Shown here: positions 1 to 64,000 of the stretch, piece after piece
How positions within the stretch are numbered: the stretch's first letter is position 1
Layout of the letters: every line of letters begins with the position of its first letter
Origin: an uncultured Candidatus Actinomarina sp.
Lineage (GTDB): Bacteria; Actinomycetota; Acidimicrobiia; Actinomarinales; Actinomarinaceae
Length of the DNA stretch: 64,000 nucleotides
Assembly (NCBI GenBank): GCA_902521955.1
Contig: CABYTP010000001.1
Coordinates: 18,097-82,096, forward strand
Direction: 5' to 3'
Made by a program: the position numbers and the translations under genes
Notes under the pieces: model-generated
What the model was told of the DNA's origin: nothing
What the model saw: only the letters and a program-made list of their open reading frames with translations
Databases searched by the model: none

Positions 1-1
1 C

Positions 2-736
2 AATGAGGATTCACTCGAAAAAATTAATGCATTTTATAAAAAAATTATTGATCAAACAGTAATAGTTAAAGGAACCAGAGAAGCAGAAATGGTTAAGCTT
101 CTAGAAAACACTTATCGACATGTAAACATTGCGTTAATAAATGAATTAGCCATGCTTTGTAAAATGTTAGAAATTGATATCTGGGAAGTAGTCAATGCTG
201 CAAAAACAAAACCCTTTGGTTTTCAGTCTTTTACTCCGGGACCTGGAGTAGGGGGGCACTGTATACCTGTAGATCCGGAATATTTATCATTTAAAACTCG
301 CCAAATTGGTAAACCAGTTAGATTTGTTGAATTAGCTCAGGAAATTAACAATTCAATGCCAGCATATGTTGTTAGCAGAGTGAATGAATTATTAAATAGT
401 AAAGATAAAATATTACGAAATTCAAAAATTTTAGTACTAGGTGTTGCTTATAAAAAAGATATTAGCGATATGAGAGAATCTCCAGCATTAGATATCTTAG
501 AACTTCTACTTGAAAAGAATGTAGAGGTTTCTTTCTATGATCCCTTTGTTAATGAATTAAATATCTCAGGTCAAAGTATTAAAAAAGAATCTTCATCAAA
601 TAATTTTGAAAACTATGATATGTTATTAGTTTTGACACCCCATAGTGAGTTTTCAGAAATTAATTTTGACTCATTACAGAATATTGTATTTGACACTACT
701 GGAAGTAATTTTATTCAAAGTACTGAAAGGATTTAA
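2..736 (+). CDS. Nucleotide-sugar dehydrogenase (UDP-glucose/UDP-ManNAc dehydrogenase family), 5'-truncated at the window edge
   Basis: The frame is open from position 2. The motif GGHCIPVDP (catalytic Cys) and the central-domain sequence EAEMVKLLENTYRHVNIALINELA are present, and a C-terminal UDP-binding domain follows. Stop codon TAA at 734-736. Confidence 0.85.
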   Translation, partial: NEDSLEKINAFYKKIIDQTVIVKGTREAEMVKLLENTYRHVNIALINELAMLCKMLEIDIWEVVNAAKTKPFGFQSFTPGPGVGGHCIPVDPEYLSFKTRQIGKPVRFVELAQEINNSMPAYVVSRVNELLNSKDKILRNSKILVLGVAYKKDISDMRESPALDILELLLEKNVEVSFYDPFVNELNISGQSIKKESSSNNFENYDMLLVLTPHSEFSEINFDSLQNIVFDTTGSNFIQSTERI

Positions 737-764
737 TATATCTGTTAATTTCCATACATTACCA

Positions 765-3182
765 GTGACAATAAAACTTCTTGGAAACGAATTAGGAAAT
801 GTCATAAAAGAACAAGCTGGTACAAAATATTTTAAAATTGTAGAAAATATCAGATTTAATTCAAAAAAGTATAGATCAACAAAAGATGAAAAGTATTTAA
901 ATAGCATCTTTAAATCTTTAAAAAATTTAGAACCAGAAGAAATTTATATAATTACAAAATCTTTTACGATATTTTTTTATCTATCCAATATTGCCGAACA
1001 AGTATTTAGAGAGCACTTTCTTGAAAATAAAAATATTAAGATAAAAAAGTCATTAAAGAAGAATCTATCCTTTCTACCTGTATTCACCGCTCATCCCACT
1101 GAAAGCTCAAGACAATCTACATTAAAGAAAATATATAAAATTGGTGAATTAATTGAAAATAACTCATCTAACGATATGAATGAAATTAATACTTTAATAA
1201 CACAACTTTGGTATACAAGAGATGTTAGATCTGCTAAACCTAACCCCTTGGATGAAGTGAAGTCTTTAATTTATTATTTAGAAATTTTATATACTGATGT
1301 TTACGAAAGTGTCGTAAATGATGAAGAAGTTTTAAAAAATACTGAAAATTTTAATATAAATTTTGGTTCATGGGTTGGAGCGGATAAAGACGGCAATCCA
1401 TATGTTACTACCAGTGTTACCAAAGAAGCTCTTAAGATTTACTCTTACCAAATTATTAATATTTATAAGGAGAAAATCAAAGAACTATCAGAAGATTTTA
1501 GTATTTCTACCGATTTTGTAAAATGCCCAGACTTTTTGTATAGGGCTATTAAAAAATATGAAAAATTATTGCCAAATGAATATGTCCATTATTCTAAAGT
1601 AAATTTTGATGAGCCTTTTCGAATTTATCTCTCTTTAGTTTTTCATCGGCTTGAAATGTTTCAAAAAAGCAATAAAGGGTATATGTATTTTGATCAATTT
1701 AAAAAAGACATGTTAATTTTTCAAAAGGCTGTCAATCAAATATTTGGTAACAAAACACAAATTGATAAACTAGACACTTTTATTAAATATATTGAGCAAT
1801 TTGAATTTCATGGTGTTTCTTTAGATATTCGCCAAAACTCTTCTGTAGTCAATTCAAAACAAGGTGAACTTTATACAGACTTTAAGAAGCTGTTAAAAGA
1901 TATTCCCAATTTACAAAAAATTTATGGAGCAAAAGTATTTAATTCTCTCATCCTTTCAATGACTAAATCTCATACTGATGTCATTACACTTTTTGATTTA
2001 TGTAAAGAGGTTATGCCACTTATAAATATTCCATCTATAACTCCGCTAATTGAAGAAATTAATGACTTGAATAACTCCGCGGAAATTATTGAAAAACTAC
2101 TTAATACTTCAAGATACAAAAAATTTTTGACTAACTACATGGGTAATTCTCAAGAAATAATGCTTGGATATTCTGATTCCAATAAAGATGGAGGCATTAT
2201 TGCTTCACAGTGGAACGTATATAAAGCTCAAATTTCTATGTTTGAAGTAGGTGTTAATAATAAAGTTAATATCAATTTCTTTCATGGCAGGGGAGGAACA
2301 ATAAGTCGTGGAGGCGGCCCTACATATGATTCTATTATGTCACAACCTCAAGGTACGATCTCTTCACAAATAAGATACACAGAACAAGGAGAAGTTATCT
2401 CTGACAAGTATTCAACACGCTATTTGGCTTATGAGAATATAAAACTTGGAATAGCTGCTTTCATAAACAAATCATCAAGTAAAATTCAATCTAAATTAAA
2501 GCATGAAAAATTTATAGATGAACTTTCTGAAAAGTCTTATGAAAAATACAGAGAATTTGTTGAACAAGATGGCCTAATTGATTATTTTGAATCGGGTACA
2601 CCAGTTAATTTATTATCAACTCTTAATATAGGTTCAAGACCCAGCAAGAGGTCTGGTGCAAATAACTCTATTGAAAACTATCGAGCAATTCCATGGGTTT
2701 TTGGTTGGGCTCAAACTAGAAATACACTGACAGGCTGGTACGGTTCAGGTACAGCTTTACAATACGCAATTGAAAGGTATGGAATTGAAGAAGTAAGACG
2801 CATTTATCACAACTCACAATTTTTAAAGAACCTAATAAGTAATATAGAGATGACTATTTTTAAATCTGATTTAAAAATTTCTAAACTGTATGTCAAGTCA
2901 CTACTTGATAAGGAAAATATTAAAATTTATGAAAATATTGTTAATGAGTCAAGCTTGGTAAAATCTGCAATTAAAAAAATTAAAAATACAAATGAACTTC
3001 TTTCTGATAACAAAGTATTAAAAAACACTTTGAATATCAGGAATGCCTATTTAGACCCTCTTTCTTTGATACAGATTACGTTAATGCAAAAAATGAAAAA
3101 TTCTTCTTTGGTAGATAAAGAGAAAAAGGCACTTCTTCTTTCAATAAACGGACTAGCCGCTGGACTTAGAAATACTGGCTGA
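765..3182 (+). CDS. ppc: Phosphoenolpyruvate carboxylase
   Basis: PEPC signatures are present: LLGNELGNVIKEQAG near the N-terminus, VFTAHPTE, and FHGRGGTISRGGGP. The upstream ORF ends at 736 and there is no ATG between that stop and the conserved LLG block, so the start is probably GTG at 765, in frame. The start remains uncertain because ATA at 738 is also in frame. Confidence 0.85.
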   Translation: MTIKLLGNELGNVIKEQAGTKYFKIVENIRFNSKKYRSTKDEKYLNSIFKSLKNLEPEEIYIITKSFTIFFYLSNIAEQVFREHFLENKNIKIKKSLKKNLSFLPVFTAHPTESSRQSTLKKIYKIGELIENNSSNDMNEINTLITQLWYTRDVRSAKPNPLDEVKSLIYYLEILYTDVYESVVNDEEVLKNTENFNINFGSWVGADKDGNPYVTTSVTKEALKIYSYQIINIYKEKIKELSEDFSISTDFVKCPDFLYRAIKKYEKLLPNEYVHYSKVNFDEPFRIYLSLVFHRLEMFQKSNKGYMYFDQFKKDMLIFQKAVNQIFGNKTQIDKLDTFIKYIEQFEFHGVSLDIRQNSSVVNSKQGELYTDFKKLLKDIPNLQKIYGAKVFNSLILSMTKSHTDVITLFDLCKEVMPLINIPSITPLIEEINDLNNSAEIIEKLLNTSRYKKFLTNYMGNSQEIMLGYSDSNKDGGIIASQWNVYKAQISMFEVGVNNKVNINFFHGRGGTISRGGGPTYDSIMSQPQGTISSQIRYTEQGEVISDKYSTRYLAYENIKLGIAAFINKSSSKIQSKLKHEKFIDELSEKSYEKYREFVEQDGLIDYFESGTPVNLLSTLNIGSRPSKRSGANNSIENYRAIPWVFGWAQTRNTLTGWYGSGTALQYAIERYGIEEVRRIYHNSQFLKNLISNIEMTIFKSDLKISKLYVKSLLDKENIKIYENIVNESSLVKSAIKKIKNTNELLSDNKVLKNTLNIRNAYLDPLSLIQITLMQKMKNSSLVDKEKKALLLSINGLAAGLRNTG

Positions 3183-4298
3183 CAAATCTCTTAGTTCAAA
3201 GTGCATTTCATCTGGAGATGTCCACGTACCTCCCCAAGCGAATCCCCATGAATTAAAAATTTCAACTATTCTTGGCGGATAGCCTGTTTTTGTATTTATG
3301 TCTATTGCAATTCCCCACGCATGTCTTGAGATACTACCACCTGCATCAAACCTACTAATTCTTCTTGGAGCATAACATCCGCCAGAAGACCTCCACTCTT
3401 CAATTGATAAATATCCTTCAAGGCCTTCTTCAAGAATTTGATTTAGCGCACCCTCAAGTGGTTCCCACATTAATCTATGGCATCTTGTAATTCCCAATAT
3501 AGGCATCCTTTTATTTTGTATATTTTCTTCTCTCCATTCAGGTTCTGTTGTAATCCAAACGCCGTCCCGTTCTTTTATTTGAAAATCACCAAACATTTCT
3601 TTTACAAGTGCATTAGGTAATACCCAATTTTTATTAGGCGATGGTTTTTTATATGTAAATTTAACTTTTCTGTATTCAATATTTTTATGAAGTTCTATAA
3701 AAAAATTCTCACTTACTTTACTATCCCATATGATTGCTTGTATATTTCTGAAAATTCCTAACTTATATCCAACTTCCTTATTAACTACTACCTCAAACCA
3801 ACCGAGGGTGGAGTCTTTTATAATTTTTCCAACTTCTATAGGTATTTTTTCATTGTTTAGTCCTACAAAATTAACAATGTCTCCCACTTCAAGTTGATAT
3901 CGTTCCGCAGTTAGACTTGAAGCAACTAACATTCCACTGTTTATAACATCAGCAGTATCAGTATCATAAAACATATTTGTTACTTTGGAGTCAATGGTTT
4001 TAACAGAAATAGAATATAAAAAATTTTCTAATGTGCTTACTTTGACTTCTTCATTAAATGATGTTGTTGACTCAAGACCAACATTTGCTCTACCTATGAA
4101 TGTTACATTTGAGTTTAAATTTTTAACACTTTCTATTATTTGATTTGTAACACTATAAAATAAACTTCCAGATTGGGAAATTGTTATAACTTCATAATTA
4201 TCTATTTTATTTTTTGATTGAAGAACTGTTTCTTGATTATTCGTGATTGGAATAGAAGATAAGTTGATTAGAACAGAAACTAATAGCGAGTAAATCAT
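3153..4298 (-). CDS. Secreted peptidase M15 family (VanY-like D-Ala-D-Ala carboxypeptidase domain) with an N-terminal domain of unknown function
   Basis: N-terminal signal-like segment MIYSLLVSVLINLSSIP. C-terminal SRHAWGIAIDI and DEMHFE motifs typical of LAS/M15 zinc peptidases. The 3' end overlaps the ppc 3' end by 30 bp, convergently. Confidence 0.7.
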   Translation of the reverse strand: MIYSLLVSVLINLSSIPITNNQETVLQSKNKIDNYEVITISQSGSLFYSVTNQIIESVKNLNSNVTFIGRANVGLESTTSFNEEVKVSTLENFLYSISVKTIDSKVTNMFYDTDTADVINSGMLVASSLTAERYQLEVGDIVNFVGLNNEKIPIEVGKIIKDSTLGWFEVVVNKEVGYKLGIFRNIQAIIWDSKVSENFFIELHKNIEYRKVKFTYKKPSPNKNWVLPNALVKEMFGDFQIKERDGVWITTEPEWREENIQNKRMPILGITRCHRLMWEPLEGALNQILEEGLEGYLSIEEWRSSGGCYAPRRISRFDAGGSISRHAWGIAIDINTKTGYPPRIVEIFNSWGFAWGGTWTSPDEMHFELRDLSASISKSSG

Positions 4299-4473
4299 AT
4301 TAATTAGTTTAATTTTTCTAATAATTTACACATATTTCAGATTAATAAATACCGCAATGTGTCCACAACTAGAATTTTATGTGCGGTATTTTATAAGTTT
4401 TTTTACTCTAAAGTACTGATTAAATATGAGAATTATTAAGATAAAAAAAAGTTTAATAAATGGAGAAAATTCA

Positions 4474-7062
4474 ATGAAGTTGCTTACAAACTTTTTTAGT
4501 TCGGCTGCTACTAAGCGTCCAGTAGTCACAATTTTAGTAGTCCTTCTTTTAACTGGTTTTTTTGGATTTATGGCAGGACAAGCTGAAGAGTTAAGTACTA
4601 GCTTTGGTGGAGAACTAGATACACCTGAAATACAAGCATCTTCAAAACTTGGTGAATACTTTCAAACCTCCGGTTCCCAATCTGTATTTCAAATTATTGT
4701 AAGTGGTGAAGATGTACTCACTGTAGATGGCTATACAGCCTGGCAGGAAATTAATAAAGCAGTTCTGCAAAGTGAAATTTATCCTTATTTAGTAAAAGAT
4801 CAAGGGGGAGCGGTACAAGGCTTTTTCGCACCTGTTGATTTTGCAAAAGCATTTAATCCAACTTTAAATGTTAGTGCTATGTCAGATGAACAGTTTAAAC
4901 AGCTTTATAATCAAGCTAATGGACAAATGCCTCCTGAGTTTAAAGCGTTTGCTGCAGCTCTTTTATCCTCAACTTATGATGAAGATGCGACTACAGCTTC
5001 TGCAGGTTTAGCAATTGTGACTATTGATAGTTCATTAATAGCCCAAGAATTTGGTGGTTCTGATGGAGCATTTATCGAACAACCACGTATGGAAGTTGCT
5101 CTTTCTGAAGCACTATCTGAAATTTCAATAGGAGATATTAAAGTGTCTGGCTTTTCCTTTGGTCTTTTATTAGGTAACGAAGGCGATGACTTTCTTGCTG
5201 AGATTGGTCTATTATTTGGACAAGCATTCTTAATCATTCTTGTTGTACTTGCATATATATTTTTTATAAGACCAAGAAAAGGTTTTGGAATTCTTAAATC
5301 TGGACGAAGAACATTTAGTGATTTGCTACTAAGTCTTGGAGCAATACTACTTTCTATTGGCTGGATGCAGGGTGCAGGTACGATACTTGGACCCGGTTAT
5401 TTGGATATCATAGGTGCTCCTAACCAAGTTTCACAAATTGCTCCTATTATTTTAATCGGCCTCGGTGTTGATTATGCAATTCACTTTACATCTAGATATA
5501 GGGAAGAAATAGGTTCAGGAAATTCTATAGTTGGCTCTACATCATCAACACTTAAGTCTGTTGGTATCGCACTTACACTTGCTACGCTTGCAACAATTGT
5601 AGGATTCTTAACAAATATTGTTTCCCCGCTTCCAGAATTAAAAGATTTTGGAATTTTAGTTTCAACCGGTATATTTTTTGCTTTCTTTTTAGTTATGACT
5701 TTTGTTCCTGCTATCAGGACATTATTAGATAAAAGAGCTGAATCAAAGGGAAATATCAGTACTGAAGCTTTTTCATCATCTGGAGAGAGTGTACTAAACA
5801 AAATTGCTGCATCCAGTGGAATTATTCCAAAGAAGCTCAAATTAGTTGCCCTAGCATTATTAATTGGAATTTCAGGTTATGGGTATTTTAGCTTTACTAA
5901 CTTAGAGACAATTTTTGAATTTACAGATTTTCTTCCTGAGGATGATCCAGTTGTACAAACCTTAGACCTATTAACCGAAGAGTTTGGTGGTGGGTTTGGA
6001 GAGACTACAAGTGTACTAATTGAGGGTGATAACCTTGCAACACCAGATGTACATAATGCTCTTATTGAGTCAATTAATAATTTAAGCGATAAAGAAAATA
6101 TAGTAGTTTATGCAGGTAATGTGGCTGCTGAGTCTGTAATTGGCACAGTCGGACAGCTATTAGCTCCTCAAGGAGCAGCTCCTGGTGCACCACCAGCGAT
6201 GCCTGATATGGAAGTTTTGGGCGCCCTTGGTTCATACGGTGTTGATTTAATGTCTGGCTCTCAAGGTATTGATGCTTTAAGGGTTAAAGACTCAGGAGAT
6301 GTTCAAGGACTTTATGAGTATCTTGTTAGTTCTGATCCGGAAGCATTTTTAGCAAACCTATATTTCAATGAAGAAAATTTAGTAACTGCTCAACAAGTTA
6401 GAATAACAACTTCAGCTGGTTCTTTAGGAGCTGCACAATTAAGAGATGACATATATGATGCCTTTATTCCACTATCTTCACTAGGAGTAGATATTGCTGC
6501 AACAAATGATGCTATTGTAACTCAGAGTGTAAGTGACTTAATTTCAGAGTCACAATTCCAATCATTAATCTTTGCCATTCTAGCTTCAATGACTTTCTTA
6601 ATTCTTTACTACTTAATTGATATTAGAAAACCATTTCTTGGGGTAATTACTATTCTTCCAGTAGTAGCTATAGTAATGGGAACTTATTTAGGTATGTATT
6701 TTCTTGAAATACCTTTAAATCCTGTAACATCAACGCTATCAGGGTTAGCTATTGGTATAGGTGTGCCTTTCGTAATTCATGTTACTAATAGATTTAGAGA
6801 AACTCTTTTGACTTCACCAAATCCAGTTGAAGCAGTGAAAACTACATTAAAAACAACAGGTGGTTCACTATTTGGATCAGCATTCACAACCATGGCTGGT
6901 TTTGGTATTTTGATGACCTCATCATTAAAACCATTTCAACAAATGGGCCAAGTTGTTGTTGTAGCTCTTGGTTTTGCCTTAGTGGCATCTATCCTAATTT
7001 TGCCTACATTATTAGTATTTTGGGCTAATTATCACAATAAAAAAACCGCTAAATCTTTATAG
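4474..7062 (+). CDS. MMPL/RND-superfamily membrane transporter
   Basis: About 860 aa with two blocks of hydrophobic TM clusters separated by large soluble loops, the MMPL architecture. I prefer the ATG at 4474 (MKLLTNFF) because GGAGA sits 7 nt upstream; the ORF track begins at 4426. Confidence 0.7.
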   Translation: MKLLTNFFSSAATKRPVVTILVVLLLTGFFGFMAGQAEELSTSFGGELDTPEIQASSKLGEYFQTSGSQSVFQIIVSGEDVLTVDGYTAWQEINKAVLQSEIYPYLVKDQGGAVQGFFAPVDFAKAFNPTLNVSAMSDEQFKQLYNQANGQMPPEFKAFAAALLSSTYDEDATTASAGLAIVTIDSSLIAQEFGGSDGAFIEQPRMEVALSEALSEISIGDIKVSGFSFGLLLGNEGDDFLAEIGLLFGQAFLIILVVLAYIFFIRPRKGFGILKSGRRTFSDLLLSLGAILLSIGWMQGAGTILGPGYLDIIGAPNQVSQIAPIILIGLGVDYAIHFTSRYREEIGSGNSIVGSTSSTLKSVGIALTLATLATIVGFLTNIVSPLPELKDFGILVSTGIFFAFFLVMTFVPAIRTLLDKRAESKGNISTEAFSSSGESVLNKIAASSGIIPKKLKLVALALLIGISGYGYFSFTNLETIFEFTDFLPEDDPVVQTLDLLTEEFGGGFGETTSVLIEGDNLATPDVHNALIESINNLSDKENIVVYAGNVAAESVIGTVGQLLAPQGAAPGAPPAMPDMEVLGALGSYGVDLMSGSQGIDALRVKDSGDVQGLYEYLVSSDPEAFLANLYFNEENLVTAQQVRITTSAGSLGAAQLRDDIYDAFIPLSSLGVDIAATNDAIVTQSVSDLISESQFQSLIFAILASMTFLILYYLIDIRKPFLGVITILPVVAIVMGTYLGMYFLEIPLNPVTSTLSGLAIGIGVPFVIHVTNRFRETLLTSPNPVEAVKTTLKTTGGSLFGSAFTTMAGFGILMTSSLKPFQQMGQVVVVALGFALVASILILPTLLVFWANYHNKKTAKSL

Positions 7063-7085
7063 ATTTACTTATTACTATTAAGTAA

Positions 7086-7856
7086 GTGAATGTATCTAAA
7101 TTACTAGAAACTGTAAATTCTCTAGCCCCTCTTGATTGTGCTTTTGAAGACGATTTTGTAGGGATTACTGTTGGGTCAGAAGATTCTAAAGTAAATGGAT
7201 TAGCTGTTGCACATGAATTAGAGAACAATATATTAAAATATTCAATCGATAACGATATAAATACTTTAATTACCTACCACCCACCATCAATGAAAAAAAA
7301 GTTAGAAGAAGATGGTACTGAAAGTTTTGAAGAAGAAACATTGACATCTGAGTTCAGAGAAGCAGGAATAAATATAATCACTATTCATACAGCACAAGAT
7401 GTTTGTAAAGGTGGGAATGCGGATTTACTTGTGGATTTATTTGAAATGACAAATACTAAAGTATTTGCAAATACTACTGGAGCGTTTGGAGCAGGCCGCA
7501 TTGGACAAATACAAAAAATACCTACCAAGGAATTTGTAAAGTCTTTAGAAGCAAAACTTAATACAAGAATTGTAAGGACTAATAAATATTTTCAAACATT
7601 AAGAGAGCTAAATACTATTGCAGTCTTACCTGGATCAGGAACCCAATTTTTAGATGAAGTGATTACAAAAGCAGATGTATTTATAACAGGCGACATATCT
7701 CATAGATACTTGTTAAAGGGCGATGAAACAAAACTTGGGTTGATTCAAGTTAATCATTTATCTACAGAAATTCCAGGCATGAAAAAATTTGTTAGTAATT
7801 TAAGTATTGAGCTAGGAACAGAGCTAAAGTATTTTTATAATAAGTATTATGAATGA
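7086..7856 (+). CDS. Nif3-family dinuclear metal-centre protein (YqfO/GTP cyclohydrolase 1 type 2 homolog)
   Basis: The N-terminal pattern is Nif3-like: LAPLDCAFEDDFVGITVGSED followed by YHPP. GTG start. The gene forms a conserved operon with the following Zn-ribbon and RNase H genes, as in Mtb Rv2230c-Rv2228c. Confidence 0.75.
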   Translation: MNVSKLLETVNSLAPLDCAFEDDFVGITVGSEDSKVNGLAVAHELENNILKYSIDNDINTLITYHPPSMKKKLEEDGTESFEEETLTSEFREAGINIITIHTAQDVCKGGNADLLVDLFEMTNTKVFANTTGAFGAGRIGQIQKIPTKEFVKSLEAKLNTRIVRTNKYFQTLRELNTIAVLPGSGTQFLDEVITKADVFITGDISHRYLLKGDETKLGLIQVNHLSTEIPGMKKFVSNLSIELGTELKYFYNKYYE

Positions 7857-8556
7857 ACCATTTTTGCTCAGTAACTTAATTGATCTTCAAGATATTGATA
7901 ATGAAATTACAAAATTAATTAAAAAAAAATCTGAAGGTGACACAGTTTTAGAATTAAAAAAATTAGAACAAAAGTATAAAGAAATTACAAAAGCTATTGA
8001 AATATCAAAAGAAGCAATGGAGGATTATTTTAATGAAAAAAAAGATTTTGATAAAAAGCTTTTAGAGAATGAAAATAAATTATCAAGTATTGAAATGAAA
8101 TTACAAGATACAAAATTAAATGCAAGTGAATTGCAAAATTACAACTTACAGAAATCTAATGTTCAGGTTCTCATAGAAGATGTATTTAAATCTTTAGATC
8201 TTCTTAATAACAATAATAAAGATGGCTTAATAGAAATTGAAAAGTTTCAAAATGAATTAAGTTCTTTAAAGCCTAAGCTGGTTGAAATATCTAAAATGCT
8301 ACAAATTGAATGGAAAGATATTGATAGTAATATTAGCAAACATGAACAAGAAAAATCTAATCTTATTAGTTCATTTCCAGATGAAATTAAATTTCTTTAT
8401 GATGAATTAAAATCTCAAGGAGTTGAAATAATTGCTGCTTACAAAAATGATTCCCAGTGTGGTTGCTGTGGTGTAAGTCTTACATCTAGTGAAATGGATA
8501 GTGTTCAAGAATCTAAATTTCAGCAATGTCCATACTGTCAAGGTGTTTTAATTTAA
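7849..8556 (+). CDS. COG1579-type zinc-ribbon / coiled-coil protein
   Basis: A long coiled-coil region precedes a C-terminal C4 zinc ribbon, CGCCGV...CPYCQG. ATGA overlap with nif3 and TAATG overlap with rnhA. Nif3 / Zn-ribbon / RNase H synteny is conserved. Confidence 0.75.
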   Translation: MNEPFLLSNLIDLQDIDNEITKLIKKKSEGDTVLELKKLEQKYKEITKAIEISKEAMEDYFNEKKDFDKKLLENENKLSSIEMKLQDTKLNASELQNYNLQKSNVQVLIEDVFKSLDLLNNNNKDGLIEIEKFQNELSSLKPKLVEISKMLQIEWKDIDSNISKHEQEKSNLISSFPDEIKFLYDELKSQGVEIIAAYKNDSQCGCCGVSLTSSEMDSVQESKFQQCPYCQGVLI

Positions 8557-8948
8557 TGTATCAAATTTACTGTGATGGTGCTTCAAGATCAAATCCTGGA
8601 GAGGCATCAGTTGGGATATCAATTTTAAAAAATAATGAAGAAATAGATACTATTAAGAAAAGAATAGGCATCGCTACAAACAATGTTGCTGAGTATTTAG
8701 GCTTGATTGAAGCATTGCAATATTGTATTGAAAAGAACATAATGAATGTTGTTATATATTTAGATTCCTTATTGGTCGTTCAACAAGTTAATTTAGAATA
8801 CAAAGTTAAATCAAAAAAACTTCAAGAATATTACAATCAAGCCATCGATTTAATAAATCAAATAAATAAAATAGAAATTAATCATGTCCGAAGAGAATTT
8901 AATAAACGTGCAGATCAGCTAGCAAATCAGGCATTAGATGAACTATGA
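8556..8948 (+). CDS. rnhA: Ribonuclease H (RNase HI-like)
   Basis: N-terminal YCDGASRSNPGEASVGI, carrying the catalytic D-E-D architecture of RNase H. The ATG at 8556 overlaps the upstream stop (TAATG). The ORF track starts 30 nt earlier. Confidence 0.8.
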   Translation: MYQIYCDGASRSNPGEASVGISILKNNEEIDTIKKRIGIATNNVAEYLGLIEALQYCIEKNIMNVVIYLDSLLVVQQVNLEYKVKSKKLQEYYNQAIDLINQINKIEINHVRREFNKRADQLANQALDEL

Positions 8949-9409
8949 TCGTCTGGACTTCAACTATTTCAATTTTTTTATTTAGATATATATTTAAGGA
9001 TTTTAAAGCAGACTTAAGATACATAATCTTAGGAAGCTTTTTTCCAATCTTATTAGATCGATCTTTGTTTTTAATCAATTTATATAATAATCCAATATCG
9101 ATTGGCCATAGCCTATTTGTAACAATTGGATTATTGTTTACGCTTATGATTGTTACGAAAAGAAACAGTAACCTAAGAAACAAATCATTACTTTTTTCTA
9201 TAGGTTCTTTTTTTTATTTAGCTTTAAGTTTCACTTGGCTAAATCAAGAGATATTTCTATACCCAATTTTTACAGGAACAGATGACCTCTTTGAAATTCC
9301 TTTATTTATCAAAGTTATTTTAAATTTTATTGGATTAGGTTACTTTATTTATAAAATAAAAAATCTTGACCAACTTAAGTATTTTTTAAAAGAGGGGAAG
9401 TTTATTTAG
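8945..9409 (+). CDS. Hypothetical integral membrane protein (possibly DUF457-like membrane-bound hydrolase fold)
   Basis: 154 aa with four to five hydrophobic segments and a GHSL motif. ATGA overlap with rnhA. No firm family assignment. Confidence 0.4.
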   Translation: MIVWTSTISIFLFRYIFKDFKADLRYIILGSFFPILLDRSLFLINLYNNPISIGHSLFVTIGLLFTLMIVTKRNSNLRNKSLLFSIGSFFYLALSFTWLNQEIFLYPIFTGTDDLFEIPLFIKVILNFIGLGYFIYKIKNLDQLKYFLKEGKFI

Positions 9410-10142
9410 ATGAATAAAACATATTTATTGCAACTAAAACTAAGAAACTACCAAAAGCAATATTTAATGCATTCCTGGGTATATTAAAAACAAAATTTGC
9501 CCCAATAACAGAACCTACGACTCCAAATAACCCAACAGTAATACCAATTTTAACTAGTTCTGTATTTGTACGTATTTTTGTAACAGCAGCAGTAAGTGCA
9601 GTTGGAACTGTTGTTATCAATGAAATTCCCTGTGCAACAATTTGTTCAAAACCACCAAAAAATATTAAGAGCGGAATCCTAATTATTCCACCCCCAATAC
9701 CTAACAGTCCTGATCCAATTCCAGATATAAAACCAACCGAAAAATATAAAATGAAATTATTTTCATAGATTGAAACAATTGATGAAGAAAATATCATTTT
9801 ATAAGCAGAGGCAATAAGTAGTAATGAAAAGATTTTTTTTAATAATTTCGTATCAATTTTATTTGTAAACTTGCTCCCTGCATATCCACCAATTATTCCA
9901 CCAATAATAATGACTAATATTTCTAAAAATAGATTGTTATCTCCACTAAAACCTTTTAATAGATAAGTAATACTACTGGCACTAGCAACAAAAACAACTG
10001 CTAAGGAAGATACACCGGTATTAATCTTAAATTCAGATTTTGTAAGATAGGTTAGTAAAGGTACAAATACAACTCCACCACCAATACCTAAAATTCCAGA
10101 GAGCAGTCCTCCTACAGTTCCTATGACAAGGTAAATAAACAA
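9402..10142 (-). CDS. TauE/SafE (TSUP) family sulfite/anion exporter
   Basis: Duplicated 4-TM repeats, each with a glycine-rich GxGGG motif (ILGIGGGVVFVPLL and LGIGGGIIRIPLL). Confidence 0.8.
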   Translation of the reverse strand: MFIYLVIGTVGGLLSGILGIGGGVVFVPLLTYLTKSEFKINTGVSSLAVVFVASASSITYLLKGFSGDNNLFLEILVIIIGGIIGGYAGSKFTNKIDTKLLKKIFSLLLIASAYKMIFSSSIVSIYENNFILYFSVGFISGIGSGLLGIGGGIIRIPLLIFFGGFEQIVAQGISLITTVPTALTAAVTKIRTNTELVKIGITVGLFGVVGSVIGANFVFNIPRNALNIAFGSFLVLVAINMFYSSK

Positions 10143-10143
10143 A

Positions 10144-11124
10144 TTACTTTCTTAATTTTGGCAATAGTTCTTTACCAAGTAATTTAATTGTTTCTTCTTG
10201 GTTTATTGAAGATATTTGAATGGTAACAATATCTGAATCAAAGTCATCTACAAGGGGACTATAGATATTAACTAAATCCTCAATTGTTGCTGCTTTGGAG
10301 AATTTACCCATAATTTCTTCTTTTGGGAAACTGTCAGCTTCAATTCTAAGAGCTTCAGGATCTAGTTGTTGCAATCTACTAGGAGCCCTAAGTCCTCTCC
10401 AAGACCTTAGTGCTGTCCATGCATCATCATCATTATCTGCAAACATAGTCCATCTGTAAGTATGTACTGACATATCTTCTTTCTTTAATTCAGCAGTTTT
10501 CTCTTTAGCAGGATCAATCACCCTCTCATAAGAGTCTTTAGGGTCTTTAACACTAATCATTAAGCCGTCTGCAAATTCTGCTGCTACCTGTGCAGACTTA
10601 GGACCTCCTGCAGCAAGCCATATTGGAATATTTTTTAAAGGAGGGGAGTACAGTTTAGCTTTTTCAGTTTTGTAATAATCACCATTGTAGGTTAATTTTT
10701 CACCATTCAGTAAGCGTCTGATAATAGTGAGAGATTCAATTAATCTATTTTTACGTTCTTCATATTTTGGAAACGTATATCCAAGGGGTCCTTCATTTAT
10801 ATTTTCACCTGTTCCTACTCCTAAATGAAAAGTTGATTTTGTTAGTCTGTCTACGGTTGCAGCTGCTTGAGCTACTACTCCAGGATGCATTCTCCATAAA
10901 GGTGTAGTTACACCAGTACCTAGATCAAGGCTTGGAATATGATTTGCTAATGCGCCTAAAGTTGACCAAGTAAAATTTGAAGCTGAGTAATCATCAACCC
11001 AGGGATGGAAATGTTCAGATATTGTTAACATATCAAATCCAGAATCTCTAGCAATTTCTGAATGTTTAATTAAGTCTTCCGGTTGCCATTGTTCTGAGCC
11101 TAAGAAGTATGAAAATTTTGTCAT
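10144..11124 (-). CDS. Luciferase-like monooxygenase family protein resembling the F420-dependent glucose-6-phosphate dehydrogenase Fgd
   Basis: Recalled from memory, this aligns along most of its length with Fgd1-type LLM enzymes: SEHFHPW, LGVGTGE, WLAAGGP. Confidence 0.7.
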   Translation of the reverse strand: MTKFSYFLGSEQWQPEDLIKHSEIARDSGFDMLTISEHFHPWVDDYSASNFTWSTLGALANHIPSLDLGTGVTTPLWRMHPGVVAQAAATVDRLTKSTFHLGVGTGENINEGPLGYTFPKYEERKNRLIESLTIIRRLLNGEKLTYNGDYYKTEKAKLYSPPLKNIPIWLAAGGPKSAQVAAEFADGLMISVKDPKDSYERVIDPAKEKTAELKKEDMSVHTYRWTMFADNDDDAWTALRSWRGLRAPSRLQQLDPEALRIEADSFPKEEIMGKFSKAATIEDLVNIYSPLVDDFDSDIVTIQISSINQEETIKLLGKELLPKLRK

Positions 11125-11162
11125 TGGATTATTTTAGTTTACTTTATTATTTAGGTGGGTGC

Positions 11163-11190
11163 CCCATAAAGAGGCACCCGAGTTTTTGTG
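11163..11190. terminator. GC-rich hairpin GGGTGCC-N9-GGCACCC immediately 3' of rnpB; a T5 run follows on the plus strand
   Basis: 7-bp perfect stem seen directly in the sequence. On the minus strand it abuts the rnpB 3' end and may act as a processing or termination hairpin. The T-run exists only on the plus strand, where there is no upstream plus-strand gene. Confidence 0.4.
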
Positions 11191-11515
11191 AAACTATAAG
11201 CCGGATTCTGTATACGAAAAACGTATGATAATCATCCATCTTGTGTAATTGTTACCAAATACATCTAGCTACTTACCCGCAATTATTAACCGAGCAGGCT
11301 AATTGCTTCTTAGTATTGCTCCAAGAGGGGTTTACAAGCTAATTTGATTACTCAAATTACTGGTGGTCTCTTACACCACCTTTTCACCCTTACTTATTTT
11401 CATAAGCGGTTTGTTTTCTGTTGCACTATCCGTCAATTACTTGCCTGGGAGTTACCCAGCTCTTTGCTCTGTGGAGTCCGGACTTTCCTCGATAAATCGC
11501 GATTATCCGTTTCAC
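11188..11515 (-). ncRNA. rnpB: RNase P RNA (bacterial type A, compact)
   Basis: On the minus strand: the P4 5' strand GAGGAAAGUCCGGACUCC, GGGUGAAAAGGUGGUGUAAGAGACCACC matching the consensus GGGUGAAA.GGUGCGGUAAGAGCGCACC, the 3' consensus ACAGAAUCCGGCUUAU, and a perfect 7-bp P1 between GUGAAAC at the 5' end and GUUUCAC at the 3' end. Confidence 0.85.
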
Positions 11516-11537
11516 ATACTTAGTTTACATAGTAAAT

Positions 11538-12020
11538 TTATTCATTTGAATAAGAAATTATTATTTCCTGCAGATTGTCTAAAGATAGGGGACCTATGAA
11601 TTTTTTGATGATTTGATTATTTAATAATATATGTGTTTCAGGTACTCCAAATACACCAGAGTAAATTGCCATCTTGCTTTCTGGGTCAGTTACATAATTG
11701 ATTTCACCTCTTCCATACTGATTAATAAAATCAATAGCATTTTCCTTTGAGTCTTGAAATGATACGAAATAAACTTGGTTTTCAAATCCCTTGGTTTGAG
11801 AAAGTTGAATTAGGTACTGGTGTTCTTCTATACATTCCAAGCACCAAGATGCCCAATAATTAATTATTGTGTAATTACTAGAATTAATATTAATAATTTC
11901 ACTTGTTTCAAGATTTTCTAGATTATTTAAAATATTTTTATCAACTTCTATAATATTTGTTGTTGCACTAGAACTACAAGATATAAAGATTAAAAATGAT
12001 ATAAGAAGTTTAATTTTCAT
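11538..12020 (-). CDS. ccmG: Thioredoxin-fold thiol:disulfide oxidoreductase (CcmG/TlpA/ResA-like)
   Basis: N-terminal signal peptide and a WASWCLEC CxxC motif. It is the last gene of the ccm string. Confidence 0.75.
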   Translation of the reverse strand: MKIKLLISFLIFISCSSSATTNIIEVDKNILNNLENLETSEIININSSNYTIINYWASWCLECIEEHQYLIQLSQTKGFENQVYFVSFQDSKENAIDFINQYGRGEINYVTDPESKMAIYSGVFGVPETHILLNNQIIKKFIGPLSLDNLQEIIISYSNE

Positions 12021-12546
12021 AAATTACAAGTATTTCATTAATTATTTTTAAATCATCTTCAGGTAATGAAGGGTTACTTTTTAAAGATTCTAATATTTTG
12101 ATTCCTTCACTCCTGGTATCAGGATTCTGAACATATATGATTCCTTTATAGGTACTTCCTAAAAGGGATCTAGGAGATAGCCTTACAGCTTCATTTATGT
12201 AACTCATTGAGGTCAACTCATCTCCAGACTCATATACCATCCATCCTATTTGTGCAAGTGAGTAACTTTTCAAATCTATGTCATTGGTATTTTCGGCAAC
12301 ATACATAAAGTGAATTAAAGCATTGGAGTAGTCATAAGATTCAAAATACCTATTAGCTAGAGCTATTCTCATAGGTAAAATATCAGGATTTAATTTAATT
12401 ACCTGCTCCATTTCTTCATTAGTTACATTTGAAAGATCTGTTGATTGACTGGACGAAATAGAAGAATTGTTATCTAAATTAAAATAAAGAAATATGGGAA
12501 AAATTAAAATAAAGACTCCTGAATAAAACCATTTATTTTTTAACAT
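12010..12546 (-). CDS. TPR-repeat protein, probably the CcmI/CcmH C-terminal-domain-like apocytochrome chaperone
   Basis: N-terminal TM segment followed by TPR-like repeats. Positioned between ccmH and ccmG. Confidence 0.5.
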   Translation of the reverse strand: MLKNKWFYSGVFILIFPIFLYFNLDNNSSISSSQSTDLSNVTNEEMEQVIKLNPDILPMRIALANRYFESYDYSNALIHFMYVAENTNDIDLKSYSLAQIGWMVYESGDELTSMSYINEAVRLSPRSLLGSTYKGIIYVQNPDTRSEGIKILESLKSNPSLPEDDLKIINEILVIYEN

Positions 12547-12892
12547 ATAGTTTCCTTATAAAAATTAATATAAAAATTAGAACTATAGATATTGGCACAA
12601 TCAGTATTTCAGTGTTATTAGTTATTGGATTTGTTATTATTCTCTCTCCGTAGCGCTCAACCCAGAATGTATTTATTTCACCATCTGTTAATCCGTTGTC
12701 TATTTGTTCTTTTAAAATAGATTTCATATCATCTGCGTACTCTGACGGTGAATCATATATAGTCTCACCCTGACATACTGGGCACAGTAAAATTTTGCTC
12801 CAATTTTCTAATCTTGATTCGTTACTCGGAGATATTAACGGCATTGAAATAATTATTACTACCAGAACAAAAGTTATGTATCTAGACTTCAT
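12533..12892 (-). CDS. ccmH: Cytochrome c-type biogenesis protein CcmH (CycL)
   Basis: LLCPVCQGE (the LRCxxC-type motif), a signal peptide and a C-terminal TM segment. Confidence 0.8.
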   Translation of the reverse strand: MKSRYITFVLVVIIISMPLISPSNESRLENWSKILLCPVCQGETIYDSPSEYADDMKSILKEQIDNGLTDGEINTFWVERYGERIITNPITNNTEILIVPISIVLIFILIFIRKLYVKK

Positions 12893-14777
12893 TTTTTCTT
12901 AACCTCGGAAAGAATGAAAGACTTGTTATAAGTAGACCTATCCACATAATTAGAACCCCGTAATTATTTCTAACTATTAACTTGTAGCTATCTTCATTAA
13001 TGAACTTAACAGTTATATAAATATCATTAATAATTGATCTAAATACCGCAGGTGAACTGATTGCTTGTTGAGATGAATTTTTAAATATATTTAAAGAAGT
13101 ATATTTTGTCTGTTTTGAATTTGAAATTGGTAATTTAAGTACATTTTTTTCAGGGAGACTTTCCTCAATTGTGTCATATACAAAATAAGTTTCGTTATTA
13201 AAGTTAAATTCTTGAAAAGAATTTAACTCTTTTTCAATGGAGAAGCTTTGACTAACATTTAAAATTATTCCAAGTGCAAAGATACCTATTCCTAGATGAG
13301 CAATTTGCCCAGTCCAATAGGAGCTACTTCCCTTAGGAACCCTAAAGTTCTTGTAAAAATTTCTTAAAGTCGTAAAAATTAATATAAAAGAAAATGAAAC
13401 TGTAATGATTAGAATGTATGAATTATTTAATAGTAACAATGTAAAAATAGTCACTATTAGTGCAATGTTAATTAAAATTACATTATCGTTAAGCCATTTT
13501 TGAATATTTAAATTTCTGATTGATAGTTTTACAGAAAAAATCATTAGCCCTAAAAGAATAAGCAGTAGGGGACCTACAAGAATATCATAATAGGCTCTTC
13601 CAACAGTAATTTGTCTACTGTAAAGAGTTTCGTAAATTAGTGGAAATATTGTTCCAATAAAAATTACAAGTGCAGATGAAAATAAGAAAATATTGTTGTA
13701 AACAAAAAATCCTGATTTACCAAACCAGTTGTCAATTTTTTTTGATTTTGAAAAGTATTCAATATTTTTTGATCCTATTGCAATGAAAATTAATCCAAAT
13801 AAAAGCATTCCAAATAACAGATACGTTCCAATATTTCCATTAGAGAATGCGTGAACCGATATAAGTACTCCTGATCGAGTTATAAAAGTTCCAAATAATG
13901 TAGACAAAAACATTAAACCCACAAGAATATAGTTCCAATTCAACAAAGTGTTTTGTGTTTTTTGAATTTTAGCTGAATGAAGAAATGCTGTAGCAAGTAA
14001 CCAGGGGATAAATGATACATTTTCAACTGGATCCCAGGCCCAATAACCTCCCCACCCTAGAACTTCATAAGACCAAGCTGCGCCAAGAGTTATTCCAATA
14101 GTTAAAAACAACCATGGAACATAGGTTGTTTTTTCTGCGACTTCAATCCATGTATTTGAATCCTCTTTTTTTGAATAAAGCCTGCTCGTAGCAGCAACAA
14201 AAGGCATTGTCATGCCGACATATCCTATATAAAGCATTGGAGGGTGAATAGCCATTAGGGGATGATTTTGTAATAAAGGGTTCGGTCCGCGACCAATATT
14301 ACTTGTAACTACTTCTGCAAAAGGAATGATGGTTGAAGCACTGCATCCGATGGTTGCAAGCTCTATACAACCGGCAAAGGGAGATGAACTAAAAACTGTA
14401 TATCCAACAAAAAATATCATAATAAGAGTAAAAATTTTAATATCAATATTTGAAGATGGATCTTTATAAAATTTTAAATAAAAATACATAAATAAACTTA
14501 AACAAAGATTCCACAGTAATATAGATCCATCCAACGATCCCCAAAGCGAAGCAAATTTATATAAAGGTGGAGTAGATTTTGCAGAATAATTAGCAATATA
14601 AGATAGAGAGAAGTCATTTAAAAATAATCCAATCTCAAGTAGGCAAAATAAGAAAACCTGGATAAAGAGATTAATTCTTACAAGTATTTCCGTATATAGA
14701 TTTTTTTTGTTAAAGAATAAAAATATTAACAGACCCAAACTGATCCAACTAAAAATAATTCCAGTATTATAAATCAT
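12882..14777 (-). CDS. ccmF: Cytochrome c-type biogenesis protein CcmF (heme lyase subunit)
   Basis: 631 aa and polytopic, with the WWD motif WGGYWAWDPVEN. Confidence 0.9.
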   Translation of the reverse strand: MIYNTGIIFSWISLGLLIFLFFNKKNLYTEILVRINLFIQVFLFCLLEIGLFLNDFSLSYIANYSAKSTPPLYKFASLWGSLDGSILLWNLCLSLFMYFYLKFYKDPSSNIDIKIFTLIMIFFVGYTVFSSSPFAGCIELATIGCSASTIIPFAEVVTSNIGRGPNPLLQNHPLMAIHPPMLYIGYVGMTMPFVAATSRLYSKKEDSNTWIEVAEKTTYVPWLFLTIGITLGAAWSYEVLGWGGYWAWDPVENVSFIPWLLATAFLHSAKIQKTQNTLLNWNYILVGLMFLSTLFGTFITRSGVLISVHAFSNGNIGTYLLFGMLLFGLIFIAIGSKNIEYFSKSKKIDNWFGKSGFFVYNNIFLFSSALVIFIGTIFPLIYETLYSRQITVGRAYYDILVGPLLLILLGLMIFSVKLSIRNLNIQKWLNDNVILINIALIVTIFTLLLLNNSYILIITVSFSFILIFTTLRNFYKNFRVPKGSSSYWTGQIAHLGIGIFALGIILNVSQSFSIEKELNSFQEFNFNNETYFVYDTIEESLPEKNVLKLPISNSKQTKYTSLNIFKNSSQQAISSPAVFRSIINDIYITVKFINEDSYKLIVRNNYGVLIMWIGLLITSLSFFPRLRKNEV

Positions 14778-15175
14778 TTTGAATAACTTTTAACATCATA
14801 TGTTTCACCGTCACTTGAGACATATTCGTTATCATGTTTTACCAACATATCATCTGCAAAAAATATATCATTATCTAATACACCATCAAGAATTACACCC
14901 ATATTTTCTTGAAATAAATCTGGTATAAATCCATCAAATATTATCTCTATTTCTTTATTACCATCTGTTATTGTAAAAACTGTAAATCCATCATCTTGAG
15001 TAATAGAATCCTCCACTACAAATCCACCTAATTTAATTCTTTCATTAGCGGTTATTTCTATATCTTCAGTTTCTGATGTAGTGTAGAAATAGATGGTATT
15101 TTTAGAAGCAATTACGGTACTTGCATAAATAATAAGTCCAATGCCCAAAAGGACAATAATAAAATTTTTTTTCAC
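14774..15175 (-). CDS. ccmE: Cytochrome c-type biogenesis protein CcmE (heme chaperone)
   Basis: N-terminal TM anchor and the C-terminal motif LVKHDNEYV, which corresponds to the heme-binding LAKHDEKYxPPE region with the conserved His. Confidence 0.85.
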   Translation of the reverse strand: MKKNFIIVLLGIGLIIYASTVIASKNTIYFYTTSETEDIEITANERIKLGGFVVEDSITQDDGFTVFTITDGNKEIEIIFDGFIPDLFQENMGVILDGVLDNDIFFADDMLVKHDNEYVSSDGETYDVKSYSK

Positions 15176-15180
15176 TCTAT

Positions 15181-15849
15181 TTAAATTTTAGCTCTTGATT
15201 TAGGATTTAAATAGTCGTCCCATAATATATCGTTAGATATTCGGAATCTTTTTGTGAGGAATACATGAACAAGAGTTACCAGTAGAACACTTATTAAAAG
15301 AGTTACAAGGATATCTGTAGACATAGGAGCATCTCCCGATGCAACAGTTTCTTGACTTAAGATACTTGCCTGTTGGTGGACAGATCGCCACCAAATTACA
15401 CTAAAGTGCAATATAGGAATCTGTATCACGCCAAAAATACCGATAAAGGACGAATTCTTTGCTGTTTTAGCTAAGTCTTTATTAAACTGCCTTGAGGCAA
15501 TGTATCCAAAATAAACTAGCAAGAGTATAGCTGTTAAGTTGAGCCTTGCATCACCCCAAACCCACCATGTTCCCCATGTTTGTTTTCCCCAATAAGATCC
15601 TGCTAATAAAGTAACAACGGTAAAGAGGACACCAGATTTTGCATTTGCTACAGCTAGTGAGTCATATTTTTGTTTTTTTGTAAAAAAGTACAACACAGAG
15701 TAAATAAATGTAAGAGTGTATCCTAAATAAGCAACCCAAACTGTGGGTACATGTATATATAAAAGTTTTGAATAGATACCTTGTGTCACGTCATAAGGTC
15801 CAAAAAAAGAAATTACAAGCCAGACTGCTAAAGGTCCATAAAGCATCAT
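15181..15849 (-). CDS. ccmC: Heme exporter protein CcmC
   Basis: WWD motif WGTWWVWGDARL and about six TM segments. Confidence 0.85.
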   Translation of the reverse strand: MMLYGPLAVWLVISFFGPYDVTQGIYSKLLYIHVPTVWVAYLGYTLTFIYSVLYFFTKKQKYDSLAVANAKSGVLFTVVTLLAGSYWGKQTWGTWWVWGDARLNLTAILLLVYFGYIASRQFNKDLAKTAKNSSFIGIFGVIQIPILHFSVIWWRSVHQQASILSQETVASGDAPMSTDILVTLLISVLLVTLVHVFLTKRFRISNDILWDDYLNPKSRAKI

Positions 15850-16481
15850 TTCGTACTCCTTAAATAAAAGTTAGTAAAAGCATAAATAACTAAAGTTATG
15901 CCTAAATACATTACTAAGTAAATATTACTTATTTCTTGATTTACACCTAACCATAGGGGAGCGATTAATATTGCAAAACCAATATATATTGGAACAATTA
16001 TTGTGAATTGAACAAAACGATTATTAAAACTTGTAAATACTTGAAAAAAAAGATTTATCATAATTGCATTTATGCAAAAGAACAAGACAGAAACGCATAT
16101 ATTGACTAAAGATGTATTCAATGATGTATTTGTGAATCCAGAAAATAGAATTAGTAAAAGAATGATTTGTGGATAAAATATTCCTAATTCCGCAATGGTT
16201 TTACTGTAGAAATAATCTGTTTTCTTTATTGATCCAAAATTTAACTCTTTTACTAATCTTTGCTCATCTAGTGGATTTCTTATTGAAAAAAGAGTAGTAA
16301 ATAAAATCAGAAACAAAAGCTCTACTATCAAAAATAAGTCATCGTCTACACGGAATCTATTTTCTGACAAAATTGGAAAAACAATTATTAGAACAGACAT
16401 CGTAGGGGTAATTAAAAATAAAGAGGTGTTATTTCTAAATTCCAAACTAGTTTCTTTTTTAATAATGTATTTTCTAATCAT
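15846..16481 (-). CDS. ccmB: Heme exporter permease CcmB
   Basis: 211-aa polytopic membrane protein. ATGA-type overlaps with both ccmA and ccmC. Its position between ccmA and ccmC supports the call. Confidence 0.7.
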   Translation of the reverse strand: MIRKYIIKKETSLEFRNNTSLFLITPTMSVLIIVFPILSENRFRVDDDLFLIVELLFLILFTTLFSIRNPLDEQRLVKELNFGSIKKTDYFYSKTIAELGIFYPQIILLLILFSGFTNTSLNTSLVNICVSVLFFCINAIMINLFFQVFTSFNNRFVQFTIIVPIYIGFAILIAPLWLGVNQEISNIYLVMYLGITLVIYAFTNFYLRSTK

Positions 16482-17067
16482 TTAAATCAATAGTTCTTTC
16501 AATACTGATTAGTGAGTTTATGCTTTCTTGACTTGAAAGAATTGAAGAATTTCCGTCAGACTCTCTTTTTTTAAGTAACTCTAATAAAAGTTGAATTCCG
16601 TTTTCATCGAGATAAACTTTCGGTTCATCAATGCAAAGGACATCAGGATTTTTCAAATCCGCTATTGCTATTTCACTTCTTTTAGTCATTCCACTTGAAA
16701 AGTCTTCAATTAAGTCACCTTTAAAATTTATAAGTTCATATTTTGTAAGGATTTTATCTATCAAATCTTGTTTTAAATTTTGTTTGTACAAAAAATAATT
16801 TATATTCTCAATTAAAGAAAGCTTTGGAATCAGAGAAGAAACTGCGCCAATTTCTATTAACGAATTGTTTATTCTTTTTATATCTGAATTAAAAATATTA
16901 CCAATAAAATTATTACTAATACACATTAGAAGAGTTGTCTTCCCAGAACCATTTTTTCCTATAATCTCATAGTTTTTAGAAGCTTCTAGTGAAATCTTTA
17001 GATTACTAATGACTACTTGATTGCCGTAACCTAGTTCAAGATTGCTCGATTCGAAAAAAGAACTCAT
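16474..17067 (-). CDS. ccmA: Heme exporter ATP-binding protein CcmA (ABC ATPase)
   Basis: Walker A GKNGSGKTTLL, ABC signature LSSGMTKR, Walker B LCIDEP. Confidence 0.85.
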   Translation of the reverse strand: MSSFFESSNLELGYGNQVVISNLKISLEASKNYEIIGKNGSGKTTLLMCISNNFIGNIFNSDIKRINNSLIEIGAVSSLIPKLSLIENINYFLYKQNLKQDLIDKILTKYELINFKGDLIEDFSSGMTKRSEIAIADLKNPDVLCIDEPKVYLDENGIQLLLELLKKRESDGNSSILSSQESINSLISIERTIDLND

Positions 17068-18560
17068 ATTCCTATTGTATTAGGTTCTTGATTTCTTATA
17101 AAACGTAAAATTAGATGAAGTTCGTTATAGTAGACAACTTCATCATTTTGTTTAACTACTAGATTGGAGAAAGATTTACTTTCAATTTTAATGTTTTTAT
17201 TTTCAATATTTATATTTAAATCATTTAAGATTTTGAGAATTTGAGAATCTTTATTACTAATTAAATTTTCCATTTTTCTTAAATAATCAAATTCATCTAA
17301 TAAAGAATAATAATTGATAAATTTTTGAGCATTTTCAAATTCAAGATTATCTGAGTAGACCCGTACCTCATCTTTGATTTTTTTAATGTAGTTGGTTAGC
17401 TCATTAAAAAATAATTCAATTTGTTCATTTAACCTTCCTATGTACAAGTTAATATTGAACGATTCTACGCAAGAACAAGGAGTATCTTTGAGTATTGAAA
17501 TATCACATTTTTCTTTTCTTGAGTTATTTTTTTTACAATCAATCAGGTTTAGTAAATCATTTAACATGATTTTAAAATTATTAGCTTTTGAATAACTCAA
17601 AAATGGTCCAATTTTAAACAATGTATTTGAAGTATCTTTTATTTTTGAAATTTCTAAATTAGTTTTATTATTTTTAAGTTTTATCCAGTAAATATTTTTT
17701 GAAAATTTTCCTCTCCTATTAAATTTTGGATTGTATTGATTTATAATTCTTTGCTCAACAATTAATGCAGTTATTTCATTGTCTAGTTGTTCGTATAATA
17801 ACTTATTTGAAGCATTTACAATTTTGTTTGATTTGAAAGATCGAGAAAAGCTTAAATGTGAACTTAATCTATTTTTTAAATTTTTTGATTTTCCAACATA
17901 TTGTATTTTTTCATCTTTTAAGAATAAATAAACCCCTGGGTTGGATGGAATTTCTTTAATTTTATATTTATCTTTTAATTTTTTATCTATTCCCATTATG
18001 TAGTCATTTAGGTCTTTAACAGTATCTATACCTGCAATGCTTTTTTCTTTAAGAAGGTTTTGCAGCACCTCATAAGTTGTTAATACATCTGCTTTTGCAT
18101 TATGTTCATTTTTATTATGGGTTTTGTAAAAATAACTTAATGTCTGAAGTTTATGGTTTTTAATTTTTCCCCTGAGTAAAGCCCTTGAGAGTTTGAGTGT
18201 ATCAAGTCTCTCATTTTGAAGTTTTTCAATTTTTTTTTCCTTCAAAGCGGAATTTAGAAAAGATAAATCAAAATTTAAATTATGACCAATGACTATTGTA
18301 TTTCTTAAAAAGTCATTAATTTTTTTTATCTCGCTTTCAATTTTTGGTGAATTTTTTAAATGCCACTCATATATTCCCGTTAGTTTTGAAATGAATAAAG
18401 GCAACTCTCCATCTGGTTTGAATTTTGAATAATATTCATCAATTATTTTATTTTCTCTAAATTTAATCATATATATTTCAATGATCTCACTGTTATGGGG
18501 ACTTATGCCTGTTGTTTCAATATCCAGAACTACTAATGTATTGTCTTTAAAAACTTTCAA
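17064..18560 (-). CDS. DnaQ-like 3'-5' exonuclease fused to a GIY-YIG nuclease domain (Rv2191/Cho-like)
   Basis: Exo I VLDIETTG, Exo II GHNLNFDLSFL, Exo III H-x4-D (HNAKAD). A GIY-YIG domain follows: PGVYLF...IQYVGKS...R...E...N. Overlaps ccmA by 4 nt. Confidence 0.8.
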   Translation of the reverse strand: MKVFKDNTLVVLDIETTGISPHNSEIIEIYMIKFRENKIIDEYYSKFKPDGELPLFISKLTGIYEWHLKNSPKIESEIKKINDFLRNTIVIGHNLNFDLSFLNSALKEKKIEKLQNERLDTLKLSRALLRGKIKNHKLQTLSYFYKTHNKNEHNAKADVLTTYEVLQNLLKEKSIAGIDTVKDLNDYIMGIDKKLKDKYKIKEIPSNPGVYLFLKDEKIQYVGKSKNLKNRLSSHLSFSRSFKSNKIVNASNKLLYEQLDNEITALIVEQRIINQYNPKFNRRGKFSKNIYWIKLKNNKTNLEISKIKDTSNTLFKIGPFLSYSKANNFKIMLNDLLNLIDCKKNNSRKEKCDISILKDTPCSCVESFNINLYIGRLNEQIELFFNELTNYIKKIKDEVRVYSDNLEFENAQKFINYYSLLDEFDYLRKMENLISNKDSQILKILNDLNINIENKNIKIESKSFSNLVVKQNDEVVYYNELHLILRFIRNQEPNTIGI

Positions 18561-19352
18561 TTATTTTGTTAATTCCCACATTCCTATTGCTGCAGCAGTC
18601 GATGCATTTAATGAATCAACATTATTAGTAGATCTTATTCTTAAAGCAGAATGTGAAATATCAAACCAAGGATCTGAGATACCATATTGCTCTGCACCAA
18701 CCACAAGAGCCCAGTTTAAACTGGGGTTAAATTCCTCAATATCTTTATCTCCATCAGGGTCAAGCAATAGTATTTGATAATGATTTTTTTCTAAAATAGA
18801 AATCAATTCCTGGTTGGATCCACTCCAAATATTTGTATTGAAAATGTGCCCAATAGAAGATCTTATGACATTTGGATTAAATATATCAGTTACCTCATCT
18901 GATAAAAATATATTGTTTATGCCGAATGATTTTGAAGTTCTAATCATGGTTCCTAAATTTCCCGGTTTTTCAATTTGGTCAGGTATTAAAATTGGTCCGT
19001 TCACTTTATTGGGATTAGTTTTGTAACTTGTATTAAATAATGAGATAATTCCATCTGGCCTATCTCGATAAGAAATTTCTTTAAATATTTTTTCAGAAAC
19101 TTCAACTATCCGAATATCTTTATTGATAAATCTATTTACTAGTTCTTCATTATTCTCACCCATAAAAAAATTATTACAAGTATATAAAGTATCTATTTCA
19201 TATTTAGAATTTATGAGTTGAGTATTTTCTCTATAACCTTCTGCAATTGATTTCATTTCTGATTTACGATTTCTATTTTTTCTGAGCGACATTAAAAATT
19301 TGTATTCGGGATTGTTGAAGGAACTTATATGTTTATTTTGAGAATTTTTCAT
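18561..19352 (-). CDS. SpoU/TrmH-family RNA 2'-O-methyltransferase
   Basis: C-terminal SPOUT motifs LVVGAEQYGIS and ALRIRSTNNVDSLNASTAAAIGMWEL. Confidence 0.8.
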   Translation of the reverse strand: MKNSQNKHISSFNNPEYKFLMSLRKNRNRKSEMKSIAEGYRENTQLINSKYEIDTLYTCNNFFMGENNEELVNRFINKDIRIVEVSEKIFKEISYRDRPDGIISLFNTSYKTNPNKVNGPILIPDQIEKPGNLGTMIRTSKSFGINNIFLSDEVTDIFNPNVIRSSIGHIFNTNIWSGSNQELISILEKNHYQILLLDPDGDKDIEEFNPSLNWALVVGAEQYGISDPWFDISHSALRIRSTNNVDSLNASTAAAIGMWELTK

Positions 19353-19938
19353 TATGTATCAATTTTTTTTTCTGAATTTTATCAGGCGACTTCATATTTG
19401 TTTTCTTTTCTACTCCAGCAGTAATCATTCCAATTATTAGATAGTCTTGTGGAATATTTAGTAATTTATGAAAGCTTTTTCTATTGGTATTATGAAGACC
19501 CATAAAACCACTTGAAAGCTTCTTTTCTTCCAGTAGTAACATGCAGTTCATCATTGCAGCTCCAGCATCAATAAACCAATATGGAACATCCCAGTCATTT
19601 GAATTGACTGCCTTTTCTTTGTCGCCTTTTGAGTATCGTTCATGGTAAGCATTTTCATTTAAAACTATAAAAAATAAAGCTACGGAGTGGGATATCCAAG
19701 GACTTTTACCTTGTTCTGTAAATTTTTTCTCATTGAGTAAATTTGATATATTCTCAATTGTATTTTTATTAAAAACCTGCACAACTTCAATGCCACGAGA
19801 AAATCCTGCCGTTGGAATTTTTATAATATAATTAGATATTTTGTCTAAAGAATTTTTATCAAAGTTAACTTTTTTATAATTTCTTACTATTTTTCTACTT
19901 GATAAAAGACTTTCTAAATAAGTTTCAGTATTACTCAT
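19333..19938 (-). CDS. Nitroreductase-family protein
   Basis: N-terminal LLSSRKIVRNY (an RRSxRxF-like motif) and a central PYWFIDAGAAMMNCMLL. Confidence 0.65.
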   Translation of the reverse strand: MSNTETYLESLLSSRKIVRNYKKVNFDKNSLDKISNYIIKIPTAGFSRGIEVVQVFNKNTIENISNLLNEKKFTEQGKSPWISHSVALFFIVLNENAYHERYSKGDKEKAVNSNDWDVPYWFIDAGAAMMNCMLLLEEKKLSSGFMGLHNTNRKSFHKLLNIPQDYLIIGMITAGVEKKTNMKSPDKIQKKKLIHNEKFSK

Positions 19939-20998
19939 TTTTACTTAGTAAAGAATTTAAAACCACATCACCAACTTCACTTGTGCTCATACCCATTTTT
20001 CCTGCAGAAAGAGATTCTAAGCTTATTGCTGTTTTTATAATTGCATTTTCAATATCTTTAGAATATTGTTCCTCACCTAATTCTTTAATCATCATCGCAG
20101 CAGCACCTATACACGCTAGGGGATTAATCACATTTTTGTCAGTATATTTTGGGGCAGACCCACCAATAGGTTCAAACATTGACACTCCTTCAGGATTGAT
20201 ATTACCTCCAGCTGCTATTCCCATACCACCTTGAATCATTGCACCGAGATCAGTTATTATATCTCCAAACATATTATCTGTAACAATTACATCAAACCAT
20301 TCCGGGTTCTTAACCATCCACATACAAATAGCATCAACATGTCCATAATCTGTCTCTATGTTTGGATAATCTTCAGCTACTTCATAAAATATTCTTTCCC
20401 AAAGGTCATGAGCATATGTTAAAACATTAGTTTTAGCACAGAGTGTGACCTTTTTTCTATTATTATTTTTTGCATATTCAAATGCATATTTTATACATCT
20501 GTGAATTGCAAAATATGTATTGATAGACTCTTGGGTTGCTACTTCATTTTTTGTACCGTAGTGAATATATCCGCCTGCGCCAGCATAAAGACCTTCTGTA
20601 TTTTCACGAACTACAATAAAATTAATATCCTCAGGAGTTTTATTTGCTAAAGGTGTTTCCACACCTGGATATAAAACAACAGGTCTTAAGTTTATATACT
20701 GATCAAACTCTTTTCTTAACTTTAATAAGATACCTTGCTCAAGTATTCCAGGTTTTACATCAGGATGTCCTATTGCACCAAGTAAAACTGCATCTGCATT
20801 TTTAAACTGTTGTATATCATTTTCTGTAACAAGTGTTTCAGTTTTAATATATCGGTCTCCACCTAAGTCATTTTCTGAAAAGTTAAACTCTACTCCATAT
20901 TTTTTTTGAGATCCCTCTAAGACTTTGACCGCTTCCCTCACAACCTCTGGGCCTGTACCATCACCAGCTAATAGTGCTATATTTAATTTTTTACTCAT
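19931..20998 (-). CDS. leuB: 3-isopropylmalate dehydrogenase
   Basis: Isocitrate/isopropylmalate dehydrogenase motifs [20 protein letters not shown]. Adjacent to and overlapping leuA. Confidence 0.85.
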
Positions 20999-22485
20999 TT
21001 GTTCAACGCATTCAAAAAGGACTCTACTGATCCCTGTACCACATCAGTGGACACAGCTCGACCTTGTTTCATGAGGTGGCCATCATTAATAATTGTTACA
21101 ATTTCAGCTGTAGCGTCGGATCCTTTAGTTATACTTTCAACTCTATAGTCAATAAGTGTTGCCTCAGATTTAAGTATTTTTTTAACAGCGGTAAAAGCAG
21201 CATGAATCATTCCATCTCCTGTAGCTTCTTCAGTCATCTCTTTATCTCCAACCTTAAGCGTCACTTTAGCAGATGCATATTCATCCTTACTATTAACAGA
21301 TACAGATAAAAGTTTTGTATTACTTTGGTTTGTTTCTACTTGACCAACAATTGCTCTTAATTCATTTTCAACTATTTCACCTTTTCTATCAGCTATTTTC
21401 TTAAAAGTATTGAATGCATTGTCAAAGGAATCACTATCAAGTGTTATATTCAAGTTATCTAATGCATCTTTAAACCCAGCTCTTCCAGAATGTTTGCCAA
21501 GTATGATTTTTGCTTCTTGCCCCACAGAGTCAGGAGACATAATTTCGTAAGTTGAAGTATTTCTAAGATATCCATGCTGATGTATGCCCGATTCATGACT
21601 AAATGCATTTTTACCAACTACTGCCTTATTGAACTGGACTGGATATCCAGTCAATTTAGATACAAGACGTGATGTTTCGAATATTTCAGTTGTCTCAGCT
21701 TTGATATCAACACCAAATTGATCTTGCCTTGTTTTCACTGCCATAATTATTTCCTCTGTTGAGGTATTACCAGCTCTTTCTCCAATTCCATTAATTGCAC
21801 CCTCTATTTGTCGCGCACCTGCGGTTATAGCTGTAAGTGAATTAGCTACCGCCAATCCTAAATCATTATGGCAATGAGTGGAAATAACTACATCTTCATT
21901 TCCACCTTTTACTTGTTCATATACCTGGGTTAAAAGTTCTAAGTAGTCTTGAGGAGTAGCATATCCAACTGTATCCGGAACATTAATAGTTGTTGCACCT
22001 TCTTCAACTGCAGTTTTAAGGACTTCAATCAAAAAATCCTTGTCTGTCCTAGTGGCGTCTTGAGCTGAGAATTCCACATCTTCACAAAGTTTTTTGGCAT
22101 ATTTAACAGATTCTTTAGTGTCCTTTAGAATCTCATCCTTACTTTTTCTAAGCATATGCTCCATATGTATTTCAGAAGTAGATGTAAATACATGAATTCT
22201 TGAATCTTTTGCAACTTTAATTGCTTCCCAAGCTTGCTCAATATCATCCGGATGACATCTTGCAAGGGAAGCTATTGTTGAATTTTTAATATTTTGTGCA
22301 ATTAGATTTACCCCTTCCCAATCTCCAGGAGATGATGCAGCAAAACCAGCTTCAATAACATCAACTTTTAATTTTTCCAACTGTTGAGCAATTAATAGTT
22401 TCTCTGATGGCGTTAAAGCTATACCTGGACTTTGCTCTCCATCTCTAAGAGTCGTATCGAAAATTACTAACTTATCATTACTCAT
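20995..22485 (-). CDS. leuA: 2-isopropylmalate synthase (LeuA/CimA family)
   Basis: N-terminal [20 protein letters not shown]-like barrel. 496 aa including the C-terminal regulatory domain. It is flanked by ilvC and leuB. Confidence 0.8.
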
Positions 22486-23498
22486 TTATCTTTAGCTACA
22501 TCCTTTGCATCAAGAAAGGGCATCATATCTCTTAAGCTTTTTCCTATCTCTTCTATTTGATGCTTAGAAGCTTCTTCTCTTTTCTCTTTAAGAAAAGGAG
22601 ATCCTTCTCTTGCTTGTGACATCCATTCTTTTGCAAATGCCCCAGATTGAATTTCATCTAAAACTTTTTTCATTTCTTTTTTTGTATCACTATTGATAAT
22701 CCGAGAACCTCTTGAAAAATCACCGTATTCGGCTGTATCAGAAATAGAATGTCTCATCCATTCAAATCCTCCCTCGTACATTAGGTCAACTATAAGTTTT
22801 ACTTCATGCAATGTTTCAAAATATGCACTTTCAGGTTGATATCCAGCTTCAACCAAAGTTTCAAATCCATTCTTTATTAGCTCTGTTAAGCCTCCGCATA
22901 AAACAACCTGTTCACCAAATAAATCTGTTTCAGTCTCTTCTTTAAAAGTAGTATTTAAAATTCCAGCTCTTCCACCTCCAATAGCAGAAGCATATGAAAG
23001 TGCAATTTCTTGAGTGTTGCCAGAAGTATCTTTATCAACAGCAACTAGACATGGCATACCACTGCCTTCAGAATAAGTTCTCCTTAATAAGTGACCAGGT
23101 CCTTTTGGAGCAACCATTGCAACAGATAGATCTTCCCTTGGTTCAATCTCATTAAAGTGAATGTTGAATCCATGTGCAAACAATAAGGTAGAACCTTCTT
23201 TCATATGTTGAGCTACATCAGAGTTGTAGACATCTGCCATAACTTGATCGGGGAGAAGCAACATTACAACATCAGAATCTTTGGTGGCATTCTCAAGACT
23301 TGCAACACTTAGGCCCATTTCTTCTGCTCTTTCAAAAGAGGATGAATCTTCTCTTAATCCAACTGTTACATTTACTCCTGATTCATGAAGGTTTAATGCA
23401 TGAGCGTGACCTTGACTTCCAAATCCAATAACTGCAACTTTTAAATTTTTTATTAAGTCTTGATTAATTGATGAGTCATAAATTATTTTTGTTTCCAT
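22482..23498 (-). CDS. ilvC: Ketol-acid reductoisomerase
   Basis: N-terminal Rossmann [13 protein letters not shown] followed by the C-terminal knotted domain. Confidence 0.9.
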
Positions 23499-23507
23499 TT
23501 TCTCTCC

Positions 23508-23981
23508 TTATAGATTTGATTGTATTGCTATTCTTCCGCCTCTTACCATTTCTATTATTCCAAATGGTTTCATTAATTTTTCAAATTTATTTAACTCTTT
23601 AGACGATCCTGTCATTTCGAAAATCGCATAATCTTGACCCACGTCAACAGATTTTGCACTAGATAAATTTGCTTTTTCAATCACAGAAGTTTGGGTATCT
23701 TTATTTATTGACACTTTAAGTAAGAGTACTTCAGTTTCAATTGTCATTTCTGGATCCAGCTCAACTATTTTTATAACATTAACCAATTTATTAAGTTGTT
23801 TTTTAACTTGCTCAACTGCATCTAGTTCAGTAACTATTGTCATTTTAGATCTACCTTCAATATGGGTTGGACCTACAGATAATGAGTTAATATTGAAACC
23901 TCTTCTTGAGATTGTTGAAGATACCCTTGCAAGCACGCCAGGCTTGTCTTCTACTAAAACAGATAATATCCTTTCACTCAT
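23508..23981 (-). CDS. ilvN: Acetolactate synthase small (regulatory) subunit
   Basis: ACT-domain start ILSVLVEDKPGVLARVSS. 157 aa. Overlaps ilvB. Confidence 0.9.
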   Translation of the reverse strand: MSERILSVLVEDKPGVLARVSSTISRRGFNINSLSVGPTHIEGRSKMTIVTELDAVEQVKKQLNKLVNVIKIVELDPEMTIETEVLLLKVSINKDTQTSVIEKANLSSAKSVDVGQDYAIFEMTGSSKELNKFEKLMKPFGIIEMVRGGRIAIQSNL

Positions 23982-25690
23982 AGTTGTTTCAAATCTTCTT
24001 TATTCATAATAATCTGATCATTACTTCCTCCAGCAGGAACCATAGGGAAGACCATATCATCTGGATCAACTACACAATCAATTAACACAGGTTTGTCATT
24101 TATATTTAACATTTCAGTAAATATTTTTTTAACGTCATCTTTTTTTGTCATTCTTAAACCAACAGCACCCATAGATTCTGCAAGTTTTACATAGTCAGGA
24201 GTATGATGTGTTAGTTCAGATGCAGAAAATTTACTGTTATAAAATATTTTTTGCCACTGACGCACCATTCCATGATTCCCATTATTGAAAACTACAACCT
24301 TAATAGGAATATTTTCAGTCGAAGCTGTTATGAGCTCTTGGCATGTCATTTGAAAACATCCATCACCATCTAAAGCTAAAACTAATTTATCTGGAAATGC
24401 TGTTTGAGCTCCGATTGCCGCTGGTAATGAATATCCCATTGTTCCAAGGCCTCCAGAATTTAACCAAGTATTAGGTTCAGTAAAATTCCAATGTTGAGAA
24501 ATCCACATTTGATGTTGTCCTACACCAGATACAACCACAGCCTCTTCTTCTGTAAGATTTTGAAGCTGCTCTAGAACATATGGTACTTTTAATGGCCCGT
24601 CATCTTTCTGGTCATAATTGAGTGGAAAATTTTTTTTCATTTCTCTTAAATCATTAATCCAACTTGCAGTATCTAGCTCAGAGCCCTTTAATGCTTCCGT
24701 CAAGCCAATCAAGACATTTTTGGCATCACCTACAATTGGTACCTGAGCTTCTCGAACCTTTCCTATTTCCGCTGGGTCGATATCTGCATGAATTACTTTT
24801 GCATTTTGTGCAAAAAAATCGGGATTTGCTGTAACACGGTCATCAAATCTAACACCTATAGCAATTAATAGATCTGAATCCTGAATTGAGGTAGTAGCAG
24901 TATAATTTCCGTGCATTCCTGGCATTTCCAAGCAAAGTTCATGTCCATCAGGAAATGCACCCCTTCCCATTAAAGTCGTTACAACTGGAATATTGTATGT
25001 AGTTGCTAAGTCGTAAAGTTCTTTATGAGAATTAGAGTGAATTATTCCGCCTCCTACATAAAGTATTGGTTTCTTTGATGACTTTATCAAATTAGCAGCT
25101 TGTTGAATCATTTTTGGATTTGGCTCTAAAGTTGGTTTATAACCAGGAAGATCTAAATCTTTAGGCTCCACCCAGCCTGTTTTCTGATTTAGTATATCTT
25201 TTGGAACATCTACTAAGACAGGCCCAGGTCTTCCAGATGTTGCAATATATTTTGCTTCTTTGAGGACTTGAGGTATTTCAGATGCATCAGTAATTAAATA
25301 ATTATGCTTAGTAGCTGCCATTGACAATCCTACAGTATATGCTTCCTGAAAGGCATCATTACCAATAGCAGTAGAAGCCACTTGGCCAGTGATTGCCAAT
25401 AAAGGAGTAGAGTCCATAAGTGCATTTGCTAGGGGAGTAATAAGATTTGTAGCGCCAGGACCAGAAGTAGCAATTACAACACCAAGTTCTCCTGTGGCTT
25501 GAGCATAACCTTCAGCCATATGGCCAGCTCCTTGTTCGTGTCTAGCCAATATATGTCTTATTGGACTGTCATATAAAGGATCATAAGCTGGAAGAATAGC
25601 GCCACCAGGAACTCCAAAAACCGTAGAAACATTTAAATGTTCTAAACTTCTTACAATTAGTTCCGCACCAGTAATCAATTCTTTTGTCAT
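23978..25690 (-). CDS. ilvB: Acetolactate synthase large (catalytic) subunit
   Basis: ThDP-enzyme motifs GVPGGAILP and the GDG...NN ThDP-binding block. I place the start at 25690 (MTKELITGAELIV); the ORF track extends 60 nt further into the attenuator. Confidence 0.9.
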   Translation of the reverse strand: MTKELITGAELIVRSLEHLNVSTVFGVPGGAILPAYDPLYDSPIRHILARHEQGAGHMAEGYAQATGELGVVIATSGPGATNLITPLANALMDSTPLLAITGQVASTAIGNDAFQEAYTVGLSMAATKHNYLITDASEIPQVLKEAKYIATSGRPGPVLVDVPKDILNQKTGWVEPKDLDLPGYKPTLEPNPKMIQQAANLIKSSKKPILYVGGGIIHSNSHKELYDLATTYNIPVVTTLMGRGAFPDGHELCLEMPGMHGNYTATTSIQDSDLLIAIGVRFDDRVTANPDFFAQNAKVIHADIDPAEIGKVREAQVPIVGDAKNVLIGLTEALKGSELDTASWINDLREMKKNFPLNYDQKDDGPLKVPYVLEQLQNLTEEEAVVVSGVGQHQMWISQHWNFTEPNTWLNSGGLGTMGYSLPAAIGAQTAFPDKLVLALDGDGCFQMTCQELITASTENIPIKVVVFNNGNHGMVRQWQKIFYNSKFSASELTHHTPDYVKLAESMGAVGLRMTKKDDVKKIFTEMLNINDKPVLIDCVVDPDDMVFPMVPAGGSNDQIIMNKEDLKQL

Positions 25691-25713
25691 AATATAAAGT
25701 TTCTTCCTCTTAT

Positions 25714-25766
25714 TAAAAAAAAACCCCCCGTTTTGGGAGGCGCTCATCACAGCAAAATGAGCGCTA
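25714..25766 (-). promoter_or_regulatory. Transcription attenuator: hairpin GCGCTCAT-N9-ATGAGCGC followed by an intrinsic terminator CCTCCC-AAAAC-GGGGGG-T9
   Basis: Seen directly on the minus strand between the leader-peptide stop and the ilvB start codon. A 9-T run follows the G/C stem. Confidence 0.6.
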
Positions 25767-25814
25767 AATAAGTAATAGCACCAATACTGAAATGAATACA
25801 GCTAAATTTTTCAT
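25764..25814 (-). CDS. ilv leader peptide MKNLAVFISVLVLLLI (16 aa; 11 of 16 residues are Val/Leu/Ile)
   Basis: Read directly from the minus strand: ATG AAA AAT TTA GCT GTA TTC ATT TCA GTA TTG GTG CTA TTA CTT ATT TAG. It lies immediately 5' of a hairpin and terminator, upstream of ilvB. Confidence 0.6.
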   Translation of the reverse strand: MKNLAVFISVLVLLLI

Positions 25815-25843
25815 TAAAATAACTATAGTAAAAGCTTAGAAAA

Positions 25844-26938
25844 ATGAAACATATAAATCTTAATAATTTACTTACTGAAAATTTATTAATTTTGCCTAAA
25901 GAGGTTAGATTAGGGGTTGTTTCATTGCCATCAGGATTAAGTTTCTCTGAGAAAATAGAAAAAATTAAAAAACAAAAGAAGCATGCCAATATGAAATTTA
26001 CCTTTTCAAATCCTAGTTATTCCGGAAAAGCCGATAAATTTGAATGGGCAAATTCAGCAATCATCTTTACTTATGACTATAAGCAGAACAAACAAAACTC
26101 TAATTTAGCTTCTAGTGGTTTTGGTAAAATAGCTGCATTTGCCGAACAAGATTATTATGAACCTTTGAAGAAAATTACTAGTGAATTTGAAAATCTTTTT
26201 TCCAGACTGAATTATAAATTCCATACATTTATTGATAATCCAAATCATTATGATAGAACTTTTTTTGAAATTTCAGGTTTAGGTTGGCAAGGTAAAAGCA
26301 CAATGATGTTAAGCCCAGGAATTGGACCATGGCAACTACTTGGAACTATGTACTCTGACCAGCATTTTGAGCCAACAGAGTCTAAAAATTATTCATGTGG
26401 CGAATGCAATCTTTGTCAAATATCTTGTCCAACCGGAGCATTGGATGAAGATTATATTTTAGATTCAAATAAATGCCTGTCTTATTGGCTTCAATCACCA
26501 GAAACTATTCCATATGACATTAGAACCGCATTAGGAAATAGATTTTACGGTTGTGACGAGTGTCTAATATCATGTCCTCCCGGACAGAACAATAATTTAA
26601 CAATTAATAAAATTAATTCTCACGATGTTGATCTTGAAAGAATTATTATTTCAAGCAATGAAGACCTTTTAGAAAAATATAACTGGTTTTACATTCCTAA
26701 AAGAAACGCAAATTATCTAAAGAGGAACGCAATTATTGCTTTAAGTAATAATCCAAATCACGAAACATATAAATTTTATCTTGAAATTTATAAAATCTTA
26801 CCTGATGACTTGAAGAACTATATTTTATGGGGATTTTGGAAACTAGGAAAAATTAATGAAATTAACTCCTTAATGGATAAAGAAAACAGTGATGACTTAA
26901 AACTTGAATATCAAAAATTAAAAAGTATGACTTCCTAG
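25844..26938 (+). CDS. queG: tRNA epoxyqueuosine(34) reductase QueG
   Basis: Two 4Fe-4S ferredoxin motifs (CGECNLCQISCP and CDECLISCPP), a GLGWQGKSTMML block, and C-terminal HEAT-like repeats. The N-terminal length fits a start at 25844. Confidence 0.8.
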   Translation: MKHINLNNLLTENLLILPKEVRLGVVSLPSGLSFSEKIEKIKKQKKHANMKFTFSNPSYSGKADKFEWANSAIIFTYDYKQNKQNSNLASSGFGKIAAFAEQDYYEPLKKITSEFENLFSRLNYKFHTFIDNPNHYDRTFFEISGLGWQGKSTMMLSPGIGPWQLLGTMYSDQHFEPTESKNYSCGECNLCQISCPTGALDEDYILDSNKCLSYWLQSPETIPYDIRTALGNRFYGCDECLISCPPGQNNNLTINKINSHDVDLERIIISSNEDLLEKYNWFYIPKRNANYLKRNAIIALSNNPNHETYKFYLEIYKILPDDLKNYILWGFWKLGKINEINSLMDKENSDDLKLEYQKLKSMTS

Positions 26939-26961
26939 ATTAAATAATCTATCCTTATTCT

Positions 26962-28623
26962 ATGAAAAAAATTTCTGATGACGTCACACAAGGTATTAAT
27001 AAATCTGCAGCAAGAGCAATGTTAAGAGCTGTAGGTTTGAAAGATGATGACTTTAACAAATTTCAAGTAGGTGTAGTTTCTGCTGGAAATGAAGTTACCC
27101 CTTGTAATTTAACTGGTCCAGAGTTATCAGAATTTGCAAAAAAAGGTGTAAATGGTCCTGACTCAGCTGCATTAATCTTTTCAACTATAGCTGTATCAGA
27201 TGGTATTTCTATGGGCCATGAAGGTATGAGAGCTTCGTTAGTTTCTAGAGAGGTCATAGCTGATTCAGTGGAACTAGTTATGCACGCAGAACGTTTTGAT
27301 GGAATGGTAACTATTGCAGGATGTGATAAATCTTTACCTGGTATGCTAATGGCCGCTGGAAGAATTAATAGACCAGCTATATTTTTATATGGTGGAAGTA
27401 GTTTACCGGGGGAGTATCAAGGTAAAGACATCTCAATTGTTGATGTCTTTGAAGGTATTGGCGCTTATGAAAAAGGAATTATTACTAAAGAAGATTTATA
27501 CAACATAGAGTGTGCGGCGTGTCCTGGAGTGGGCTCTTGTGCAGGTATGTTTACAGCAAACACAATGGCTTCAGTTGGAGAAGCAATTGGTATGAGTTTA
27601 CCCGGTACTGCAGCAATTCCTGCTGAAGATTCAAAATTAAGGGAAGCTGCAGTAAAGTCAGGTGAACAATTAAATTATCTTTTAAAAAATGACATAAAGC
27701 CAAGTGACATAATGACAGAGGAAGCATTTAGTAATGCTATCGTGACAGTTTTAGCATTGGGTGGAAGTACAAATGCAGTCTTACATCTTTTAGCAATAGC
27801 TTATGAAACTGGAGTAGGTTTAACGATTGACAAATTTGATGAGCTCAGTAGAAAGGTTCCCCATCTTGCTGACATGAAGCCATTTGGAAAATACCATATG
27901 GTAAATTTAAATGAAATTGGAGGAGTTCCGGTTGTATCAAAGATTTTATTGGAAAATGAATTAATAGATCCTAATTGTTTAACTGTGACAGGAAAAACAG
28001 TAGGAGAAAATTTAGAAAATATTCAAATACCTAAAAACCAAAATGTTATTAGTTTTCCTGACAATCCAATTTCAAGTGAAGGTGGTATTGCAGTATTAAA
28101 AGGAAGTCTGTCTCCAAAAGGTTCTGTTGTAAAAACTGCAGGAATTGAAATAAACAATTTTTCCGGACCAGCAAATGTCTTTAATAGTGAGCAAGAAGCT
28201 TTGGAAGCTTTGTTTAATAATAAAATATCAAAAGGAGAAGTTGTTGTAATTCGCAATGAAGGACCTAAAGGTGGACCTGGTATGAGAGAGATGCTACAAA
28301 TTACAGCAGCAATAAAAGGGGCCGGTTTAGGCAAAGATGTGCTTTTGATTACTGATGGAAGATTTTCTGGAGGAACTACAGGACTATGTATTGGACACGT
28401 TGCTCCGGAAGGGTTTGATAATGGTCCAATATCAGTTTGTCAAAATGGAGATACTATAACACTAGATATTGAAAAAAGAACACTAAATCTTGAAGTTGAA
28501 AAAGATGAAATTGAAAAAAGATTAGAAAATCTTCAACTTCCTTCTCCAAGATACAAATCAGGGGTTCTTCATAAATACTCCAAGCTTGTAAGTGGATCTG
28601 ACACTGGTGCGGTTACAAATTAA
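26962..28623 (+). CDS. ilvD: Dihydroxy-acid dehydratase
   Basis: ILVD/EDD motifs [11 protein letters not shown] and the [15 protein letters not shown] block. Confidence 0.9.
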
Positions 28624-28626
28624 TAA

Positions 28627-29394
28627 ATGATATTTATTTCTGACGTCCACTATCAGCTAGATTATTTGAGTACTCTACCAAAAGATAAAGGGCCCATAGT
28701 TATATTGGGGGACCTAATAAATTGGATTGATTATAGAAATGGAGAGGGGATAGCTAAAGAAGTTTTTGGTTCAGACAATGTACGCAAACTTATAGATTTA
28801 AGAAAGCAGCATAAGTTTGAGGAGAGAAAAAATCTATGGAAAAATTTATACTCCATTGATCCAGAAATTATTATGAAAAAAATGAAAGAGGCCATTGAAA
28901 ACCAATATCACGAAGTTTTTAAAATTTTAAAATCTTATGAAGTTTGGTTTATTCCTGGGAATGTTGATGATGTTGATATTATGAATAGCTACACAGCCTC
29001 CTCTATTAACAATGTTGATGGACTTTTAATAGAACAAGAAGGTATTAAATTTGGTTTTGCTGGTGGTGGTGTACCAACTCCTATAAATGCAAGGGGTGAA
29101 ATTAGTGAAAGTGAATTTTCAAATAAATTAAGCAACCTTAATCAAGCTGAAATTATTTGCACTCATGCTCCACCATATGTAAATGAATTAATGACTGATG
29201 TTATTACTAATAAGATTGAGCAAGGATGGAAAAGCTTACTAGATTTTATAGAAATTAATCATCCTAAATATTCCCTTTTCGGTGATGTACATCAACCTAA
29301 AGCTTCAACTTGGAAAGTAAATAATACGACATGTATTAATATTGGTTACTTTAGAGCCACTAACCAATATTTAGAATTATCATCAATAATATAA
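28627..29394 (+). CDS. Calcineurin-like metallophosphoesterase
   Basis: Motifs SDVHY, ILGDLINW, FIPGNVDD and ICTHAPP, the D-x-H...GD...GN-D pattern. Confidence 0.65.
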   Translation: MIFISDVHYQLDYLSTLPKDKGPIVILGDLINWIDYRNGEGIAKEVFGSDNVRKLIDLRKQHKFEERKNLWKNLYSIDPEIIMKKMKEAIENQYHEVFKILKSYEVWFIPGNVDDVDIMNSYTASSINNVDGLLIEQEGIKFGFAGGGVPTPINARGEISESEFSNKLSNLNQAEIICTHAPPYVNELMTDVITNKIEQGWKSLLDFIEINHPKYSLFGDVHQPKASTWKVNNTTCINIGYFRATNQYLELSSII

Positions 29395-30302
29395 TGAATT
29401 GCTTATCTTTTGATGTTGGAGGTACAACAATAAAATACGGGGTTGTAAATGATAGGTATGAAGTTCTTATAAAAGATAAAATACCGACTCCAAAAGACGA
29501 AAAAAAGTTTATAAAGTCAATCTCTGAAATTATTCAAAAAAATATTGAAAATATTTCAAAAGTTTCAATAGCAATGCCAGGATATGTAAATATAGCAAAT
29601 AACAAATATTTGTACGGTCCTCATTTGCAATATGATATTGATTTTTCAAAGTTATCAAATTTTTCAGAATACGAATTTTATTTAGACAATGACGGTAATG
29701 TCGCAGCTTATTGTGAATATTTATTAAATTATAAAACCAAATATTCAAATTTAATAATGTTAACTTTTGGTACTGGAGTGGGTGGAGGAATAATTTCTGA
29801 AGGTAAATTATTAAGAGGAAGGGGAAATGCAGGGGAGATTGGACATATGCTTACCTCAAATGATAGATCAGTTAAAGGCGATAGTGGAAAAAAAGGTAGC
29901 TTTGAGTCATCAGTTGCTGCATCAGTATGGACAAAAAGATGTTCTGAGTTAACTGAGAAAAATAAAGATTCAGAACTTGCAAAAAAATTTGCTAACAAAA
30001 ATGTTGGTTCAATTTTGTTTGACACCACACTTAGCTTGACAGACCTGGAAGCTACTGTAAGAGATGAAATTATTCAAGACATCTCAAATGGACTTTTAAG
30101 TTTATTTGAAATTTTCGATAATGAAGCTTTTGTTCTTGGTGGAACTATGTCCTCTGAACCTTTTGATTTAATTACCCTTATACAAGACGATATTAAGAAT
30201 AGATACCAATTTCCATCTAGAAATTTTCCTCAAATCTTTATTGCTTCTCAAGGAGAGGACTCTGGAATAGTCGGTGCAGCAGCAATATCATTTAATGAAT
30301 AA
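29394..30302 (+). CDS. ROK-family sugar kinase (glucokinase-like)
   Basis: N-terminal LSFDVGGTTIKYGVV and a glycine-rich LTFGTGVGGGII. TAATG overlap with the upstream gene. Confidence 0.7.
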   Translation: MNCLSFDVGGTTIKYGVVNDRYEVLIKDKIPTPKDEKKFIKSISEIIQKNIENISKVSIAMPGYVNIANNKYLYGPHLQYDIDFSKLSNFSEYEFYLDNDGNVAAYCEYLLNYKTKYSNLIMLTFGTGVGGGIISEGKLLRGRGNAGEIGHMLTSNDRSVKGDSGKKGSFESSVAASVWTKRCSELTEKNKDSELAKKFANKNVGSILFDTTLSLTDLEATVRDEIIQDISNGLLSLFEIFDNEAFVLGGTMSSEPFDLITLIQDDIKNRYQFPSRNFPQIFIASQGEDSGIVGAAAISFNE

Positions 30303-30975
30303 AAAAAATTCTCTATTACTTCCACCACAATTTTTTGAAAATGATTTTCATAAAAAACTAAACTATATACTTCAATTTAAAATTGACGTCGTATATCTTT
30401 TTGACCATCTTAAAAATCCTATTGATGCAACAAAGCCCACTTACAAACTTATTGAAGAAGTATTTAATTTATATGAAAAAGTAAACAATAAAATAAAAAT
30501 TGGCATCTGTGTATTAAATGTTAATACAAGATATTTAGGTAAATTGTTAAAAGATATTCTTGAGCCATTACTTGAACTAAAAAGTATTAGTTTAGGTTTA
30601 GGCACTGGAGATAATAAATTCGAAAATCATGATTTTTTATATAAAAATAATATTGAAGATATTATTTGTTATATTTTAGAAAATAAGAATTTTATACATA
30701 ATGAATCTCAGCTATTTCTTGGAGGTAATTCAAAAGAAAAATTAGATTTAGTAAAAAAATATAATCTCGGTATCAACCAATGGATGGGGTCAGATTCAAA
30801 TTTTATTGAAAAACAGAATGTTTATAACCATTTATTGAATCCAGTTGGAAGTCTTTCACGATGTATCTCACATGATAATCAGCTTGAATTTGATTATGAA
30901 AAAATACATATATTAAAAGATTCTAATTTAAAGATTTTTCAAGAATCTATAGATAATATTTTTAAAAATGAATAA
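30295..30975 (+). CDS. Short luciferase-like (LLM-class) oxidoreductase-like protein, divergent
   Basis: Carries an LLM signature-like SISLGLGTGDN, but is only about 226 aa where typical LLM enzymes are 280-350 aa. Start chosen at the ATG at 30295 (MNKKNS). Confidence 0.4.
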   Translation: MNKKNSLLLPPQFFENDFHKKLNYILQFKIDVVYLFDHLKNPIDATKPTYKLIEEVFNLYEKVNNKIKIGICVLNVNTRYLGKLLKDILEPLLELKSISLGLGTGDNKFENHDFLYKNNIEDIICYILENKNFIHNESQLFLGGNSKEKLDLVKKYNLGINQWMGSDSNFIEKQNVYNHLLNPVGSLSRCISHDNQLEFDYEKIHILKDSNLKIFQESIDNIFKNE

Positions 30976-32140
30976 ATATTCCAACAAGTTAATTGAAAAT
31001 TTTCCTGATTACTTATTTAATAAAATAAATGAGCAAAAATTAATTTTACGTCAGACAGGGGAGGACATAATAGATCTTGGATATGGTAATCCAGATATTC
31101 CTTCTCATGAACTAGTTGTTCAGAAGCTTATAGAATCTGCTCAAATCAAAAAAAATCATAAATACTCTGTTTCAAAAGGTATTCATGGTTTAAGAAATGC
31201 AATTTCAAAAAAATACTTACGAGAATACGGAATTAATTTAGATCCGGGTAAAAATATAGTTAATACTATTGGTAGTAAAGAGGGCTTAACTCATTTACTG
31301 ATGTCCGTAATTAATAAGGGTGATAATGTAATTGTTCAAGATCCTAGCTATCCAATTCATCACTATGCTCCATTAATAGCAGGTGCAAATGTTATAAAAA
31401 TTGAATGTCTTTCTATAGATGGCTTTATGAATAATCTTAAAAAAAGTCTTAAAAATGAAAAGGTCAAAGTTGTTTTAATTTCATTTCCTCATAATCCAAC
31501 TACATTAACTGTAAATCAGGAATTTTATGATGAACTTGTAGAGCTTGCAAAAATATATAATTTTTTATTAATAAATGACTTTGCCTATTCAGATATATAT
31601 TTTAATGAAGTAAAACCACCTTCTTTATTAAAATCCGATCCCGAATTGGAACACTGTGTAGAACTATATTCATTAACAAAAGGTTACTCAATGGCTGGAT
31701 GGAGAGTGGGGTTTGCAATTGGTAATGAAAACGCAATTACTTCATTGACTAAGCTAAAGTCTTATATTGATTATGGTACATTTCAACCTATACAAATCGC
31801 TTCAACAGTTGCAATAAACGATTTAGATGATTATCCGAGAGAAGTATCTTCTATCTATTTTGAACGAAAATTATTAGCTACTGAGTATCTAACTGAATAT
31901 GGTTTTGAGGTACAAGAAAGTACTGCAACAATGTTTGTTTGGGCAAAGTTACCAAAAAAATACAACAATGATTCAATGAAATTCTCTATTGATTTACTTT
32001 CAAAATGTAATGTTGCAGTTTCTCCAGGTCTTGGTTTTGGGAAATTTGGCGAAGGCTATATTAGGCTTGCATTAGTAGAGAACAAGCAACGTATTAGGCA
32101 AGCAATGAAAAATTTTGTAAAGACAAGTAATAGTGATTAG
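30968..32140 (+). CDS. Class I/II PLP-dependent aminotransferase (AlaA/AspC-like)
   Basis: SFPHNPTT and the YSLTKGYSMAGWRVG lysine-containing PLP motif. Confidence 0.8.
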   Translation: MNKYSNKLIENFPDYLFNKINEQKLILRQTGEDIIDLGYGNPDIPSHELVVQKLIESAQIKKNHKYSVSKGIHGLRNAISKKYLREYGINLDPGKNIVNTIGSKEGLTHLLMSVINKGDNVIVQDPSYPIHHYAPLIAGANVIKIECLSIDGFMNNLKKSLKNEKVKVVLISFPHNPTTLTVNQEFYDELVELAKIYNFLLINDFAYSDIYFNEVKPPSLLKSDPELEHCVELYSLTKGYSMAGWRVGFAIGNENAITSLTKLKSYIDYGTFQPIQIASTVAINDLDDYPREVSSIYFERKLLATEYLTEYGFEVQESTATMFVWAKLPKKYNNDSMKFSIDLLSKCNVAVSPGLGFGKFGEGYIRLALVENKQRIRQAMKNFVKTSNSD

Positions 32141-33341
32141 GGAATTTGTATCTAACTTATTTTTTAATACTGCTCTGGGTAATGGGTTTTATTATAATTT
32201 AAACCAAGTTGGACTTATATACCTTGGTTTAATTTCTTTCATAGCATTTGTTTTATATAGACTAAATGAAAAAATTCATTTACGAATATTATATTTGTTT
32301 TGCTTTCTTTTAAGTTCTATAGCCACTTTTAATGTTTTGAGATATCTCCCATACGGTGGAGATGCAGCAATTTATTGTGAGTTAACTACAATTTCAAAAA
32401 ATTCAGGTATTTCAATTTACAATACAAGTTTTAAATATACTTTTAATTATCCACCAATATTTGAAAATATTCTTAGTTACCTATGTACATTAAATTATGA
32501 AGAAAATTATTATTTTTATTCAATAGGTTTTGGCATCTTCCTGGCAATATTATCAAAAAAACAAGGTAAAAATGTTTTCCTCTTCTCTCTTTATTTTCTT
32601 GGATCATTTTTGGGATTAAGATGGTCACTGAAAACTGGTAATTTTGTATTTCTTGAATTAATTTTTTTGACTTTGTTCGTAGTTAATTACAAAAAAAATA
32701 ATCCAATCAGCTATTTATTTCTCATATTGTTCGGCTTTCAAAGACTTTGGTATTTACTACTTGTCCCAGTATTCTTATTTTTTGATCATGATAAGTCATT
32801 AAAGAAATTTCAATTAATTTTTATTTCTTCTTTTTTCCTTATTCTTCTGAATTTTAATAATTTATTGGTGTACCTTACTAGTTTATTACCTTCTGATGAG
32901 GGTTATAGTATATTCAAAGAACCTCCTGGACACAACACCCCTTCAATTTATATCGGTTTAGTTAAAGGATTGTATTTATCTCCCTCCCTAGTAACTTTAT
33001 TTGTCTATTTATTAGTGTCTTTTATATTCCTATTCCTATTTATGAGAAATAAATCACTATCCAAAGAAGTAGTTGCTGTAGTTTTAATTTGTTCTTTAAT
33101 TTTGCTGAACCCTTACTTAAAACCTTATCACTTTATTTTCTTTACTCCATTGCTTCTTCTTATAAAAGACTCATACCTAACTAATACTAAAAGTATGCTT
33201 TTGAGTATTGCCTATCCATCTTTTTTCTGGATAGTTGCATCTAACTTATCAGTTGGCACATTAACGGGTTATTTCCAAACTGTTTTTTTCGGCTTATTTG
33301 TTTTCAACCTAGTTCAGTTAGACTTAAATAGAAATGATTGA
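32133..33341 (+). CDS. Polytopic integral membrane protein, possibly a GT-C/DUF2029-like glycosyltransferase
   Basis: 402 aa with at least 10 predicted TM segments and no diagnostic motif recognised. Translationally coupled to its neighbours. Confidence 0.35.
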   Translation: MIREFVSNLFFNTALGNGFYYNLNQVGLIYLGLISFIAFVLYRLNEKIHLRILYLFCFLLSSIATFNVLRYLPYGGDAAIYCELTTISKNSGISIYNTSFKYTFNYPPIFENILSYLCTLNYEENYYFYSIGFGIFLAILSKKQGKNVFLFSLYFLGSFLGLRWSLKTGNFVFLELIFLTLFVVNYKKNNPISYLFLILFGFQRLWYLLLVPVFLFFDHDKSLKKFQLIFISSFFLILLNFNNLLVYLTSLLPSDEGYSIFKEPPGHNTPSIYIGLVKGLYLSPSLVTLFVYLLVSFIFLFLFMRNKSLSKEVVAVVLICSLILLNPYLKPYHFIFFTPLLLLIKDSYLTNTKSMLLSIAYPSFFWIVASNLSVGTLTGYFQTVFFGLFVFNLVQLDLNRND

Positions 33342-34356
33342 TTTAAGATCTGATACTGTAACCAAACCCGATAAAGATATATTAGAAGAAGCTTTAAGTG
33401 CAGAACTAGGTGATGATGAATATGGAGAAGACCCAACTGTAAATCAACTTCAAGAAAAGTGTTCTAAACTACTTGGTTTTGAAGAAGCATTATTTGTTTC
33501 TTCAGGTCTTATGGGTAATCAGATATCTTTATTAATTCACAACACTCCAGGGAGTGAAGTCATTACAACATCTGATTCTCATATTAAAAATTACGAACAC
33601 GGTGCTGCTTCTTTCCTATCGCGTGTTCAGTTTAGAGAAGTGGAACATGTGAATGGAGTTATTGACTTAGGGGAGATTGCTACAACATTTGAAAAATCAA
33701 AAGTCCATAAACCTAACATAAAAACAATAGCTCTTGAAAACACACACCTAGCTTCTGGCGGATCTATTGTTCCTTTCAATCACATAAAAAATATTTATGA
33801 ACTTTCAAAACAACTAAATGTAAGCTTACATATTGATGGCGCAAGAGTTTGGCATGCAATATTACAAGAAGATTCTTCTCTTAATTATGGATCAATTTGT
33901 GACAGCTTAACATTTTGTTTTTCTAAAGCCCTTGGAGCACCTATAGGTTCTATGTTATTAGGTAGTCGAGAATTTATTAAAGAGGCTAGAGAATACAGAA
34001 AAATACTTGGTGGAGGTACAAGACAGGTTGGCGTTATCGCATCTATGGCTAGCAAGGCTTTAGACAAGAGAGAAAGGTTATTAGAAGACCACACAAAAGC
34101 TAAAAATGTATATAAGGCTCTTTTAGATGATAATGAAAATAATGAATTTAATTTAAAATATCAAAATACGAATATGGTTTTTCTAGAATTTGAAAATAAT
34201 GAGAATGCTAACCACTTCATAGAAAAACTCCAAAATCAACAAGTTTTATCTGGTCTGATTAATAAAAATACGGTTAGGTTGGTTTTTCATAAAGATATTT
34301 TAAGTGAAGACCTTGAAACTATTAAAGAAGCAATTTACTCTTCCTCTAAATCCTGA
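33334..34356 (+). CDS. ltaE: Low-specificity L-threonine aldolase
   Basis: N-terminal IDLRSDTVTKP and the PLP-lysine region FCFSKALGAPIGS. Confidence 0.85.
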   Translation: MIDLRSDTVTKPDKDILEEALSAELGDDEYGEDPTVNQLQEKCSKLLGFEEALFVSSGLMGNQISLLIHNTPGSEVITTSDSHIKNYEHGAASFLSRVQFREVEHVNGVIDLGEIATTFEKSKVHKPNIKTIALENTHLASGGSIVPFNHIKNIYELSKQLNVSLHIDGARVWHAILQEDSSLNYGSICDSLTFCFSKALGAPIGSMLLGSREFIKEAREYRKILGGGTRQVGVIASMASKALDKRERLLEDHTKAKNVYKALLDDNENNEFNLKYQNTNMVFLEFENNENANHFIEKLQNQQVLSGLINKNTVRLVFHKDILSEDLETIKEAIYSSSKS

Positions 34357-34574
34357 TTCCATTCTGTTATTGATTTTTCTGATAGATTAACTAATACATA
34401 AGTACCAATTAGAGACGATAAACACACTATTGATATATAAATTAAAATATCCGTCAGGCAATTAGGTTTTGAATCAGCAATACAAAATGCATTACCTAAC
34501 AAATAACCTATATATGTTGAAAAAATTAAAACGGTTATGTAAATTAAAAATCTAGTTTTGTTGCTAAATCTCAT
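34335..34574 (-). CDS. Small hypothetical 2-TM membrane protein
   Basis: 79-aa ORF with two hydrophobic helices. It overlaps the ltaE 3' end convergently. No homology recognised. Confidence 0.25.
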   Translation of the reverse strand: MRFSNKTRFLIYITVLIFSTYIGYLLGNAFCIADSKPNCLTDILIYISIVCLSSLIGTYVLVNLSEKSITEWNQDLEEE

Positions 34575-34597
34575 AATTATATTAACTTTAGCTTATT

Positions 34598-34822
34598 ATG
34601 AATTTTCCAAGTCCATGGATAACAATTTTAACTTTTGTTGCAATATTTTTTTCTGGTTTCTTTTCTTTCATATTTAGTAAAAAAACTGTAGATCTTTACT
34701 TAGATAATGTAGAAACAAAATTTTTAAAATCATTAGAGCCAATAATTGGAACTGTTGGCTTTGTTTCTTCATTTGGTTTGAGTTTAGTGATCCTCTATTA
34801 TTTTATAGTATCTGTAAGTTAA
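34598..34822 (+). CDS. Small hypothetical 2-TM membrane protein
   Basis: 74-aa ORF, divergent from the previous small ORF. No homology recognised. Confidence 0.25.
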   Translation: MNFPSPWITILTFVAIFFSGFFSFIFSKKTVDLYLDNVETKFLKSLEPIIGTVGFVSSFGLSLVILYYFIVSVS

Positions 34823-34827
34823 CATAT

Positions 34828-35376
34828 TTACACTGTCACACTTAGTATATTTTTATCTTCAATTATTTGCAGCTCACAATGGGAAGGCCTATTCTTAGAA
34901 AAATCTTTTTCATTTTGATAGAAGTATGTAAATGCTCTTATGGTGTCTTGGTGCGAGATAAAGAGCGTATCTTTATTCTTGCTAAATAATTTATATACTC
35001 TTTCATAAACTTTTTCAAGAGGTTCATTCGTTTTCATAAAATTTATTGATTTTTTATTGTAAGATTTATACTCATTAGTCAATTTAATTTCTTTAATTGT
35101 TAATCCGTGCCAGCTAGATATTCCCGGCCATTCTGTTAATTCTTCAGAGTAAGTTATATTTACATCTAAATGTTCATTAACTGTTAAAGCAGTTTGTCTT
35201 GCTCTTAAGATAGGGGACGATATTATTTTTTGGACTTTTAAATTTTTTTTAATATATTTTCCGATTTCTTTAGCTTGTATAAATCCATTATCACTTAGAA
35301 AATAACCTGGCAAACTTCCATACTGTATATTTTTAATATTTTGTACTTCTCCATGCCTTAAAAATAAATTGCTCAT
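34828..35376 (-). CDS. Histidine phosphatase family protein (phosphoglycerate mutase-like)
   Basis: LFLRHGEV RHG catalytic motif. Start chosen at the ATG at 35376 (MSNLFLRHGE), which removes the overlap with the downstream plus-strand gene. Confidence 0.7.
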   Translation of the reverse strand: MSNLFLRHGEVQNIKNIQYGSLPGYFLSDNGFIQAKEIGKYIKKNLKVQKIISSPILRARQTALTVNEHLDVNITYSEELTEWPGISSWHGLTIKEIKLTNEYKSYNKKSINFMKTNEPLEKVYERVYKLFSKNKDTLFISHQDTIRAFTYFYQNEKDFSKNRPSHCELQIIEDKNILSVTV

Positions 35377-35414
35377 AAATTTAGAGTAGTGTGAAAAATG
35401 ATTAAAATCTAAAT

Positions 35415-35762
35415 ATGGCGTTAAACAAAAAAGAACAAGAAATCTTGAATCAGATAGAGCAGGAGCTTTTGAAAGATGATCCAGATCTAGCAAATACTGT
35501 TAAAGAATCTACACTCTCGAAATATACTAGAACAAGAGCTGTCATCTCTTTTTTTGTTTTCTGTGTTGGGCTTCTGACCATGTTTAGTACATATATAGTA
35601 CAACCCACTATTGCTCTTGTCGGCTTTGCAGTTATGGCATTAGCAGCTTATATTTTTGTTTCCAATACTAAGGCTTTATTAAATGCAGAAAATATTAACG
35701 AGTGGAATTTTAAACAGGTTTATACCGTTCTAAGAAACAAAGATAGCTCTAGACAAAGTTAA
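35415..35762 (+). CDS. DUF3040-family membrane protein
   Basis: N-terminal KKEQEILNQIEQELLKDDPDL helix followed by two TM segments, as in the actinobacterial Rv2169c-type proteins near mraZ. Confidence 0.6.
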   Translation: MALNKKEQEILNQIEQELLKDDPDLANTVKESTLSKYTRTRAVISFFVFCVGLLTMFSTYIVQPTIALVGFAVMALAAYIFVSNTKALLNAENINEWNFKQVYTVLRNKDSSRQS

Positions 35763-35812
35763 AAAATTTAATTAAATTAAATATACATCAAATTTTTTTT
35801 AGGAGTAAGGTT

Positions 35813-36304
35813 TTGAAAAAGGATGCATTTACATCTAAGCAGGCATGCTATTTATCTGGCTGCACTTCACATCAATTACGTTATTGGGACAAGGTAAATC
35901 TAGTAAATCCATCTATTCAATCTTCCAAAGGTAAACCGGGAGTTCCTAAAATGTATTCATTCAGGGACATTGTAGCCTTAAGAGTTATTAAGACTCTCCT
36001 AGACAATGGAATGAGTATTCAGAGAGTCCGAAGGGCGTGGAAATATTTGTCTAAAAATGCAAACCTAACTCATCACTTGTCTGAAGTCCGTCTTGTTTCA
36101 GACGGAAGTACAATATACTCAGTTGAAGATGATGAAGTCTTTGATGCTTTAAAAAATGGTCAATTAACATTTTTTGAAACTATAGATAGTATCACTCAAG
36201 ATGTTAAAGAAGATGTATCTAAATTTGAGTTAGATAAAGAAAGATTTTTAAATTTATTGACTAAAGTAGAAGAAGATGTACTTAGTCAAGAACTTCAAGC
36301 ATAA
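35813..36304 (+). CDS. MerR-like HTH DNA-binding protein (Rv2175c-like)
   Basis: MerR HTH pattern LRYWDKVNLVNP...YSFRDIVALRVIKTLLDNGMSIQ. Confidence 0.6.
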   Translation: MKKDAFTSKQACYLSGCTSHQLRYWDKVNLVNPSIQSSKGKPGVPKMYSFRDIVALRVIKTLLDNGMSIQRVRRAWKYLSKNANLTHHLSEVRLVSDGSTIYSVEDDEVFDALKNGQLTFFETIDSITQDVKEDVSKFELDKERFLNLLTKVEEDVLSQELQA

Positions 36305-36330
36305 TTTACAATCTAAATTGATTTACCATT

Positions 36331-36843
36331 ATGGAAAAATTTCTTAGCCACCGCACATTAATTTTGAATTCAACTTTTCAGCCACTTTCTGTTGTATCAT
36401 ATCGAAGAGCAGTTTCACTTATGTTAAACAAAAAAATTCATTCGCTTGAAGACTCAAAAATAGTTTTTAAATCAGAAAAAACTAAAATAAATTTACCAAA
36501 TGTTGCCCTTTTAAATTATTTTGTTAATGCTCCATACTCTAGAAGAGTTGCTTTAAATAAAGAGAATATTTTTATTAGAGATTTTCACACTTGTCAATAT
36601 TGTGGGGGTGTAGCAGAGTCTGTTGATCACATTATTCCAAAATCAAAAGGAGGAGAACACATTTGGAGTAATGTAGTAGCTTGTTGCAAAAAATGTAATC
36701 TCATTAAAGCTGATAAAGATTTGCTAAATACAAGGCTTAAATTAATTAAAACACCAGAGCATCCTGTTGGTGCATTTTGGGTAAAAACCATAGTCGGTTC
36801 TAATCCTGATCCTTCATGGAGTAAATATCTAAAGTCAGCTTAA
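36331..36843 (+). CDS. HNH endonuclease-domain protein
   Basis: CQYCGG...DHIIPKSKGG...N...CCKKCN HNH zinc-finger motif. Confidence 0.75.
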   Translation: MEKFLSHRTLILNSTFQPLSVVSYRRAVSLMLNKKIHSLEDSKIVFKSEKTKINLPNVALLNYFVNAPYSRRVALNKENIFIRDFHTCQYCGGVAESVDHIIPKSKGGEHIWSNVVACCKKCNLIKADKDLLNTRLKLIKTPEHPVGAFWVKTIVGSNPDPSWSKYLKSA

Positions 36844-36863
36844 AAAATTTTTATCCAAAAGTG

Positions 36864-36892
36864 TTGCATTGTGGTAGATAGTGTCATATAAT
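36864..36892 (+). promoter_or_regulatory. Sigma70-like mraZ promoter: -35 TTGCAT, 17-bp spacer, -10 TATAAT
   Basis: TTGCAT at 36864-36869 and TATAAT at 36887-36892, about 37 nt upstream of the GTG start of mraZ. AAAGGCGGA Shine-Dalgarno at 36915-36923. Confidence 0.6.
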
Positions 36893-36928
36893 GTATAAAA
36901 GTGGTTCAAGGCACGAAAGGCGGATAAA

Positions 36929-37354
36929 GTGTTCCTTGGTGAGTTTCAACATACAATGGACTCTAAAGGTAGGGTAGTAATACCCTCAAAATTTAGAACA
37001 AGGCTTCAACAGGGCTGTGTGGTCACCAAGGGGCAAGATAATTGTCTTCAGATACTTACAAAAAAGACATGGGAAGAAGAAGCTTCAAAGATGGCTTCAC
37101 TTCCTTCTACAGATCGAACATCTAGACAATTAAGAAGAGCATTATTCAGTGGAGCTATTGATGTAAAAATTGATTCTGCAGGACGAGTACCAATCCCAGA
37201 AAACCTAAGAGAATATAGTGGAATTGATCTCAATGAGGAAGTAACTGTAACAGGTTCTGGACCCGTAGTTGAAGTATGGTCAACAAGAAGCTGGAAAAAA
37301 ATTCAAAAAGAAGCTGACCAATCATTTGCAAATATTAACGAGGTGAAAGAATAG
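36929..37354 (+). CDS. mraZ: Transcriptional regulator MraZ
   Basis: MFLGEFQHTMDSKGRVVIP (GTG start), with a duplicated DxxGR motif in the second half (DSAGRVPIP). Confidence 0.9.
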   Translation: MFLGEFQHTMDSKGRVVIPSKFRTRLQQGCVVTKGQDNCLQILTKKTWEEEASKMASLPSTDRTSRQLRRALFSGAIDVKIDSAGRVPIPENLREYSGIDLNEEVTVTGSGPVVEVWSTRSWKKIQKEADQSFANINEVKE

Positions 37355-37362
37355 GTTCATAG

Positions 37363-37439
37363 CCAGCTCTCTAGACAACTAAATTGGAACACCCTTACTC
37401 CGCCCAACTTTCCAATTGGTGCCAGTTCTAGAGAGCTGG
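37363..37439 (+). promoter_or_regulatory. Extended stem-loop in the mraZ-rsmH spacer (13-bp stem, internal loop, 8-bp stem, 20-nt loop)
   Basis: CCAGCTCTCTAGA (37363-75) pairs with TCTAGAGAGCTGG (37427-39). AATTGGAA (37382-89) pairs with TTCCAATT (37410-17). The structure ends 2 nt before the rsmH ATG. Confidence 0.55.
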
Positions 37440-37441
37440 GT

Positions 37442-38356
37442 ATGAATGAAAACAGGGCTGGGTATTTAGAACACGAAGGGGTGATGTTAACTGAAGTAAA
37501 TTCAGTAATTTCAAGTACACCCCCAGGTATTTTTGTAGATGCAACTTATGGATATGGTTCTCATTATAGAAATATCAAAGATAATTTTTCTGAATTAGAT
37601 CTTTTAGCTTTTGACAGAGATATTGATGTTTTAAATAATTCTAATTCTGAAATTGTTCATTTAAATTTTTCTCAAATTTCTGAATATCTTATAAACAATA
37701 ATATTGATAGGATTTCAGGGATTTTATATGATTTCGGCGTTTCTTCTCATCAATTAGATAATTATACAAGAGGTTTTTCATATTCTAATGATGGCCCTTT
37801 AGATATGAGAATGAACCAGAATGATGAAATTAACGCTTTTGAAGTCGTAAATAAATTTAATGAAATTGAAATTGCAAATATTTTATTTCAAAATTCTGGA
37901 GAAAAAAATTCACGGCGGATTGCAAGAGATATCGTAAGTTCTCGGCCTATTGAATCCACACAGGAACTAGTGAATGTTATTAAAAATTCTATAGGTAAAC
38001 AAAATCCAAAGTATATTTCTCAAACTATTAAACGTTGTTTTCAATCATTTCGAATTTATGTAAATGATGAGTTGAATGAAATACAAAAGTCTTTAAACAG
38101 TATTAAAAACTTTGTTGAGACAAACGGTGTAATTATCTGTTTAACTTATCACTCACTTGAAGATAAAATCGTTAAAAAAATTTTTACTGAATTAACCACC
38201 TCTTGTTATTGCGACGTTTCGATCCCGGTATGCACTTGTAAAAATGAACAACTATATGCATATGGTAAAAAAAAGAAAATTTATCCTTCAGGTAAAGAAA
38301 TATCAAAAAACCCAAGGTCATCATCGGCAACTCTTAGATATGTGGTTAAGTTATGA
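37442..38356 (+). CDS. rsmH: 16S rRNA (cytosine1402-N4)-methyltransferase RsmH (MraW)
   Basis: SAM-MTase motifs DATYGYGSH and GILYDFGVSS. Position after mraZ supports the call. Confidence 0.85.
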   Translation: MNENRAGYLEHEGVMLTEVNSVISSTPPGIFVDATYGYGSHYRNIKDNFSELDLLAFDRDIDVLNNSNSEIVHLNFSQISEYLINNNIDRISGILYDFGVSSHQLDNYTRGFSYSNDGPLDMRMNQNDEINAFEVVNKFNEIEIANILFQNSGEKNSRRIARDIVSSRPIESTQELVNVIKNSIGKQNPKYISQTIKRCFQSFRIYVNDELNEIQKSLNSIKNFVETNGVIICLTYHSLEDKIVKKIFTELTTSCYCDVSIPVCTCKNEQLYAYGKKKKIYPSGKEISKNPRSSSATLRYVVKL

Positions 38357-38676
38357 AGTTTAGGAATTTATTATTTTCATTTATTACAATTTTCATAATT
38401 TCCATGGTCTCAAATTTATACTTTAACTTAAAAATTAATACCCTTTCAGAGGAACTTTCTTCTTTAAAAACTGAATTAGTTGAATTAGAAATTGATAAAT
38501 CAAATACTCACCTTATGTACATTGAAAGTTTTTCAACAAGCAATATGGAAATACTTTCCAAAAGTATGAGCTATAGAAGATTAGACATTCACAATAAGAA
38601 TATAGATTTGGTCAAACCATATAAGTTAGAGGATGAGGATAAACCAATTGTAGTTTTAGGTTTTGGTGGAGGATGA
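38353..38676 (+). CDS. ftsL: FtsL-like cell division protein (small bitopic membrane protein with a coiled coil)
   Basis: 107 aa with an N-terminal TM segment and a leucine-rich coiled coil. Positioned between rsmH and ftsI, with ATGA overlaps on both sides. Confidence 0.5.
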   Translation: MKFRNLLFSFITIFIISMVSNLYFNLKINTLSEELSSLKTELVELEIDKSNTHLMYIESFSTSNMEILSKSMSYRRLDIHNKNIDLVKPYKLEDEDKPIVVLGFGGG

Positions 38677-40346
38677 ATCTATTTAAACTAAAGAGCTTAT
38701 TACTTTTTTCTTTGATAGCTACATTAGTCATGGGCTCTTCATTTGTATTTATATCTACAGTACATGATTTACAATTTACAAACTCTGAGTACTTTAAAGA
38801 TCAAGCACTTTCTTATAGAGTTAAATCAAATAAACTTAAAGCATCCAGAGGGAATATCTATGACACAAATTTAAATGTTGTTGCATCAAGTTCCAGATCA
38901 TTCAATATTGGTATATTTCCAAATCAAATAAATAATGTTGATGAAGTAGCAACAGCTATTAGTGTGATTTTAAATATAGATCAAGAAAAAATTATTGAAA
39001 GAATTGTTTCAACTGACAGTTTTTTTTACCTAAAAAGAAATATTGAATTTAATGCGGGTGAAGAAATCAAGAGTTGGAATCTTGATGGAGTTGTTTTAGA
39101 GCCTTCATACAAGAGACATGTTCATTCAGAATCGTTAAAAAAAATAATTGGAATAGTTGACCCAGACGAAAATGGCATAGAGGGAATTGAGTATTATTTT
39201 AATTCAAATTTAGAAGGTACAGATGGAGAAATAAAGTATGAGGCATCTCCAAATGGAAAAATGATTCCACAAGCTGAAGTTAAGACCATTCAGCCAATTC
39301 ATGGTAAAGATCTTATATTAACAATAGATTCTGATTTGCAGTATCTAAGTGAAAGCTTGTGTGAAGATGCGTTAATAAGAACAGAAGCCCTAAATTGTTC
39401 AATAGTATTTTCCTATGCAAATAGTGGGGAAATACTAATTGCTGCAGAAAAGCAGAGTCAAAATATACAAAGTTACGATATAGATTTAATTAGCTTAAGA
39501 GCTATATATGAACCTGGTTCATCTTTGAAAATCTTCTCTATCGGTGCAGGAATTGAGTACGGCTTAATTGATGAAAATACAAGATTTGTTGTAAACGATT
39601 TCATTGAAGTTATTGAAGGATCCTGTGCTAGGAACTATGAAGGATATAAAGCTTGTTATAGAGACTTCTTAAATCACGAACCGTATGAGTTAAGCGTTAT
39701 GGAAATTATCGAAAGATCATCAAATGTTGGAACTATTCTTGCAACTCAAAATTTAAATATTGATTATTTGGAAGAATATTTAATGAAGTTTGGATTTGGC
39801 AAGCCTACAGGGGTAGAGCTAACTGGTGAGCTGTCAGGTGGATTTAGAGATTATAAAACCTGTGCAACATGCCTAAGCTCATTATCTATAGGCTATTCAG
39901 TAAACGTTACACAACTTCAAATGATTAAAGCATACAGTATTATTGCTAATGGTGGAAGAGATATAAATCTATCAATGGTAAAAAAAGAAAATAATAGTTT
40001 AAGTAATGAACAAATCATAAGTTATGAATCTGCAAATAGATTAAAAAAATTATTGATCAATGTTGTAGATGGTGAAAACGGAACTGGTAGGTCACTACAA
40101 CTTGAAAATTATATTATTGGAGGAAAGACGGGGACCAGTAAGACCCACATTGAAGGTGTGGGTTATTCTGATTTTAGATACAACACATCTTTTACAGGCT
40201 TTATTGAAACATCTAAAGGACCTGTGGTGGGATCAGTTATTTTATGGGGTGCATCAGTAAATCCAAGATCAGAATATGTGACAGGTGGTTCTACTGCAGC
40301 ACCATTATTTAAGAATATTGTAAGTAATTTAGTTCCAGGTGAATAA
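38673..40346 (+). CDS. ftsI: Penicillin-binding protein FtsI-type transpeptidase
   Basis: N-terminal TM segment and transpeptidase motifs SSLK (SxxK), SSN (SxN) and KTGTS (KTG). Confidence 0.85.
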   Translation: MNLFKLKSLLLFSLIATLVMGSSFVFISTVHDLQFTNSEYFKDQALSYRVKSNKLKASRGNIYDTNLNVVASSSRSFNIGIFPNQINNVDEVATAISVILNIDQEKIIERIVSTDSFFYLKRNIEFNAGEEIKSWNLDGVVLEPSYKRHVHSESLKKIIGIVDPDENGIEGIEYYFNSNLEGTDGEIKYEASPNGKMIPQAEVKTIQPIHGKDLILTIDSDLQYLSESLCEDALIRTEALNCSIVFSYANSGEILIAAEKQSQNIQSYDIDLISLRAIYEPGSSLKIFSIGAGIEYGLIDENTRFVVNDFIEVIEGSCARNYEGYKACYRDFLNHEPYELSVMEIIERSSNVGTILATQNLNIDYLEEYLMKFGFGKPTGVELTGELSGGFRDYKTCATCLSSLSIGYSVNVTQLQMIKAYSIIANGGRDINLSMVKKENNSLSNEQIISYESANRLKKLLINVVDGENGTGRSLQLENYIIGGKTGTSKTHIEGVGYSDFRYNTSFTGFIETSKGPVVGSVILWGASVNPRSEYVTGGSTAAPLFKNIVSNLVPGE

Positions 40347-41743
40347 TGAACAATAATTTAACTTTTGACCACTACGTTACATTAAATTTAGACTTTTCGA
40401 AAATAGTAAACTCCACTTTAGATATTGAAAAAGATTCAATATTATGTATTGACCTAAATAATATTGAAAAATTAGATTCTTTAATTTTAGAAGGATTAAA
40501 AAAAGGTTCAAAACTTGTACTAACAAGTACCAACTCAACAATCGAAAATAAAAATGTTTATAGATATAAAAATTTTGATGAAGTTTTTAATGATATTCTA
40601 GAAAATTTATGCCCTGGTTATAAATCAAAAAATTATTTTGGGATAACTGGTACAAATGGTAAAACAACTACAGGTTATCTACTAAAGCAATTAATTGGAA
40701 GTCCGTCAGAATTTGTTGGAACTGTTGATGAAGAAAATTATTTCAATTTTACAAAAGAAGAACACTTAACAACACCTAAACTTTTTAATTTAGTAAAACT
40801 CGTTTCAAACTTTAATAGTGATGTTGATTCAATTATTCTTGAGGTGTCATCTCATGCTATTAAGCAAGAGAGACTAAAAGATATAAATTTTGTTATTTCA
40901 GGATTTACGAACCTTAGTCAAGACCATCTAGATTATCACATCAATATGGATGAGTACTTAATGACAAAATCAAAATTATTTAACGAAGATATTTCAAATA
41001 AATTTTTATTTGTTGACACAGAATATGGTCAAAAAATTAATTTAATACAAAATTCTCGTGGAAAGTCAGTTGGTAATGAGTCATCAAATGATATTGAATT
41101 TCTAAGCTACAAAGATGAAATAATTAGTTTTAAAATTGATGGAATAACAATTAAAGAGAAACTTACAATAACTGGACCCGAGTCAGTTTACAATTTCCTC
41201 CTTGCATTTGGTATGGCATATTATTCTGAATTGTATGATCTTGAAAGTCTTAAAAGCAACATAAAAACTCTCAAAAATCCTCCAGGACGCTTCCAAGAAT
41301 TAGGTATTGATGAAAAATCTATCATTGTTGATTATTCACACACGCCTGATGCAATTGAAAAAGTTATTTGCTACACAAAAGAACTTTATCAAAATGAGAT
41401 AATTGTAGTTTTTGGCGCAGGTGGGAATAGAGATAAATCAAAGCGAAAATTGATGGGAGAGGCTTCTCAATTTGCAAATAAAATAATTATTACAAATGAT
41501 AATCCTAGAAATGAAAATCCAATGGAGATTGCAAAAGATATATTAGCTGGAATTGATTTACAAAAGGATGCAAAGATAATACTAGACAGAAGAGATGCTT
41601 TAGAAGAAGCTATAAGCTTCATTAATGAGAAAACTACTCTACTAGTATTAGGTAAAGGTCATGAAAAACATCAAGAAATAGGTGATAGAATAATGGATTT
41701 TGATGATGCAGTGGTGATTAAAGATATTTTAGGTAAAAGATGA
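40346..41743 (+). CDS. murE: UDP-N-acetylmuramoyl-L-alanyl-D-glutamate--2,6-diaminopimelate ligase
   Basis: GITGTNGKTTT P-loop, DYSHTPDA, and the DNPR motif (NDNPRNENP) characteristic of meso-DAP-adding MurE. Confidence 0.85.
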   Translation: MNNNLTFDHYVTLNLDFSKIVNSTLDIEKDSILCIDLNNIEKLDSLILEGLKKGSKLVLTSTNSTIENKNVYRYKNFDEVFNDILENLCPGYKSKNYFGITGTNGKTTTGYLLKQLIGSPSEFVGTVDEENYFNFTKEEHLTTPKLFNLVKLVSNFNSDVDSIILEVSSHAIKQERLKDINFVISGFTNLSQDHLDYHINMDEYLMTKSKLFNEDISNKFLFVDTEYGQKINLIQNSRGKSVGNESSNDIEFLSYKDEIISFKIDGITIKEKLTITGPESVYNFLLAFGMAYYSELYDLESLKSNIKTLKNPPGRFQELGIDEKSIIVDYSHTPDAIEKVICYTKELYQNEIIVVFGAGGNRDKSKRKLMGEASQFANKIIITNDNPRNENPMEIAKDILAGIDLQKDAKIILDRRDALEEAISFINEKTTLLVLGKGHEKHQEIGDRIMDFDDAVVIKDILGKR

Positions 41744-42798
41744 TTGGAATAATTGTATCAGGTGGTTTAAGTTTTCTATTTGTTATTGTATCCACTTTTT
41801 TAGGCGTAAAATTTTTTAAAAGTCGAAATATAGGACAAAATATTCAAGAAGAAGTTGTTTTTCATGAGCACAAAAAGGGAACTCCAACAATGGGTGGTAT
41901 TTTTGTAATACTTGGAACTATTTTTGGATTCCTTCTTTCCCATATAAACTTTTGGACTATTGGTAGAGGATTTGAAGTTGTTCTTAGAAATGTTAATACT
42001 GATGTACTGGGAATATTGATTATCTCAATATCAATGGGGTTAGTTGGGTTAATTGATGACTATTTAAAGGTTAAAGAAAGTAGGAATCTTGGACTTAAAG
42101 CTGGCCAAAAATTTGCACTACAGTTAATTGCTGGTTTAGCAGCATCTGCTTACATATTTAGCTTAGGTTATTCAACTAAATTCTATATATTTAGTGGATT
42201 CGGCATAGACATTGGAATTTTTAAGTGGGTAGTTATCGTTTTATTGATGGTGGGGATAACTAATGCTGTAAACCTAACAGATGGTTTAGATGGCTTAGTT
42301 GCAGGAAGTAGTTGCATTAGTTTTGCCGGAATTCTTGTTATATCTTTTTGGATCTATAGACATACTGGTTATTACAGTGAGTTTATTAATGAGTCATTTC
42401 TTACTGTTGATATTTCATTATTAATTTCATCAATTTCTGGTGCATGTCTTGGTTTCCTTTGGTGGAATACAAATCCAGCAAAAATAATTTTAGGCGATGT
42501 AGGCTCACATTTTATAGGTGCATTATTTCCGTTAATTCTGATTTCCTTGGGAGCTGAGGGATTAATTTTATTTTTCTGTTTCTTATTCCTAATGGAGGAA
42601 GCATCTGTAATTATCCAAGTAATTTCATTTAAATATAGAAAAAAAAGAGTATTCAAAATGGCACCAATACACCATCACTTTGAAATGTTGAACTGGGCTG
42701 AGACCACAATAATTGTAAGGTTTTGGATAATTAATGGGATATTTGTAGTTTTAGGTTTAGGTCTATTCTATGCCGATTGGGTATTGTTTGGAAGTTAA
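41740..42798 (+). CDS. mraY: Phospho-N-acetylmuramoyl-pentapeptide transferase
   Basis: Polytopic, with TPTMGG and NAVNLTDGLDG motifs. It directly follows murE with a 4-nt overlap and no murF between them. Confidence 0.9.
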   Translation: MIGIIVSGGLSFLFVIVSTFLGVKFFKSRNIGQNIQEEVVFHEHKKGTPTMGGIFVILGTIFGFLLSHINFWTIGRGFEVVLRNVNTDVLGILIISISMGLVGLIDDYLKVKESRNLGLKAGQKFALQLIAGLAASAYIFSLGYSTKFYIFSGFGIDIGIFKWVVIVLLMVGITNAVNLTDGLDGLVAGSSCISFAGILVISFWIYRHTGYYSEFINESFLTVDISLLISSISGACLGFLWWNTNPAKIILGDVGSHFIGALFPLILISLGAEGLILFFCFLFLMEEASVIIQVISFKYRKKRVFKMAPIHHHFEMLNWAETTIIVRFWIINGIFVVLGLGLFYADWVLFGS

Positions 42799-44001
42799 GT
42801 GAATAAACTAATTTATGGATATGGGGTTACAGGAAAGTCTGTTGAAGCATTTTTTATTAAGAAAAATATTCCATATAAAATATTTGATGAAAACTTAAAT
42901 GAGAATTATGACAACAAGATTGTTAAAGATGAATTACTTAAAGAAAATTTTGATGAAGTAATTTTGTCTCCTGGAATTCAAGAAAATAATGATACATTAG
43001 ATCTCCTCAGAAAAAAAAATCTCAGTGTAATTACTGATATTGACTTGTTTGATAAATATCACAAACAAAAATCAAAGATAATAGGTGTAACTGGCACAAA
43101 TGGAAAGACAACATTTGTAAAGCTTCTGAATGATTTTCTTGATTTAGAGGGATTCAAAACTAATGCCTGTGGAAACATTGGTGAATCTCCATTAAAAATT
43201 GTTGATGATGACTATGACTATATAATTATAGAATTATCAAGTTACCAGTTGCATCACACAAAGAGTGTACGATTGGATTACGGAATTCTTTTAAATATTG
43301 CAAGTGATCACTTAGATTGGCATGGTTCTTTAGAAGGCTATATAGAAGCAAAAAGTAAAATATTTAATTTTGTTGATAAAGAAAATGTAATTTTTTATGA
43401 CAATATATTTAGTAATAAGAATTCTAGAAAACCACATGTAAGCAAAATTAATTTAGAAAAATTTAATTTGGATGAAATAAGCCTTCCTGCAGAGTTGAGT
43501 AGGAGCTTTTTAGATATGATAAATTTTTTAAATTTTGATAGGGAAAATACTGTTGAAAGAGGATATGAATACCTAAAGAGAATTAACCCTATTGAACATA
43601 GGTTTGAAAACATATCCTTTAATGATGAAGTTATTTACATAAATGACTCAAAAGCTACAAATTTTCATGCTGTTTCAAGTGCAATTAGTAGAGTAAAAAA
43701 TGCAATTCTTATTCTTCATGGGCTAACTAAAAATATGCCATCCAGTGAGCTTAAATTAACTAAAAATATTAAGAAGATAATCAAGCCAAAAGATATGAAA
43801 TTAGATTTAGGAAATTATGGGGGAGTTCTTATTGAAATTGATTCAATATATGATTTAAAAAATGTTTTACTAAAAGAAATAGAAAAAGGGGATACGGTTT
43901 TATTCTCATGCGGAGGATCTAGTTTTAATGATTTTAACAACTATGAAGATCGAGGGCACTACTTTAAAAAGATAGTGGATGAATTTAAAAATGAAAATTA
44001 A
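42799..44001 (+). CDS. murD: UDP-N-acetylmuramoylalanine--D-glutamate ligase
   Basis: GYGVTGKS N-terminal motif and the Mur ligase P-loop GVTGTNGKTT. Confidence 0.85.
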   Translation: MNKLIYGYGVTGKSVEAFFIKKNIPYKIFDENLNENYDNKIVKDELLKENFDEVILSPGIQENNDTLDLLRKKNLSVITDIDLFDKYHKQKSKIIGVTGTNGKTTFVKLLNDFLDLEGFKTNACGNIGESPLKIVDDDYDYIIIELSSYQLHHTKSVRLDYGILLNIASDHLDWHGSLEGYIEAKSKIFNFVDKENVIFYDNIFSNKNSRKPHVSKINLEKFNLDEISLPAELSRSFLDMINFLNFDRENTVERGYEYLKRINPIEHRFENISFNDEVIYINDSKATNFHAVSSAISRVKNAILILHGLTKNMPSSELKLTKNIKKIIKPKDMKLDLGNYGGVLIEIDSIYDLKNVLLKEIEKGDTVLFSCGGSSFNDFNNYEDRGHYFKKIVDEFKNEN

Positions 44002-45094
44002 ATTATATTTCGATCAATATTTACTAAAAATAAATCTAATTTTTGTAACCCTTCTAGTTACATTTGGAATATTTTTAGTCTCTTCAGCAACTGCAGTTGA
44101 GTCCCAAAGAATTTACGAGGATAGTTTTTATATGATTAGAAATCATTTGCTTGCTTTAGTTATCGGTATTGTTACTGGATTTTTGATTACAAAAATTGAC
44201 TATAAAAATATCACAAATATATCTAATTATTTAATTATTTTTATGACTCTAATTTTGTTCTTTTTACTCACTTATGGTGAGAATGTTTTTGGAAGCACTA
44301 GATGGCTTGATTTAGGTTTTGTTAGGCTTCAGCCAAGCGAAATTGCTAAACCGATTATTATAATTTGGGTTGCTGATCAATTATCTAAGGTTGAATTAGA
44401 CGGAAATAATATCCAAACGATATGGAGAACATCATTTATGCCCGGAATAGCAATTATTCTAATATTCCTCCAACCAGATTTTGGTACTGCAGCAACACTT
44501 GCTTTTATTGTTTTTATGCAACTATTGTTTTCTAGAGTTAAATTCATTTATCCAGCTTTACTTTCTATAGTGGCTTGGTTTACAGGTAAGTATTTTCTTT
44601 CTTCTGAAATATACAGAGCAGAACGTTTACGTGTTTGGAGTGAGGGAATATGTGATCAAGGGTTAGAGCTCTTAGGTAGCTGTTTCCAAGTTCATCAAAG
44701 CAGGATTGCAATTAGTTCAGGTGGAATGTTTGGTTTAGGCCCGGGTACATCAAGAGCAAGATGGGGTTCCTTACCCAGTGCTTATTCTGACTTTATTTCC
44801 GCTATAATTGGCGAAGAGTACGGATTTGTGGGATATATTGTATTTGTGTTTATTTTATCTGTGTCTATTATCTCTTTTTTCTTGATAGCAATACGTCAAA
44901 AAAATGAATTTAAAAGAATATTCACTGTTGGATTAGGTGCTTGGATATTATTTCAATCAATATTGAATCTAGGTGCATCCGTATATCTACTGCCGATTAC
45001 AGGAATAGTCTTACCTTTTGTCTCTTATGGTGGATCAGCTATGGTATCAATTTTTATTGCTTTAGGGATAATGCACAGTAGTGGTTATGAGTAA
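43979..45094 (+). CDS. ftsW: SEDS-family peptidoglycan polymerase FtsW
   Basis: Ten-TM SEDS architecture. Positioned between murD and murG within the dcw cluster. Confidence 0.8.
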   Translation: MNLKMKIKLYFDQYLLKINLIFVTLLVTFGIFLVSSATAVESQRIYEDSFYMIRNHLLALVIGIVTGFLITKIDYKNITNISNYLIIFMTLILFFLLTYGENVFGSTRWLDLGFVRLQPSEIAKPIIIIWVADQLSKVELDGNNIQTIWRTSFMPGIAIILIFLQPDFGTAATLAFIVFMQLLFSRVKFIYPALLSIVAWFTGKYFLSSEIYRAERLRVWSEGICDQGLELLGSCFQVHQSRIAISSGGMFGLGPGTSRARWGSLPSAYSDFISAIIGEEYGFVGYIVFVFILSVSIISFFLIAIRQKNEFKRIFTVGLGAWILFQSILNLGASVYLLPITGIVLPFVSYGGSAMVSIFIALGIMHSSGYE

Positions 45095-46094
45095 AGCAGT
45101 ATTTTTCTGTGTTGGTACTGGTGGACATGTCCTTCCAGTATTGAATATTGTTAAAACTATTTCCAAAAAGGGAATAAATGAATCTGACATTTTGGTAATA
45201 ACTGACAAAAGGGGAGAGAAGTATTTTAGCGAAAGTTCCCTTGAAATAATAACATATCCATTTGTTTCATCAACAAAAGGTATATTGGGTTATTTTTTTA
45301 AGATGTTCAAAATTGTAATATCAGTTTTTGTTATTTTTAAAAGACTTAGAAAACTAAATATTAGTTTTATATTTACAACTGGAGCATACATCGCACCTGT
45401 GGCAGCAGTATTATCAGTGATGCTAAAAACAAAATTTTATATCCAAGAACAAAATATATTTGCAGGATTGGGAAATAAAGTTTCTGCCTTTTGTGCAGAC
45501 AGTGTTTTTACTTCATTTCCTAACACAGAAAATATTTCACAAAAAAATATAGATTTTTCAGGACCAGTTTTGAACCTAGATGTTGCAAAGATTAGAGATA
45601 ATACTAATTCCAGTTTTACAATAGGATTTCAAGGTGGCAGTCAAGGTTCAAAAGAAATTAATGATTTAGCAGTTAAGTTTGCTAATGACCCTATTTATGA
45701 AAATATTGAAATAATTCATATTGTTGGTAAATCTCATGATTCTTCAATTATTAAAAGAACAAACTATGTGTCGTATGATTTTATTGATAATATGGACAGT
45801 TATTATGATTCAATTGATATACAAGTTTCTCGCGCAGGTGGCGGATCACTAGAAGCTGCGTTTTTAAATATTCCACAACTACTTGTACCCTATAAACACG
45901 GTACAACTTCTCAGCACCAGTTGCTAAATGCTGAGTTCCTAGAAAAAAAAGGTGCTGCAAAAATTATTACATCCTATGAGGAGCTTAAAACAATGCTAAA
46001 TTCATATCTAGATGATAAGCTTTCTAAGTTAGAATTCAATATTAAAGCAGGAAACGACCACATAGGTGAAGTATTAATAAATGAAATCAATTAA
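45081..46094 (+). CDS. murG: UDP-GlcNAc:undecaprenyl-PP-MurNAc-pentapeptide GlcNAc transferase
   Basis: N-terminal GTGGHVLP motif and a GT28 fold. Confidence 0.85.
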   Translation: MVMSKAVFFCVGTGGHVLPVLNIVKTISKKGINESDILVITDKRGEKYFSESSLEIITYPFVSSTKGILGYFFKMFKIVISVFVIFKRLRKLNISFIFTTGAYIAPVAAVLSVMLKTKFYIQEQNIFAGLGNKVSAFCADSVFTSFPNTENISQKNIDFSGPVLNLDVAKIRDNTNSSFTIGFQGGSQGSKEINDLAVKFANDPIYENIEIIHIVGKSHDSSIIKRTNYVSYDFIDNMDSYYDSIDIQVSRAGGGSLEAAFLNIPQLLVPYKHGTTSQHQLLNAEFLEKKGAAKIITSYEELKTMLNSYLDDKLSKLEFNIKAGNDHIGEVLINEIN

Positions 46095-47394
46095 AAAATA
46101 CAAAGAAGTATACATACTAGGTATTGGTGGTTCAGGAATGAGTTCTATTGCTAAATATTTGAACCAAAGAGGATCAATTGTTAAAGGTTATGACCAACGA
46201 AGCTCATATGTCACTAATTTATTAGAAAATGATGGTGTTACAACGACTCAAGATATGAGTAATGAGAAATATAACAAAGATGTTTTATATATAGTTTCGA
46301 GTGCTTTAAAAATTGAAGAGACTTTTTTAAAACATTATGAATCTAAAGAAAATGTTATGAGTAGACCAACTTTTTTACATTTACTATCAAAAGAAGTTGA
46401 GATTATCGGAATAACAGGATCACATGGTAAAACTTCAACCACCGCCTTAGTAGCGCATATATTTCACTATAACAATATCAATGTTTCTTACATTTATGGC
46501 GGTGTCAGTAGTTTTGGAAATATAGGAGGTCATTTTGGTGATGAAAACCTTCCTTTAGTACTTGAAACTGATGAGGCATTTAACACTTTTGAACATATAG
46601 AGATAGAAAATTTATTAGTTACCAACATTGACAATGATCACTTAGACTATTTTGGAAGTTTTACAAATCTAGTTAAAGCGTTTACTCAAGTTATTAGCAA
46701 AGTAAAGAAAACTGTAGTAATAAATTATGATGATAACAATTTAAAGAAAATTAAAAATGACAATTTAATTACTTATGGAGAACATCAAGAAGCAGACATA
46801 AAGATCCAAGAACCAAATATTATAAGTTATAAGAAAAGTAATCATATTGTTAAATCTGTTTTATTAGGAAAGCACTATCTTTCGAATATGGCTGGTGCTA
46901 TTGCCCTCTGTACACTTTATGAACTATCTATTACAAAAATAATTGAAGCTATTTCTAAGTTCTCTGGAGTCAAGAGAAGGTTGGAATATATTGGCAATTA
47001 CAAAGATGTAAAGTTCTACGATGATTACGGACATCATCCAACAGAAATGAAAGCAACTATTTCTGCTTTAAAAAACAGTACACCTGGAAAGCTATTCGTA
47101 ATCTTTCAACCACATAGATTTACTCGAACCCGGGATAACTTTGAACAATTACAAGAAAGCCTTGAAGATGCAGATTTTGCAGTAGTCACGGATGTATACT
47201 CAGCAGGGGAAGATCCCATTCCTGGAATAAGTAGTAAAAATTTCAAAGGTAAAAATATTAAATATATAAAGTCACTTCGGTCTGTACCGATTTATATCAA
47301 GGATAATATAGCAAGTGGAGATAATGTTCTAACCCTAGGTGCAGGTGATGTTACATTATTAGGTCCACAGATACTAAAATATTTAAATGATTAA
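46081..47394 (+). CDS. murC: UDP-N-acetylmuramate--L-alanine ligase
   Basis: ILGIGGSGMSSIA N-terminal motif and the Mur ligase P-loop GITGSHGKTST. Confidence 0.85.
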   Translation: MKSIKKYKEVYILGIGGSGMSSIAKYLNQRGSIVKGYDQRSSYVTNLLENDGVTTTQDMSNEKYNKDVLYIVSSALKIEETFLKHYESKENVMSRPTFLHLLSKEVEIIGITGSHGKTSTTALVAHIFHYNNINVSYIYGGVSSFGNIGGHFGDENLPLVLETDEAFNTFEHIEIENLLVTNIDNDHLDYFGSFTNLVKAFTQVISKVKKTVVINYDDNNLKKIKNDNLITYGEHQEADIKIQEPNIISYKKSNHIVKSVLLGKHYLSNMAGAIALCTLYELSITKIIEAISKFSGVKRRLEYIGNYKDVKFYDDYGHHPTEMKATISALKNSTPGKLFVIFQPHRFTRTRDNFEQLQESLEDADFAVVTDVYSAGEDPIPGISSKNFKGKNIKYIKSLRSVPIYIKDNIASGDNVLTLGAGDVTLLGPQILKYLND

Positions 47395-48247
47395 GACTAC
47401 AACTGCCCTTAAAAAAAATACAACCTATCGTTTTGGTGGTATCTGTAATGATTTCTACACATTAAATGAAAAATCTGAAATAGATAAAATTCACAATCTA
47501 AATTTTGATAATGAGTACTTCATATTAGGCAAGGGTTCAAATGTAGTTTTTTCAGATAATAATTATGAAGGAATAGTAATCCAAAATAAAATGGAAAACA
47601 TAGATACAGTATTTACTAATGACTCAATTAATGTAGACGCAGGTGTTTACCTTCCAAACCTATCAAGATATTTAAAAGATTCTGATAGAACTGGAGGGGA
47701 ATACTTACTTGGAATACCCGGAACAGTCGGCGGTGCTATCAAAATGAATGCTGGTTGCTATGGATATGAGTTTATGGACTCTGTAAATTTTTTAACATAC
47801 TTTGACACTGTTGATAAAAAAATTAAAAATATTAATAGGAAAAATATCAAATATAGTTATAGAAATACAGAAATTAAGAATGCAATAATACTTTCAGCAA
47901 ACTTAAGTTTTATCAAAGAAGACCCAAAAAAGATAAATAATAAGATGATTGAATTCACTAAACATAGAAAAAATACACAACCTTCGGCTATATATAATGC
48001 TGGTAGTGTATTTAAAAACGGACCTAATTATTATGCAGCTGAACTAATTGAAAGAGCTGGATTAAAGGGTTATGAAATTGACGGAGTAAAAGTAAGTGAA
48101 AAACACTCTAATTTTTTTATAGCTTCAAAAAACGCCAAAGCACTAGCTTTATATAAATTAGTAAAATATGTTAAAGAACAAGTGAAGCTTAACTATGACA
48201 TTGAGCTTAAAGAAGAAATCATCTTTATAGGTGAATTTGTTGATTAA
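47387..48247 (+). CDS. murB: UDP-N-acetylenolpyruvoylglucosamine reductase
   Basis: FAD-binding ILGKGSNVVFSD, with GAIKMNAGCYG in the substrate domain. Confidence 0.8.
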   Translation: MIKTTTALKKNTTYRFGGICNDFYTLNEKSEIDKIHNLNFDNEYFILGKGSNVVFSDNNYEGIVIQNKMENIDTVFTNDSINVDAGVYLPNLSRYLKDSDRTGGEYLLGIPGTVGGAIKMNAGCYGYEFMDSVNFLTYFDTVDKKIKNINRKNIKYSYRNTEIKNAIILSANLSFIKEDPKKINNKMIEFTKHRKNTQPSAIYNAGSVFKNGPNYYAAELIERAGLKGYEIDGVKVSEKHSNFFIASKNAKALALYKLVKYVKEQVKLNYDIELKEEIIFIGEFVD

Positions 48248-48935
48248 AGAGTATACGCAATTAGAACAAACTAGTTTTAAAACATTTTTAGGTTTTTCTT
48301 TCCTTATTTTTTTAGTTTTGCTTCCATCTTTCTACATATTTTCAAGTTACTACAGAGTTAAAGACATTGAAGTACAAAGCTCTTCCTATATTGATGAAAA
48401 CCTGTTTATCGAATTTTACAATATTTCTATTTGGTCTATAGGTGAAACTTCTTTTGAAAATATTTACACGTCTGATAGAACTATTGAAAAAATTGAGCTT
48501 ACAAAAAAACTTCCAGATCAACTACAAATAAAGATCACCCATTACCTACAAGTTGCTGAAATTACTGACTTAAGAGGTTCAGTTGTTACAAAAGGTGTTC
48601 TCTATAAAAATTTACTTTTTAAAGAGACTATTTTAGAAAATGATGTAGTTAATGTAACAATTACAAATGGTCCAGTGGACGATGGTTTTAATGGTGAAAT
48701 TGTATCTTTCGTTATGACTCTTCTAAATTTTAAAATAGATATTTCAGAAATTTCATTGGTGCATAATGGTAGTTACTTGAATGGGGTTTACAAAGGAATC
48801 GAAATCGACTTTCTTGAACCCATAGACTTGTCTACAAAAGCTTCAGCATTAGGAGAGTTGCTTGAGAACAGTTCTTGCACAGGGGAAGTTTCATTTATTT
48901 CAAGCAATTCATTTGTCACAGATTGTAATATATAA
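48231..48935 (+). CDS. ftsQ: FtsQ/DivIB-like cell division protein
   Basis: N-terminal TM segment followed by a POTRA-like extracytoplasmic region. It is the only gene between murB and ftsZ. Confidence 0.5.
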   Translation: MNLLIKEYTQLEQTSFKTFLGFSFLIFLVLLPSFYIFSSYYRVKDIEVQSSSYIDENLFIEFYNISIWSIGETSFENIYTSDRTIEKIELTKKLPDQLQIKITHYLQVAEITDLRGSVVTKGVLYKNLLFKETILENDVVNVTITNGPVDDGFNGEIVSFVMTLLNFKIDISEISLVHNGSYLNGVYKGIEIDFLEPIDLSTKASALGELLENSSCTGEVSFISSNSFVTDCNI

Positions 48936-49025
48936 ACCTAAACTATAGATATAGATAAAAATGTAAAAATTTATTGTTTTAAATCTACTTAGATGATAAT
49001 CTTGTTTCAACAAATGGAGTTTTAA

Positions 49026-50093
49026 ATGGCACAAAGAACAAAAAAAGTAAATCAAAAGGGAGTAAATTTAAATATGAGACCTAGAAATTATACAGCTGTG
49101 ATAAAAGTTGTAGGTGTTGGCGGTGGTGGCACAAACGCTGTAAACAGGATGATTAAAATGGGCATAAAAGGTGTCGATTTTATTGCTGCAAATACAGATG
49201 CACAAAGTTTGTTAGGTTCAAAAGCTGACGTCAAATTAGATTTAGGAAGAAAAACAACTAGGGGTCTTGGTGCAGGTGCTAATCCTGAAGTGGGAAGACA
49301 AGCTGCTCTTGATTCTGAGGAACTCATTAAAGAAGCATTAAAAGGTTCTGATATGGTTTTCATTACTGCTGGAGAAGGTGGAGGAACAGGAACTGGAGCC
49401 TCACCAGTAATTGCTGAGATTGCTCATGAACTTGGAGCATTAACTGTTGGAGTTGTAACTAGGCCATTCGGCTTCGAGGGAAGAAGAAGGTCTGTTCAAG
49501 CAGAAGAAGGGGTTCAAGCTTTAAGGGATGTGCTAGACACTTTGATTGTTATACCTAATGATCGCTTATTACAAATAAGCGATAAAGATATCAAAGTAAA
49601 TGAAGCGTATTTAAAGTCTGACGAAATTTTATCCAATGGTGTTAAAGGAATTTCAGGACTTATTACTCAACCAGGAGTTATTAACGTTGACTTTGCAGAT
49701 GTTAAGACAATTCTTAAAGATGCAGGCAACGCAGTATTGGGTATAGGTAGGTCAACTGGAGAGCAGAGAGCTCCTAATGCCGCACAAGCTGCAATATCAT
49801 CTCCTTTACTCGAAGCAAATATGGATGGAGCTGAAGGAGTATTAATTACTATTACTGGTTCAGAAGATCTAAAACTTCAAGAAGTTAATGAAGCAGCAAG
49901 AGTAATTACTGAAAGAGCTGATGATAATGCTGAAATTATCTTTGGACATACAGTTGACCCAACATTAGGTGATGCTGTTGAAGTTACAGTTGTTGCTGCT
50001 GGTTTTGGCCCAAGACCTAATAGAAGAATTAAGTCTGATTCTGAGATAAATGAAAACGGAGGTGACGGTCTTCCTGATTTTATAAAAGGATGA
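49026..50093 (+). CDS. ftsZ: Cell division GTPase FtsZ
   Basis: Tubulin signature [12 protein letters not shown] and the T7 loop NVDFADV. An alternative start at ATG 49074 ([12 protein letters not shown]) matches the conserved N-terminus better. Confidence 0.9.
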
Positions 50094-50680
50094 TTAGTTC
50101 TTCGATAATAAAAAACGCCTATTTTACATCGTCTCAGAATGGTGATATTAAAAAGGTTTTAAAAGAAATTAAATGTGATGTTAATTTTGCAGAGATGAAA
50201 CAAACTCACTCATCAGAAGTAAAAGTTATAAACAAAAAAGGGATATATGATTCTGATGGAATTGAAACAAATACTCAAGACCTTCCATTAGTGGTTCGTG
50301 TTGCCGATTGCATACCAATATTAATGAAGTCAAATAATTTAATTTCTGCCGTACACGCAGGATGGAGGGGTATAAATAACTCAATATTTCAAAAGAGTTT
50401 AAAAAACCATAATTTAAAAAATCTAAAAATTTCTATTGGTCCACATGCTAAAGAATGCTGTTATGAGGTGAAGGAAGATCTAAAACAGCTATTCCCATTT
50501 AGCACAATTGAATTAAATGGAAGATATTACTTAAATCTAAGAAAAAGAATAGAAGAGTTTTGTATTAAGGAAAATATAGAACTTGAAGTATCTCATCTAT
50601 GCACAATATGTGATGATAACTATTATTCCTACAGAAAAACCGGGACACCTCAACGTCAGTTTGGAATTATATGGCAATAA
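50090..50680 (+). CDS. pgeF: YfiH/PgeF laccase-domain (DUF152) purine nucleoside phosphorylase-like protein
   Basis: RVADCIPIL and AVHAGWRG motifs. ATGA overlap with ftsZ. Confidence 0.8.
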
Positions 50681-51288
50681 AAGATAATTTAGTTGATATT
50701 GAAAATGTACTCGTAAAATATAATGCTAAGCTTCTACCCGTAGTCAAAAATCGAAAAGTTGAAGAAGTAAAAGAAATTTATGATTTTGGTTATAGGGAAT
50801 TTGCTGAAAACAGACTTGAAGATTACTACCGTCACATTAGAGAAATAAAAGATGCGCAGTTTCACTTTATAGCTCCATTGCAATCTAGAAAAATTAAGGA
50901 AATAACTTTAAACTTTAAATGGATTCATTCAGTAAGTAGATATAAAGAAATAGAAATAATTAAGGATAATTTCAATGATAATAATTTATTTCTGCAAATT
51001 AATATAGATAATGACTTTAACAAATCGGGAATCAATTTAGATGAAGTTTATGAGTATTTTCAATGTTTAGCTAAATATGACATTCCTCCTGTGGGGCTTA
51101 TGTGTATACCTAATATTGAATCTAATACTAAAAAAGTATTTTCAAAAATGGAAGAAATTAATAGCAACCTAAAAAAAGATTTTAAAAATTATCGAGGTGA
51201 ATTATCAATGGGAATGTCTAATGACTACGAAATCGCTCTTGATTATGGTGCTACAATAATCCGTATCGGAACTAAGATATTTATATAA
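50671..51288 (+). CDS. YggS-family PLP homeostasis protein
   Basis: Alanine racemase N-terminal-like barrel. Positioned between pgeF and sepF. Confidence 0.75.
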   Translation: MAIKDNLVDIENVLVKYNAKLLPVVKNRKVEEVKEIYDFGYREFAENRLEDYYRHIREIKDAQFHFIAPLQSRKIKEITLNFKWIHSVSRYKEIEIIKDNFNDNNLFLQINIDNDFNKSGINLDEVYEYFQCLAKYDIPPVGLMCIPNIESNTKKVFSKMEEINSNLKKDFKNYRGELSMGMSNDYEIALDYGATIIRIGTKIFI

Positions 51289-51725
51289 TGTTAGAAAAAT
51301 TTTTAATCTCCATTGGCTTGAAACAGCCAGAGACATTACCTGATACATATATTGAAAATACTACAACCGTAAGGCCATCAGGAGAAAATAAATTTGTTGA
51401 TGACGAAAACTATTCAGATTTAAGAGTTCATTCACCAAAAGATGAAGTTGAGATTAAAGCTCTGAGATCATTTTCTGAAATACATAGCCTTGGTGTTGCA
51501 ATAAAAGATGAATTCATTGTTGCTATGGACATAAGAGATATTCCAGATCAGTCAGAAAGAAGAAGGATTTTAGATTTTGTTACTGGTATGGCCTTTATGA
51601 GCAATGCTACAATTCGTTCTATAAATAGAGATGGTGTTTTTTTGATTCTTCCAACTAATTCTTCTCTATCTACAGAAGAAAGAGAAAGGCTCCAACAACT
51701 AGGACTATATAGATTAAATGTGTAG
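51288..51725 (+). CDS. sepF: Cell division protein SepF
   Basis: C-terminal DUF552 core RRILDFVTGMAFMSNATIRSINRDGVFLILP. Confidence 0.8.
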   Translation: MLEKFLISIGLKQPETLPDTYIENTTTVRPSGENKFVDDENYSDLRVHSPKDEVEIKALRSFSEIHSLGVAIKDEFIVAMDIRDIPDQSERRRILDFVTGMAFMSNATIRSINRDGVFLILPTNSSLSTEERERLQQLGLYRLNV

Positions 51726-51984
51726 TCTAACCTTTATCATTTTTCGAATTTTCTATTACAGTCTATTTGCTTGGATTATTCTAAGTTGGATTCAAGTACC
51801 TTACGACCATCCAATAGGGCAAATAAAAAGCTACCTAGATAAGTATTTTGAAAAAGTACTAGCACCAATAAGGAATAGGGTACCTGTTTTAAGAATTGGA
51901 ATGGCTGGTATTGACCTCTCACCATTAATTTTAATTATAGGTTTTAATTTTTTACAACCATATATTTTACGAATCGTTTGTTGA
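51718..51984 (+). CDS. YggT-family membrane protein
   Basis: 88 aa with two TM segments. Positioned after sepF. Confidence 0.7.
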   Translation: MCSLTFIIFRIFYYSLFAWIILSWIQVPYDHPIGQIKSYLDKYFEKVLAPIRNRVPVLRIGMAGIDLSPLILIIGFNFLQPYILRIVC

Positions 51985-54900
51985 TTTATTTATAAAAATA
52001 TCAATTTTTCTATTTAGAATTTCATTTTTCCCGTCACTCTTTTTGATTACAAGGTCAAGTGACAAAGTTTCACTCATAACATAAGATTCATGTTTATTAA
52101 TTGATTGAATTACAAAATCATCTTTAGTGTGAACTTGTAATTCAATCCTATCTGTAACATCTAATCCTGTATCTTTTCTAGCTTGTTGAATAGTTGATAC
52201 CAGTTCTCTAGAGAATCTTTCCATTAGAAGATCATCATTTAAATCTGTATCTAAATAAATCAAAAAGTCATCAACAATATCTTGATTTGGTAAATCTTTT
52301 TTTGGTTTTAACTGAATTTCTATATCTTCGTTTTGAAGTTCAGTACCATCAATTGAAATTGTTTTAAGGTCCAATATTTTTATACTCTCTTCGGGACTAA
52401 GATTTTTTAATTTTTTTGCAATATTTCCAACTTGTTCACCCAATCTCGGACCCAATTTCTTGTAATCTGGTTTAAAAATATAGTCAACCCATTGGTTTAT
52501 TTGAACATCAAATTCTACATTTTTTACATTTATTTCATTTTTTATCAAGTCGCTTATATTTGAAAGACGTTTTTCAATTTTTTTGTCATTAGTTACAATT
52601 TTTACAGAATTTAGTGGTTGCTTATTTGGAAGTTTTAACTTAACTCTTAAGTTCCTAACACTTTTAATTACTTTTTTTGCTAATTCAATATCATCTTCAA
52701 GTTCAAGATCAATTAGGTTTTGATTAGATATAGGATAATTCTCATAATGTATACTTCCATTCTTTTCATCATTTAAACCTTGGTATATTTTTTCACAAAT
52801 AAATGGCAACACTGGCGCCATTGATTTTGTAAATTCAGTTAGAACCTCATGAAGAGTTTTAAAAGCATTTATTTTATCAATATCATTCTCATCTTTTTCC
52901 TTCCAAAATCTTTTTCTATTTGACCTCACATACCAATTCGTGAGTTCTTCAACAAAATTCATAAGCGGGGGAATAACTTCGTAAAGATAGTAGTTTTCCA
53001 TTTTTTCATTTACTGTCTTAATTAATGATTGAAGAGATGAGATAATCCATCTATCCATCATTGCTCTTTCTTCTACTGGTAAAGCTTTTTCTAAATCCTT
53101 AAATGTAATTTGATCAGCATTTGCATAGGTTGAGAAAAAAGAAAAACTATTCCACAATGGAAGAATTATATTTCTAGTTACTAGTTGAACCCCTTCTTCA
53201 GAAAATTTTAATGGTTCACCCCTAACTACTGGTGAATTAATTAAGTATGCTCGCAAACTATCACCACCATAAGTGTTAAGTAATTCCTCCGGATCAGGAT
53301 AGTTTTTTAAACTTTTACTCATCTTTCTACCATCTTCAGCAAGTATCATTCCTGTTGTTATACAATTTTTAAAAGCAACAGAGTCAAATAAAGCAACAGC
53401 TAAGACCGTTAGTGTATAAAACCATCCACGTGTTTGATCTAAACCTTCTGCAATAAAATCAGCAGGAAATCCCTTATTAAAATCATCTTCATTTTCAAAT
53501 GGATAGTGTTGTTGACCATACGGCATAGATCCTGATTCAAACCAGCAATCAAGAACTTCAGTGGTTCTTCGATAAGTTTTTCCATCAATTTCAATTTCTA
53601 GATCATCAAGAAAATGTCTGTGCAAATCAGTTATTTTTTCATTTGTTAATTTTTCAAGTTCTTCAACTGAACCAATACATATTTTGTCAGATGAATCATC
53701 AACATTAATCCATACAGGGATACAGCTTCCCCAGTATCTATTTCTACTTATTGCCCAATCTCTTGCGTTCCCAAGCCAATTTGAAAATCTTTTATCTCCA
53801 ATAAATCCTGGAACCCAGTGCGTAGACTTATTAAGTTCAACCATCCTATCTCTTATTTTTTCAACACTTACAAACCAAGTAGGTATAGCTTTATAAATTA
53901 ATGGTGTTCCTGTTCTCCAACAAAATGGGTAAGAATGCATTTCTGTTTTTTTGCTAAAGAGATTACCCCTCTCTTGAAGCTGGTCCATAATAATTTTATC
54001 TGCGTCTTTTACATTAAGATTTTCTAATTCAGAAAATGTACTATCAAATTTTCCTGATAATGTGACTGGGTCAGCAATTACTTCAATACCAGAATTTTTA
54101 AGGGCATAGAAATCACTTTCTCCATATGCGGGAGCTTGGGATACTAAACCTGATCCGGATTCAGTATTTGTATCGTCACTGTGAATTAACCTGAACGCAC
54201 CATCATCAAAAAGATGTTCGTACTCAGAATAAGCTGGTACGTATGTAGCACCTACTAATTCTGAACCAATGCATTCCTCAATAATCTCAACGTCATAATT
54301 ATCTAATTCAATGACCCTTTCGGTAGCAATCCAGTAAACACTGTTTCCAATTTTGACTCTTGTATAGTTAATATCTTTTCCAATAGCGATTGCTAAATTT
54401 CCGGGAATGCACCAGGGGGTTGTAGTCCAAATTAAAAATTTATCTCCTTTACTGACTTTTTTGAAATCTTCCCTTGCTTCAAGGGTAAAGTAAATTGAAG
54501 GATCTTCTACATCTCTATAATCCATATTTGCTTCAAAATTAGATAGAGGTGTTGATGCTGCCCATGAATATGGTAAAACTTTATAATCTTGATATATTAA
54601 ATCTTTTTCCCAAAGCTCTTTAAACACCCACCACACGCTCTCCATAAAATCAATATCCATAGTTTTATAATCATTTTCGAAATCAACCCACCTACCAATC
54701 TTTCTGGTAATCCTTTCCCAGTTTTCAGTATTTGTTTGAACTTGAGTTCTACATGCTTCGTTAAACTTATCAATACCGTATTCATCAATTTGTTGGGGAT
54801 CCTCTAAATTAAGTTTCTTTTGGACTTCCATTTCAATAGGAAGACCATGAACATCCCATCCAAACCTTCTCTCTACGTAATAACCTCGCATCGTCCAATA

Positions 54901-55110
54901 TCTTGGAACAATATCTTTTATTACACCTGCTAATAAGTTTCCATAGTGAGGGCTACCAGTTGGAAATGGAGGACCATCATAAAACCTAAAAACTTCCTGG
55001 TCTTTTCTGTTATCTAATGAGGTTTGAAATGCTTGAATTGTATCCCAATAATCTGAAATTTCCGTTTCAACAGCGGCTAAGTTTATATTTGTATCAACTC
55101 TTTTAAACAT
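51967..55110 (-). CDS. ileS: Isoleucine--tRNA ligase (type 2, eukaryote-like)
   Basis: HIGH region PPFPTGSPHYGNLL and KMSKS as KMSKSLKN. 1047 aa. Confidence 0.95.
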   Translation of the reverse strand: MFKRVDTNINLAAVETEISDYWDTIQAFQTSLDNRKDQEVFRFYDGPPFPTGSPHYGNLLAGVIKDIVPRYWTMRGYYVERRFGWDVHGLPIEMEVQKKLNLEDPQQIDEYGIDKFNEACRTQVQTNTENWERITRKIGRWVDFENDYKTMDIDFMESVWWVFKELWEKDLIYQDYKVLPYSWAASTPLSNFEANMDYRDVEDPSIYFTLEAREDFKKVSKGDKFLIWTTTPWCIPGNLAIAIGKDINYTRVKIGNSVYWIATERVIELDNYDVEIIEECIGSELVGATYVPAYSEYEHLFDDGAFRLIHSDDTNTESGSGLVSQAPAYGESDFYALKNSGIEVIADPVTLSGKFDSTFSELENLNVKDADKIIMDQLQERGNLFSKKTEMHSYPFCWRTGTPLIYKAIPTWFVSVEKIRDRMVELNKSTHWVPGFIGDKRFSNWLGNARDWAISRNRYWGSCIPVWINVDDSSDKICIGSVEELEKLTNEKITDLHRHFLDDLEIEIDGKTYRRTTEVLDCWFESGSMPYGQQHYPFENEDDFNKGFPADFIAEGLDQTRGWFYTLTVLAVALFDSVAFKNCITTGMILAEDGRKMSKSLKNYPDPEELLNTYGGDSLRAYLINSPVVRGEPLKFSEEGVQLVTRNIILPLWNSFSFFSTYANADQITFKDLEKALPVEERAMMDRWIISSLQSLIKTVNEKMENYYLYEVIPPLMNFVEELTNWYVRSNRKRFWKEKDENDIDKINAFKTLHEVLTEFTKSMAPVLPFICEKIYQGLNDEKNGSIHYENYPISNQNLIDLELEDDIELAKKVIKSVRNLRVKLKLPNKQPLNSVKIVTNDKKIEKRLSNISDLIKNEINVKNVEFDVQINQWVDYIFKPDYKKLGPRLGEQVGNIAKKLKNLSPEESIKILDLKTISIDGTELQNEDIEIQLKPKKDLPNQDIVDDFLIYLDTDLNDDLLMERFSRELVSTIQQARKDTGLDVTDRIELQVHTKDDFVIQSINKHESYVMSETLSLDLVIKKSDGKNEILNRKIDIFINKSTNDS

Positions 55111-55230
55111 ATTCTTGAATTTTAAAGGTTTTCCTATACAAACAGAGTAAATAATAAAGAATTAAAATATTTTTAAATTTGTTTATTTTAATTTTAAAAA
55201 GAGTAATATACATTCAATAAAACAAACATT

Positions 55231-55608
55231 ATGGCAAGAAAATTATCAACAAATACTGTAAATAAATTCAAGAAGAAGCTTTTGGCTGAAAAAGAACAGC
55301 TCACATCAATTCTTGAACACCACCAGCAGGAGAGAGAAAATATAAGACTTTCAGAAGCCTCTGCAGAAAGAAGCCCAGACCCAACATCTGCAGACGGTGG
55401 TTCAATGGCTTTTGAGCTTGAAAAGGAACTTACTTTAGATGAAAATACTCGACACTTACTAAATCAAGTCGAACATGCTCTAGTTATGATTAAAAAAAAG
55501 AAATATGGCATTTGTGAGAATTGTGGAGAACCAATTCCTGTTGCTAGATTAGAAGCTTTACCTTACTCTACTATTTGTAAAAATTGCGCACTTTTAATTG
55601 AATCTTAA
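55231..55608 (+). CDS. DksA/TraR-family C4 zinc-finger protein
   Basis: C-terminal CENCGEPIP...CKNCA zinc finger and an N-terminal coiled coil. Confidence 0.75.
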   Translation: MARKLSTNTVNKFKKKLLAEKEQLTSILEHHQQERENIRLSEASAERSPDPTSADGGSMAFELEKELTLDENTRHLLNQVEHALVMIKKKKYGICENCGEPIPVARLEALPYSTICKNCALLIES

Positions 55609-56056
55609 AAAATTTCTTCTTCCTTACTTCTACGCTTCTGTTATTGCTGCTTTAGATCTTTATATAAAATATTTAATAAGAACTTATAATATCCAAGAAA
55701 ACGTCATTATTGAAAATTTTTTAACAATTGATTTAACTTATAACACAGGAATAGCATTCGGTTTGTTTAGCGAATATACTTTGGTGACATATTTTTTCTC
55801 AGTTATTGTTTTTTCCTGGTTAATTTTTCAATTCAGAAATGTAAAACAAAATACTATTGAGTTTTATTCTTTAATTTTGATTCTTGGTGGAGCTATTGGT
55901 AATTTGGGAGAACGAGGATGGAATTTAATATTTAATAACAATGGTAAAGTTACAGACTTTGTTGAGTTGTTATTTATTCCAAGCTTCAATCTTGCAGATA
56001 CATATATAACTTTTGGTATATGTTTTCTTTTATTTTCGGAGATTAAAAATAAATAA
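55598..56056 (+). CDS. lspA: Lipoprotein signal peptidase II
   Basis: Four TM segments with NTGIAFG and FNLADTYITFG motifs. Confidence 0.85.
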   Translation: MNLKKFLLPYFYASVIAALDLYIKYLIRTYNIQENVIIENFLTIDLTYNTGIAFGLFSEYTLVTYFFSVIVFSWLIFQFRNVKQNTIEFYSLILILGGAIGNLGERGWNLIFNNNGKVTDFVELLFIPSFNLADTYITFGICFLLFSEIKNK

Positions 56057-56714
56057 CATACTTATTGAATTTGAATGTGATGACTTTGTAATTGTAAATA
56101 AGCCTCACGGAATATTATCTCATCCAACACATACCTCTAAAGAGCATACTGTAAGTGACTTCCTTAAGGATAAATACAACCTTAGTGGAGTAGGAGATGT
56201 TGGCCGAGAGGGAATTGTCCATAGATTAGATCGTGTTACAACAGGATTAATGATATGTCCTATTAAAGATGAATCATTCATTTTATTTAAAAAAATGTTT
56301 CAAGATCGTGATATAAAAAAATATTATAAAGCATTGGTAGAAGGTAATTTACCCAGTAAAACAGGTGAAATTGAACTTCCCCTAAAACGATCAAGTAAAA
56401 ATAGAAAAAAGCGTGAAGTTAATAAAGACGGAAAAAAAGCAATCACAAAATATTCAACTATTTTACAAAAAGATACCCTCTCTCTCATTGATATCGAACT
56501 AATTACTGGAAGAAACCATCAAATTAGAGCTCATTTTGAATACTTAGGAAATTCAGTTATGAACGATGTTTTATACGGAGCAAAGAAAAATGGTTTTTTA
56601 GAATCCGATGTTATTTGTTTGCAGTCTTATAGATTAAATTTTATTTTTAAAGAAAAAAATTATAATTTTCATATTGAGGAACCAAAATATTTTACTTCAA
56701 TAATTAATATGTAA
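56013..56714 (+). CDS. RluA-family pseudouridine synthase (no S4 domain)
   Basis: Catalytic HRLDRVTTGLMI motif. A start at the ATG at 56013 would overlap lspA by 44 nt; the true start may be a downstream non-ATG codon. Confidence 0.75.
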   Translation: MVYVFFYFRRLKINNILIEFECDDFVIVNKPHGILSHPTHTSKEHTVSDFLKDKYNLSGVGDVGREGIVHRLDRVTTGLMICPIKDESFILFKKMFQDRDIKKYYKALVEGNLPSKTGEIELPLKRSSKNRKKREVNKDGKKAITKYSTILQKDTLSLIDIELITGRNHQIRAHFEYLGNSVMNDVLYGAKKNGFLESDVICLQSYRLNFIFKEKNYNFHIEEPKYFTSIINM

Positions 56715-56742
56715 TTTTATTAAAAAACTTTACAATATATTT

Positions 56743-59700
56743 ATGACTAAATCTTTTGTACACCTTCATGCACATACTGAGTACTCCATGCTTGATGGTG
56801 CTGCTAAAATTAATGATTATCTAAAGAAAGTAAAAGAACTTAAACAACCTGCTGCTGCAATTACAGATCACGGCAATCTTTACGGTGCTCTAGAGTTCGT
56901 TCGTCAAGCGGACTCATTAGGAATAAAACCAATTATTGGATATGAAGCATATGTAACACCTGGATCAAGATTTGATAGGCCTAATAGAGATAACAATAAA
57001 AGATATCATCTAACTCTTTTAGCTGAAAATAATAAAGGATATCAAAATCTAGTTGAATTAGTTAGTAAAGCATATTTAGAAGGCTTTTATTACAAACCTC
57101 GTGTTGATTATGAATTATTGGCAGAACACTCTGAAGGGATTATAGCTTTGTCAGGATGCCTTGGTGGTGAAGTTGCTCAGCATTTAGCACCTGATGGATC
57201 AAAAGAAGAAGGAAATATTAAAAATGAGAAAAGTTACAAAAAAGCCTTAGAGAAAGCAAAAAATTATCAAGATATATTTGGTAAAGATAACTTCTTTATC
57301 GAAATTCATAATCATGGAATCACACAACAGTTAGAAATATTAGATGATTTAGTAAATATTTCAAAAGAGTTAGGAGCTCCACTAGTTGCTTCGAATGATT
57401 CACACTACGTAGCACAAGAAGATTCTTCTGCACATGATGCTCTATTGTGTGTTCAAACAAATGCGACAATGGAGGATGAAGATAGATTTAAATTTGATGG
57501 GGAAGAGTACTTTGTTAAATCTTCAGAAGAAATGAGAAAATTATTTCCAGATGAAAAATTTCCAGATGCTTGTGAAAATACTTTAAAAATAGCTAATAGG
57601 GTTGCTTATGATTTCGACTTCGATAAAGATTACTTACCAGATTTCCCAGTTGAGGATGATTCTTTATCCGCCGAAGAATATCTAAGAAAAAAAGTTTTAA
57701 TTGGAGCGGAAGAAAAATATCAAGACATTAACTCAGAAATACAAGAAAGAATTGACTATGAGTTAGAAGTTATTAATTCAATGGGTTTTGCATCTTATTT
57801 TTTAATTGTTGGTGATTTAATTGATTTTGCAAAATCTAAAAGTATTAGAACAGGTGCTGGAAGAGGTTCAGCAGCGGGTTCAATAGTTTCTTATTGTTTA
57901 GGAATAACTGGTATCGAACCTTTAAAGTATGGATTAATTTTTGAGAGATTTTTAAATAAAGGAAGAAAGTCTTTACCTGACATTGATATGGATTTTGATG
58001 AAAGATACAGAGGAGACGTTATCCAGTATGCAGTTGAGAAATACGGCAAAGATAGAGTTGCACACATTGTTACTTTTGCAACTATCAAAGCAAAACAAGC
58101 CATTAGAGATTCAGCAAGAGTATTAGGCTTACCCTTTTCAAGTGGTGATAAGGTTGCAAAGATGATGCCACCCATGATTCTTGGTAACACAGCCACAATT
58201 TCAGAGTGTTTACAATTAGATGAAGATAATGTAAGTGGTTATAGTAAAGAATTCTATTCGGCTTCTGAAGAATTGAGATTGGAATATAAAAATAATGAAG
58301 AAGTAAAAAAAATTATTGATATTGCTCTAGGCCTAGAAGGATTAAGAAGACAGGATGGAATCCACGCTGCAGCAATTGTGATTTCTCCAGACAAAATAAC
58401 AAATTTTTTACCTATACAACAAAAAGGTGAAAATGCTGAGATTGTTACACAATATGAGATGCATACAGTTGAGCAACTTGGGCTTCTTAAGATGGACTTT
58501 CTTGGTTTGAGAAATTTATCAATTATTGATAGAACTTTAAAGTTAATTAATAACGAAAATTTAGATTTTGATAATTTAAAACTAGATGATGAAAAAACTT
58601 TTAAATTATTTTCAGAAGGTAAGATGACAGGTGTCTTTCAGTTAGAAAGTAGAGTAGCTCAATCTGTATCAAGAAATCTTAATCCGAAAAGATTTGAAGA
58701 TATTGTTGCTCTTGTTGCTCTAATCCGCCCAGGTCCATTAGGTGCTGGTATGCATAATGAATTTGCCGATAGAGCTAATTTGCGTAAAGAAATTCAATAT
58801 TTACATCCTGACCTAGAAGAGGTACTCGAGGAGACATATGGTGTCATTCTATATCAAGAGCAAGTAATGCAAATAGCTCAGAAAGTTGCTGGATTCGATT
58901 TACAAGAAGCTGATAACTTAAGGGTAGCAATGGGAAAAAAGATTCCTCAAGTCATGGAAGAGCAAAGGAAAAAATTTACTGACGGAGCTGTTGACAATAA
59001 TTATTCAGAACAGTTCGCCATCGAAGTTTTTGATCAGATTGCTTATTTTGCAGGTTATGGATTTAATAAGAGTCACTCAGTTCCTTATGCTCTGCTTGCA
59101 TATCAAACTGCTTACTTAAAGGCTAATTTTCCAGCTGAGTACATAGCAGCGTCACTTACAGCTGTAAAAAGAGATAAAGATAGAACTGCAATCTTTTTAG
59201 CTGAAGCAAGGGAGATGGGAGTAAATGTGTCAACACCAGACATTAATCTAAGCTCAGCAGATTTTACTGTTAACGGCAATGAAATTTTGTTCGGCTTATC
59301 TGCTGTAAGGAATGTAGGGGATATAACTGCTGACAAGATTGTCCAAGAGAGAAGTGAAAATGGTAATTTTGAATCAGTAGAAGAATTTTTATCAAGAATA
59401 GATTCTAGATCTCTTAACAAGAGAGGAATTGAAGCTTTAATTCAAGGTGGTGGTTTTGATAAATTTGGTCACACCCGAAAGGGTCTTTTCCAATCTTGTA
59501 TTGACCTTATTGAAGATGCTAAAAATTTAAAATCTGAAAGAGCAAATAATCAAGGGTCTTTATTTAACTTGGAAGATCATAGTTCTAACCAAACTAGTAT
59601 TTCAAAAACAGAATGGGCAAAAAAAGAATTATTAGAACGTGAAAGAGAAATGTTGGGCTTCTTTGTTAGTGAAGATCCCCTTGATGGCTATGGGGACGTT

Positions 59701-60246
59701 CTTAAGTCTGAATCAACTCATTCAATTATCGAATTACTCAATACTGAAGAAGATCAAGAAGATGAGTTAAATGTTGTAATTGCAGGACTGATTTCTAATG
59801 TTCAAAAAAGAGTATCAAGAAGAGGAAATCCTTGGATACAGTTTGATTTACAGGATGTGACTGGTTCGACAGGTGTTCTATTATTTAATAAGTTAGTAGA
59901 TAAATATAATTCTTCAGTAGATGGCGAAATATATTTGAAAGTATCAGGAACCTATGTAGGAGGTACAGAAAATATTATTAGAGCTAGAGACATACAAGTA
60001 ATTGACCCATCAAAAATGATTGAAAATCTAGATACTTCACCTTTAAGAATTGCTGTTGATACGAATAAACTTGATAAAAATAACATGATACTTCTTAGAG
60101 AATTACTTGAGAAACATCCAGGTCTATCCGACGTTGAGTTAGAAGTCACCGATTCCTCAGGCACAAGACTTATGCAGCTAAATGAAATAAGAGTTAAAAA
60201 AACAAACCAACTCAAAAATGAAATTAGTACATTGCTTTCAAACTAA
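56743..60246 (+). CDS. dnaE: DNA polymerase III alpha subunit
   Basis: N-terminal PHP domain FVHLHAHTEYSMLDG, polymerase core, and C-terminal OB domain. 1167 aa. Confidence 0.95.
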   Translation: MTKSFVHLHAHTEYSMLDGAAKINDYLKKVKELKQPAAAITDHGNLYGALEFVRQADSLGIKPIIGYEAYVTPGSRFDRPNRDNNKRYHLTLLAENNKGYQNLVELVSKAYLEGFYYKPRVDYELLAEHSEGIIALSGCLGGEVAQHLAPDGSKEEGNIKNEKSYKKALEKAKNYQDIFGKDNFFIEIHNHGITQQLEILDDLVNISKELGAPLVASNDSHYVAQEDSSAHDALLCVQTNATMEDEDRFKFDGEEYFVKSSEEMRKLFPDEKFPDACENTLKIANRVAYDFDFDKDYLPDFPVEDDSLSAEEYLRKKVLIGAEEKYQDINSEIQERIDYELEVINSMGFASYFLIVGDLIDFAKSKSIRTGAGRGSAAGSIVSYCLGITGIEPLKYGLIFERFLNKGRKSLPDIDMDFDERYRGDVIQYAVEKYGKDRVAHIVTFATIKAKQAIRDSARVLGLPFSSGDKVAKMMPPMILGNTATISECLQLDEDNVSGYSKEFYSASEELRLEYKNNEEVKKIIDIALGLEGLRRQDGIHAAAIVISPDKITNFLPIQQKGENAEIVTQYEMHTVEQLGLLKMDFLGLRNLSIIDRTLKLINNENLDFDNLKLDDEKTFKLFSEGKMTGVFQLESRVAQSVSRNLNPKRFEDIVALVALIRPGPLGAGMHNEFADRANLRKEIQYLHPDLEEVLEETYGVILYQEQVMQIAQKVAGFDLQEADNLRVAMGKKIPQVMEEQRKKFTDGAVDNNYSEQFAIEVFDQIAYFAGYGFNKSHSVPYALLAYQTAYLKANFPAEYIAASLTAVKRDKDRTAIFLAEAREMGVNVSTPDINLSSADFTVNGNEILFGLSAVRNVGDITADKIVQERSENGNFESVEEFLSRIDSRSLNKRGIEALIQGGGFDKFGHTRKGLFQSCIDLIEDAKNLKSERANNQGSLFNLEDHSSNQTSISKTEWAKKELLEREREMLGFFVSEDPLDGYGDVLKSESTHSIIELLNTEEDQEDELNVVIAGLISNVQKRVSRRGNPWIQFDLQDVTGSTGVLLFNKLVDKYNSSVDGEIYLKVSGTYVGGTENIIRARDIQVIDPSKMIENLDTSPLRIAVDTNKLDKNNMILLRELLEKHPGLSDVELEVTDSSGTRLMQLNEIRVKKTNQLKNEISTLLSN

Positions 60247-60260
60247 CTATTATTTAAATT

Positions 60261-60470
60261 ATGAGTTTTAATGTAGATGAGTTTATAGCTCGATATGAAG
60301 AACGTGCAGAAGCAGTAAAAAAAAGATCTATACCTCCAGTTGGAGGAGATGATCGAATGGCTTTTATTAAACAAGCTGAATCAGACTATCAAGATTTTAT
60401 GATGATCGCTGATTCAGAAGTAGAGATAACAGAAGAGTATTTAATTTTTAAATACAAGTTAGATAATTAA
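60261..60470 (+). CDS. Small acidic hypothetical protein
   Basis: 69-aa ORF directly after dnaE. Its stop overlaps the thyX stop convergently. No homology recognised. Confidence 0.3.
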   Translation: MSFNVDEFIARYEERAEAVKKRSIPPVGGDDRMAFIKQAESDYQDFMMIADSEVEITEEYLIFKYKLDN

Positions 60471-61129
60471 CTTAAGGTTTTTCCCATTGGGAAAATTTTA
60501 TTGATTACTTCCGCACACGCAATTGCTATCTCCATGTGTTCTTTTTGTGTACCATTTGCAGATCTAAGTTCAATATAATGTATCCAGCTTCTTAGGGTTC
60601 CATTCATGTAAAGACGACTAACAGTGTTGCCCTCTGGAAGAACGGACCTAGCCTGTTCTTTTGCAATTCCATTTTCAATTGCCCAATTGTATACATTTGT
60701 AGCTTCACTAATCAAATTCTCCTGTTTTTCTTTCCATGTTTTTGTAATCTCTACGTCTTTGTTCTCAATTGAATTTTGTCTATTTTTAGGGTCTTGTAGA
60801 CGAGCATCTCTAATTATAAATTCCAAATCTTTAACAGGATTTGCATATCTTTGACTGAATTCTTGAAAACTGAATGATCTATGCCTCAACATTTGCCTAG
60901 CAATGTCTCTAGTTGTTTCTATCTCTATACAAGCACTAACCATTTCAAGGGGTGACCAATGTGCATTTTTGATTAGATACTTAATTAATTTTTCACTTGT
61001 CTCAGTGTTTAATTGGTTTGAAGGGTTTGAAACTCGAGCACAAAACGCAACAAGTTCTTGGGCATTGTCAATTCCATCACTTGCTATATCTTCTGTTGGT
61101 TTGGAATAACTTATTAATTTAACTTTCAT
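60467..61129 (-). CDS. thyX: FAD-dependent thymidylate synthase
   Basis: ThyX signature RHRSFSFQEFSQRY (RHRxxSxxxxSxRY). Confidence 0.9.
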   Translation of the reverse strand: MKVKLISYSKPTEDIASDGIDNAQELVAFCARVSNPSNQLNTETSEKLIKYLIKNAHWSPLEMVSACIEIETTRDIARQMLRHRSFSFQEFSQRYANPVKDLEFIIRDARLQDPKNRQNSIENKDVEITKTWKEKQENLISEATNVYNWAIENGIAKEQARSVLPEGNTVSRLYMNGTLRSWIHYIELRSANGTQKEHMEIAIACAEVINKIFPMGKTLS

Positions 61130-61158
61130 TTATGTAACTATATTAAAATATAAAAAAT

Positions 61159-61422
61159 ATGTTTTTATTAAGAATAATAGTTTTTTTAATTTTGGTTTCG
61201 CTTCTTATGATACTTGCATATCCATTATTAATTGTTTTTGATATCTCAACAGGAGGTAATGGGTTTGGTATTTGTGAAAATCTATTGACTTGCTCCATAC
61301 CTATAACAGAAGGGCCCAGACTTTTAGTCCTTCTTATATCCGCCTTTTTCATTTTGGTATTTCTGTTGAGGGTTGTAATGAAGTTTATAAACTATTTGAA
61401 TAAGGAAAAATCTATTCTTTAA
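61159..61422 (+). CDS. Small hypothetical 2-TM membrane protein
   Basis: 87-aa hydrophobic ORF divergent from thyX. An alternative minus-strand ORF at 61143-61352 exists. Low information. Confidence 0.25.
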   Translation: MFLLRIIVFLILVSLLMILAYPLLIVFDISTGGNGFGICENLLTCSIPITEGPRLLVLLISAFFILVFLLRVVMKFINYLNKEKSIL

Positions 61423-62239
61423 TAACTAAAAATATAGATATAAGAACTAATAGCACTCCACACCAGCTTAAGATATTTAATACTTCTCCTGCTAACAAAA
61501 TGCCTATAAATAATGCGAAAATTGCCTCCAGACTTAAAATAAGTGCAGACGTGGATGCTTTTATTACTTTTTGTCCATATAGCTGCAGATAAAAGGCACA
61601 TACATTTACGATCAAGCCAAGAAATAGAATTGGTATCCAGTAATCATTAAAGTTGTTTAATTGATTTAAATTAGTAAAAGGAATGCATAAGAGAGCACCA
61701 ATAAATGATTGAACAAACATTAATTGTGAAATATTTAAATCTTCTATGTATCTTTCAACTAAAACAATATGCATAGCATATGAAAATGCACAAAAAATTG
61801 TAAAAATATTTCCAAATATTTGAGTAAAATCAGTAATCGAGATCAATACAATACCTAAAAAACCCATAAAGGAATAAATGTAGTTTTTGTTATGAAGTTG
61901 AGTTTTATTAATTAGCTTTGAAAAGAATGGTGTCAGCACAACATAAAAACCTGTAACGACACCTGAATTAATTGTAGAAGTCGTTAAAAGGCCCTGAGTT
62001 TGAGTTATATAACCAAGCCACAAAAATATACCCATAAGGATACCTGGCTTTAGGGTTTGAGCACTAGGGATACCTCCAATAATTAAGAAGAAAATAGATG
62101 CTACAAGATATCTCATAAAAACAATAAAAGTTGGAGAAAAAGTTACAAGTAGGTTTTTAACTATTAAAAATGTAGAACCAAAAAATAATGCAGAGAAGAA
62201 CAATGCAATAAGAGATTTATTTTTATCAGTTAACAACAT
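61412..62239 (-). CDS. EamA/DMT-superfamily transporter
   Basis: 275 aa, about 10 TM segments, duplicated EamA-like halves. Confidence 0.7.
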   Translation of the reverse strand: MLLTDKNKSLIALFFSALFFGSTFLIVKNLLVTFSPTFIVFMRYLVASIFFLIIGGIPSAQTLKPGILMGIFLWLGYITQTQGLLTTSTINSGVVTGFYVVLTPFFSKLINKTQLHNKNYIYSFMGFLGIVLISITDFTQIFGNIFTIFCAFSYAMHIVLVERYIEDLNISQLMFVQSFIGALLCIPFTNLNQLNNFNDYWIPILFLGLIVNVCAFYLQLYGQKVIKASTSALILSLEAIFALFIGILLAGEVLNILSWCGVLLVLISIFLVIKE

Positions 62240-62273
62240 ATAAGCACAGTAATATATCGTTTAAAATAAAAGT

Positions 62274-62915
62274 GTGCAAAGTACAAAACAAGTTAAATCA
62301 AATAAAATATTATCTATATTAGAAAAACTTTATCCAGAGACTCCCATACCTCTAACACACAAGGATAATTTCACTTTATTAGTTGCTGTCGTATTGTCAG
62401 CTCAATGCACCGATGAGAGAGTGAACAAAATTACACCTTTACTCTTTTCAAAAGCTAAAAATTCAAAAGAAATGGTAAAACTTGGGCAAAAATCAATTGA
62501 AAAAATAATAAGACCTTGCGGTTTATCTCCTCAAAAATCAAAAGCTATTTACGGTCTATCAAAGATAATTAATGAAAAACATAATTTTACAGTGCCTGAT
62601 AATTTTAAGGACCTAGAAAATCTTCCAGGTGTTGGACATAAAACTGCATCAGTTGTTATGGCTCAAGCTTTTGGATACCCTACTTTTCCAGTAGATACTC
62701 ACATTCACAGACTTGCTTGGAGGTGGGGACTGAGTTCAGGCAAAAATGTTGAACAGACTGAAAAAGACTTAAAAAGACTTTTTCCACAATCAAAATGGAA
62801 TTCTTTACATTTACAGATTATTTTTTATGGAAGGGAATTCTGTCCAGCTAGGGGACATAATCTTGAAAATTGCATTATATGTTCTAAGTTTCGAAGAAAA
62901 TCTAACTACAAATAA
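62274..62915 (+). CDS. nth: Endonuclease III-family DNA glycosylase
   Basis: HhH-GPD motif LPGVGHKTASVVM with catalytic Lys and a downstream Asp. The C-terminal Cys cluster reads C-x9-C-x2-C; only three cysteines are present. Confidence 0.8.
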   Translation: MQSTKQVKSNKILSILEKLYPETPIPLTHKDNFTLLVAVVLSAQCTDERVNKITPLLFSKAKNSKEMVKLGQKSIEKIIRPCGLSPQKSKAIYGLSKIINEKHNFTVPDNFKDLENLPGVGHKTASVVMAQAFGYPTFPVDTHIHRLAWRWGLSSGKNVEQTEKDLKRLFPQSKWNSLHLQIIFYGREFCPARGHNLENCIICSKFRRKSNYK

Positions 62916-62954
62916 TAAATTTTTATAAAAATATTCGCTGTATATATTTAATAT

Positions 62955-63662
62955 ATGGAACTAAACATATTCATTGCATTCTTTTTTGGCATTTTGTCTT
63001 TTTTCTCTCCTTGTGTTTTACCATTAGTGCCAGGGTTTCTTTCTGTGTTTTCCTTAAATAAAAACGATACTAAAACAAGACTTTTAGGATCTTTTCAATT
63101 TGTAATTGGTTTTTCTTTTGTGTTTATTTCACTGGGTGCATTAGCCTCAACGCTTGGTTCTTTTTTCACAAGAAATGCATCAGTATTATCAAGAGTTAGT
63201 GGAGCAGTAATTATTATATTTGGAATAATTCTCTTGGTTCCCTCTTTAAATAATAAATATTTTTATAGTTCAAACATTATTCATGTAGAAAAATATACAA
63301 AATTAAAAAACTTCATTATGGGATTTACTTTTGGTTTTGGGTTCACACCTTGCATTGGACCTGTTTTGGGGGCTCTTTTGACACTGTCTTCCAGTGCTGA
63401 AACTGTAAATCTAGGAATTGTATATCTATTGTTTTTTTCAACTGGCATGGGTATACCATTTTTAACACTTGCATTTTTATCAAACAAGATAAGTATAAAA
63501 AATTCTTTATTTAAAAATTTTCAAAAATTCTCTACAAAAATATCCGGCAGTACATTAGTAATTATCGGTGCTCTTATTTATTCCGACAAGATGTATTTAT
63601 TAGCATCTATTTTTCAAGATATTTTATATTTCTTTAACTTAGATTGGTTGAGTACAATTTAA
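62955..63662 (+). CDS. ccdA: CcdA/DsbD-family transmembrane thiol:disulfide electron transporter
   Basis: Conserved Cys in TM1 (FFSPCVLPLVPGF) and TM4 (FTPCIGPVLGALL), with six TM segments. Confidence 0.8.
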   Translation: MELNIFIAFFFGILSFFSPCVLPLVPGFLSVFSLNKNDTKTRLLGSFQFVIGFSFVFISLGALASTLGSFFTRNASVLSRVSGAVIIIFGIILLVPSLNNKYFYSSNIIHVEKYTKLKNFIMGFTFGFGFTPCIGPVLGALLTLSSSAETVNLGIVYLLFFSTGMGIPFLTLAFLSNKISIKNSLFKNFQKFSTKISGSTLVIIGALIYSDKMYLLASIFQDILYFFNLDWLSTI

Positions 63663-63665
63663 GAT

Positions 63666-64000
63666 ATGTATGTTTTAAAATCACTAAATTATCTAAAATT
63701 TACAGGTATAGATACTTTTACTTTTGTTGACTCTTTAATATCCAACTCAGTTAAAACTGATAAATTATTTTTCTCATATTTACTTGGACCTGATGGAAAG
63801 ATTTTAAATTGGTTTATTTGTGAAACTAAACCTGAAGAACTATACATTTATCAAGAAATTGAAAATTTACATAATTTATCACAGATGTTTAACAAATATA
63901 AAATACGAATTAACTGCGAACTACAAATTGTTAATGAAAACAAGTATCTTTCTGTAGACACTTCAGATGATACAATTACTGTGAATCATACATTTGAGAC
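63666..64000 (+). CDS. Possible folate-binding YgfZ/GcvT-like protein, 3'-truncated at the window edge
   Basis: The ORF is open to the window end. There is a weak resemblance to YgfZ N-termini. Low information. Confidence 0.3.
   Translation, partial: MYVLKSLNYLKFTGIDTFTFVDSLISNSVKTDKLFFSYLLGPDGKILNWFICETKPEELYIYQEIENLHNLSQMFNKYKIRINCELQIVNENKYLSVDTSDDTITVNHTFE

Follow-up and report, generated by a model that had tools for sequence, protein, structure and literature searches.

Gene Inventory and Genomic Context

An intact System I (Ccm) cytochrome c maturation operon is present in Candidatus Actinomarina (order Actinomarinales, class Acidimicrobiia; GC content approximately 30%), encoded by eight minus-strand open reading frames (ORFs) at positions 11538 to 17067 of the 64,000-nucleotide stretch of DNA analyzed here (the window). 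We consider it probable, at roughly 80%, that this is a functional and chromosomally native operon which was inherited within the Acidimicrobiia and trimmed in the Actinomarinales. Re-reading of the open reading frames placed all eight genes exactly where a first-pass annotation had proposed a complete System I cluster, and comparison with Pfam and NCBIfam models identified six of the eight products by family match and motif. The assignments of CcmB and CcmI are weaker than that annotation had it, the models giving no match for the former and weak generic ones for the latter; position and comparison with relatives support both identities. The genes of the cluster, its upstream neighbor and the gene of a potential electron conduit are as follows.

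17064..18560, minus strand: DEDD exonuclease/GIY-YIG gene (PF00929 and PF01541, NF005907)
16474..17067, minus strand: ccmA, ABC ATPase (PF00005, E 4.6e-18; CcmA models among the NCBIfam matches)
15846..16481, minus strand: ccmB-like permease, very divergent, 211 aa (position and comparison with relatives)
15181..15849, minus strand: ccmC, WWD-domain protein loading heme onto CcmE (TIGR01191, E 7.9e-43; PF01578)
14774..15175, minus strand: ccmE, membrane-anchored heme chaperone (PF03100, E 4.4e-22; NF009727, E 9.3e-30)
12882..14777, minus strand: ccmF, heme lyase with WWD domain (PF01578 and PF16327; 6ZMQ, E 2.3e-70)
12533..12892, minus strand: ccmH, thiol-disulfide partner of CcmF (PF03918, E 5.5e-20)
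12010..12546, minus strand: CcmI-like TPR protein (position and comparison with relatives; weak generic TPR matches)
11538..12020, minus strand: ccmG/dsbE, thioredoxin-fold apocytochrome reductase (TIGR00385, E 2.6e-22; PF08534)
62955..63662, plus strand: ccdA, membrane electron conduit (PF02683, E 4.5e-17)

Neighboring ORFs of the cluster overlap by 4–14 nt, with the exception of ccmC and ccmE, which are separated by a 5 nt spacer (15176–15180), and the genes are translationally coupled. The heme-handling and thiol residues are all intact across the cluster. The DEDD/GIY-YIG exonuclease gene, which overlaps ccmA by 4 nt, lies outside the Ccm system and is a synteny marker common to other Acidimicrobiia. 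The actinobacterial host proposed earlier was borne out by CcmF, which shares 96–100% identity with proteins bearing the name Candidatus Actinomarina or Actinomarinales, and by the presence in the window of mraZ, rsmH, ftsI, ftsZ, lspA, a pseudouridine synthase and an F420-type LLM enzyme.

Heme-Handling and Thiol-Disulfide Components

CcmC contains the motif WGTWWVWGD, and the alignment columns of His33 and His158 are conserved; it scored above the gathering score of PF01578 and below the curated value of TIGR01191 (146.5 vs. 186 bits). CcmE has the canonical H114-x3-Y118 arrangement within the motif KHDNEY, its His and Tyr being invariant in 54 aligned sequences. Four histidines of CcmF (H178, H267, H309, and H494) are invariant in 80/80 sequences, and residues 6–449 aligned with the closest solved structure, that of Thermus thermophilus CcmF (6ZMQ), in which the WWD loop and the histidines of the aligned region match residue for residue while the C-terminal third is divergent. 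The label of the ccmF gene at NCBI is ‘CcsA’.

CcmH, which exceeded the gathering score of PF03918, has the motif LLCPVCQ and a C-terminal membrane helix. The CcmI-like protein is shortened to one membrane helix and a TPR domain; orthologous ORFs occupy the equivalent position in relatives, where the proteins give weak TIGR03142 matches, and in three loci (L004, L011, and L031) this ORF is joined to CcmH in a single protein, an arrangement known from E. coli CcmH. The orthologs have in common the motif VTNEEME.VI..NPD...MR.ALA.RYFE. The presence of NrfE and NrfF models among the NCBIfam matches would be consistent with the ccmF, ccmH and TPR genes encoding not the general lyase but one of NrfEFG type that serves a CxxCK nitrite reductase specifically; however, the scores are far under the Nrf cut-offs (283 vs. 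927 bits and 46 vs. 159), the three genes share one operon with ccmABCE and ccmG, and neither NrfA nor a CxxCK ORF was detected in the window, which makes such a function extremely improbable.

Regarding the supply of reductant, CcmG contains the motifs WCLEC and GVFGVPET, with a score below the curated cut-off of TIGR00385 (DsbE). Its N-terminus, as read from the sequence, is a lipoprotein-type signal with the lipobox LIFISC, and CcmG appears to be lipoprotein-anchored. The gene at 62955–63662, from which reductant for CcmG had been suggested to come, was confirmed as ccdA, and CcmG probably does receive its reductant from CcdA. The ccdA gene, unlinked in Actinomarina, is located close to the ccm cluster in five actinobacterial relatives (L019, L025, L047, L058, and L075). 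The ORFs flanking ccdA were read as an endonuclease III-like ORF and, downstream, a non-ResB ORF. Neither ResB/CcsB nor CcsA/ResC was seen within the 64 kb window, and CcmC and CcmF were the only PF01578 proteins among approximately 35 window ORFs scanned.

CcmA, CcmB and the Absence of ccmD

CcmA has the Walker A motif (GKNGSGKTT), the signature, the Walker B motif (VLCIDEP) and the catalytic Glu. Its scores against TIGR01189 and NF010061 (E ~1e-19) were under the curated cut-offs, its best NCBIfam match was a lantibiotic-protection ABC subunit and not a CcmA model, and searching the PDB with the CcmA profile yielded nothing but generic ABC ATPases. Alignment with relatives revealed replacement of the H-loop His by Gln (ILSSQES) in all three Actinomarinales sequences, and this position is Leu in L081, a divergent low-GC relative. 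The H-loop His is normally required for ATP hydrolysis, and therefore the release step may work differently or poorly with Gln at this site.

The CcmB-like ORF did not match any Pfam or NCBIfam model, including PF03379, and gave no match in a PDB profile search, while its positional equivalent in relatives does match PF03379 CcmB. In hhalign comparisons the probability was 3% with a profile of three sequences; with a profile of six it was 43% (E 2.5e-4), and the match was in register. An AlphaFold2 model built on a shallow alignment (pLDDT 54.8) has an N-terminal elbow helix and six long helices, which fits the CcmB pattern; Foldseek matches of this model to GPCRs and other unrelated helical proteins were set aside, the model being too poor. 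Across 1.84 billion representative proteins, an exhaustive HMMER search turned up just 26 relatives, one of them (P0257) distant, full-length and encoded on a 1.1 kb contig. Sources name the gene ‘hypothetical protein.’

Taken together, the lack of a family match and of a functional name for CcmB, its few relatives, the equal or better scores of CcmA against other ABC families (the lantibiotic-protection subunit being the best), the lost H-loop His and the missing ccmD could indicate that CcmAB are decaying or repurposed, with a reduced CcmC-E-F-H core at work and the two upstream genes encoding a different ABC exporter. However, both genes are found at the exact ccmA and ccmB positions in translational coupling with ccmC, and they agree with CcmAB in length, in helix pattern and in the N-terminal motif of CcmB. 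Furthermore, CcmA and CcmB are kept at 47–60% identity across Actinomarinales genera, with full-length ORFs in many contigs, indicating purifying selection and not decay. The 120 best matches of CcmF and of CcmB in marine metagenomes were 82–100% and 80–99% identical, respectively, many of them full-length, and such near-identical copies show that the genes are maintained. Decay or repurposing is thus unlikely, and CcmA and CcmB probably form the ABC module of the operon.

That ccmD is absent from the window, as the first-pass annotation had it, was confirmed by the short ccmC/ccmE spacer, the place where ccmD is located in 50 of 53 relatives, and by an HMM built from the CcmD-like ORFs of 50 relatives, which found nothing in the window or in two single-cell genomes of other Actinomarinales, L001 and L002 (best E 8.4). 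The positive controls L019 and L006, both among the training sequences of this HMM, gave 1e-15 and 7e-13. In E. coli, the small CcmD protein has been described as essential (PMC10457321).

Distribution, Synteny and Origin

Regarding the distribution of System I, 52 of the 80 best CcmF loci from species-representative genomes were labeled Actinomycetota, mostly Acidimicrobiia, in a motif-biased sample of loci containing either the exact motif WGGYWAWD or one of five query-specific patterns. System I was thus found to be common and vertically inherited in this clade, an outcome which the first-pass annotation had itself named as speaking against its reading, and its premise that Actinobacteria use System II applies to the model Actinomycetes but not to the Acidimicrobiia. 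Being widespread in the Acidimicrobiia, System I is therefore an inherited class-level trait and not a foreign insertion. L001 and L002 contain the ccm operon with the same flanks at 47–84% amino-acid identity, and because the arrangement recurs in these two independent single-cell genomes, an assembly or binning artefact was rejected. The order A-B-C-(D)-E-F-H-CcmI-G is common to approximately 25 loci of Acidimicrobiia and other Actinomycetota, and the exonuclease gene upstream of ccmA is also present in L023, L031, and L037 and, less closely, in L052.

The textbook distribution (PMC13170271, PMC3601427), which assigns Gram-negatives to System I, and Gram-positives and mycobacteria to System II, would favor a horizontal transfer from a Gram-negative donor into the Actinomarina lineage with replacement of System II, an acquisition of the kind raised earlier. 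Also compatible with such a transfer are a relative synonymous codon usage (RSCU) correlation of 0.96 for the ccm genes, slightly under that of control blocks (0.97–0.99), and CcmF-only neighbor-joining trees in which the Actinomarinales group with L055, labeled Burkholderiales. However, GC3 is native (0.21 vs. 0.197 ± 0.023 in the rest of the window), codon usage is close to native, and the cluster and its flanks are conserved across the order. Other Acidimicrobiia, including those of high GC content, have the gene order, the CcmI-like protein and the exonuclease gene upstream of ccmA in common with Actinomarina, and the best tblastn matches were all from Actinomycetota or unlabeled MAGs of that group. 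The grouping with L055 joins two long branches and was lost after Dayhoff recoding; because of this long-branch attraction, the CcmF-only trees leave the placement of the Actinomarinales unsettled. A Gram-negative donor for the Actinomarina lineage is accordingly very unlikely, and inheritance within the Acidimicrobiia is preferred. In a tree of CcmC, CcmE and CcmF with Dayhoff-6 recoding, the Actinomarinales were sister to the whole gene-order group in 119/200 bootstraps (60% support).

Inheritance within the class may have been preceded by one or two ancient transfers into early Acidimicrobiia followed by vertical descent, in which case the system would be native to Actinomarina and foreign to the phylum. 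There are two distinct actinobacterial CcmF clades with different gene orders (F-H-I-G and F-G-H), both of them represented in the Acidimicrobiia, and the F-G-H clade clusters near Gemmatimonadota; the F-H-I-G group of high-GC Acidimicrobiia (clade A) also takes in a few Actinomycetes (Tersicoccus, Amycolatopsis, Haloechinothrix), suggesting mobility within the phylum. Against this, the CcmF trees are distance-based and their sampling is limited and motif-biased, such that the direction of transfer is unreadable from them. We regard ancient transfer as a substantial possibility, short of even odds.

Comparison With Known Cytochrome c Maturation Systems

With System I of E. coli and Rhodobacter capsulatus, the Actinomarina cluster has in common an ABC ATPase, a permease, the WWD protein CcmC, the HxxxY CcmE, the four-His CcmF, the CxxC CcmH, a TPR protein of CcmI type and the thioredoxin-like CcmG, as well as the gene order ABC-E-F. 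It differs from these in having no ccmD, in the order F-H-I-G instead of F-G-H, in a CcmI consisting of one helix and TPR, in a CcmG that is apparently lipoprotein-anchored, in reductant expected from CcdA and not DsbD, in the H-loop Gln of CcmA, in a CcmB unrecognized by family models and in its monoderm host.

Clade A (represented by L006, L031, L019 [Tersicoccus], and L058 [Amycolatopsis]) likewise has the order F-H-CcmI-G, a CcmI-like protein with the conserved motif and, in three or four loci, the upstream DEDD/GIY-YIG gene. However, its members keep ccmD, the H-loop His and a Pfam-recognizable CcmB, have a longer CcmI with a cytoplasmic coiled-coil which is sometimes fused to CcmH, and have a GC content of 60–71% compared to 30% in Actinomarina. 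The best tblastn identities were to clade A, with 32–36% for CcmF and a maximum of 45% for CcmC.

System I*, a variant known from archaea and Desulfovibrio (Allen et al., 2006; summarized in PMC3601427 and PMC4429474), is a reduced form found outside the classical Gram-negative hosts, its archaeal version being given as CcmB, C, E, and F with no CcmD, and in being reduced and lacking such a host the Actinomarina system resembles it. Since the Actinomarina CcmE has His114 and CcmH is present, an assignment to System I* was rejected. System II (ResB/CcsB, ResC/CcsA, CcdA, and ResA; Mycobacterium, Corynebacterium, Bacillus) does the equivalent job in monoderm bacteria, and the likeness extends to CcdA as reductant conduit and to the WWD-family fold of CcsA (PMC9145763). 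In contrast to the Actinomarina cluster, System II has neither a CcmE chaperone nor an ABC module; ResB/CcsB was not seen in the window, where ccdA is not followed by resB or resC.

Proposed Mechanism

By analogy with the E. coli and Rhodobacter system, CcmC would put heme onto membrane-anchored CcmE at His114, and holo-CcmE would then be set free by the CcmA/CcmB ABC module. CcmF and CcmH would join the heme to the CxxCH of apocytochromes exported outside the cell membrane, which may be presented by the CcmI-like TPR protein. The putatively lipoprotein-anchored CcmG would hold the CxxCH cysteines reduced, with electrons predicted to come across the membrane via the unlinked CcdA. The likely substrate is diheme QcrC from the bc1 complex; no gene encoding a c-type cytochrome (CxxCH) was detected among the ORFs of the window. 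Streamlining in the Actinomarinales would have involved loss of ccmD, shortening of CcmI and divergence of CcmA and CcmB.

Going further, it could be proposed, as a tentative and rather doubtful extension, that the Actinomarinales run a naturally minimized System I with a His-type CcmE, no CcmD genome-wide, a CcmA homodimer with Gln for the H-loop His at both ATP sites and a remodeled CcmB. If true, holo-CcmE would be released without CcmD and with little or no canonical ATP hydrolysis, which would contradict what work on E. coli describes as essential. The retention of 5.5 kb of ccm genes by a genome of ~1 Mb would likewise agree with the idea that scarcity of heme or iron favors System I.

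Implications

Cytochrome c has been listed among the functions of aerobic life common to Candidatus Actinomarina and a freshwater acI genome (PMC3747508). In the literature library searched, there was no paper linking Acidimicrobiia with CcmF and nothing specific on System I in Acidimicrobiia or Actinomarinales, and the main Actinomarinales genome paper makes no mention of cytochromes or heme. The operon is an ordinary System I in a little-discussed host and not a new kind of system, and its relevance for the heme-trafficking field is moderate. The Acidimicrobiia include a group that ranks among the most abundant bacteria in the surface ocean, and for this class the textbook shortcut that Gram-positives and Actinobacteria use System II is untrue and is corrected here. 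Given the database names of CcmF and CcmB, the Ccm system may be overlooked or wrongly labeled when pathways are reconstructed for this clade. The trimmed form of the operon, with no ccmD, an H-loop Gln and a short CcmI, represents a natural experiment on which parts of the Ccm machinery are dispensable.

Composition of the ccm cluster

The eight minus-strand ORFs of a cytochrome c maturation (ccm) cluster described in the first-pass annotation were found precisely at 11538-17067. Adjacent ORFs overlap by 4-14 nt, with the exception of ccmC and ccmE, which are separated by 5 nt, and the gene upstream of ccmA overlaps ccmA by 4 nt; because of these overlaps the genes appear to form a single unit with coupled translation. 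Family assignment with Pfam and NCBIfam identified six of the eight genes.

Family assignments in the ccm cluster, and the gene upstream of ccmA (all on the minus strand)
CcmG/DsbE: TIGR00385, E 2.6e-22; motifs WCLEC and GVFGVPET
CcmH: PF03918, E 5.5e-20; motif LLCPVCQ
CcmF: PF01578 and PF16327
CcmE: PF03100, E 4.4e-22; motif KHDNEY
CcmC: TIGR01191, E 7.9e-43; motif WGTWWVWGD
16474-17067, CcmA-like ABC ATPase: PF00005; CcmA models at E about 1e-19, under their cut-offs
17064-18560, DEDD exonuclease fused to a GIY-YIG (UvrC/Cho-like) nuclease domain: 4-nt overlap with ccmA

CcmF matched the solved structure of Thermus CcmF (6ZMQ) with an E of 2.3e-70, and in alignments with 53-80 relatives all known heme ligands of CcmF (H178, H267, H309, and H494), CcmC (H33 and H158), and CcmE (H114 and Y118) were invariant. 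The cluster is thus a canonical System I with a His-type CcmE, which rules out the archaeal System I*, whose CcmE is of the Cys type. The N-terminus of CcmG reads as a lipoprotein-type signal (LIFISC), which would suit a monoderm cell.

Genomic context and potential partners

Regarding the host, the CcmF shares 96-100% identity with metagenomic proteins assigned by NCBI to Candidatus Actinomarina or Actinomarinales, and the window, with a GC content of about 30%, also encodes mraZ, rsmH, ftsI, ftsZ, lspA, a pseudouridine synthase, an F420-type LLM enzyme, and CcdA; CcmF identity and gene context together identify an actinobacterium of the class Acidimicrobiia, in line with the actinobacterial character first proposed. 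An apparent intergenic gap with spurious plus-strand ORFs is filled by the gene encoding the class A bacterial RNase P RNA (rnpB; 11181-11518; Rfam RF00010, 279 bits, E 4e-90), which, like ccmG, is on the minus strand and follows it at a distance of 19 nt downstream. The region 19931-28623 is a block of branched-chain amino acid biosynthesis genes, with minus-strand leuB, leuA, ilvC, ilvN, and ilvB followed by a 4Fe-4S protein gene and ilvD on the plus strand. Between 25750 and ccmG the minus strand is almost continuously occupied by genes, in keeping with a streamlined genome. Just upstream of mraZ, an ORF with an HNH endonuclease domain (36331-36843, plus strand) lies beside a MerR-family regulator.

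The ccdA gene (62955-63662) is flanked by ORFs that read as an endonuclease III-like protein and a protein other than ResB. CcdA would transfer electrons to CcmG, a route supported by five actinobacterial relatives in which ccdA and the ccm cluster are close together. Besides CcmC and CcmF, no WWD-family protein was detected among the window ORFs scanned, and no CxxCH motif was present in window ORFs of at least 60 aa, so that substrates are not visible within the window. Cytochrome c has been listed among the functions of aerobic life common to Ca. Actinomarina and a freshwater acI genome (Ghai et al., PMC3747508).

Putative divergent CcmB and putative shortened CcmI

The assignment of CcmB to the ORF at 15846-16481 (minus strand) held for its position, precisely between ccmA and ccmC, and failed for family models, with no Pfam or NCBIfam match even at E 10; PDB sequences gave no match either. 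Only 26 relatives were recovered when 1.84 billion representative proteins were searched exhaustively, and near-identical copies, including homologue P0123, are named 'hypothetical protein' at source. In relatives, the ORF in the same position matches the CcmB family PF03379, and profile-profile comparison gave an in-register alignment over the first 100 residues (E 2.5e-4, probability 43%). In the AlphaFold model, of low confidence (pLDDT 54.8), six long helices come after an N-terminal one, an arrangement also reported for CcmB of E. coli (PMC10457321). Matches from a fold search with this model were meaningless and were disregarded. The support for reading this ORF as a putative, divergent CcmB is indirect.

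Similarly, the ORF at 12010-12546 (minus strand) gave only weak, generic TPR matches of its own, and its reading as CcmI stands through its relatives: orthologues occupy the same slot and have a long motif in common (VTNEEME.VI..NPD...MR.ALA.RYFE), and a single ORF encodes both CcmH and the CcmI-like TPR protein at three Acidimicrobiia-type loci (L004 3435-4598, L011 9937-11139, and L031 10003-11004). It is therefore read as a putative shortened CcmI of one helix and TPR. The fusions resemble E. coli CcmH, itself a fusion of CcmH and CcmI (PMC3601427), an exception regarded in reviews as typical of a few gammaproteobacterial genera, e.g., Escherichia.

Absence of ccmD and alteration of CcmA

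An ORF of 34-67 aa encoding a single helix with a basic tail is present between ccmC and ccmE in 50 of the 53 related loci holding both genes; one of the 50 gave matches, weak and to the two CcmD models only. A CcmD HMM built from these ORFs, which recovered two of its own training loci as positive controls (1e-15 and 7e-13), found nothing in the window or in L001 and L002, loci from single-cell genomes of two other Actinomarinales (best E 8.4), where the ccmC-ccmE gap of 5-6 nt is too small for a gene. The absence of ccmD from the window and these two loci is thereby confirmed. In E. coli, CcmD is described as small but essential (PMC10457321) and needed for release of holo-CcmE (PMC10457321; PMC3601427).

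In the same three sequences the H-loop (switch) His of CcmA is replaced by Gln (ILSSQES; window 16474-17067, minus strand; L001 5659-6294; L002 about 5650-6290), and in L081 (2-406), a low-GC relative that is more divergent, by Leu, while about 40 of 45 other aligned relatives keep the His. Some of the exceptions are probably alignment shifts, since at least one of them, L019, has the His in a MAFFT alignment. These features suggest a trimmed System I, without ccmD and with a changed H-loop, a short CcmI, and a lipoprotein-type CcmG, in which the release of CcmE may dispense with CcmD and rely on an altered ATPase.

Probable inheritance of the cluster

Horizontal acquisition, raised as one explanation for a System I cluster in an actinobacterium, is not favored by composition or distribution. 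The GC3 of the cluster is 0.21 vs. 0.197 +/- 0.023 for other window genes, and its synonymous codon usage correlates with the rest at r = 0.96, near-native though slightly under the 0.97-0.99 of control blocks. Among the best 80 of 599 CcmF-encoding stretches in species-representative genomes, 52 are labelled Actinomycetota, mostly Acidimicrobiia, 13 Gemmatimonadota, 2 Deinococcales, and 8 other phyla, with 5 unlabelled. In tblastn with all window proteins, L001 and L002 matched the operon together with its flanks, the exonuclease gene upstream and the LLM gene downstream, at amino-acid identities of 47% (CcmA) to 84% (CcmC).

The window cluster is nearest to those of other Acidimicrobiia. The derived order F-H-CcmI-G is common to about 25 high-GC CcmF loci (tblastn), including Microthrixaceae, many Acidimicrobiia MAGs, and the Actinomycetes Tersicoccus, Amycolatopsis, and Haloechinothrix, and the DEDD/GIY-YIG exonuclease gene also lies upstream of ccmA in high-GC Acidimicrobiia (L023, L031, and L037 and, less closely, L052). 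This exonuclease-ccmA linkage is conserved without obvious functional reason. A second actinobacterial group with the order F-G-H (Iamia, Poriferisodalis, and many Acidimicrobiales) clusters near Gemmatimonadota.

Sequence trees on their own are weak evidence for placement: in neighbor-joining bootstraps of CcmF only, the long Actinomarinales branch joins another long branch, L055, and with Dayhoff-6 recoded CcmC, CcmE, and CcmF, 119 of 200 replicates place Actinomarinales as sister to the F-H-CcmI-G group as a whole. Synteny, distribution, and composition taken together favor inheritance within Acidimicrobiia, the outcome that the first-pass annotation had named as refuting its interpretation (System I common and vertically inherited in the clade). 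Transfer at an early, deeper point within the class is possible.

Two loci with other labels, L014 (Gemmatimonadales) and L012 (uncultured bacterium), are nested in the Acidimicrobiia-type CcmF clade, whose gene order they share, suggesting that a MAG was mis-binned or mislabelled, or that transfer took place. Complete clusters of this clade, including ccmD, are also present in the cultured Actinomycetes Tersicoccus phoenicis (L019), Amycolatopsis ultiminotia (L058), and Haloechinothrix sp. (L069), a class in which System II is expected, with ccdA adjacent in the first two; such organisms may have both systems, or may have received System I by transfer within the phylum.

Significance

Reviews assign System I to Gram-negatives, archaea, and plant mitochondria and System II to Gram-positives and mycobacteria (PMC9145763; PMC13170271; PMC3601427). 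No literature linking Acidimicrobiia with CcmF was found in the library searched, and the genome paper on Actinomarinales is silent on both cytochromes and heme. Automated pathway calls for the Actinomarina clade may mislead, because its CcmF (P0015 and P0034) has the NCBI name 'cytochrome c biogenesis protein CcsA', a System II name, and its CcmB homologue is a 'hypothetical protein'. The ccm genes of Actinomarina are real and slightly under-reported, yet represent a known kind of system inherited in the clade, of which the CcmD-less, H-loop-altered variant is the sole part that could exceed the ordinary.

Follow-up and report, generated by a model that had tools for sequence, protein, structure and literature searches.

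A probable ribosome-mediated attenuator upstream of ilvBNC-leuAB in Candidatus Actinomarina and its conservation in Acidimicrobiia

A short leader upstream of ilvBNC-leuAB in an uncultured Candidatus Actinomarina very probably acts as a ribosome-mediated transcription attenuator that couples expression of the operon to the supply of charged Leu/Val(/Ile) tRNA. The leader lies within a 64,000-nt stretch of DNA, hereafter the window. Attenuation of this kind had been proposed in a first-pass annotation, and the proposal was supported by conservation of the element in relatives, by folds computed with a masking ribosome, and by precedents in Mycobacterium tuberculosis and Corynebacterium. The element is genuine and conserved, of a type already known in other actinobacteria, and as such is ordinary and unsurprising to a specialist.

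Leader architecture and genomic context

The leader lies in the 153-bp intergenic region between ilvB and queG (25691-25843). As the first pass had it, the region is divergent: queG starts at 25844 on the plus strand, with IlvD next on that strand (ORF list, NCBIfam). The five genes of the operon on the minus strand are tightly packed and overlap or almost abut (Table 1). The terminator within the leader is not the end of another transcription unit, because no co-directional gene lies upstream of it. The ilvB of the window had 81-82% identity to ilvB in genomes of Candidatus Actinomarina, 88% to ilvB on a metagenome contig, and 95% to one protein cluster, which assigns the window to an Actinomarinales bacterium (class Acidimicrobiia, Actinomycetota); its GC content is ~31%.

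Table 1. Coordinates of the leader and operon features in the window.
Feature	Position	Strand	Description	Basis
-35-like region	25845..25850	-	GTTTCA / TTTCAT, weak; overlaps the queG start codon	spacing of 16-17 nt to the -10 hexamer
-10 hexamer	25822..25827	-	TATAGT, core of invariant palindrome AACTATAGTT; 7 nt before the leader ATG	sequence; relatives
Leader ORF	25764..25814	-	16 codons + UAG, peptide MKNLAVFISVLVLLLI; ATG 25814-25812, stop 25766-25764	sequence; relatives
Regulatory codon run	25767..25787	-	codons 10-16, GUA UUG GUG CUA UUA CUU AUU (V L V L L L I)	ribosome-mask folds; family codon positions
Region 1	25777..25782	-	GGUGCU within the ORF (codons 11-13); pairing partner AGCGCU at the start of P1; predicted anti-antiterminator	MFE folds
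Hairpin P1 (regions 2:3)	25740..25764	-	arms GCGCUCAU (25764-25757) and AUGAGCGC (25747-25740), 8 bp, 9-nt loop UUUGCUGUG; -13.3 kcal/mol; proposed antiterminator	
Terminator stem-loop P2	25723..25741	-	G-CCUCCC / AAAAC / GGGGGG-U, 7 bp, -11.3 kcal/mol; CCUCCC 25740-25735, GGGGGG 25729-25724	terminator scan; folds
U run	25715..25723	-	nine U (T), completes the intrinsic terminator	sequence; terminator scan
Shine-Dalgarno-like sequence of ilvB	25703..25711	-	AAGAGGAAG	sequence
Operon ilvBNC-leuAB	19931..25690	-		ORF list; NCBIfam matches above curated cut-offs
ilvB	25690-23978	-	ATG at 25690	
ilvN	23981-23508	-		
ilvC	23498-22482	-		
leuA	22485-20995	-		
leuB	20998-19931	-		

The principal parts were all in the sequence as the first pass described them: a 16-codon ORF, a UAG stop on the 5' arm of an 8-bp hairpin, and a G/C terminator with nine T residues. 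Two counts changed. I/L/V account for 10/16 residues of the leader peptide, where 11 branched-chain residues had been counted, and the C-terminal seven are consecutive; 73 nt lie between the stop codon and the ilvB ATG, where 75 nt had been given. The first base of P1 is the G of the UAG stop and its last C is the first C of CCUCCC; G25741 and C25740 are common to P1 and the terminator. The U run ends ~24-25 nt before the ilvB ATG, and the whole leader, from the start of the ORF to the end of the U run, spans 100 nt. In leader RNA numbering, nt n corresponds to window position 25815 - n.

The expectation that the promoter overlaps the 5' end of queG held for the weak -35-like region, which lies over the first codons of queG, but the -10 box is intergenic. 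The -35-like region matches the consensus at 3/6 positions and was not called by the promoter scan. The TATAGT box was found at the same position, invariant, in 12/12 close-clade relatives. Because the leader ORF has no Shine-Dalgarno sequence in the window and the -10 box falls so close to its start, the ORF is probably leaderless. Morbach, in 2000, is said to have reported leaderless translation of the C. glutamicum ilvB leader.

Folding and pattern searches placed the leader above chance. The fold of the leader region had z = -3.9 against 200 dinucleotide shuffles, the terminator scan returned three matches (one hairpin in overlapping registers) versus 0.5 expected, and the 32-nt pattern of the P1/P2 junction occurred once in the window versus 0.00 expected. 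The leader terminator is one of only four strong hairpin-plus-T-run terminators in the 64 kb. Some candidate signals were discarded. The CCUCC/GGAGG stem was ruled out as a leader-specific signal, since another strong terminator (60354-60318) has the same motif; a second TAGCGCTC in the window (12651) was at chance level; and a second candidate leader, a Phe-rich mini-ORF with a hairpin at ~8945-9037 on the plus strand, was dismissed as lying inside a 154-aa CDS. Rfam 15 gave no gathering-level match in the window except RNase P, and the best sub-threshold match at a permissive threshold was Phe_leader with 18.2 bits versus a 55-bit cut-off. The gathering thresholds of the Rfam 15 Leu_leader, Phe_leader, His_leader, Thr_leader, Trp_leader, and ilvB motifs were not reached, and the loci of 19 relatives returned no Rfam matches.

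Conservation in Actinomarinales and across Acidimicrobiia

Conservation of the mini-ORF and hairpins in related genomes, which the first pass had made a check on its reading, was borne out at two depths: the same architecture was present in 18/18 Actinomarinales relatives in which ilvB follows an intergenic region, and at 112/152 Acidimicrobiia loci. Six distinct relatives came from genome and metagenome collections, and 12 further loci were obtained via ilvB protein clusters; conservation in the six and in 10 more spanned 74-95% ilvB identity. An Actinomarinales-related contig (L171) had no leader, since a co-directional gene upstream ends 41 nt short of ilvB.

In all six relatives from the collections the ACTATAGTTA box is invariant and precedes the ATG by 7-8 nt, and the ORF lacks a Shine-Dalgarno sequence; all six also carried a UAG stop, an invariant UAGCGCUC-N13-GAGCGCCUCCC, and a terminator with a loop of 4-8 nt followed by a nine-U run. 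Within the close clade the ORF keeps its 16 codons, length, and frame; its N-terminal half varies and its C-terminal half stays Leu/Val. The outer 6 bp of P1 are invariant in this clade and the loop varies, and one member (L162) has 8 of the nine U. The pairing motif GUGCU occurs at two alternative codon positions in relatives. The rare Val codon GUG makes up 11/14 leader Val codons of the close clade vs 13% in genes. A divergent Actinomarinales clade with 74-76% ilvB identity has a canonical promoter, TTGACA-N16-CATACT, 7 nt before the ATG, and a uORF of 10-11 codons (MNNTILLVVLM, with GUA GUA). Its inner P1 stem differs (GCGCACUUA/UAAGUUGCGC) and the GCGC|CUCCC junction is the same.

We searched the wider class with a descriptor that combined a uORF whose last 8 codons include at least 4 for I/L/V, a hairpin that opens no more than 4 nt from the uORF stop, and a C[CU]UCC...GG[AG]GG hairpin within 6 nt of the first hairpin. 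Matches upstream of ilvB were found at the 112/152 loci noted above (mostly Acidimicrobiia MAGs, 27-75% GC), compared with none when both strands of the rest of these loci, 1.15 Mb, were searched. The stop was UAG in 99/112 leaders (88%), and P1 opened inside the stop codon in 105/112. There were 36 different outer hexamers of P1 with every pair type across the family, and thus P1 is conserved as a structure and not as a sequence. MAFFT alignment of the leaders did not bring P1 or the P2 3' arm into register, and RNAalifold recovered only 5 pairs; a covariance model from a hand-built alignment was dropped as circular.

The peptides range from 8 to >20 aa and are unconserved in sequence apart from a run of I/L/V at codons -2 to -5, present in at least 96% of leaders. 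The last sense codon was I/L/V in only 18/109. GUA accounts for 60% of leader Val codons vs 4% in the adjacent ilvB genes, a 15-fold enrichment of rare Val codons, and it peaks at codons -4 and -3. A ribosome that covers ~12 nt past its A-site codon would, when stalled at -4/-3, reach with its leading edge precisely to the P1 base, and one on the stop codon would have to melt the P1 5' arm.

Upstream of the uORFs, -10-like hexamers were most frequent at 7-9 nt from the start, a complete -35/-10/start pattern was found in 53/110 leaders vs 4/884 shifted control anchors, and SD-like tetramers preceded only 10/110 uORFs. The scarcity of SD-like tetramers and the position of the -10 peak suggest that the uORFs of the family are leaderless or nearly so. 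Downstream, the distance from P2 to ilvB ranged over 15-236 nt and the ilvB SD sequence varied widely. The gap between P1 and P2 was far more constrained: although the search admitted up to 80 nt, it was -2 to +7 nt in 117/118 leaders. About three quarters of the wider family have no nucleotide common to P1 and P2. High-GC relatives likewise have no P1/P2 overlap, with a P1 of -16 to -23 kcal/mol.

Folding, proposed mechanism, and rival readings

When we computed partition functions of the leader RNA (100 nt) with a mask of 30 nt standing in for the ribosome at each codon in turn, the folds reproduced the three classic states that would follow from the alternative 2:3 and 3:4 pairings of the first pass, but only 2 nt are shared between them and their mutual exclusivity in the window is marginal in these models. 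In the absence of a ribosome, or with one early in the ORF, region 1 paired with AGCGCU, the two outermost pairs of P1 opened, and the full 7-bp terminator formed. With the A-site at codons 10-12, region 1 was masked and P1 closed fully, taking G74 and C75; the terminator was cut to 5 bp, from -11.3 to -7.3 kcal/mol, and its closing pairs had P = 0.08-0.28. Codons 13-14 in the A-site gave an intermediate closing-pair probability. Once codon 15, codon 16, or the stop occupied the A-site, the mask covered the P1 5' arm and the full terminator returned (P = 0.85-0.99); across this state and the states with no or an early ribosome, the closing pairs had P = 0.76-0.99. Folds of the relatives followed this pattern too, and the three-state prediction was still obtained in the divergent Actinomarinales clade with its changed uORF length, inner P1 stem, and solution for region 1 (ACUUAUG, which pairs with the P1 3' arm). 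Pairing of the A run at the leader 5' end (AAAAAA) with the U run appeared in some MFE folds and was rejected, as the U run is in the RNA:DNA hybrid at decision time and the A run is unconserved in the wider family.

We regard this thermodynamic argument as suggestive and not conclusive, because the predicted exchange involves two nucleotides, the states are near-isoenergetic, and little or no switching was predicted for L162, L168, and L170. The competing states differ by ~1 kcal/mol or less, and the modelled stalled state still has 8-50% full terminator. The duplex between the codon run and the P1 arm had z = -2.2 vs shuffles, in Actinomarinales only. We compared all segment pairs (uORF run, uORF 5' part, P1 arms and loop, P2 arms and tail) with shuffles in 103 leaders and found no conserved alternative pairing outside Actinomarinales; complementarity between P1 and P2 arms was, if anything, avoided. 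Ribosome-mask partition functions of high-GC relatives gave no conventional antiterminator, and the terminator was predicted in every ribosome state. Since most of the family shares no nucleotide between P1 and P2 and its terminator is predicted at any ribosome position, base-pair competition is not a general mechanism.

In the mechanism that we propose for the window, transcription would begin from TATAGT on the leader AUG or no more than 1-2 nt from it, and the 16-codon ORF would be read as a leaderless mRNA. When Leu and Val are plentiful, the ribosome would reach the UAG and cover the P1 5' arm, the 7-bp terminator would form with its nine U, and transcription would stop. When charged tRNA is scarce, the ribosome would stall while one of codons 10-13 (V L V L) occupies its A-site, with its leading edge just short of P1. 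The stalled ribosome would also hide region 1, allowing P1 to fold completely and to withdraw G25741 and C25740 from the base of the terminator beside the U tract, which would leave a terminator of 5 bp. With the rigid P1 helix directly against the base of the terminator, RNA polymerase may then read through into ilvB. Without translation, region 1 would pair with the start of P1 and the shared bases would be free, making termination the default. Our data establish the parts and their geometry, how far they are conserved, and which folds are predicted; the transcription start, the stalling, the effect on termination, and the way in which an intact P1 blocks termination are what we infer.

The spacing data bear on this last step. 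The tight upper bound on the distance between P1 and P2 argues that P1 acts directly on P2, and a role for P1 as a simple pause hairpin, while compatible with the data, does not explain that bound. It is possible, though we hold it only tentatively, that an intact P1 helix 0-7 nt from the base of the terminator is kept out of the RNA exit channel and that the closing pairs of P2 consequently cannot form; a ribosome on the stop codon would melt P1 and remove the obstacle, with the 2-nt sharing of Actinomarinales as an accessory. The absence of shared nucleotides in most leaders, the lack of any enriched alternative pairing in the 103 leaders, and a terminator predicted in all ribosome states are consistent with such steric interference. 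Classical attenuators, on the other hand, have an upstream hairpin that coexists with the terminator, at larger spacing. In M. tuberculosis the authors call the two structures mutually exclusive (PMC13236596), which also speaks against a steric role. The stronger statement, that the Acidimicrobiia ilvB leaders are attenuators without a base-paired antiterminator in which the abutting stop-codon hairpin blocks the terminator sterically as the main mechanism, we consider rather unlikely. In Actinomarinales the two shared nucleotides would mark the extreme of the P1-P2 spacing series, and the window element could be the most compact form of the Acidimicrobiia leaders, its overlap a secondary reinforcement in an AT-rich streamlined genome.

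Three other readings would do without ribosome-mediated attenuation of transcription. The marginal thermodynamic switching, and a peptide as hydrophobic as many small membrane proteins, would suit a constitutive, unregulated partial terminator or insulator next to a chance ORF or a small hydrophobic membrane peptide. We find this improbable given the ilvB-specific association of the leaders (112/152 loci vs none in 1.15 Mb), the restriction of peptide conservation to the short I/L/V run in peptides of very different length, the enrichment of rare Val codons, the placement of the stop codon on the base of P1, and the regulatory role of homologous leaders in Mycobacterium and Corynebacterium. 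Alternatively, P1 (inverted repeat GCGCTC-N13-GAGCGC) might be a site for a protein or ligand, as a DNA operator or riboswitch-like RNA, with the bound factor controlling the terminator. Its invariant outer 6 bp and 13-nt spacing in the close clade, without covariation, would fit such a site, and in some Firmicutes a ppGpp riboswitch controls ilvB (PMC10272879). Yet the sequence of P1 varies freely across the family and its loop is unconserved, as fits a plain helix; the riboswitch and T-box models of Rfam had no match in the window or in 19 relatives, and a 25-nt element is too small for a known aptamer. A binding site of this kind is improbable as well. Translational attenuation, in which translation of the uORF would remodel the RNA and expose or hide the ilvB ribosome-binding site, draws on the anti-SD-like CCUCCC, a potential pairing partner in the window for GAGG of the ilvB SD, and on the leaderless uORFs upstream of mycobacterial cysteine-biosynthesis genes, for which such a role has been proposed (bioRxiv 10.1101/834739, as summarised in PMC13236596). 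Against it stand a canonical, conserved terminator of hairpin and U9, the variation of the ilvB SD and of its distance from P2 with no conserved complementarity, and the fact that CCUCCC is already paired in P2, which together make this reading quite improbable. The GGGAGG of P2 was likewise rejected as the Shine-Dalgarno sequence of ilvB, given the 15-236 nt distance and the lack of conserved complementarity.

Relation to known leaders and significance

The first pass had likened the architecture to enterobacterial leaders. The regulatory logic does match, but the closest counterparts are actinobacterial ilvB leaders. Like the enterobacterial ilvBN, ilvGMEDA, leu, and trp leaders, the window element has a predicted three-state logic (termination when untranslated or with the ribosome at the stop, read-through when stalled) and uses rare regulatory codons, as the E. 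coli leu leader does with the rare codon CUA. In the enterobacterial leaders an SD sequence precedes the uORF, and one entire arm is common to antiterminator and terminator, whereas the window leader is probably leaderless, shares 2 nt, and is much shorter.

Compared by published description, the window element is best filed with the M. tuberculosis ilvB1 leader. Eckartt et al. (2026), who validated the ilvB1 attenuator by experiment, described an abundant terminated leader RNA of ~120 nt and a translated uORF with LVVI (GUA) regulatory codons, in which LVVI->AAAA abolishes induction; stalling at GUA allows the antiterminator and a ribosome on the stop blocks it (PMC13236596). Both leaders come from the same phylum and precede the same first gene, M. 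tuberculosis having it in ilvB1NC, and both have a short branched-chain uORF with a run of the L-V-V-I type a few codons ahead of the stop. GUA, the centre of the stalled-ribosome footprint in M. tuberculosis, likewise predominates in the Acidimicrobiia family and in the divergent clade of Actinomarinales. Both have a hairpin that forms on stalling and is blocked at the stop (predicted for the window), followed by a Rho-independent terminator with a U tract before ilvB. The M. tuberculosis type of placement is present in the window, where a stall at codons 10-12 frees P1 and a ribosome at codons 15, 16, or the stop masks it in the folds. The M. tuberculosis leader differs in its UGA stop (UAG in the window and in 88% of the family), in its greater length (U tract ending at +126, ilvB at +168), and in a mutually exclusive antiterminator and terminator, where the overlap is 2 nt in the window and absent in most Acidimicrobiia.

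The Corynebacterium ilvB leader has likewise been validated by experiment (PMC10272879). Its ilvB-II motif was described as a uORF within P1, a P2 terminator, and an antiterminator between the P1 loop and the P2 3' shoulder (Narunsky et al. 2023, PMC10272879). It resembles the window element in its branched-chain uORF of 15-17 codons without a ribosome-binding site and its two stem-loops, of which P2 is the terminator with a U run, and it is repressed in rich medium, as the attenuator of the window would be. Its uORF, in contrast, spans most of P1, whereas that of the window ends at the P1 5' base, and its antiterminator joins the P1 loop to the 3' shoulder of lower P2, whereas the window has no loop-to-P2 complementarity. 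Branched-chain uORFs also occur in the ilvB-OMG and Leptospira ilvB motifs (PMC10272879). Neither CCUCCC nor GCGCCUCC was present in the published ilvB-II and ilvB-OMG alignments, and the window element has no sequence similarity to the Corynebacterium leader.

Seliverstov et al. (2005) listed 'candidate leader peptides with terminators' before ilvB in Corynebacterium, Mycobacterium, and Streptomyces, with regulation 'not clear' (PMC1262725). These share with the window short ORFs with I/V/L runs beside poly-U terminator hairpins upstream of ilvB and the lack of a clear antiterminator, but their ORFs overlap the terminator hairpin, whereas in the window the ORF ends on a hairpin distinct from the terminator and directly adjoining it. 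The survey's coverage ended short of Acidimicrobiia and Actinomarinales. According to the citing account in PMC1262725, mutation of putative ilvB regulatory codons had no effect in Streptomyces coelicolor, which is a point against the attenuator reading. A search of one literature collection found no paper joining Actinomarina with an attenuator.

The leaderless ilvB leader of actinobacteria is extended to Acidimicrobiia, with at least 110 examples that are absent from Rfam and that can seed annotation. Of wider interest is a family without a base-paired antiterminator in which two hairpins are nevertheless kept in contact, and its natural series (gaps of -2 to +7 nt, 27-75% GC) offers material for testing control of an adjacent terminator by a stop-codon hairpin. 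Steric interference, if true, would be a mechanistic variant undescribed for leader-peptide attenuation, and might explain the puzzle of 'leader peptide plus terminator but no antiterminator' in actinobacterial ilvB leaders. For Candidatus Actinomarina itself, the finding would mean that one of the smallest free-living marine bacteria, with a streamlined genome of ~31% GC, keeps a cis-acting, protein-free feedback control over Leu/Val/Ile synthesis that fits in 100 nt of a 153-bp divergent intergenic region.

A palindromic box between queG and the ilv leader

An invariant box, AACTATAGTT, lies between the start codon of the ilv leader (25814) and that of the divergently transcribed queG (25844). 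It has a single occurrence in the window and holds an identical position in 12/12 loci of the close Actinomarinales clade. The box is a perfect palindrome and TATAGT can therefore be read on either strand. It may represent a shared, symmetric -10 element of a bidirectional promoter, serving queG-ilvD in one direction and leader-ilvBNC-leuAB in the other. The divergent clade had TTGACA-N16-CATACT in its place.

Features located in the window
Feature	Position	Strand	Description
Phe-rich mini-ORF MNYDRLDFNYFNFFI	8945-9037	+	Adjoins weak hairpin and T-run; rejected
RNase P RNA	11181-11518	-	Bacterial class A, 279 bits (Rfam RF00010)
AACTATAGTT box	25821-25830		Perfect palindrome
ilvD	26962-28623	+	BCAA pathway gene, 23 nt downstream of queG
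Terminator	60318-60354		Strong hairpin and T-run; stem contains CTCCTCC-AACT-GGAGG

Stem sequence and codon usage in the leaders

Across ilvB loci L005-L160, mostly from Acidimicrobiia MAGs, the terminator stem P2 retained the sequence CCUCC(C)/(G)GGAGG over a range of 27% to 75% GC, while that of P1, the adjacent hairpin opening at the uORF stop codon, covaried freely. A second terminator in the window (60354-60318) shared the CCUCC/GGAGG motif, so terminators of this lineage may favour the motif in general. In the second terminator the motif was detected on both strands, and this terminator may consequently act bidirectionally.

Codon choice in the same set of leaders was skewed. The rare GUA made up 60% of Val codons in leader runs vs 4% in the adjacent ilvB genes, frequently within a recurring CUC GUA GUA motif. 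The uORF stop was UAG in 99/112 leaders, a preference only partly accounted for by pairing of its G (or AG) in P1.

Elsewhere in the window, the mini-ORF MNYDRLDFNYFNFFI resembled a Phe leader and was judged spurious, as it lies within a 154-aa coding ORF (8945-9409). The window also encodes an RNase P RNA.

Apparent reach, and loss or bypass, of the probable attenuator

ilvD lies on the queG side of the divergent region, opposite ilvBNC-leuAB, and has no leader of its own, and attenuator control therefore apparently does not extend to it. The ilvB of L171, an Actinomarinales-related contig with 72% ilvB identity, also had no leader (L171 positions 1-400), and a co-directional gene ended 41 nt upstream of it. 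In at least one lineage, the attenuator has thus disappeared or been bypassed.

Follow-up and report, generated by a model that had tools for sequence, protein, structure and literature searches.

An array of five phased boxes with a GTG(G/T)-type core was found immediately upstream of mraZ in an uncultured Candidatus Actinomarina sp., and the sequence evidence makes it very probable that these boxes constitute the operator through which MraZ regulates its own gene in this lineage. The array lies within positions 36857-36910 (5′-AAAAGTGTTGCATTGTGGTAGATAGTGTCATATAATGTATAAAAGTGGTTCAAG-3′) of the window, by which we mean the whole 64,000-nucleotide stretch of DNA that was analysed, and it stands in fixed register with the −35 and −10 hexamers of the mraZ promoter. 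The preliminary description of this DNA had proposed an autoregulatory operator here, and the proposal gained support from the genomic context, the conservation of the boxes, their promoter register and the contact residues of the cognate protein, binding by MraZ being deduced from these features.

The source genome belongs to Candidatus Actinomarina (OCS155 marine Actinobacteria) and has a GC content of 31%; the best genomic match of the MraZ encoded in the window was found in the single-cell assembly AG-333-E10, with 99% identity. The mraZ gene (36929-37354, + strand) begins with a GTG start codon and encodes a protein of 141 aa that matched PF02381 (Pfam MraZ) with an E value of 2e-33, and it is presumed to supply the trans-acting factor as well as being the first regulated gene. 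Downstream of it come rsmH (Methyltransf_5), a small ftsL-like ORF, a gene for a class B PBP and murE, so that mraZ heads a dcw-type cluster. On the 5′ side, mraZ is neighboured by an HNH-domain gene (ending at 36843), a MerR-family gene (35813-36304), which lies two genes 5′ of the array, and a DUF3040 gene. The array is therefore located where an MraZ operator is to be looked for, i.e., just 5′ of mraZ, where the dcw cluster begins, and on the coding strand; it ends 25 nt before the GTG start codon.

The five boxes, all on the + strand, are box 1 (GTGT, 36861-36864), box 2 (GTGG, 36871-36874), box 3 (GTGT, 36881-36884), box 4 (ATGT, 36891-36894) and box 5 (GTGG, 36901-36904, in the form AAAGTGG). 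There are thus at least three co-oriented GTG(G/T) cores, namely four GTGK and one ATGT, and the spacing is exactly 10 bp, with six spacer nucleotides between cores, at all five slots. The GTG[G/T] tetramers previously placed at 36861, 36871, 36881 and 36901 were located exactly; the slot at 36891, which had been called degenerate, keeps the TGT core, with only its first base departing from the box. A-rich 5′ flanks were observed at the two ends of the array (5′-AAAAGTGT-3′ and 5′-AAAAGTGG-3′). A sixth box was considered at the start codon, where AAAGTGT occurs at 36926-36932, and was rejected: it lies 28 nt from box 5 and out of phase, and its sequence also follows from the GTG start and the TTC Phe codon after it, which are common to all relatives.

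Such an arrangement is rare in the window. GTGK tetramers numbered 462 per 128 kb of strand (a frequency of ~0.0036), and from these counts the expected number of starts with at least three of the next four slots filled was calculated as ~9e-5. The string GTGK-N6-GTGK-N6-GTGK occurred once in 64 kb, both strands included, and in 0/100 dinucleotide-preserving shuffles. The array was the only site on either strand of the 64-kb window with at least three of five slots filled at a period of 10; no array of this kind was found in the window at periods 6-9 and 12-14, and period 11 gave one start with 3/5 slots filled. When the core was relaxed to [GA]TG[GT], 5/5 slots of the array were filled, at the sole such place in the window.

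The boxes are interleaved with a putative promoter consisting of a −35 hexamer TTGCAT (36864-36869, + strand) and a −10 hexamer TATAAT (36887-36892, + strand) separated by 17 nt, which gives 9/12 consensus matches, the −35 hexamer matching TTGACA at only 3/6 positions. The overlap of the repeats with both hexamers that had been noted earlier is borne out at base level: the last T of box 1 is the first T of the −35 hexamer (T36864), and A36891 and T36892 of slot 4 are the last two bases of the −10 hexamer (−8 and −7). Boxes 2 and 3 fall in the promoter spacer, and box 5 would cover approximately nucleotides +3 to +6 of the transcript. The −35 hexamer is preceded by an A/T-rich stretch (A6T5, then AAAA; 36842-36860, + strand) that resembles an UP element, may act as one, and overlaps the stop codon of the HNH-domain gene; all Actinomarina relatives have an A/T tract comparable to it. 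The 5′ UTR is predicted to extend from 36899 to 36928 (+ strand), with transcription starting ~7 nt after the −10 hexamer, and contains a Shine-Dalgarno-like sequence (5′-AAAGGCGGA-3′) at 36916-36924. Neither in the window nor in a close relative (L012) was TTGCAT-17-TATAAT picked up by a promoter scan, because TTGCAT agrees with TTGACA at only 3/6 positions. The homologous promoter of another locus (L085), TTGACA-17-CATAGT, was called by the scan with 10/12 matches and 0 expected in shuffles. The promoter assignment was retained, since the elements are conserved and homologous to this called promoter.

To describe conservation within the genus, a scan of species-representative genomes was used, which yielded 50 mraZ loci, 42 of them Actinomarina-type, with MraZ identities from 99% to 66%. 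From box 1 to box 5, no indels were found across 43 Actinomarina sequences. Column statistics over the 26 unique Actinomarina upstream sequences showed that TG is invariant in every box, that the first base is G in 26, 25, 23 and 26 of 26 for boxes 1, 2, 3 and 5, respectively, and A in 26/26 at slot 4, and that the fourth position is confined to G or T everywhere but in box 4, which has T in 17, A in 8 and G in 1 of 26. Box 1 is invariant in all 26, box 3 keeps TGT and box 4 keeps ATG without exception; box 5 is likewise invariant (26/26) and sits within a 26-nt stretch, 36899-36924, that is invariant save for one substitution in 1/26 sequences. Variation in the spacers is concentrated at 36869-70, 36875, 36877, 36879-80 and 36894-97, and A36876, A36878, C36885 and A36886 are invariant spacer bases outside the boxes. 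TTGCA of the −35 hexamer and TCATATAATG are essentially invariant too, as are five positions of the −10 hexamer (26/26), with position 36890 being A in 25/26. The conservation of boxes 1 and 5 is not creditable to MraZ alone, as it is not separable from promoter and UTR constraint. A structured 5′ UTR was tried as the cause of the invariance of 36899-36924 and rejected, as the predicted fold is weaker than that of shuffled sequences (z +1.1) and gave no Rfam match.

The decisive evidence comes from outside the genus. For this comparison, mraZ loci of high-GC Acidimicrobiia were collected from the genome scan (L043 and L044), from exact-protein look-ups (L051-L054) and from a metagenome scan (L056-L135), and the register was analysed in 49 unique high-GC sequences (59-64% GC) anchored on the −35 hexamer. 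These relatives follow the pattern TTGACA-[A/T]-GTGG-N6-[G/A]TGG-N6-GTGG-N6-GTGG. At offset +7, the homologue of box 2, GTGG was found in 48/49 and GTGT in 1/49; offset +17 (box 3) carries [G/A]TGG in 49/49, offset +27 (box 4) GTGG in 49/49, and at offset +37 (box 5) each GTGG base is present in 44-49 of the 49. The position homologous to box 1, −3 from the start of the −35 hexamer, reads G[G/T/A]GT, and in L054 box 1 takes the fused form GTGTTGACA. The −35 hexamer is an invariant TTGACA, the positional homologue of TTGCAT in the window, and the −10 hexamer is CA[T/A]AGT at +23 to +28, its last two bases beginning the +27 box. The register of the window is identical, with the −35 hexamer starting at 36864 and boxes at 36871, 36881, 36891 and 36901. 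The spacers of the high-GC relatives are wholly unlike those of the window; the cores and their phase alone persist from 31% to 64% GC. Slot 4 of the window is regarded as a true box because it is homologous to the +27 box that is invariant in the high-GC relatives, so that the earlier label of a degenerate slot stands for its first base (ATGT) but not for the box as such. By this alignment, the first G of box 4 has apparently become A in the AT-rich lineage, making the −10 hexamer a perfect TATAAT.

Taken over all loci, at least three of five in-phase GTGK boxes with a period of 10 were present in 103/114 non-identical mraZ upstream regions versus 3/3378 control windows from the same loci, a contrast that is overwhelming, even though the counts overstate the number of independent observations because the compared loci are phylogenetically related. 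Periods of 8, 9, 11 and 12 were seen in at most 2/114 mraZ upstream regions. Four in-phase boxes were found in Mycobacterium koreense and three in a Rhodococcus; these mycobacterial and Rhodococcus loci were reached with an M. tuberculosis-like MraZ query, the matches to a protein profile of alignment A1 all being MraZ of the Acidimicrobiia type. Clostridia-type loci showed AAAGTGG-N3-AAAGTGG plus another ATGG. The alignment of orthologous upstream regions for phased boxes, suggested earlier as a check, thus found the periodicity kept in Actinomarina, high-GC Acidimicrobiia, Mycobacterium and Rhodococcus.

The conservation bears directly on whether there is a dedicated operator at all, or whether the tetramers arose by chance and through the strong conservation of the promoter and 5′ UTR. 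In Actinomarina, conservation is high all the way from the −35 hexamer to the start codon, non-box bases included, and box 1 adjoins the −35 hexamer, slot 4 shares bases with the −10 hexamer and box 5 is part of the invariant UTR, all of which would fit a by-product. Such an origin is nevertheless exceedingly improbable, given that in boxes 2 and 3 the TG is fixed and the fourth base is always K, next to columns that vary, that the same boxes in the same phase recur among unrelated spacers in relatives of 59-64% GC, and that the enrichment of mraZ upstream regions over control windows is specific to period 10. Sigma-70-type promoters are not known to require GTG in the spacer.

The MraZ encoded in the window aligned without gaps, from residue 1 over the DNA-binding region, with the solved M. 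genitalium and M. pneumoniae chains, and it possesses D11, K13, R15, D82 and R86 together with both DXXXR motifs, as expected of a cognate MraZ. Residues F36 and F52 of the M. genitalium oligomer interface correspond to Q36 and A52 in the window protein. On the preferred reading as an MraZ operator, each subunit of an MraZ oligomer would insert a β-sheet ‘cradle’ (K13, R15 and R86, with positioning by D11/D82) into one major groove, and the subunits would be lined up along a single face of the DNA at intervals of one helical turn, reading the TG(T/G) of each box. Binding would be cooperative, with one subunit per box, and the array would span approximately −39 to +6, interleaved with the two hexamers. 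MraZ bound across the two hexamers, the spacer between them and the start site should keep RNA polymerase out, and this exclusion would repress mraZ and the co-transcribed rsmH-ftsL-PBP-murE genes in a negative feedback loop. The core-promoter position is classic repressor geometry. For this locus, we infer the physical binding of MraZ, the repressing sign, the transcription start, the extent of the operon and the stoichiometry.

MraZ might bind the boxes and yet activate the promoter, or act both ways. A poor −35 hexamer (3/6) is typical of promoters that need help, and overexpressed MraZ of M. gallisepticum is reported to activate transcription (PMC12957436). A protein on the boxes would, however, lie over the spacer, the 3′ part of the −10 hexamer and the start site, a position that occludes RNA polymerase and does not recruit it; E. 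coli, M. genitalium and B. subtilis all use MraZ as a repressor; and the promoter does not look activator-dependent, because the high-GC relatives have a perfect TTGACA with the same box register. Activation is therefore considered unlikely here. That the repeats are read by another protein, either an OmpR-family regulator such as MtrA or the MerR-family regulator encoded upstream (35813-36304), appears very unlikely. MerR-type regulators bind palindromes in promoters with 19-20-nt spacers, whereas the repeats in the window are direct and the promoter spacer is 17 nt. Response regulators of the MtrA type bind direct repeats arranged in tandem at a distance of about one helical turn. In Dietzia, MtrA binds the promoter of mraZ, and mraZ is a target in MtrA ChIP-seq of M. 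tuberculosis (PMC9602371). But in Mollicutes and Firmicutes, too, mraZ is accompanied by the same 10-bp GTG(G/T) boxes, a row of four to five co-oriented boxes suits an oligomer with one subunit per box better than a response-regulator dimer, and the cognate MraZ has all the contact residues. MtrA- or MerR-type binding could add to MraZ binding instead of replacing it, and MraZ need not act alone.

A separate observation concerns the 87-nt spacer between mraZ and rsmH, which is predicted to fold into a long hairpin (37357-37445) whose basal stem includes the ATG of rsmH (37442-37444). The folding energy is −36.8 kcal/mol versus −20.3 for shuffles (z −5.5). Among Actinomarina the hairpin hardly varies, and it was found in 56/70 metagenome loci, all Acidimicrobiia-type ones included, being absent from the non-actinobacterial loci. 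RNAalifold analysis of 53 hairpin sequences revealed compensatory changes at 16/22 pairs. In a 29-pair structure, 93.6% of cells pair, compared with 36-52% when the partners are slid by 1-3 columns; double changes occur at 17 pairs, and 0/500 shuffles reached the observed covariation score. The apical loop (CCCUUaCUCCGCC) and a GCCAG in the 3′ internal loop are invariant in 53/53 sequences.

Like the Rfam mraW motif (RF01746), the window thus has a long hairpin between mraZ and mraW (rsmH). Identity with that motif was considered and found no support: RF01746 gave no match in the window, even at E ≤ 10 on 106 nt, or in 27 hairpin-carrying relatives, whereas the positive controls, located at the corresponding site, scored 72 bits in Mycobacterium and 70 bits in Rhodococcus, above the gathering threshold of 50 bits. 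Rfam 15 as a whole likewise returned no match for the hairpin of the window and of these 27 relatives. A model built from the Acidimicrobiia hairpins (R1) scored the copy in the window at 79.9 bits and gave no match to the mycobacterial and Rhodococcus controls. The hairpin thus appears to share the place of the mraW motif, and not detectably its family. A literature search on this hairpin found nothing. In 43/53 sequences, the invariant loop CCCUUACUCCGCC is followed by C-G, giving CCGCCCG, which is identical to positions 1399-1405 of 16S rRNA, around C1402 in the universal 1392-1406 segment. C1402 of 16S rRNA is the base that RsmH methylates. The likeness could hint at substrate mimicry and autoregulation of RsmH, or it could be coincidence. 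Pairing of UCCGCC in the hairpin loop with the Shine-Dalgarno sequence GGCGGA of mraZ was also considered; the 6-bp complement exists in the window and is not kept in high-GC relatives, and it was set aside as coincidence.

A wider reading can be put forward only tentatively, namely that in the MraZ operator of Acidimicrobiia the five-slot array is itself the core promoter, rather than a three-box site beside one, and that the hairpin at the start of rsmH adds a post-transcriptional layer. In this five-slot reading, cores may stand at −3, +7, +17, +27 and +37 from the start of the −35 hexamer. The key T at −7 of the −10 hexamer is also a box T, and the sigma factor and MraZ would therefore be selected on the same bases. 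The AT-rich Actinomarina may have settled this conflict through a change of box 4 from GTGG to ATGT, giving a perfect TATAAT, and of GTGG to GTGT elsewhere.

The operator type is already well described, and what is new is its instance in an uncultured lineage, together with two further touches, i.e., an array of four to five boxes locked to the promoter hexamers in Acidimicrobiia and ATGT/GTGT variants in the AT-rich genus. A known autoregulatory operator would hereby be extended to a very abundant, uncultured marine actinobacterium, which suggests that even a streamlined genome retains control of the division and cell-wall cluster by MraZ. The comparative picture is that of a promoter-interleaved operator maintained through a shift from 31% to 64% GC, with four to five boxes, not three, as the rule in Acidimicrobiia. 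The natural series of box variants, GTGG, GTGT, ATGT and ATGG, offers material on which the recognition model from cryo-EM could be tried. Of more interest as a lead is the hairpin upstream of rsmH, which shows strong covariation, occurs widely in Acidimicrobiia and is missing from Rfam.

Comparison with the high-GC Acidimicrobiia (L043-L054 and L073-L132) showed the same placing of boxes at +7, +17, +27 and +37, with an optional one at −3, and a −10 hexamer that ends in the +27 box, whereas the elements themselves differ, with TTGACA, CA[T/A]AGT and GTGG throughout in these relatives versus TTGCAT and TATAAT in the window. With respect to the box variants, the high-GC form with GTGG in every slot contrasts with GTGT in three slots and ATGT at +27 in the low-GC lineage. 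In E. coli, Pmra reportedly carries three TGGGN direct repeats with 5-nt spacers, a description attributed to Eraso et al. in 2014. The likeness to the window consists in three co-oriented repeats with a 10-bp period 5′ of mraZ and in autorepression of the dcw cluster, whereas the core is TGGGN instead of GTG(G/T); some high-GC relatives have GGGT/TGGG at the −3 slot, a variant that the window lacks.

In B. subtilis, Pmra contains three GTGG[A/T]G repeats with 4-nt spacers, which are needed for repression; this triple repeat is unique in the genome, both DXXXR motifs of MraZ are needed, and R15A or R86A abolishes repression (bioRxiv 10.1101/2022.02.09.479790). The window resembles this system in the GTGG core, the 10-bp period, the location in the mraZ promoter and the presence of both DXXXR motifs in the protein, and differs from it in having five boxes alternating between GTGT and GTGG, as against three boxes of the extended form GTGG[A/T]G. 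The affinity of MraZ for tandem repeats of about 10 bp, on which the preliminary description relied, agrees with the published GTG(G/T) consensus, which in Mollicutes takes the form AAAGTG[T/G] (PMC8475190). The same source describes MraZ as a repressor in E. coli and M. genitalium and uses the term ‘MraZ boxes’ (PMC8475190).

The operator of M. genitalium consists of four boxes, AAAGTGT-N3-AAAGTGT-N3-AAAGTGT-N3-AAAGTGG, and its transcription start lies inside a box (PMC12957436, Nat Commun 2026). Cryo-EM revealed four subunits of an opened MraZ ring on the four boxes (PDB 9QLR, 9QLG and others), with K13, R15 and R86, positioned by D11 and D82, touching the TG(T/G) bases, and mutations of the boxes led to a stepwise drop in MraZ binding and repression (PMC12957436). 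Compared with these four boxes, the window has five slots, one of them ATGT, in an array that runs over both promoter hexamers. The window comes from an actinobacterium that has a cell wall and a full dcw cluster, the interface residues F36/F52 are not kept, and the site in the window is known from its sequence. The two systems have in common a GTG(G/T) core, a 10-bp period and co-oriented boxes directly 5′ of mraZ on the coding strand, as well as an A-rich 5′ flank, a last box that reads GTGG, a transcription start at the boxes, within one of them in M. genitalium and predicted beside box 5 in the window, and identical D11, K13, R15, D82 and R86.

The spacer between mraZ and rsmH was found to encode a long hairpin RNA (37357-37445, forward strand), identified from its fold energy and covariation, with the start codon of rsmH (37442-44) lying in the basal stem. 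The same hairpin was also present in the mraZ loci L043-L054 and in most of L056-L132, many of which are high-GC Acidimicrobiia. Its fold energy was -36.8 kcal/mol, compared with -20.3 kcal/mol in shuffled sequences, and covariation was strong, with compensatory changes at 16 of the 22 pairs in an alignment of 53 sequences; the pairing held in 93.6% of cells versus 36-52% when the partners were slid. Both the apical loop (CCCUUaCUCCGCC) and the GCCAG of the 3′ internal loop were unchanged in these 53 sequences, drawn from genomes of 31-64% GC. The hairpin probably serves translational or processing control of rsmH. A heptamer of the loop, CCGCCCG, is identical to 16S rRNA positions 1399-1405, around the RsmH target C1402, and one might speculate that the loop mimics 16S rRNA.

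No match to the hairpin was found in Rfam 15, either for the window or for the relatives that carry it. The mraW motif (RF01746) was detected by the Rfam search in the Mycobacterium and Rhodococcus controls, and reciprocally, a covariance model built from the Acidimicrobiia hairpins gave no match to these mraW-motif controls.

Upstream of mraZ, a 26-base stretch of the predicted 5′ UTR (36899-36924, forward strand; AAGTGGTTCAAGGCACGAAAGGCGGA) was constant even in Actinomarina relatives with MraZ proteins only 66-72% identical, the sole exception being one substitution in one sequence. It is more conserved than the coding sequence, and its conservation is accounted for only partly by box 5, the last of the 10-bp-phased GTG(G/T)-type MraZ boxes, and the Shine-Dalgarno sequence. 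For this stretch no fold was predicted (z +1.1) and no Rfam match was obtained. Ten high-GC loci (L051-L053, L095, L096, L102, L108, L112, L121 and L124) have a longer mraZ 5′ UTR, with about 80 nt from the last box to the start codon and about 113-127 nt from the -35 hexamer to the start codon. In the 5′ UTRs of the long-UTR loci, GC-rich inverted repeats are conserved, GGGAGGCGGCGGCCTCCC and GCGCCTCC..GGAGGCG among them, and possibly form a second leader structure that Actinomarina does not have.

At the promoter, the -35 hexamer is directly preceded by an A6T5 tract followed by AAAA (36842-36860, forward strand), a stretch that also overlaps the stop codon of the HNH gene; judged from its sequence, it resembles an UP element, and a similar A/T tract is present in all Actinomarina relatives. 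In one Actinomarina subclade (L022, L027-L041, L068, L069 and L097), the slot of the fourth box reads ATGACAC, so that the direct box 4 is replaced by an inverted copy of box 3, giving a perfect inverted repeat, GTGTCAT-ATA-ATGACAC, centred at the -10 hexamer. Unlike this subclade, the window has no palindrome in the homologous segment (36881-36897).

Many database homologues of MraZ from the genus (P0002, P0004, P0005, P0011-P0013 and others) are called at 154-157 aa rather than 141 aa. In relatives without a TAA at the position of 36896-98 in the window, box 3 offers an in-frame GTG start codon located 48 nt further upstream. The longer calls look like start codons over-extended across the operator; the alignment to solved MraZ starts with the first residue of the 141-aa form.

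The gene neighborhood of mraZ was also compared. Two non-actinobacterial loci (L120, 521-1046; L129, 422-1009) carry a tRNA and an RNase P RNA gene (RF00010, 305-319 bits) directly upstream of mraZ. A DUF3040 gene (35415-35762, forward strand; E 3e-18) precedes mraZ in the window, where two genes (35813-36843), one of the MerR family and one with an HNH domain, separate the pair, and in Mycobacterium (L136, 732-1142) and Rhodococcus (L137, 563-1000) a gene of the DUF3040 family lies directly upstream of mraZ.

Follow-up and report, generated by a model that had tools for sequence, protein, structure and literature searches.

The mraZ-rsmH locus

The sequence analysed in this work (the window) is a 64-kb stretch of DNA with 31% GC from a marine low-GC actinobacterium. 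Seawater contigs, those of TARA among them, and the NCBI assembly GCA_902519215.1 encode a MraZ protein identical to the one encoded here. The element that is the subject of this study lies on the forward strand in a gene cluster with the order mraZ, RNA element, rsmH, a 107-aa ORF, a PBP/transpeptidase gene and a Mur ligase gene. The mraZ gene (36929-37354; Pfam PF02381) starts with GTG and ends with a TAG stop codon (37352-37354), which adjoins the first base of the hairpin. The next gene, rsmH (mraW; 37442-38356, forward strand; PF01795), codes for a protein of 304 amino acids, a member of the 16S rRNA m4C1402 methyltransferase family, and is followed on the same strand by an ORF for a small membrane protein of 107 amino acids in the position of ftsL (38353-38676). 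There are 4-nt overlaps both at the junction of rsmH with the ftsL-position ORF (ATGA, 38353-38356) and at the junction of this ORF with ftsI (38673-38676). Judged from the overlapping coordinates, the ftsL-position ORF is probably translationally coupled to rsmH.

The true start codon of rsmH is the ATG at 37442: the N-terminus that begins there has the pattern MN.NR..Y..H..VM, which is common to RsmH relatives down to 40% identity, and with this start the His conserved in the RsmH family is codon 11. Several public gene calls run rsmH upstream through the RNA element (L099:2016-2963, L102:1988-2956 and L103:1892-2989, predicting proteins of 315, 322 and 365 aa, respectively). The proteins of these extended calls, and also protein P0123, start with MVPVPRELG..., a false N-terminal extension that hides the non-coding element. 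Such gene calls are frequent in public data and should be corrected.

Some other features were noticed in the same DNA. The promoter and leader of mraZ (36860-36928) contain GTG[GT] boxes phased at exactly 10 bp (GTG at 36861, 36871, 36881 and 36901), and amid them a perfect TATAAT (36887-36892). This stretch is nearly identical in locus L017, despite the MraZ proteins being only 76% identical, and in L103 there are five GTGG boxes upstream of mraZ. The phased boxes look like a MraZ operator. Upstream of mraZ, synteny is kept across the Actinomarinales-type loci (35415-36843 in the window; L001-L016), with genes for a DUF3040 protein, a MerR-family regulator and a protein with an HNH endonuclease domain preceding mraZ. 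Elsewhere in the window a full-length RNase P RNA of the bacterial class A was found on the reverse strand (11181-11518; 279 bits, E = 4e-90).

Anatomy of the hairpin

An earlier note on this DNA had described the spacer between mraZ and rsmH as a structured RNA, consisting of a perfect 13-bp stem (CCAGCTCTCTAGA, 37363-37375, with TCTAGAGAGCTGG, 37427-37439), an 8-bp inner stem (AATTGGAA, 37382-37389, with TTCCAATT, 37410-37417) and a pyrimidine-rich loop of 20 nt, the 3' arm stopping 2 nt before the ATG at 37442. All these features are present in the sequence, and 15 of the 20 loop nucleotides (37390-37409) are pyrimidines. What had not been noticed is a basal tier, in which GTTCATA (37355-37361) pairs with TATGAAT (37441-37447) across a G.G mismatch (37362/37440), therefore the start codon of rsmH is itself paired. 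With this tier the element is a multi-tier hairpin of 93 nt (37355-37447, forward strand), and the covariance model built from the family described below matches it at 37345-37456 with 66.5 bits (E about 1e-13).

In the minimum free energy fold the 5' side of the hairpin begins with the P1 strand GUUCAUA (37355-37361), whose CAU pairs with the AUG of rsmH, and continues with the P2 strand CCAGCUCUCUAGA (37363-37375), the P2b strand ACUAA (37378-37382), a bulged A (A37383) and the P3 strand UUGGAA (37384-37389). The apical loop, the core of which (CCCUUACUCCGCCC, 37392-37405) is essentially invariant in the family, is followed on the 3' side by UUCCAA of P3 (37410-37415) and UUGGU of P2b (37416-37420), and then by an asymmetric bulge, GCCAGU (37421-37426). 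The P2 3' strand UCUAGAGAGCUGG (37427-37439) contains a purine-rich run, AGAGAG (37430-37435), in the position of a Shine-Dalgarno (SD) sequence 6 nt before the AUG, and the P1 3' strand UAUGAAU (37441-37447) contains the start codon of rsmH (37442-37444). The inner register of this fold (ACUAA/UUGGU and UUGGAA/UUCCAA with a bulged A) differs slightly from that of the 8-bp stem described earlier, and the relatives support the register of the minimum free energy fold.

The calculated energy of the fold is -39.6 kcal/mol (z = -5.4), and none of 200 dinucleotide shuffles was as stable. The continuous helix is 20 bp long in the window (7 + 13 bp with the one G.G mismatch), and among the inverted repeats of the window this is the sole pair of 20-nt arms with 95% complementarity. 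An intrinsic terminator or attenuator would be expected to show a GC-rich hairpin with a U-run. The earlier note had seen that no T-run follows the hairpin and that it is not a simple terminator, which was borne out: the mraZ-rsmH spacer contains no T-run and no terminator-like or promoter-like site, and coding sequence begins inside the 3' strand.

A family of rsmH leaders in the Acidimicrobiia

The family has 93 recovered members, which belong partly to marine Actinomarina-like genomes of low GC content and partly to high-GC Acidimicrobiia. The element is a conserved RNA leader of rsmH throughout the Acidimicrobiia, including the marine low-GC Actinomarina-like lineage. The nearest relatives, 14 loci with identical or nearly identical MraZ (L001-L010, L013-L016), have an identical element with identical immediate flanks. 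Next come three loci in which RsmH is 79%, 62% and 50% identical to that of the window and the rsmH DNA 81%, 68% and 61%: here the element is identical in 93/93, 92/93 and 91/93 positions, respectively. Over all Actinomarinales-type loci the identity of the element is 91-93/93, compared with 60-88% (nucleotide) and 50-87% (protein) for rsmH, thus the element is far more conserved than either flanking gene. The stems, too, are almost invariant in these loci (91-93/93 for window positions 37355-37447 against L011, L017 and L097) at an RsmH identity of 50%. The near-invariance of the stems within the Actinomarinales exceeds what a hairpin alone would require.

Distant relatives were reached by walking out along MraZ homologues. 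In these protein-retrieved members (MraZ 44-68% identical, GC content up to 70%) the architecture is kept while the stems differ. Two loci with MraZ about 67-68% identical (L099 and L100) have CUCCCUAG/CUAGGGAG in place of CUCUCUAG/CUAGAGAG, a compensatory exchange, and in their inner stem an A-U pair is replaced by U-A. The high-GC Acidimicrobiia loci (L102-L104, L225-L227 and L231/232; MraZ 44-50% identical) have the same architecture with wholly different stems, the P2 strands being, for example, CCCCCCGG/CCGGGGGG, and retain the loop core CCCUUACUC(C/U)GCC(C/U) and the unpaired CCAG. Beyond 19 perfect bp the high-GC members carry an additional outer tier of 7 bp (P0). The stability of the hairpin ranges from -39 to -73 kcal/mol across the members.

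The earlier note had suggested a covariation analysis of relatives, and this analysis supported the structure. For the count of covariation 90 distinct members were aligned with MAFFT, which takes no account of structure, and a structure of 39 pairs was used. In this alignment 89.8% of the cells are paired, compared with 34-47% when the 3' partners are slid, and 22 of the 39 pairs changed on both sides (249 cells). The covariation score was 0.261, whereas slid partners gave 0.06-0.11 and shuffles 0.16; none of 500 shuffles reached the observed value. A model-based alignment gave the same picture of pairing and covariation. Overall, 22-23 of the 39 pairs show compensatory changes. P2 shows compensatory changes in relatives, and helix 2 (the P2b/P3 region) is 91% paired with five pairs changed on both sides. 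Since G.U pairs outnumber A.C combinations about 3:1 in the family (293 vs. 106), and the covariance model scores 66.5 bits on the sense strand of the window but 27 bits on the antisense strand, the constraint must act on the sense RNA and not on a DNA palindrome.

The unpaired parts behave differently from the covarying stems: the apical loop core CCCUUACUC(C/U)GCC(C/U) and the CCAG of the 3' bulge are invariant across a range of 31-70% GC. A scan of metagenomes with a loop-plus-bulge pattern returned 120 loci, of which 94 have the full hairpin and 26 are bare matches without the hairpin or either gene. All 94 true members are located between mraZ and rsmH, directly before rsmH, or are cut by the contig end. 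It must be noted that the loop and the GCCAG bulge were built into the search pattern, so in these 94 loci their invariance holds by construction; the loci that count as evidence are the 12 found by protein similarity alone, and in all of these the loop core and the CCAG bulge are invariant.

The RNA element appears, from the loci sampled, to be confined to one clade. In L228-L230 (MraZ 42% identical), L049, L051, L059 and L082 there is no element, the gap between mraZ and rsmH being at most 13 nt or the genes overlapping. Among the matches listed in a scan of a genome collection with an RsmH alignment, which were mostly from unrelated phyla with L017 alone being useful, the sampled Thermoleophilia, Coriobacteriia and other actinobacterial classes had no spacer and no element.

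Copy number was determined with the covariance model (R1). There is one copy in the 64-kb window, whether the filters are on or off, and exactly one copy per locus in the 93 related loci (615 kb in total), always directly before rsmH. The earlier note had proposed to search for copies of the 13-mer as a test of a dispersed repeat; in the 64-kb window the search returned the two arms of the hairpin and one further match with one mismatch, CCAGTTCTCTAGA at 52200-52212 (forward strand), which has no inverted partner and no model match and is a chance match. The idea of a small inserted repeat thus failed, with one copy in the window, one per locus in the related DNA and always the orthologous position.

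Position of the rsmH start codon

In all members the alignment columns of the start codon pair with CAU or CAY in the 5' strand (columns 14-16). These same paired columns hold ATG in 77 and GTG in 16 of the 93 members, always in the 3' strand of the basal helix, and in 92 of the 93 the start codon is in frame with the N-terminal H..V[ML] motif of RsmH, which follows within 5-15 codons. The purine-rich, SD-like run is inside P2, 6 nt upstream of the start, and is AGAGAG, AGGGAG, GGAGGG or GGGGGG in different members. It covaries with its partner, as the combinations AGAGAG/CUCUCU, AGGGAG/CUCCCU, GGAGGG/CCCUCC and GGGGGG/CCCCCC show. The folded hairpin is thus predicted to bury the initiation region of rsmH, both the SD-like run and the start codon. 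The earlier proposal of a dedicated structured RNA which takes up the whole spacer and blocks the initiation region of rsmH is in this way strengthened by conservation, covariation and the fixed placement of the start codon in the helix.

The distance to mraZ is not fixed. From the mraZ stop codon to the helix it varies between -9 (overlap) and 260 nt, the median being 22-30 nt, therefore the element is anchored to rsmH and not to mraZ. The stop codon abuts the helix in Actinomarinales-type loci only, in the window and six others, where it is 0-5 nt from P1 or inside it.

Relation to the mraW motif

A connection not made in the earlier note is that with the mraW motif (RF01746), described in Actinomycetales as a three-stem hairpin whose internal loops are poorly conserved and whose terminal loop contains CUUCCCC (PMC2864571, Weinberg et al. 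2010). The motif is always located before mraW, a membrane protein gene, ftsI and mur genes, and its function was given as unknown (PMC2864571). In the seed alignment CUUCCCC is present in every sequence.

The similarities to our element are considerable. Both occur in Actinobacteria as presumed leaders directly before mraW/rsmH of the same operon (rsmH, small membrane protein, ftsI, mur). Each folds into a single long hairpin in which internal loops separate several stems, and each has a conserved pyrimidine-rich apical loop (CUUCCCC there, CCCUUACUCCGCCC here). In either case the middle stem is rich in CUCU/CUCC on its 5' strand and in G on its 3' strand. The differences concern taxon, loop, bulge and start codon. 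The carriers are Acidimicrobiia here and Actinomycetales there; CUUCCCC is absent from our element, all 93 members of which have the core CCCUUACUC(C/U)GCC(C/U); CCAG is an unpaired bulge here, whereas the apical stem of RF01746 has GCCAGG as its paired 3' strand; and the start codon is always in the basal helix here, whereas in Corynebacterium glutamicum the annotated 5'UTR runs about 117 nt past the motif. The comparison was made with the curated Rfam model, as the 2010 seed realigned by MAFFT gave a poor register of the apical stem (61% paired).

The RF01746 covariance model had no match at the gathering score in 23 sources, and no match at E<=10 on 301 nt around the element of the window or on 171 nt around that of L151, a consensus-like high-GC member. 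Searching Rfam 15 with the element returned no family match, only generic miRNA-hairpin noise. The element may be a relative or an analogue of the mraW motif, related by common descent or convergence, and is not a demonstrable member of RF01746. In the literature we found the mraW motif mentioned at the annotation level only, and we found no description of an rsmH leader of Acidimicrobiia.

Discussion

Among the three functions that the earlier note had put forward as candidates, translational control is the best supported, while the dispersed repeat does not agree with a single copy in an orthologous position. We think it fairly probable that the element acts in cis as a translational operator, controlling rsmH together with the coupled ftsL and ftsI genes, with its loop and bulge serving as the predicted docking site of a factor. 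Both the translational output and the binding of a factor by loop and bulge are what we infer from the anatomy of the hairpin. According to this model the operon mRNA would fold into one long hairpin composed of P1, P2, P2b and P3, with the outer P0 added in high-GC members. In the folded state the SD-position run and the start codon would be held in the basal 3' strand, and ribosomes could not start on rsmH and, because of the overlapping stop and start codons, probably not on the downstream ftsL-like gene and ftsI either. The invariant loop and the CCAG bulge would be the docking site of a putative trans-acting factor, probably a protein, and the docked factor would determine what share of the mRNA is opened or cleaved and what share stays closed. 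Because the helix seems too stable to breathe, an active opening step would be needed, and simple equilibrium opening is implausible. This stability, like the near-invariance of the stems in the Actinomarinales, counts against the model. In the Actinomarinales only, a ribosome terminating on mraZ would be expected to melt P1 and free the AUG, which would amount to a lineage-specific coupling of mraZ and rsmH.

Pairing partners of the unpaired parts were also sought. The search revealed neither an alternative fold nor a pseudoknot partner that is conserved in the family, and no antisense match to conserved rRNA. Pairing of the loop with conserved rRNA, or with the flanks in a pseudoknot, was no better than that of shuffles. 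The sole recurrent partner of the loop was a G-rich stretch of glycine codons in rsmH, and this match is probably compositional. An alternative pairing of the bulge, GCCAG, with GCUGG of the 3' strand was rejected, as the bulge is invariant while the stem covaries (GUCAG, GCCAG, UUCAG).

The alternative that we would take most seriously, though we regard it as rather unlikely, is that the element is primarily a processing site for RNase III, whose cut in the basal helix of 20-27 bp would detach the rsmH-dcw message from mraZ. That RNase III can activate occluded ribosome-binding sites is established, for example for E. coli adhE. The leader hairpins of E. coli adhE and rnc which are processed by RNase III resemble our element in having a helix of at least 20 bp that encloses the ribosome-binding site. 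The length of the helix, 20 bp in the window and 19 perfect bp plus the 7-bp P0 in high-GC members, agrees with the about 20 bp expected of such a site, and a stability of -39 to -73 kcal/mol calls for active opening. However, an RNase III site has no need for a 14-nt invariant loop or a CCAG bulge, and an invariant loop and bulge are not features of known RNase III sites. An RNase III cut would either unmask the SD run and the AUG, leading to activation, or destroy both, and it is compatible with a translational operator, being a plausible candidate for the mechanism by which the hairpin would be opened.

It is also conceivable, though we consider it unlikely, that the operator is autogenous, i.e. 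that RsmH binds the loop and bulge as a mimic of the C1402 region of 16S rRNA and represses its own translation. Autoregulation through target mimics is known for rRNA-binding proteins and for the rRNA methylase ErmC. In operators of this kind (ribosomal-protein leaders, ermC, ksgA), as in our element, the gene codes for a protein that binds rRNA, a structured leader overlaps its initiation region, and a single-stranded recognition sequence in this leader is invariant. Of the proteins encoded in the operon RsmH alone binds RNA, the element is located at rsmH in every case, and the loop ACUCCGCCC(G) resembles nucleotides 1396-1405 of 16S rRNA, ACACCGCCCG, with the equivalent of C1402 being kept in every variant. 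When the loop ACUCCGCCCG is compared with the same 16S segment, CCGCCC(G) is common to the loop and positions 1399-1405. Nevertheless, unlike in the known mimics, this resemblance is without statistical support: 5-17% of composition-preserving shuffles match the 16S site (1381-1412) as well, and equal or better matches are present in 23S rRNA. Moreover, the loop of the Actinomycetales motif, CUUCCCC, has no equivalent of G1401. The E. coli enzyme methylates 30S subunits and not naked 16S rRNA (PMC2831307), thus it needs the assembled subunit, which is a further difference from the known systems. A broader proposal, that the loop and bulge are read by RsmH or by late 30S assembly intermediates so that maturation of the small subunit gates the translation of rsmH, ftsL and ftsI, is speculative and in our opinion has a small chance of being correct. 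If true, ribosome biogenesis would be linked directly, at the RNA level, to cell division throughout an actinobacterial class, some members of which are very small and very abundant marine bacteria.

We are similarly doubtful of the idea that translational coupling is the main function, with ribosomes terminating at the mraZ stop codon unwinding the base of the helix and licensing initiation on rsmH, by which the synthesis of RsmH would be tied to that of MraZ. It is consistent with the short stop-to-helix distances of the seven Actinomarinales-type loci mentioned above, and the hairpin does place the stop and start codons side by side. But elsewhere in the family the gap is much longer, and a ribosome stopping there would melt P1 alone and not the SD-containing P2. 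The distribution of stop-to-helix distances rules out termination coupling as a family-wide mechanism.

Very unlikely, in our view, is a role in trans as a processed small RNA, whose C-rich loop would pair with G-rich (SD-like) targets like the 6C RNA of Actinobacteria, or a role as a small-molecule riboswitch. The loop is invariant, exposed and rich in C and U and the hairpin is very stable, as one would expect of such an RNA, but in every member the 3' strand is the initiation region of rsmH, which argues for a role in cis. A search of the surroundings and of conserved rRNA gave no conserved complementary partner, and a single unbranched hairpin would be atypical for an aptamer. Finally, a palindromic repeat of the REP or MITE type, inserted before rsmH by chance, can practically be dismissed: the element resembles such repeats in its intergenic position and in the near-perfect inversion of its 20-nt arms, and there is the one-mismatch copy of the 13-mer at 52200, but this match has no partner arm, the 26 metagenomic matches away from rsmH are bare loop patterns, and instead of many copies at unrelated sites the 64 kb and 615 kb of sequence contain a single-copy element with covarying stems, in orthologous position across lineages in which RsmH is 40-50% identical.

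The translational operator that we favour would be a second, class-wide version of an mraW-type leader, with another recognition loop at the same address. Its mechanism would be unusually easy to read, with a helix whose stability is -40 to -70 kcal/mol enclosing both the start codon and the SD-like run in every case. The element heads a cluster of division and cell-wall genes, and it is 98-100% identical in nucleotide sequence where RsmH is 50% identical. Its carriers include Actinomarina-like bacteria, which are abundant in the surface ocean. The covariance model, the invariant 14-nt loop and the CCAG bulge offer a handle on the post-transcriptional regulation of rsmH and the dcw genes in these bacteria.
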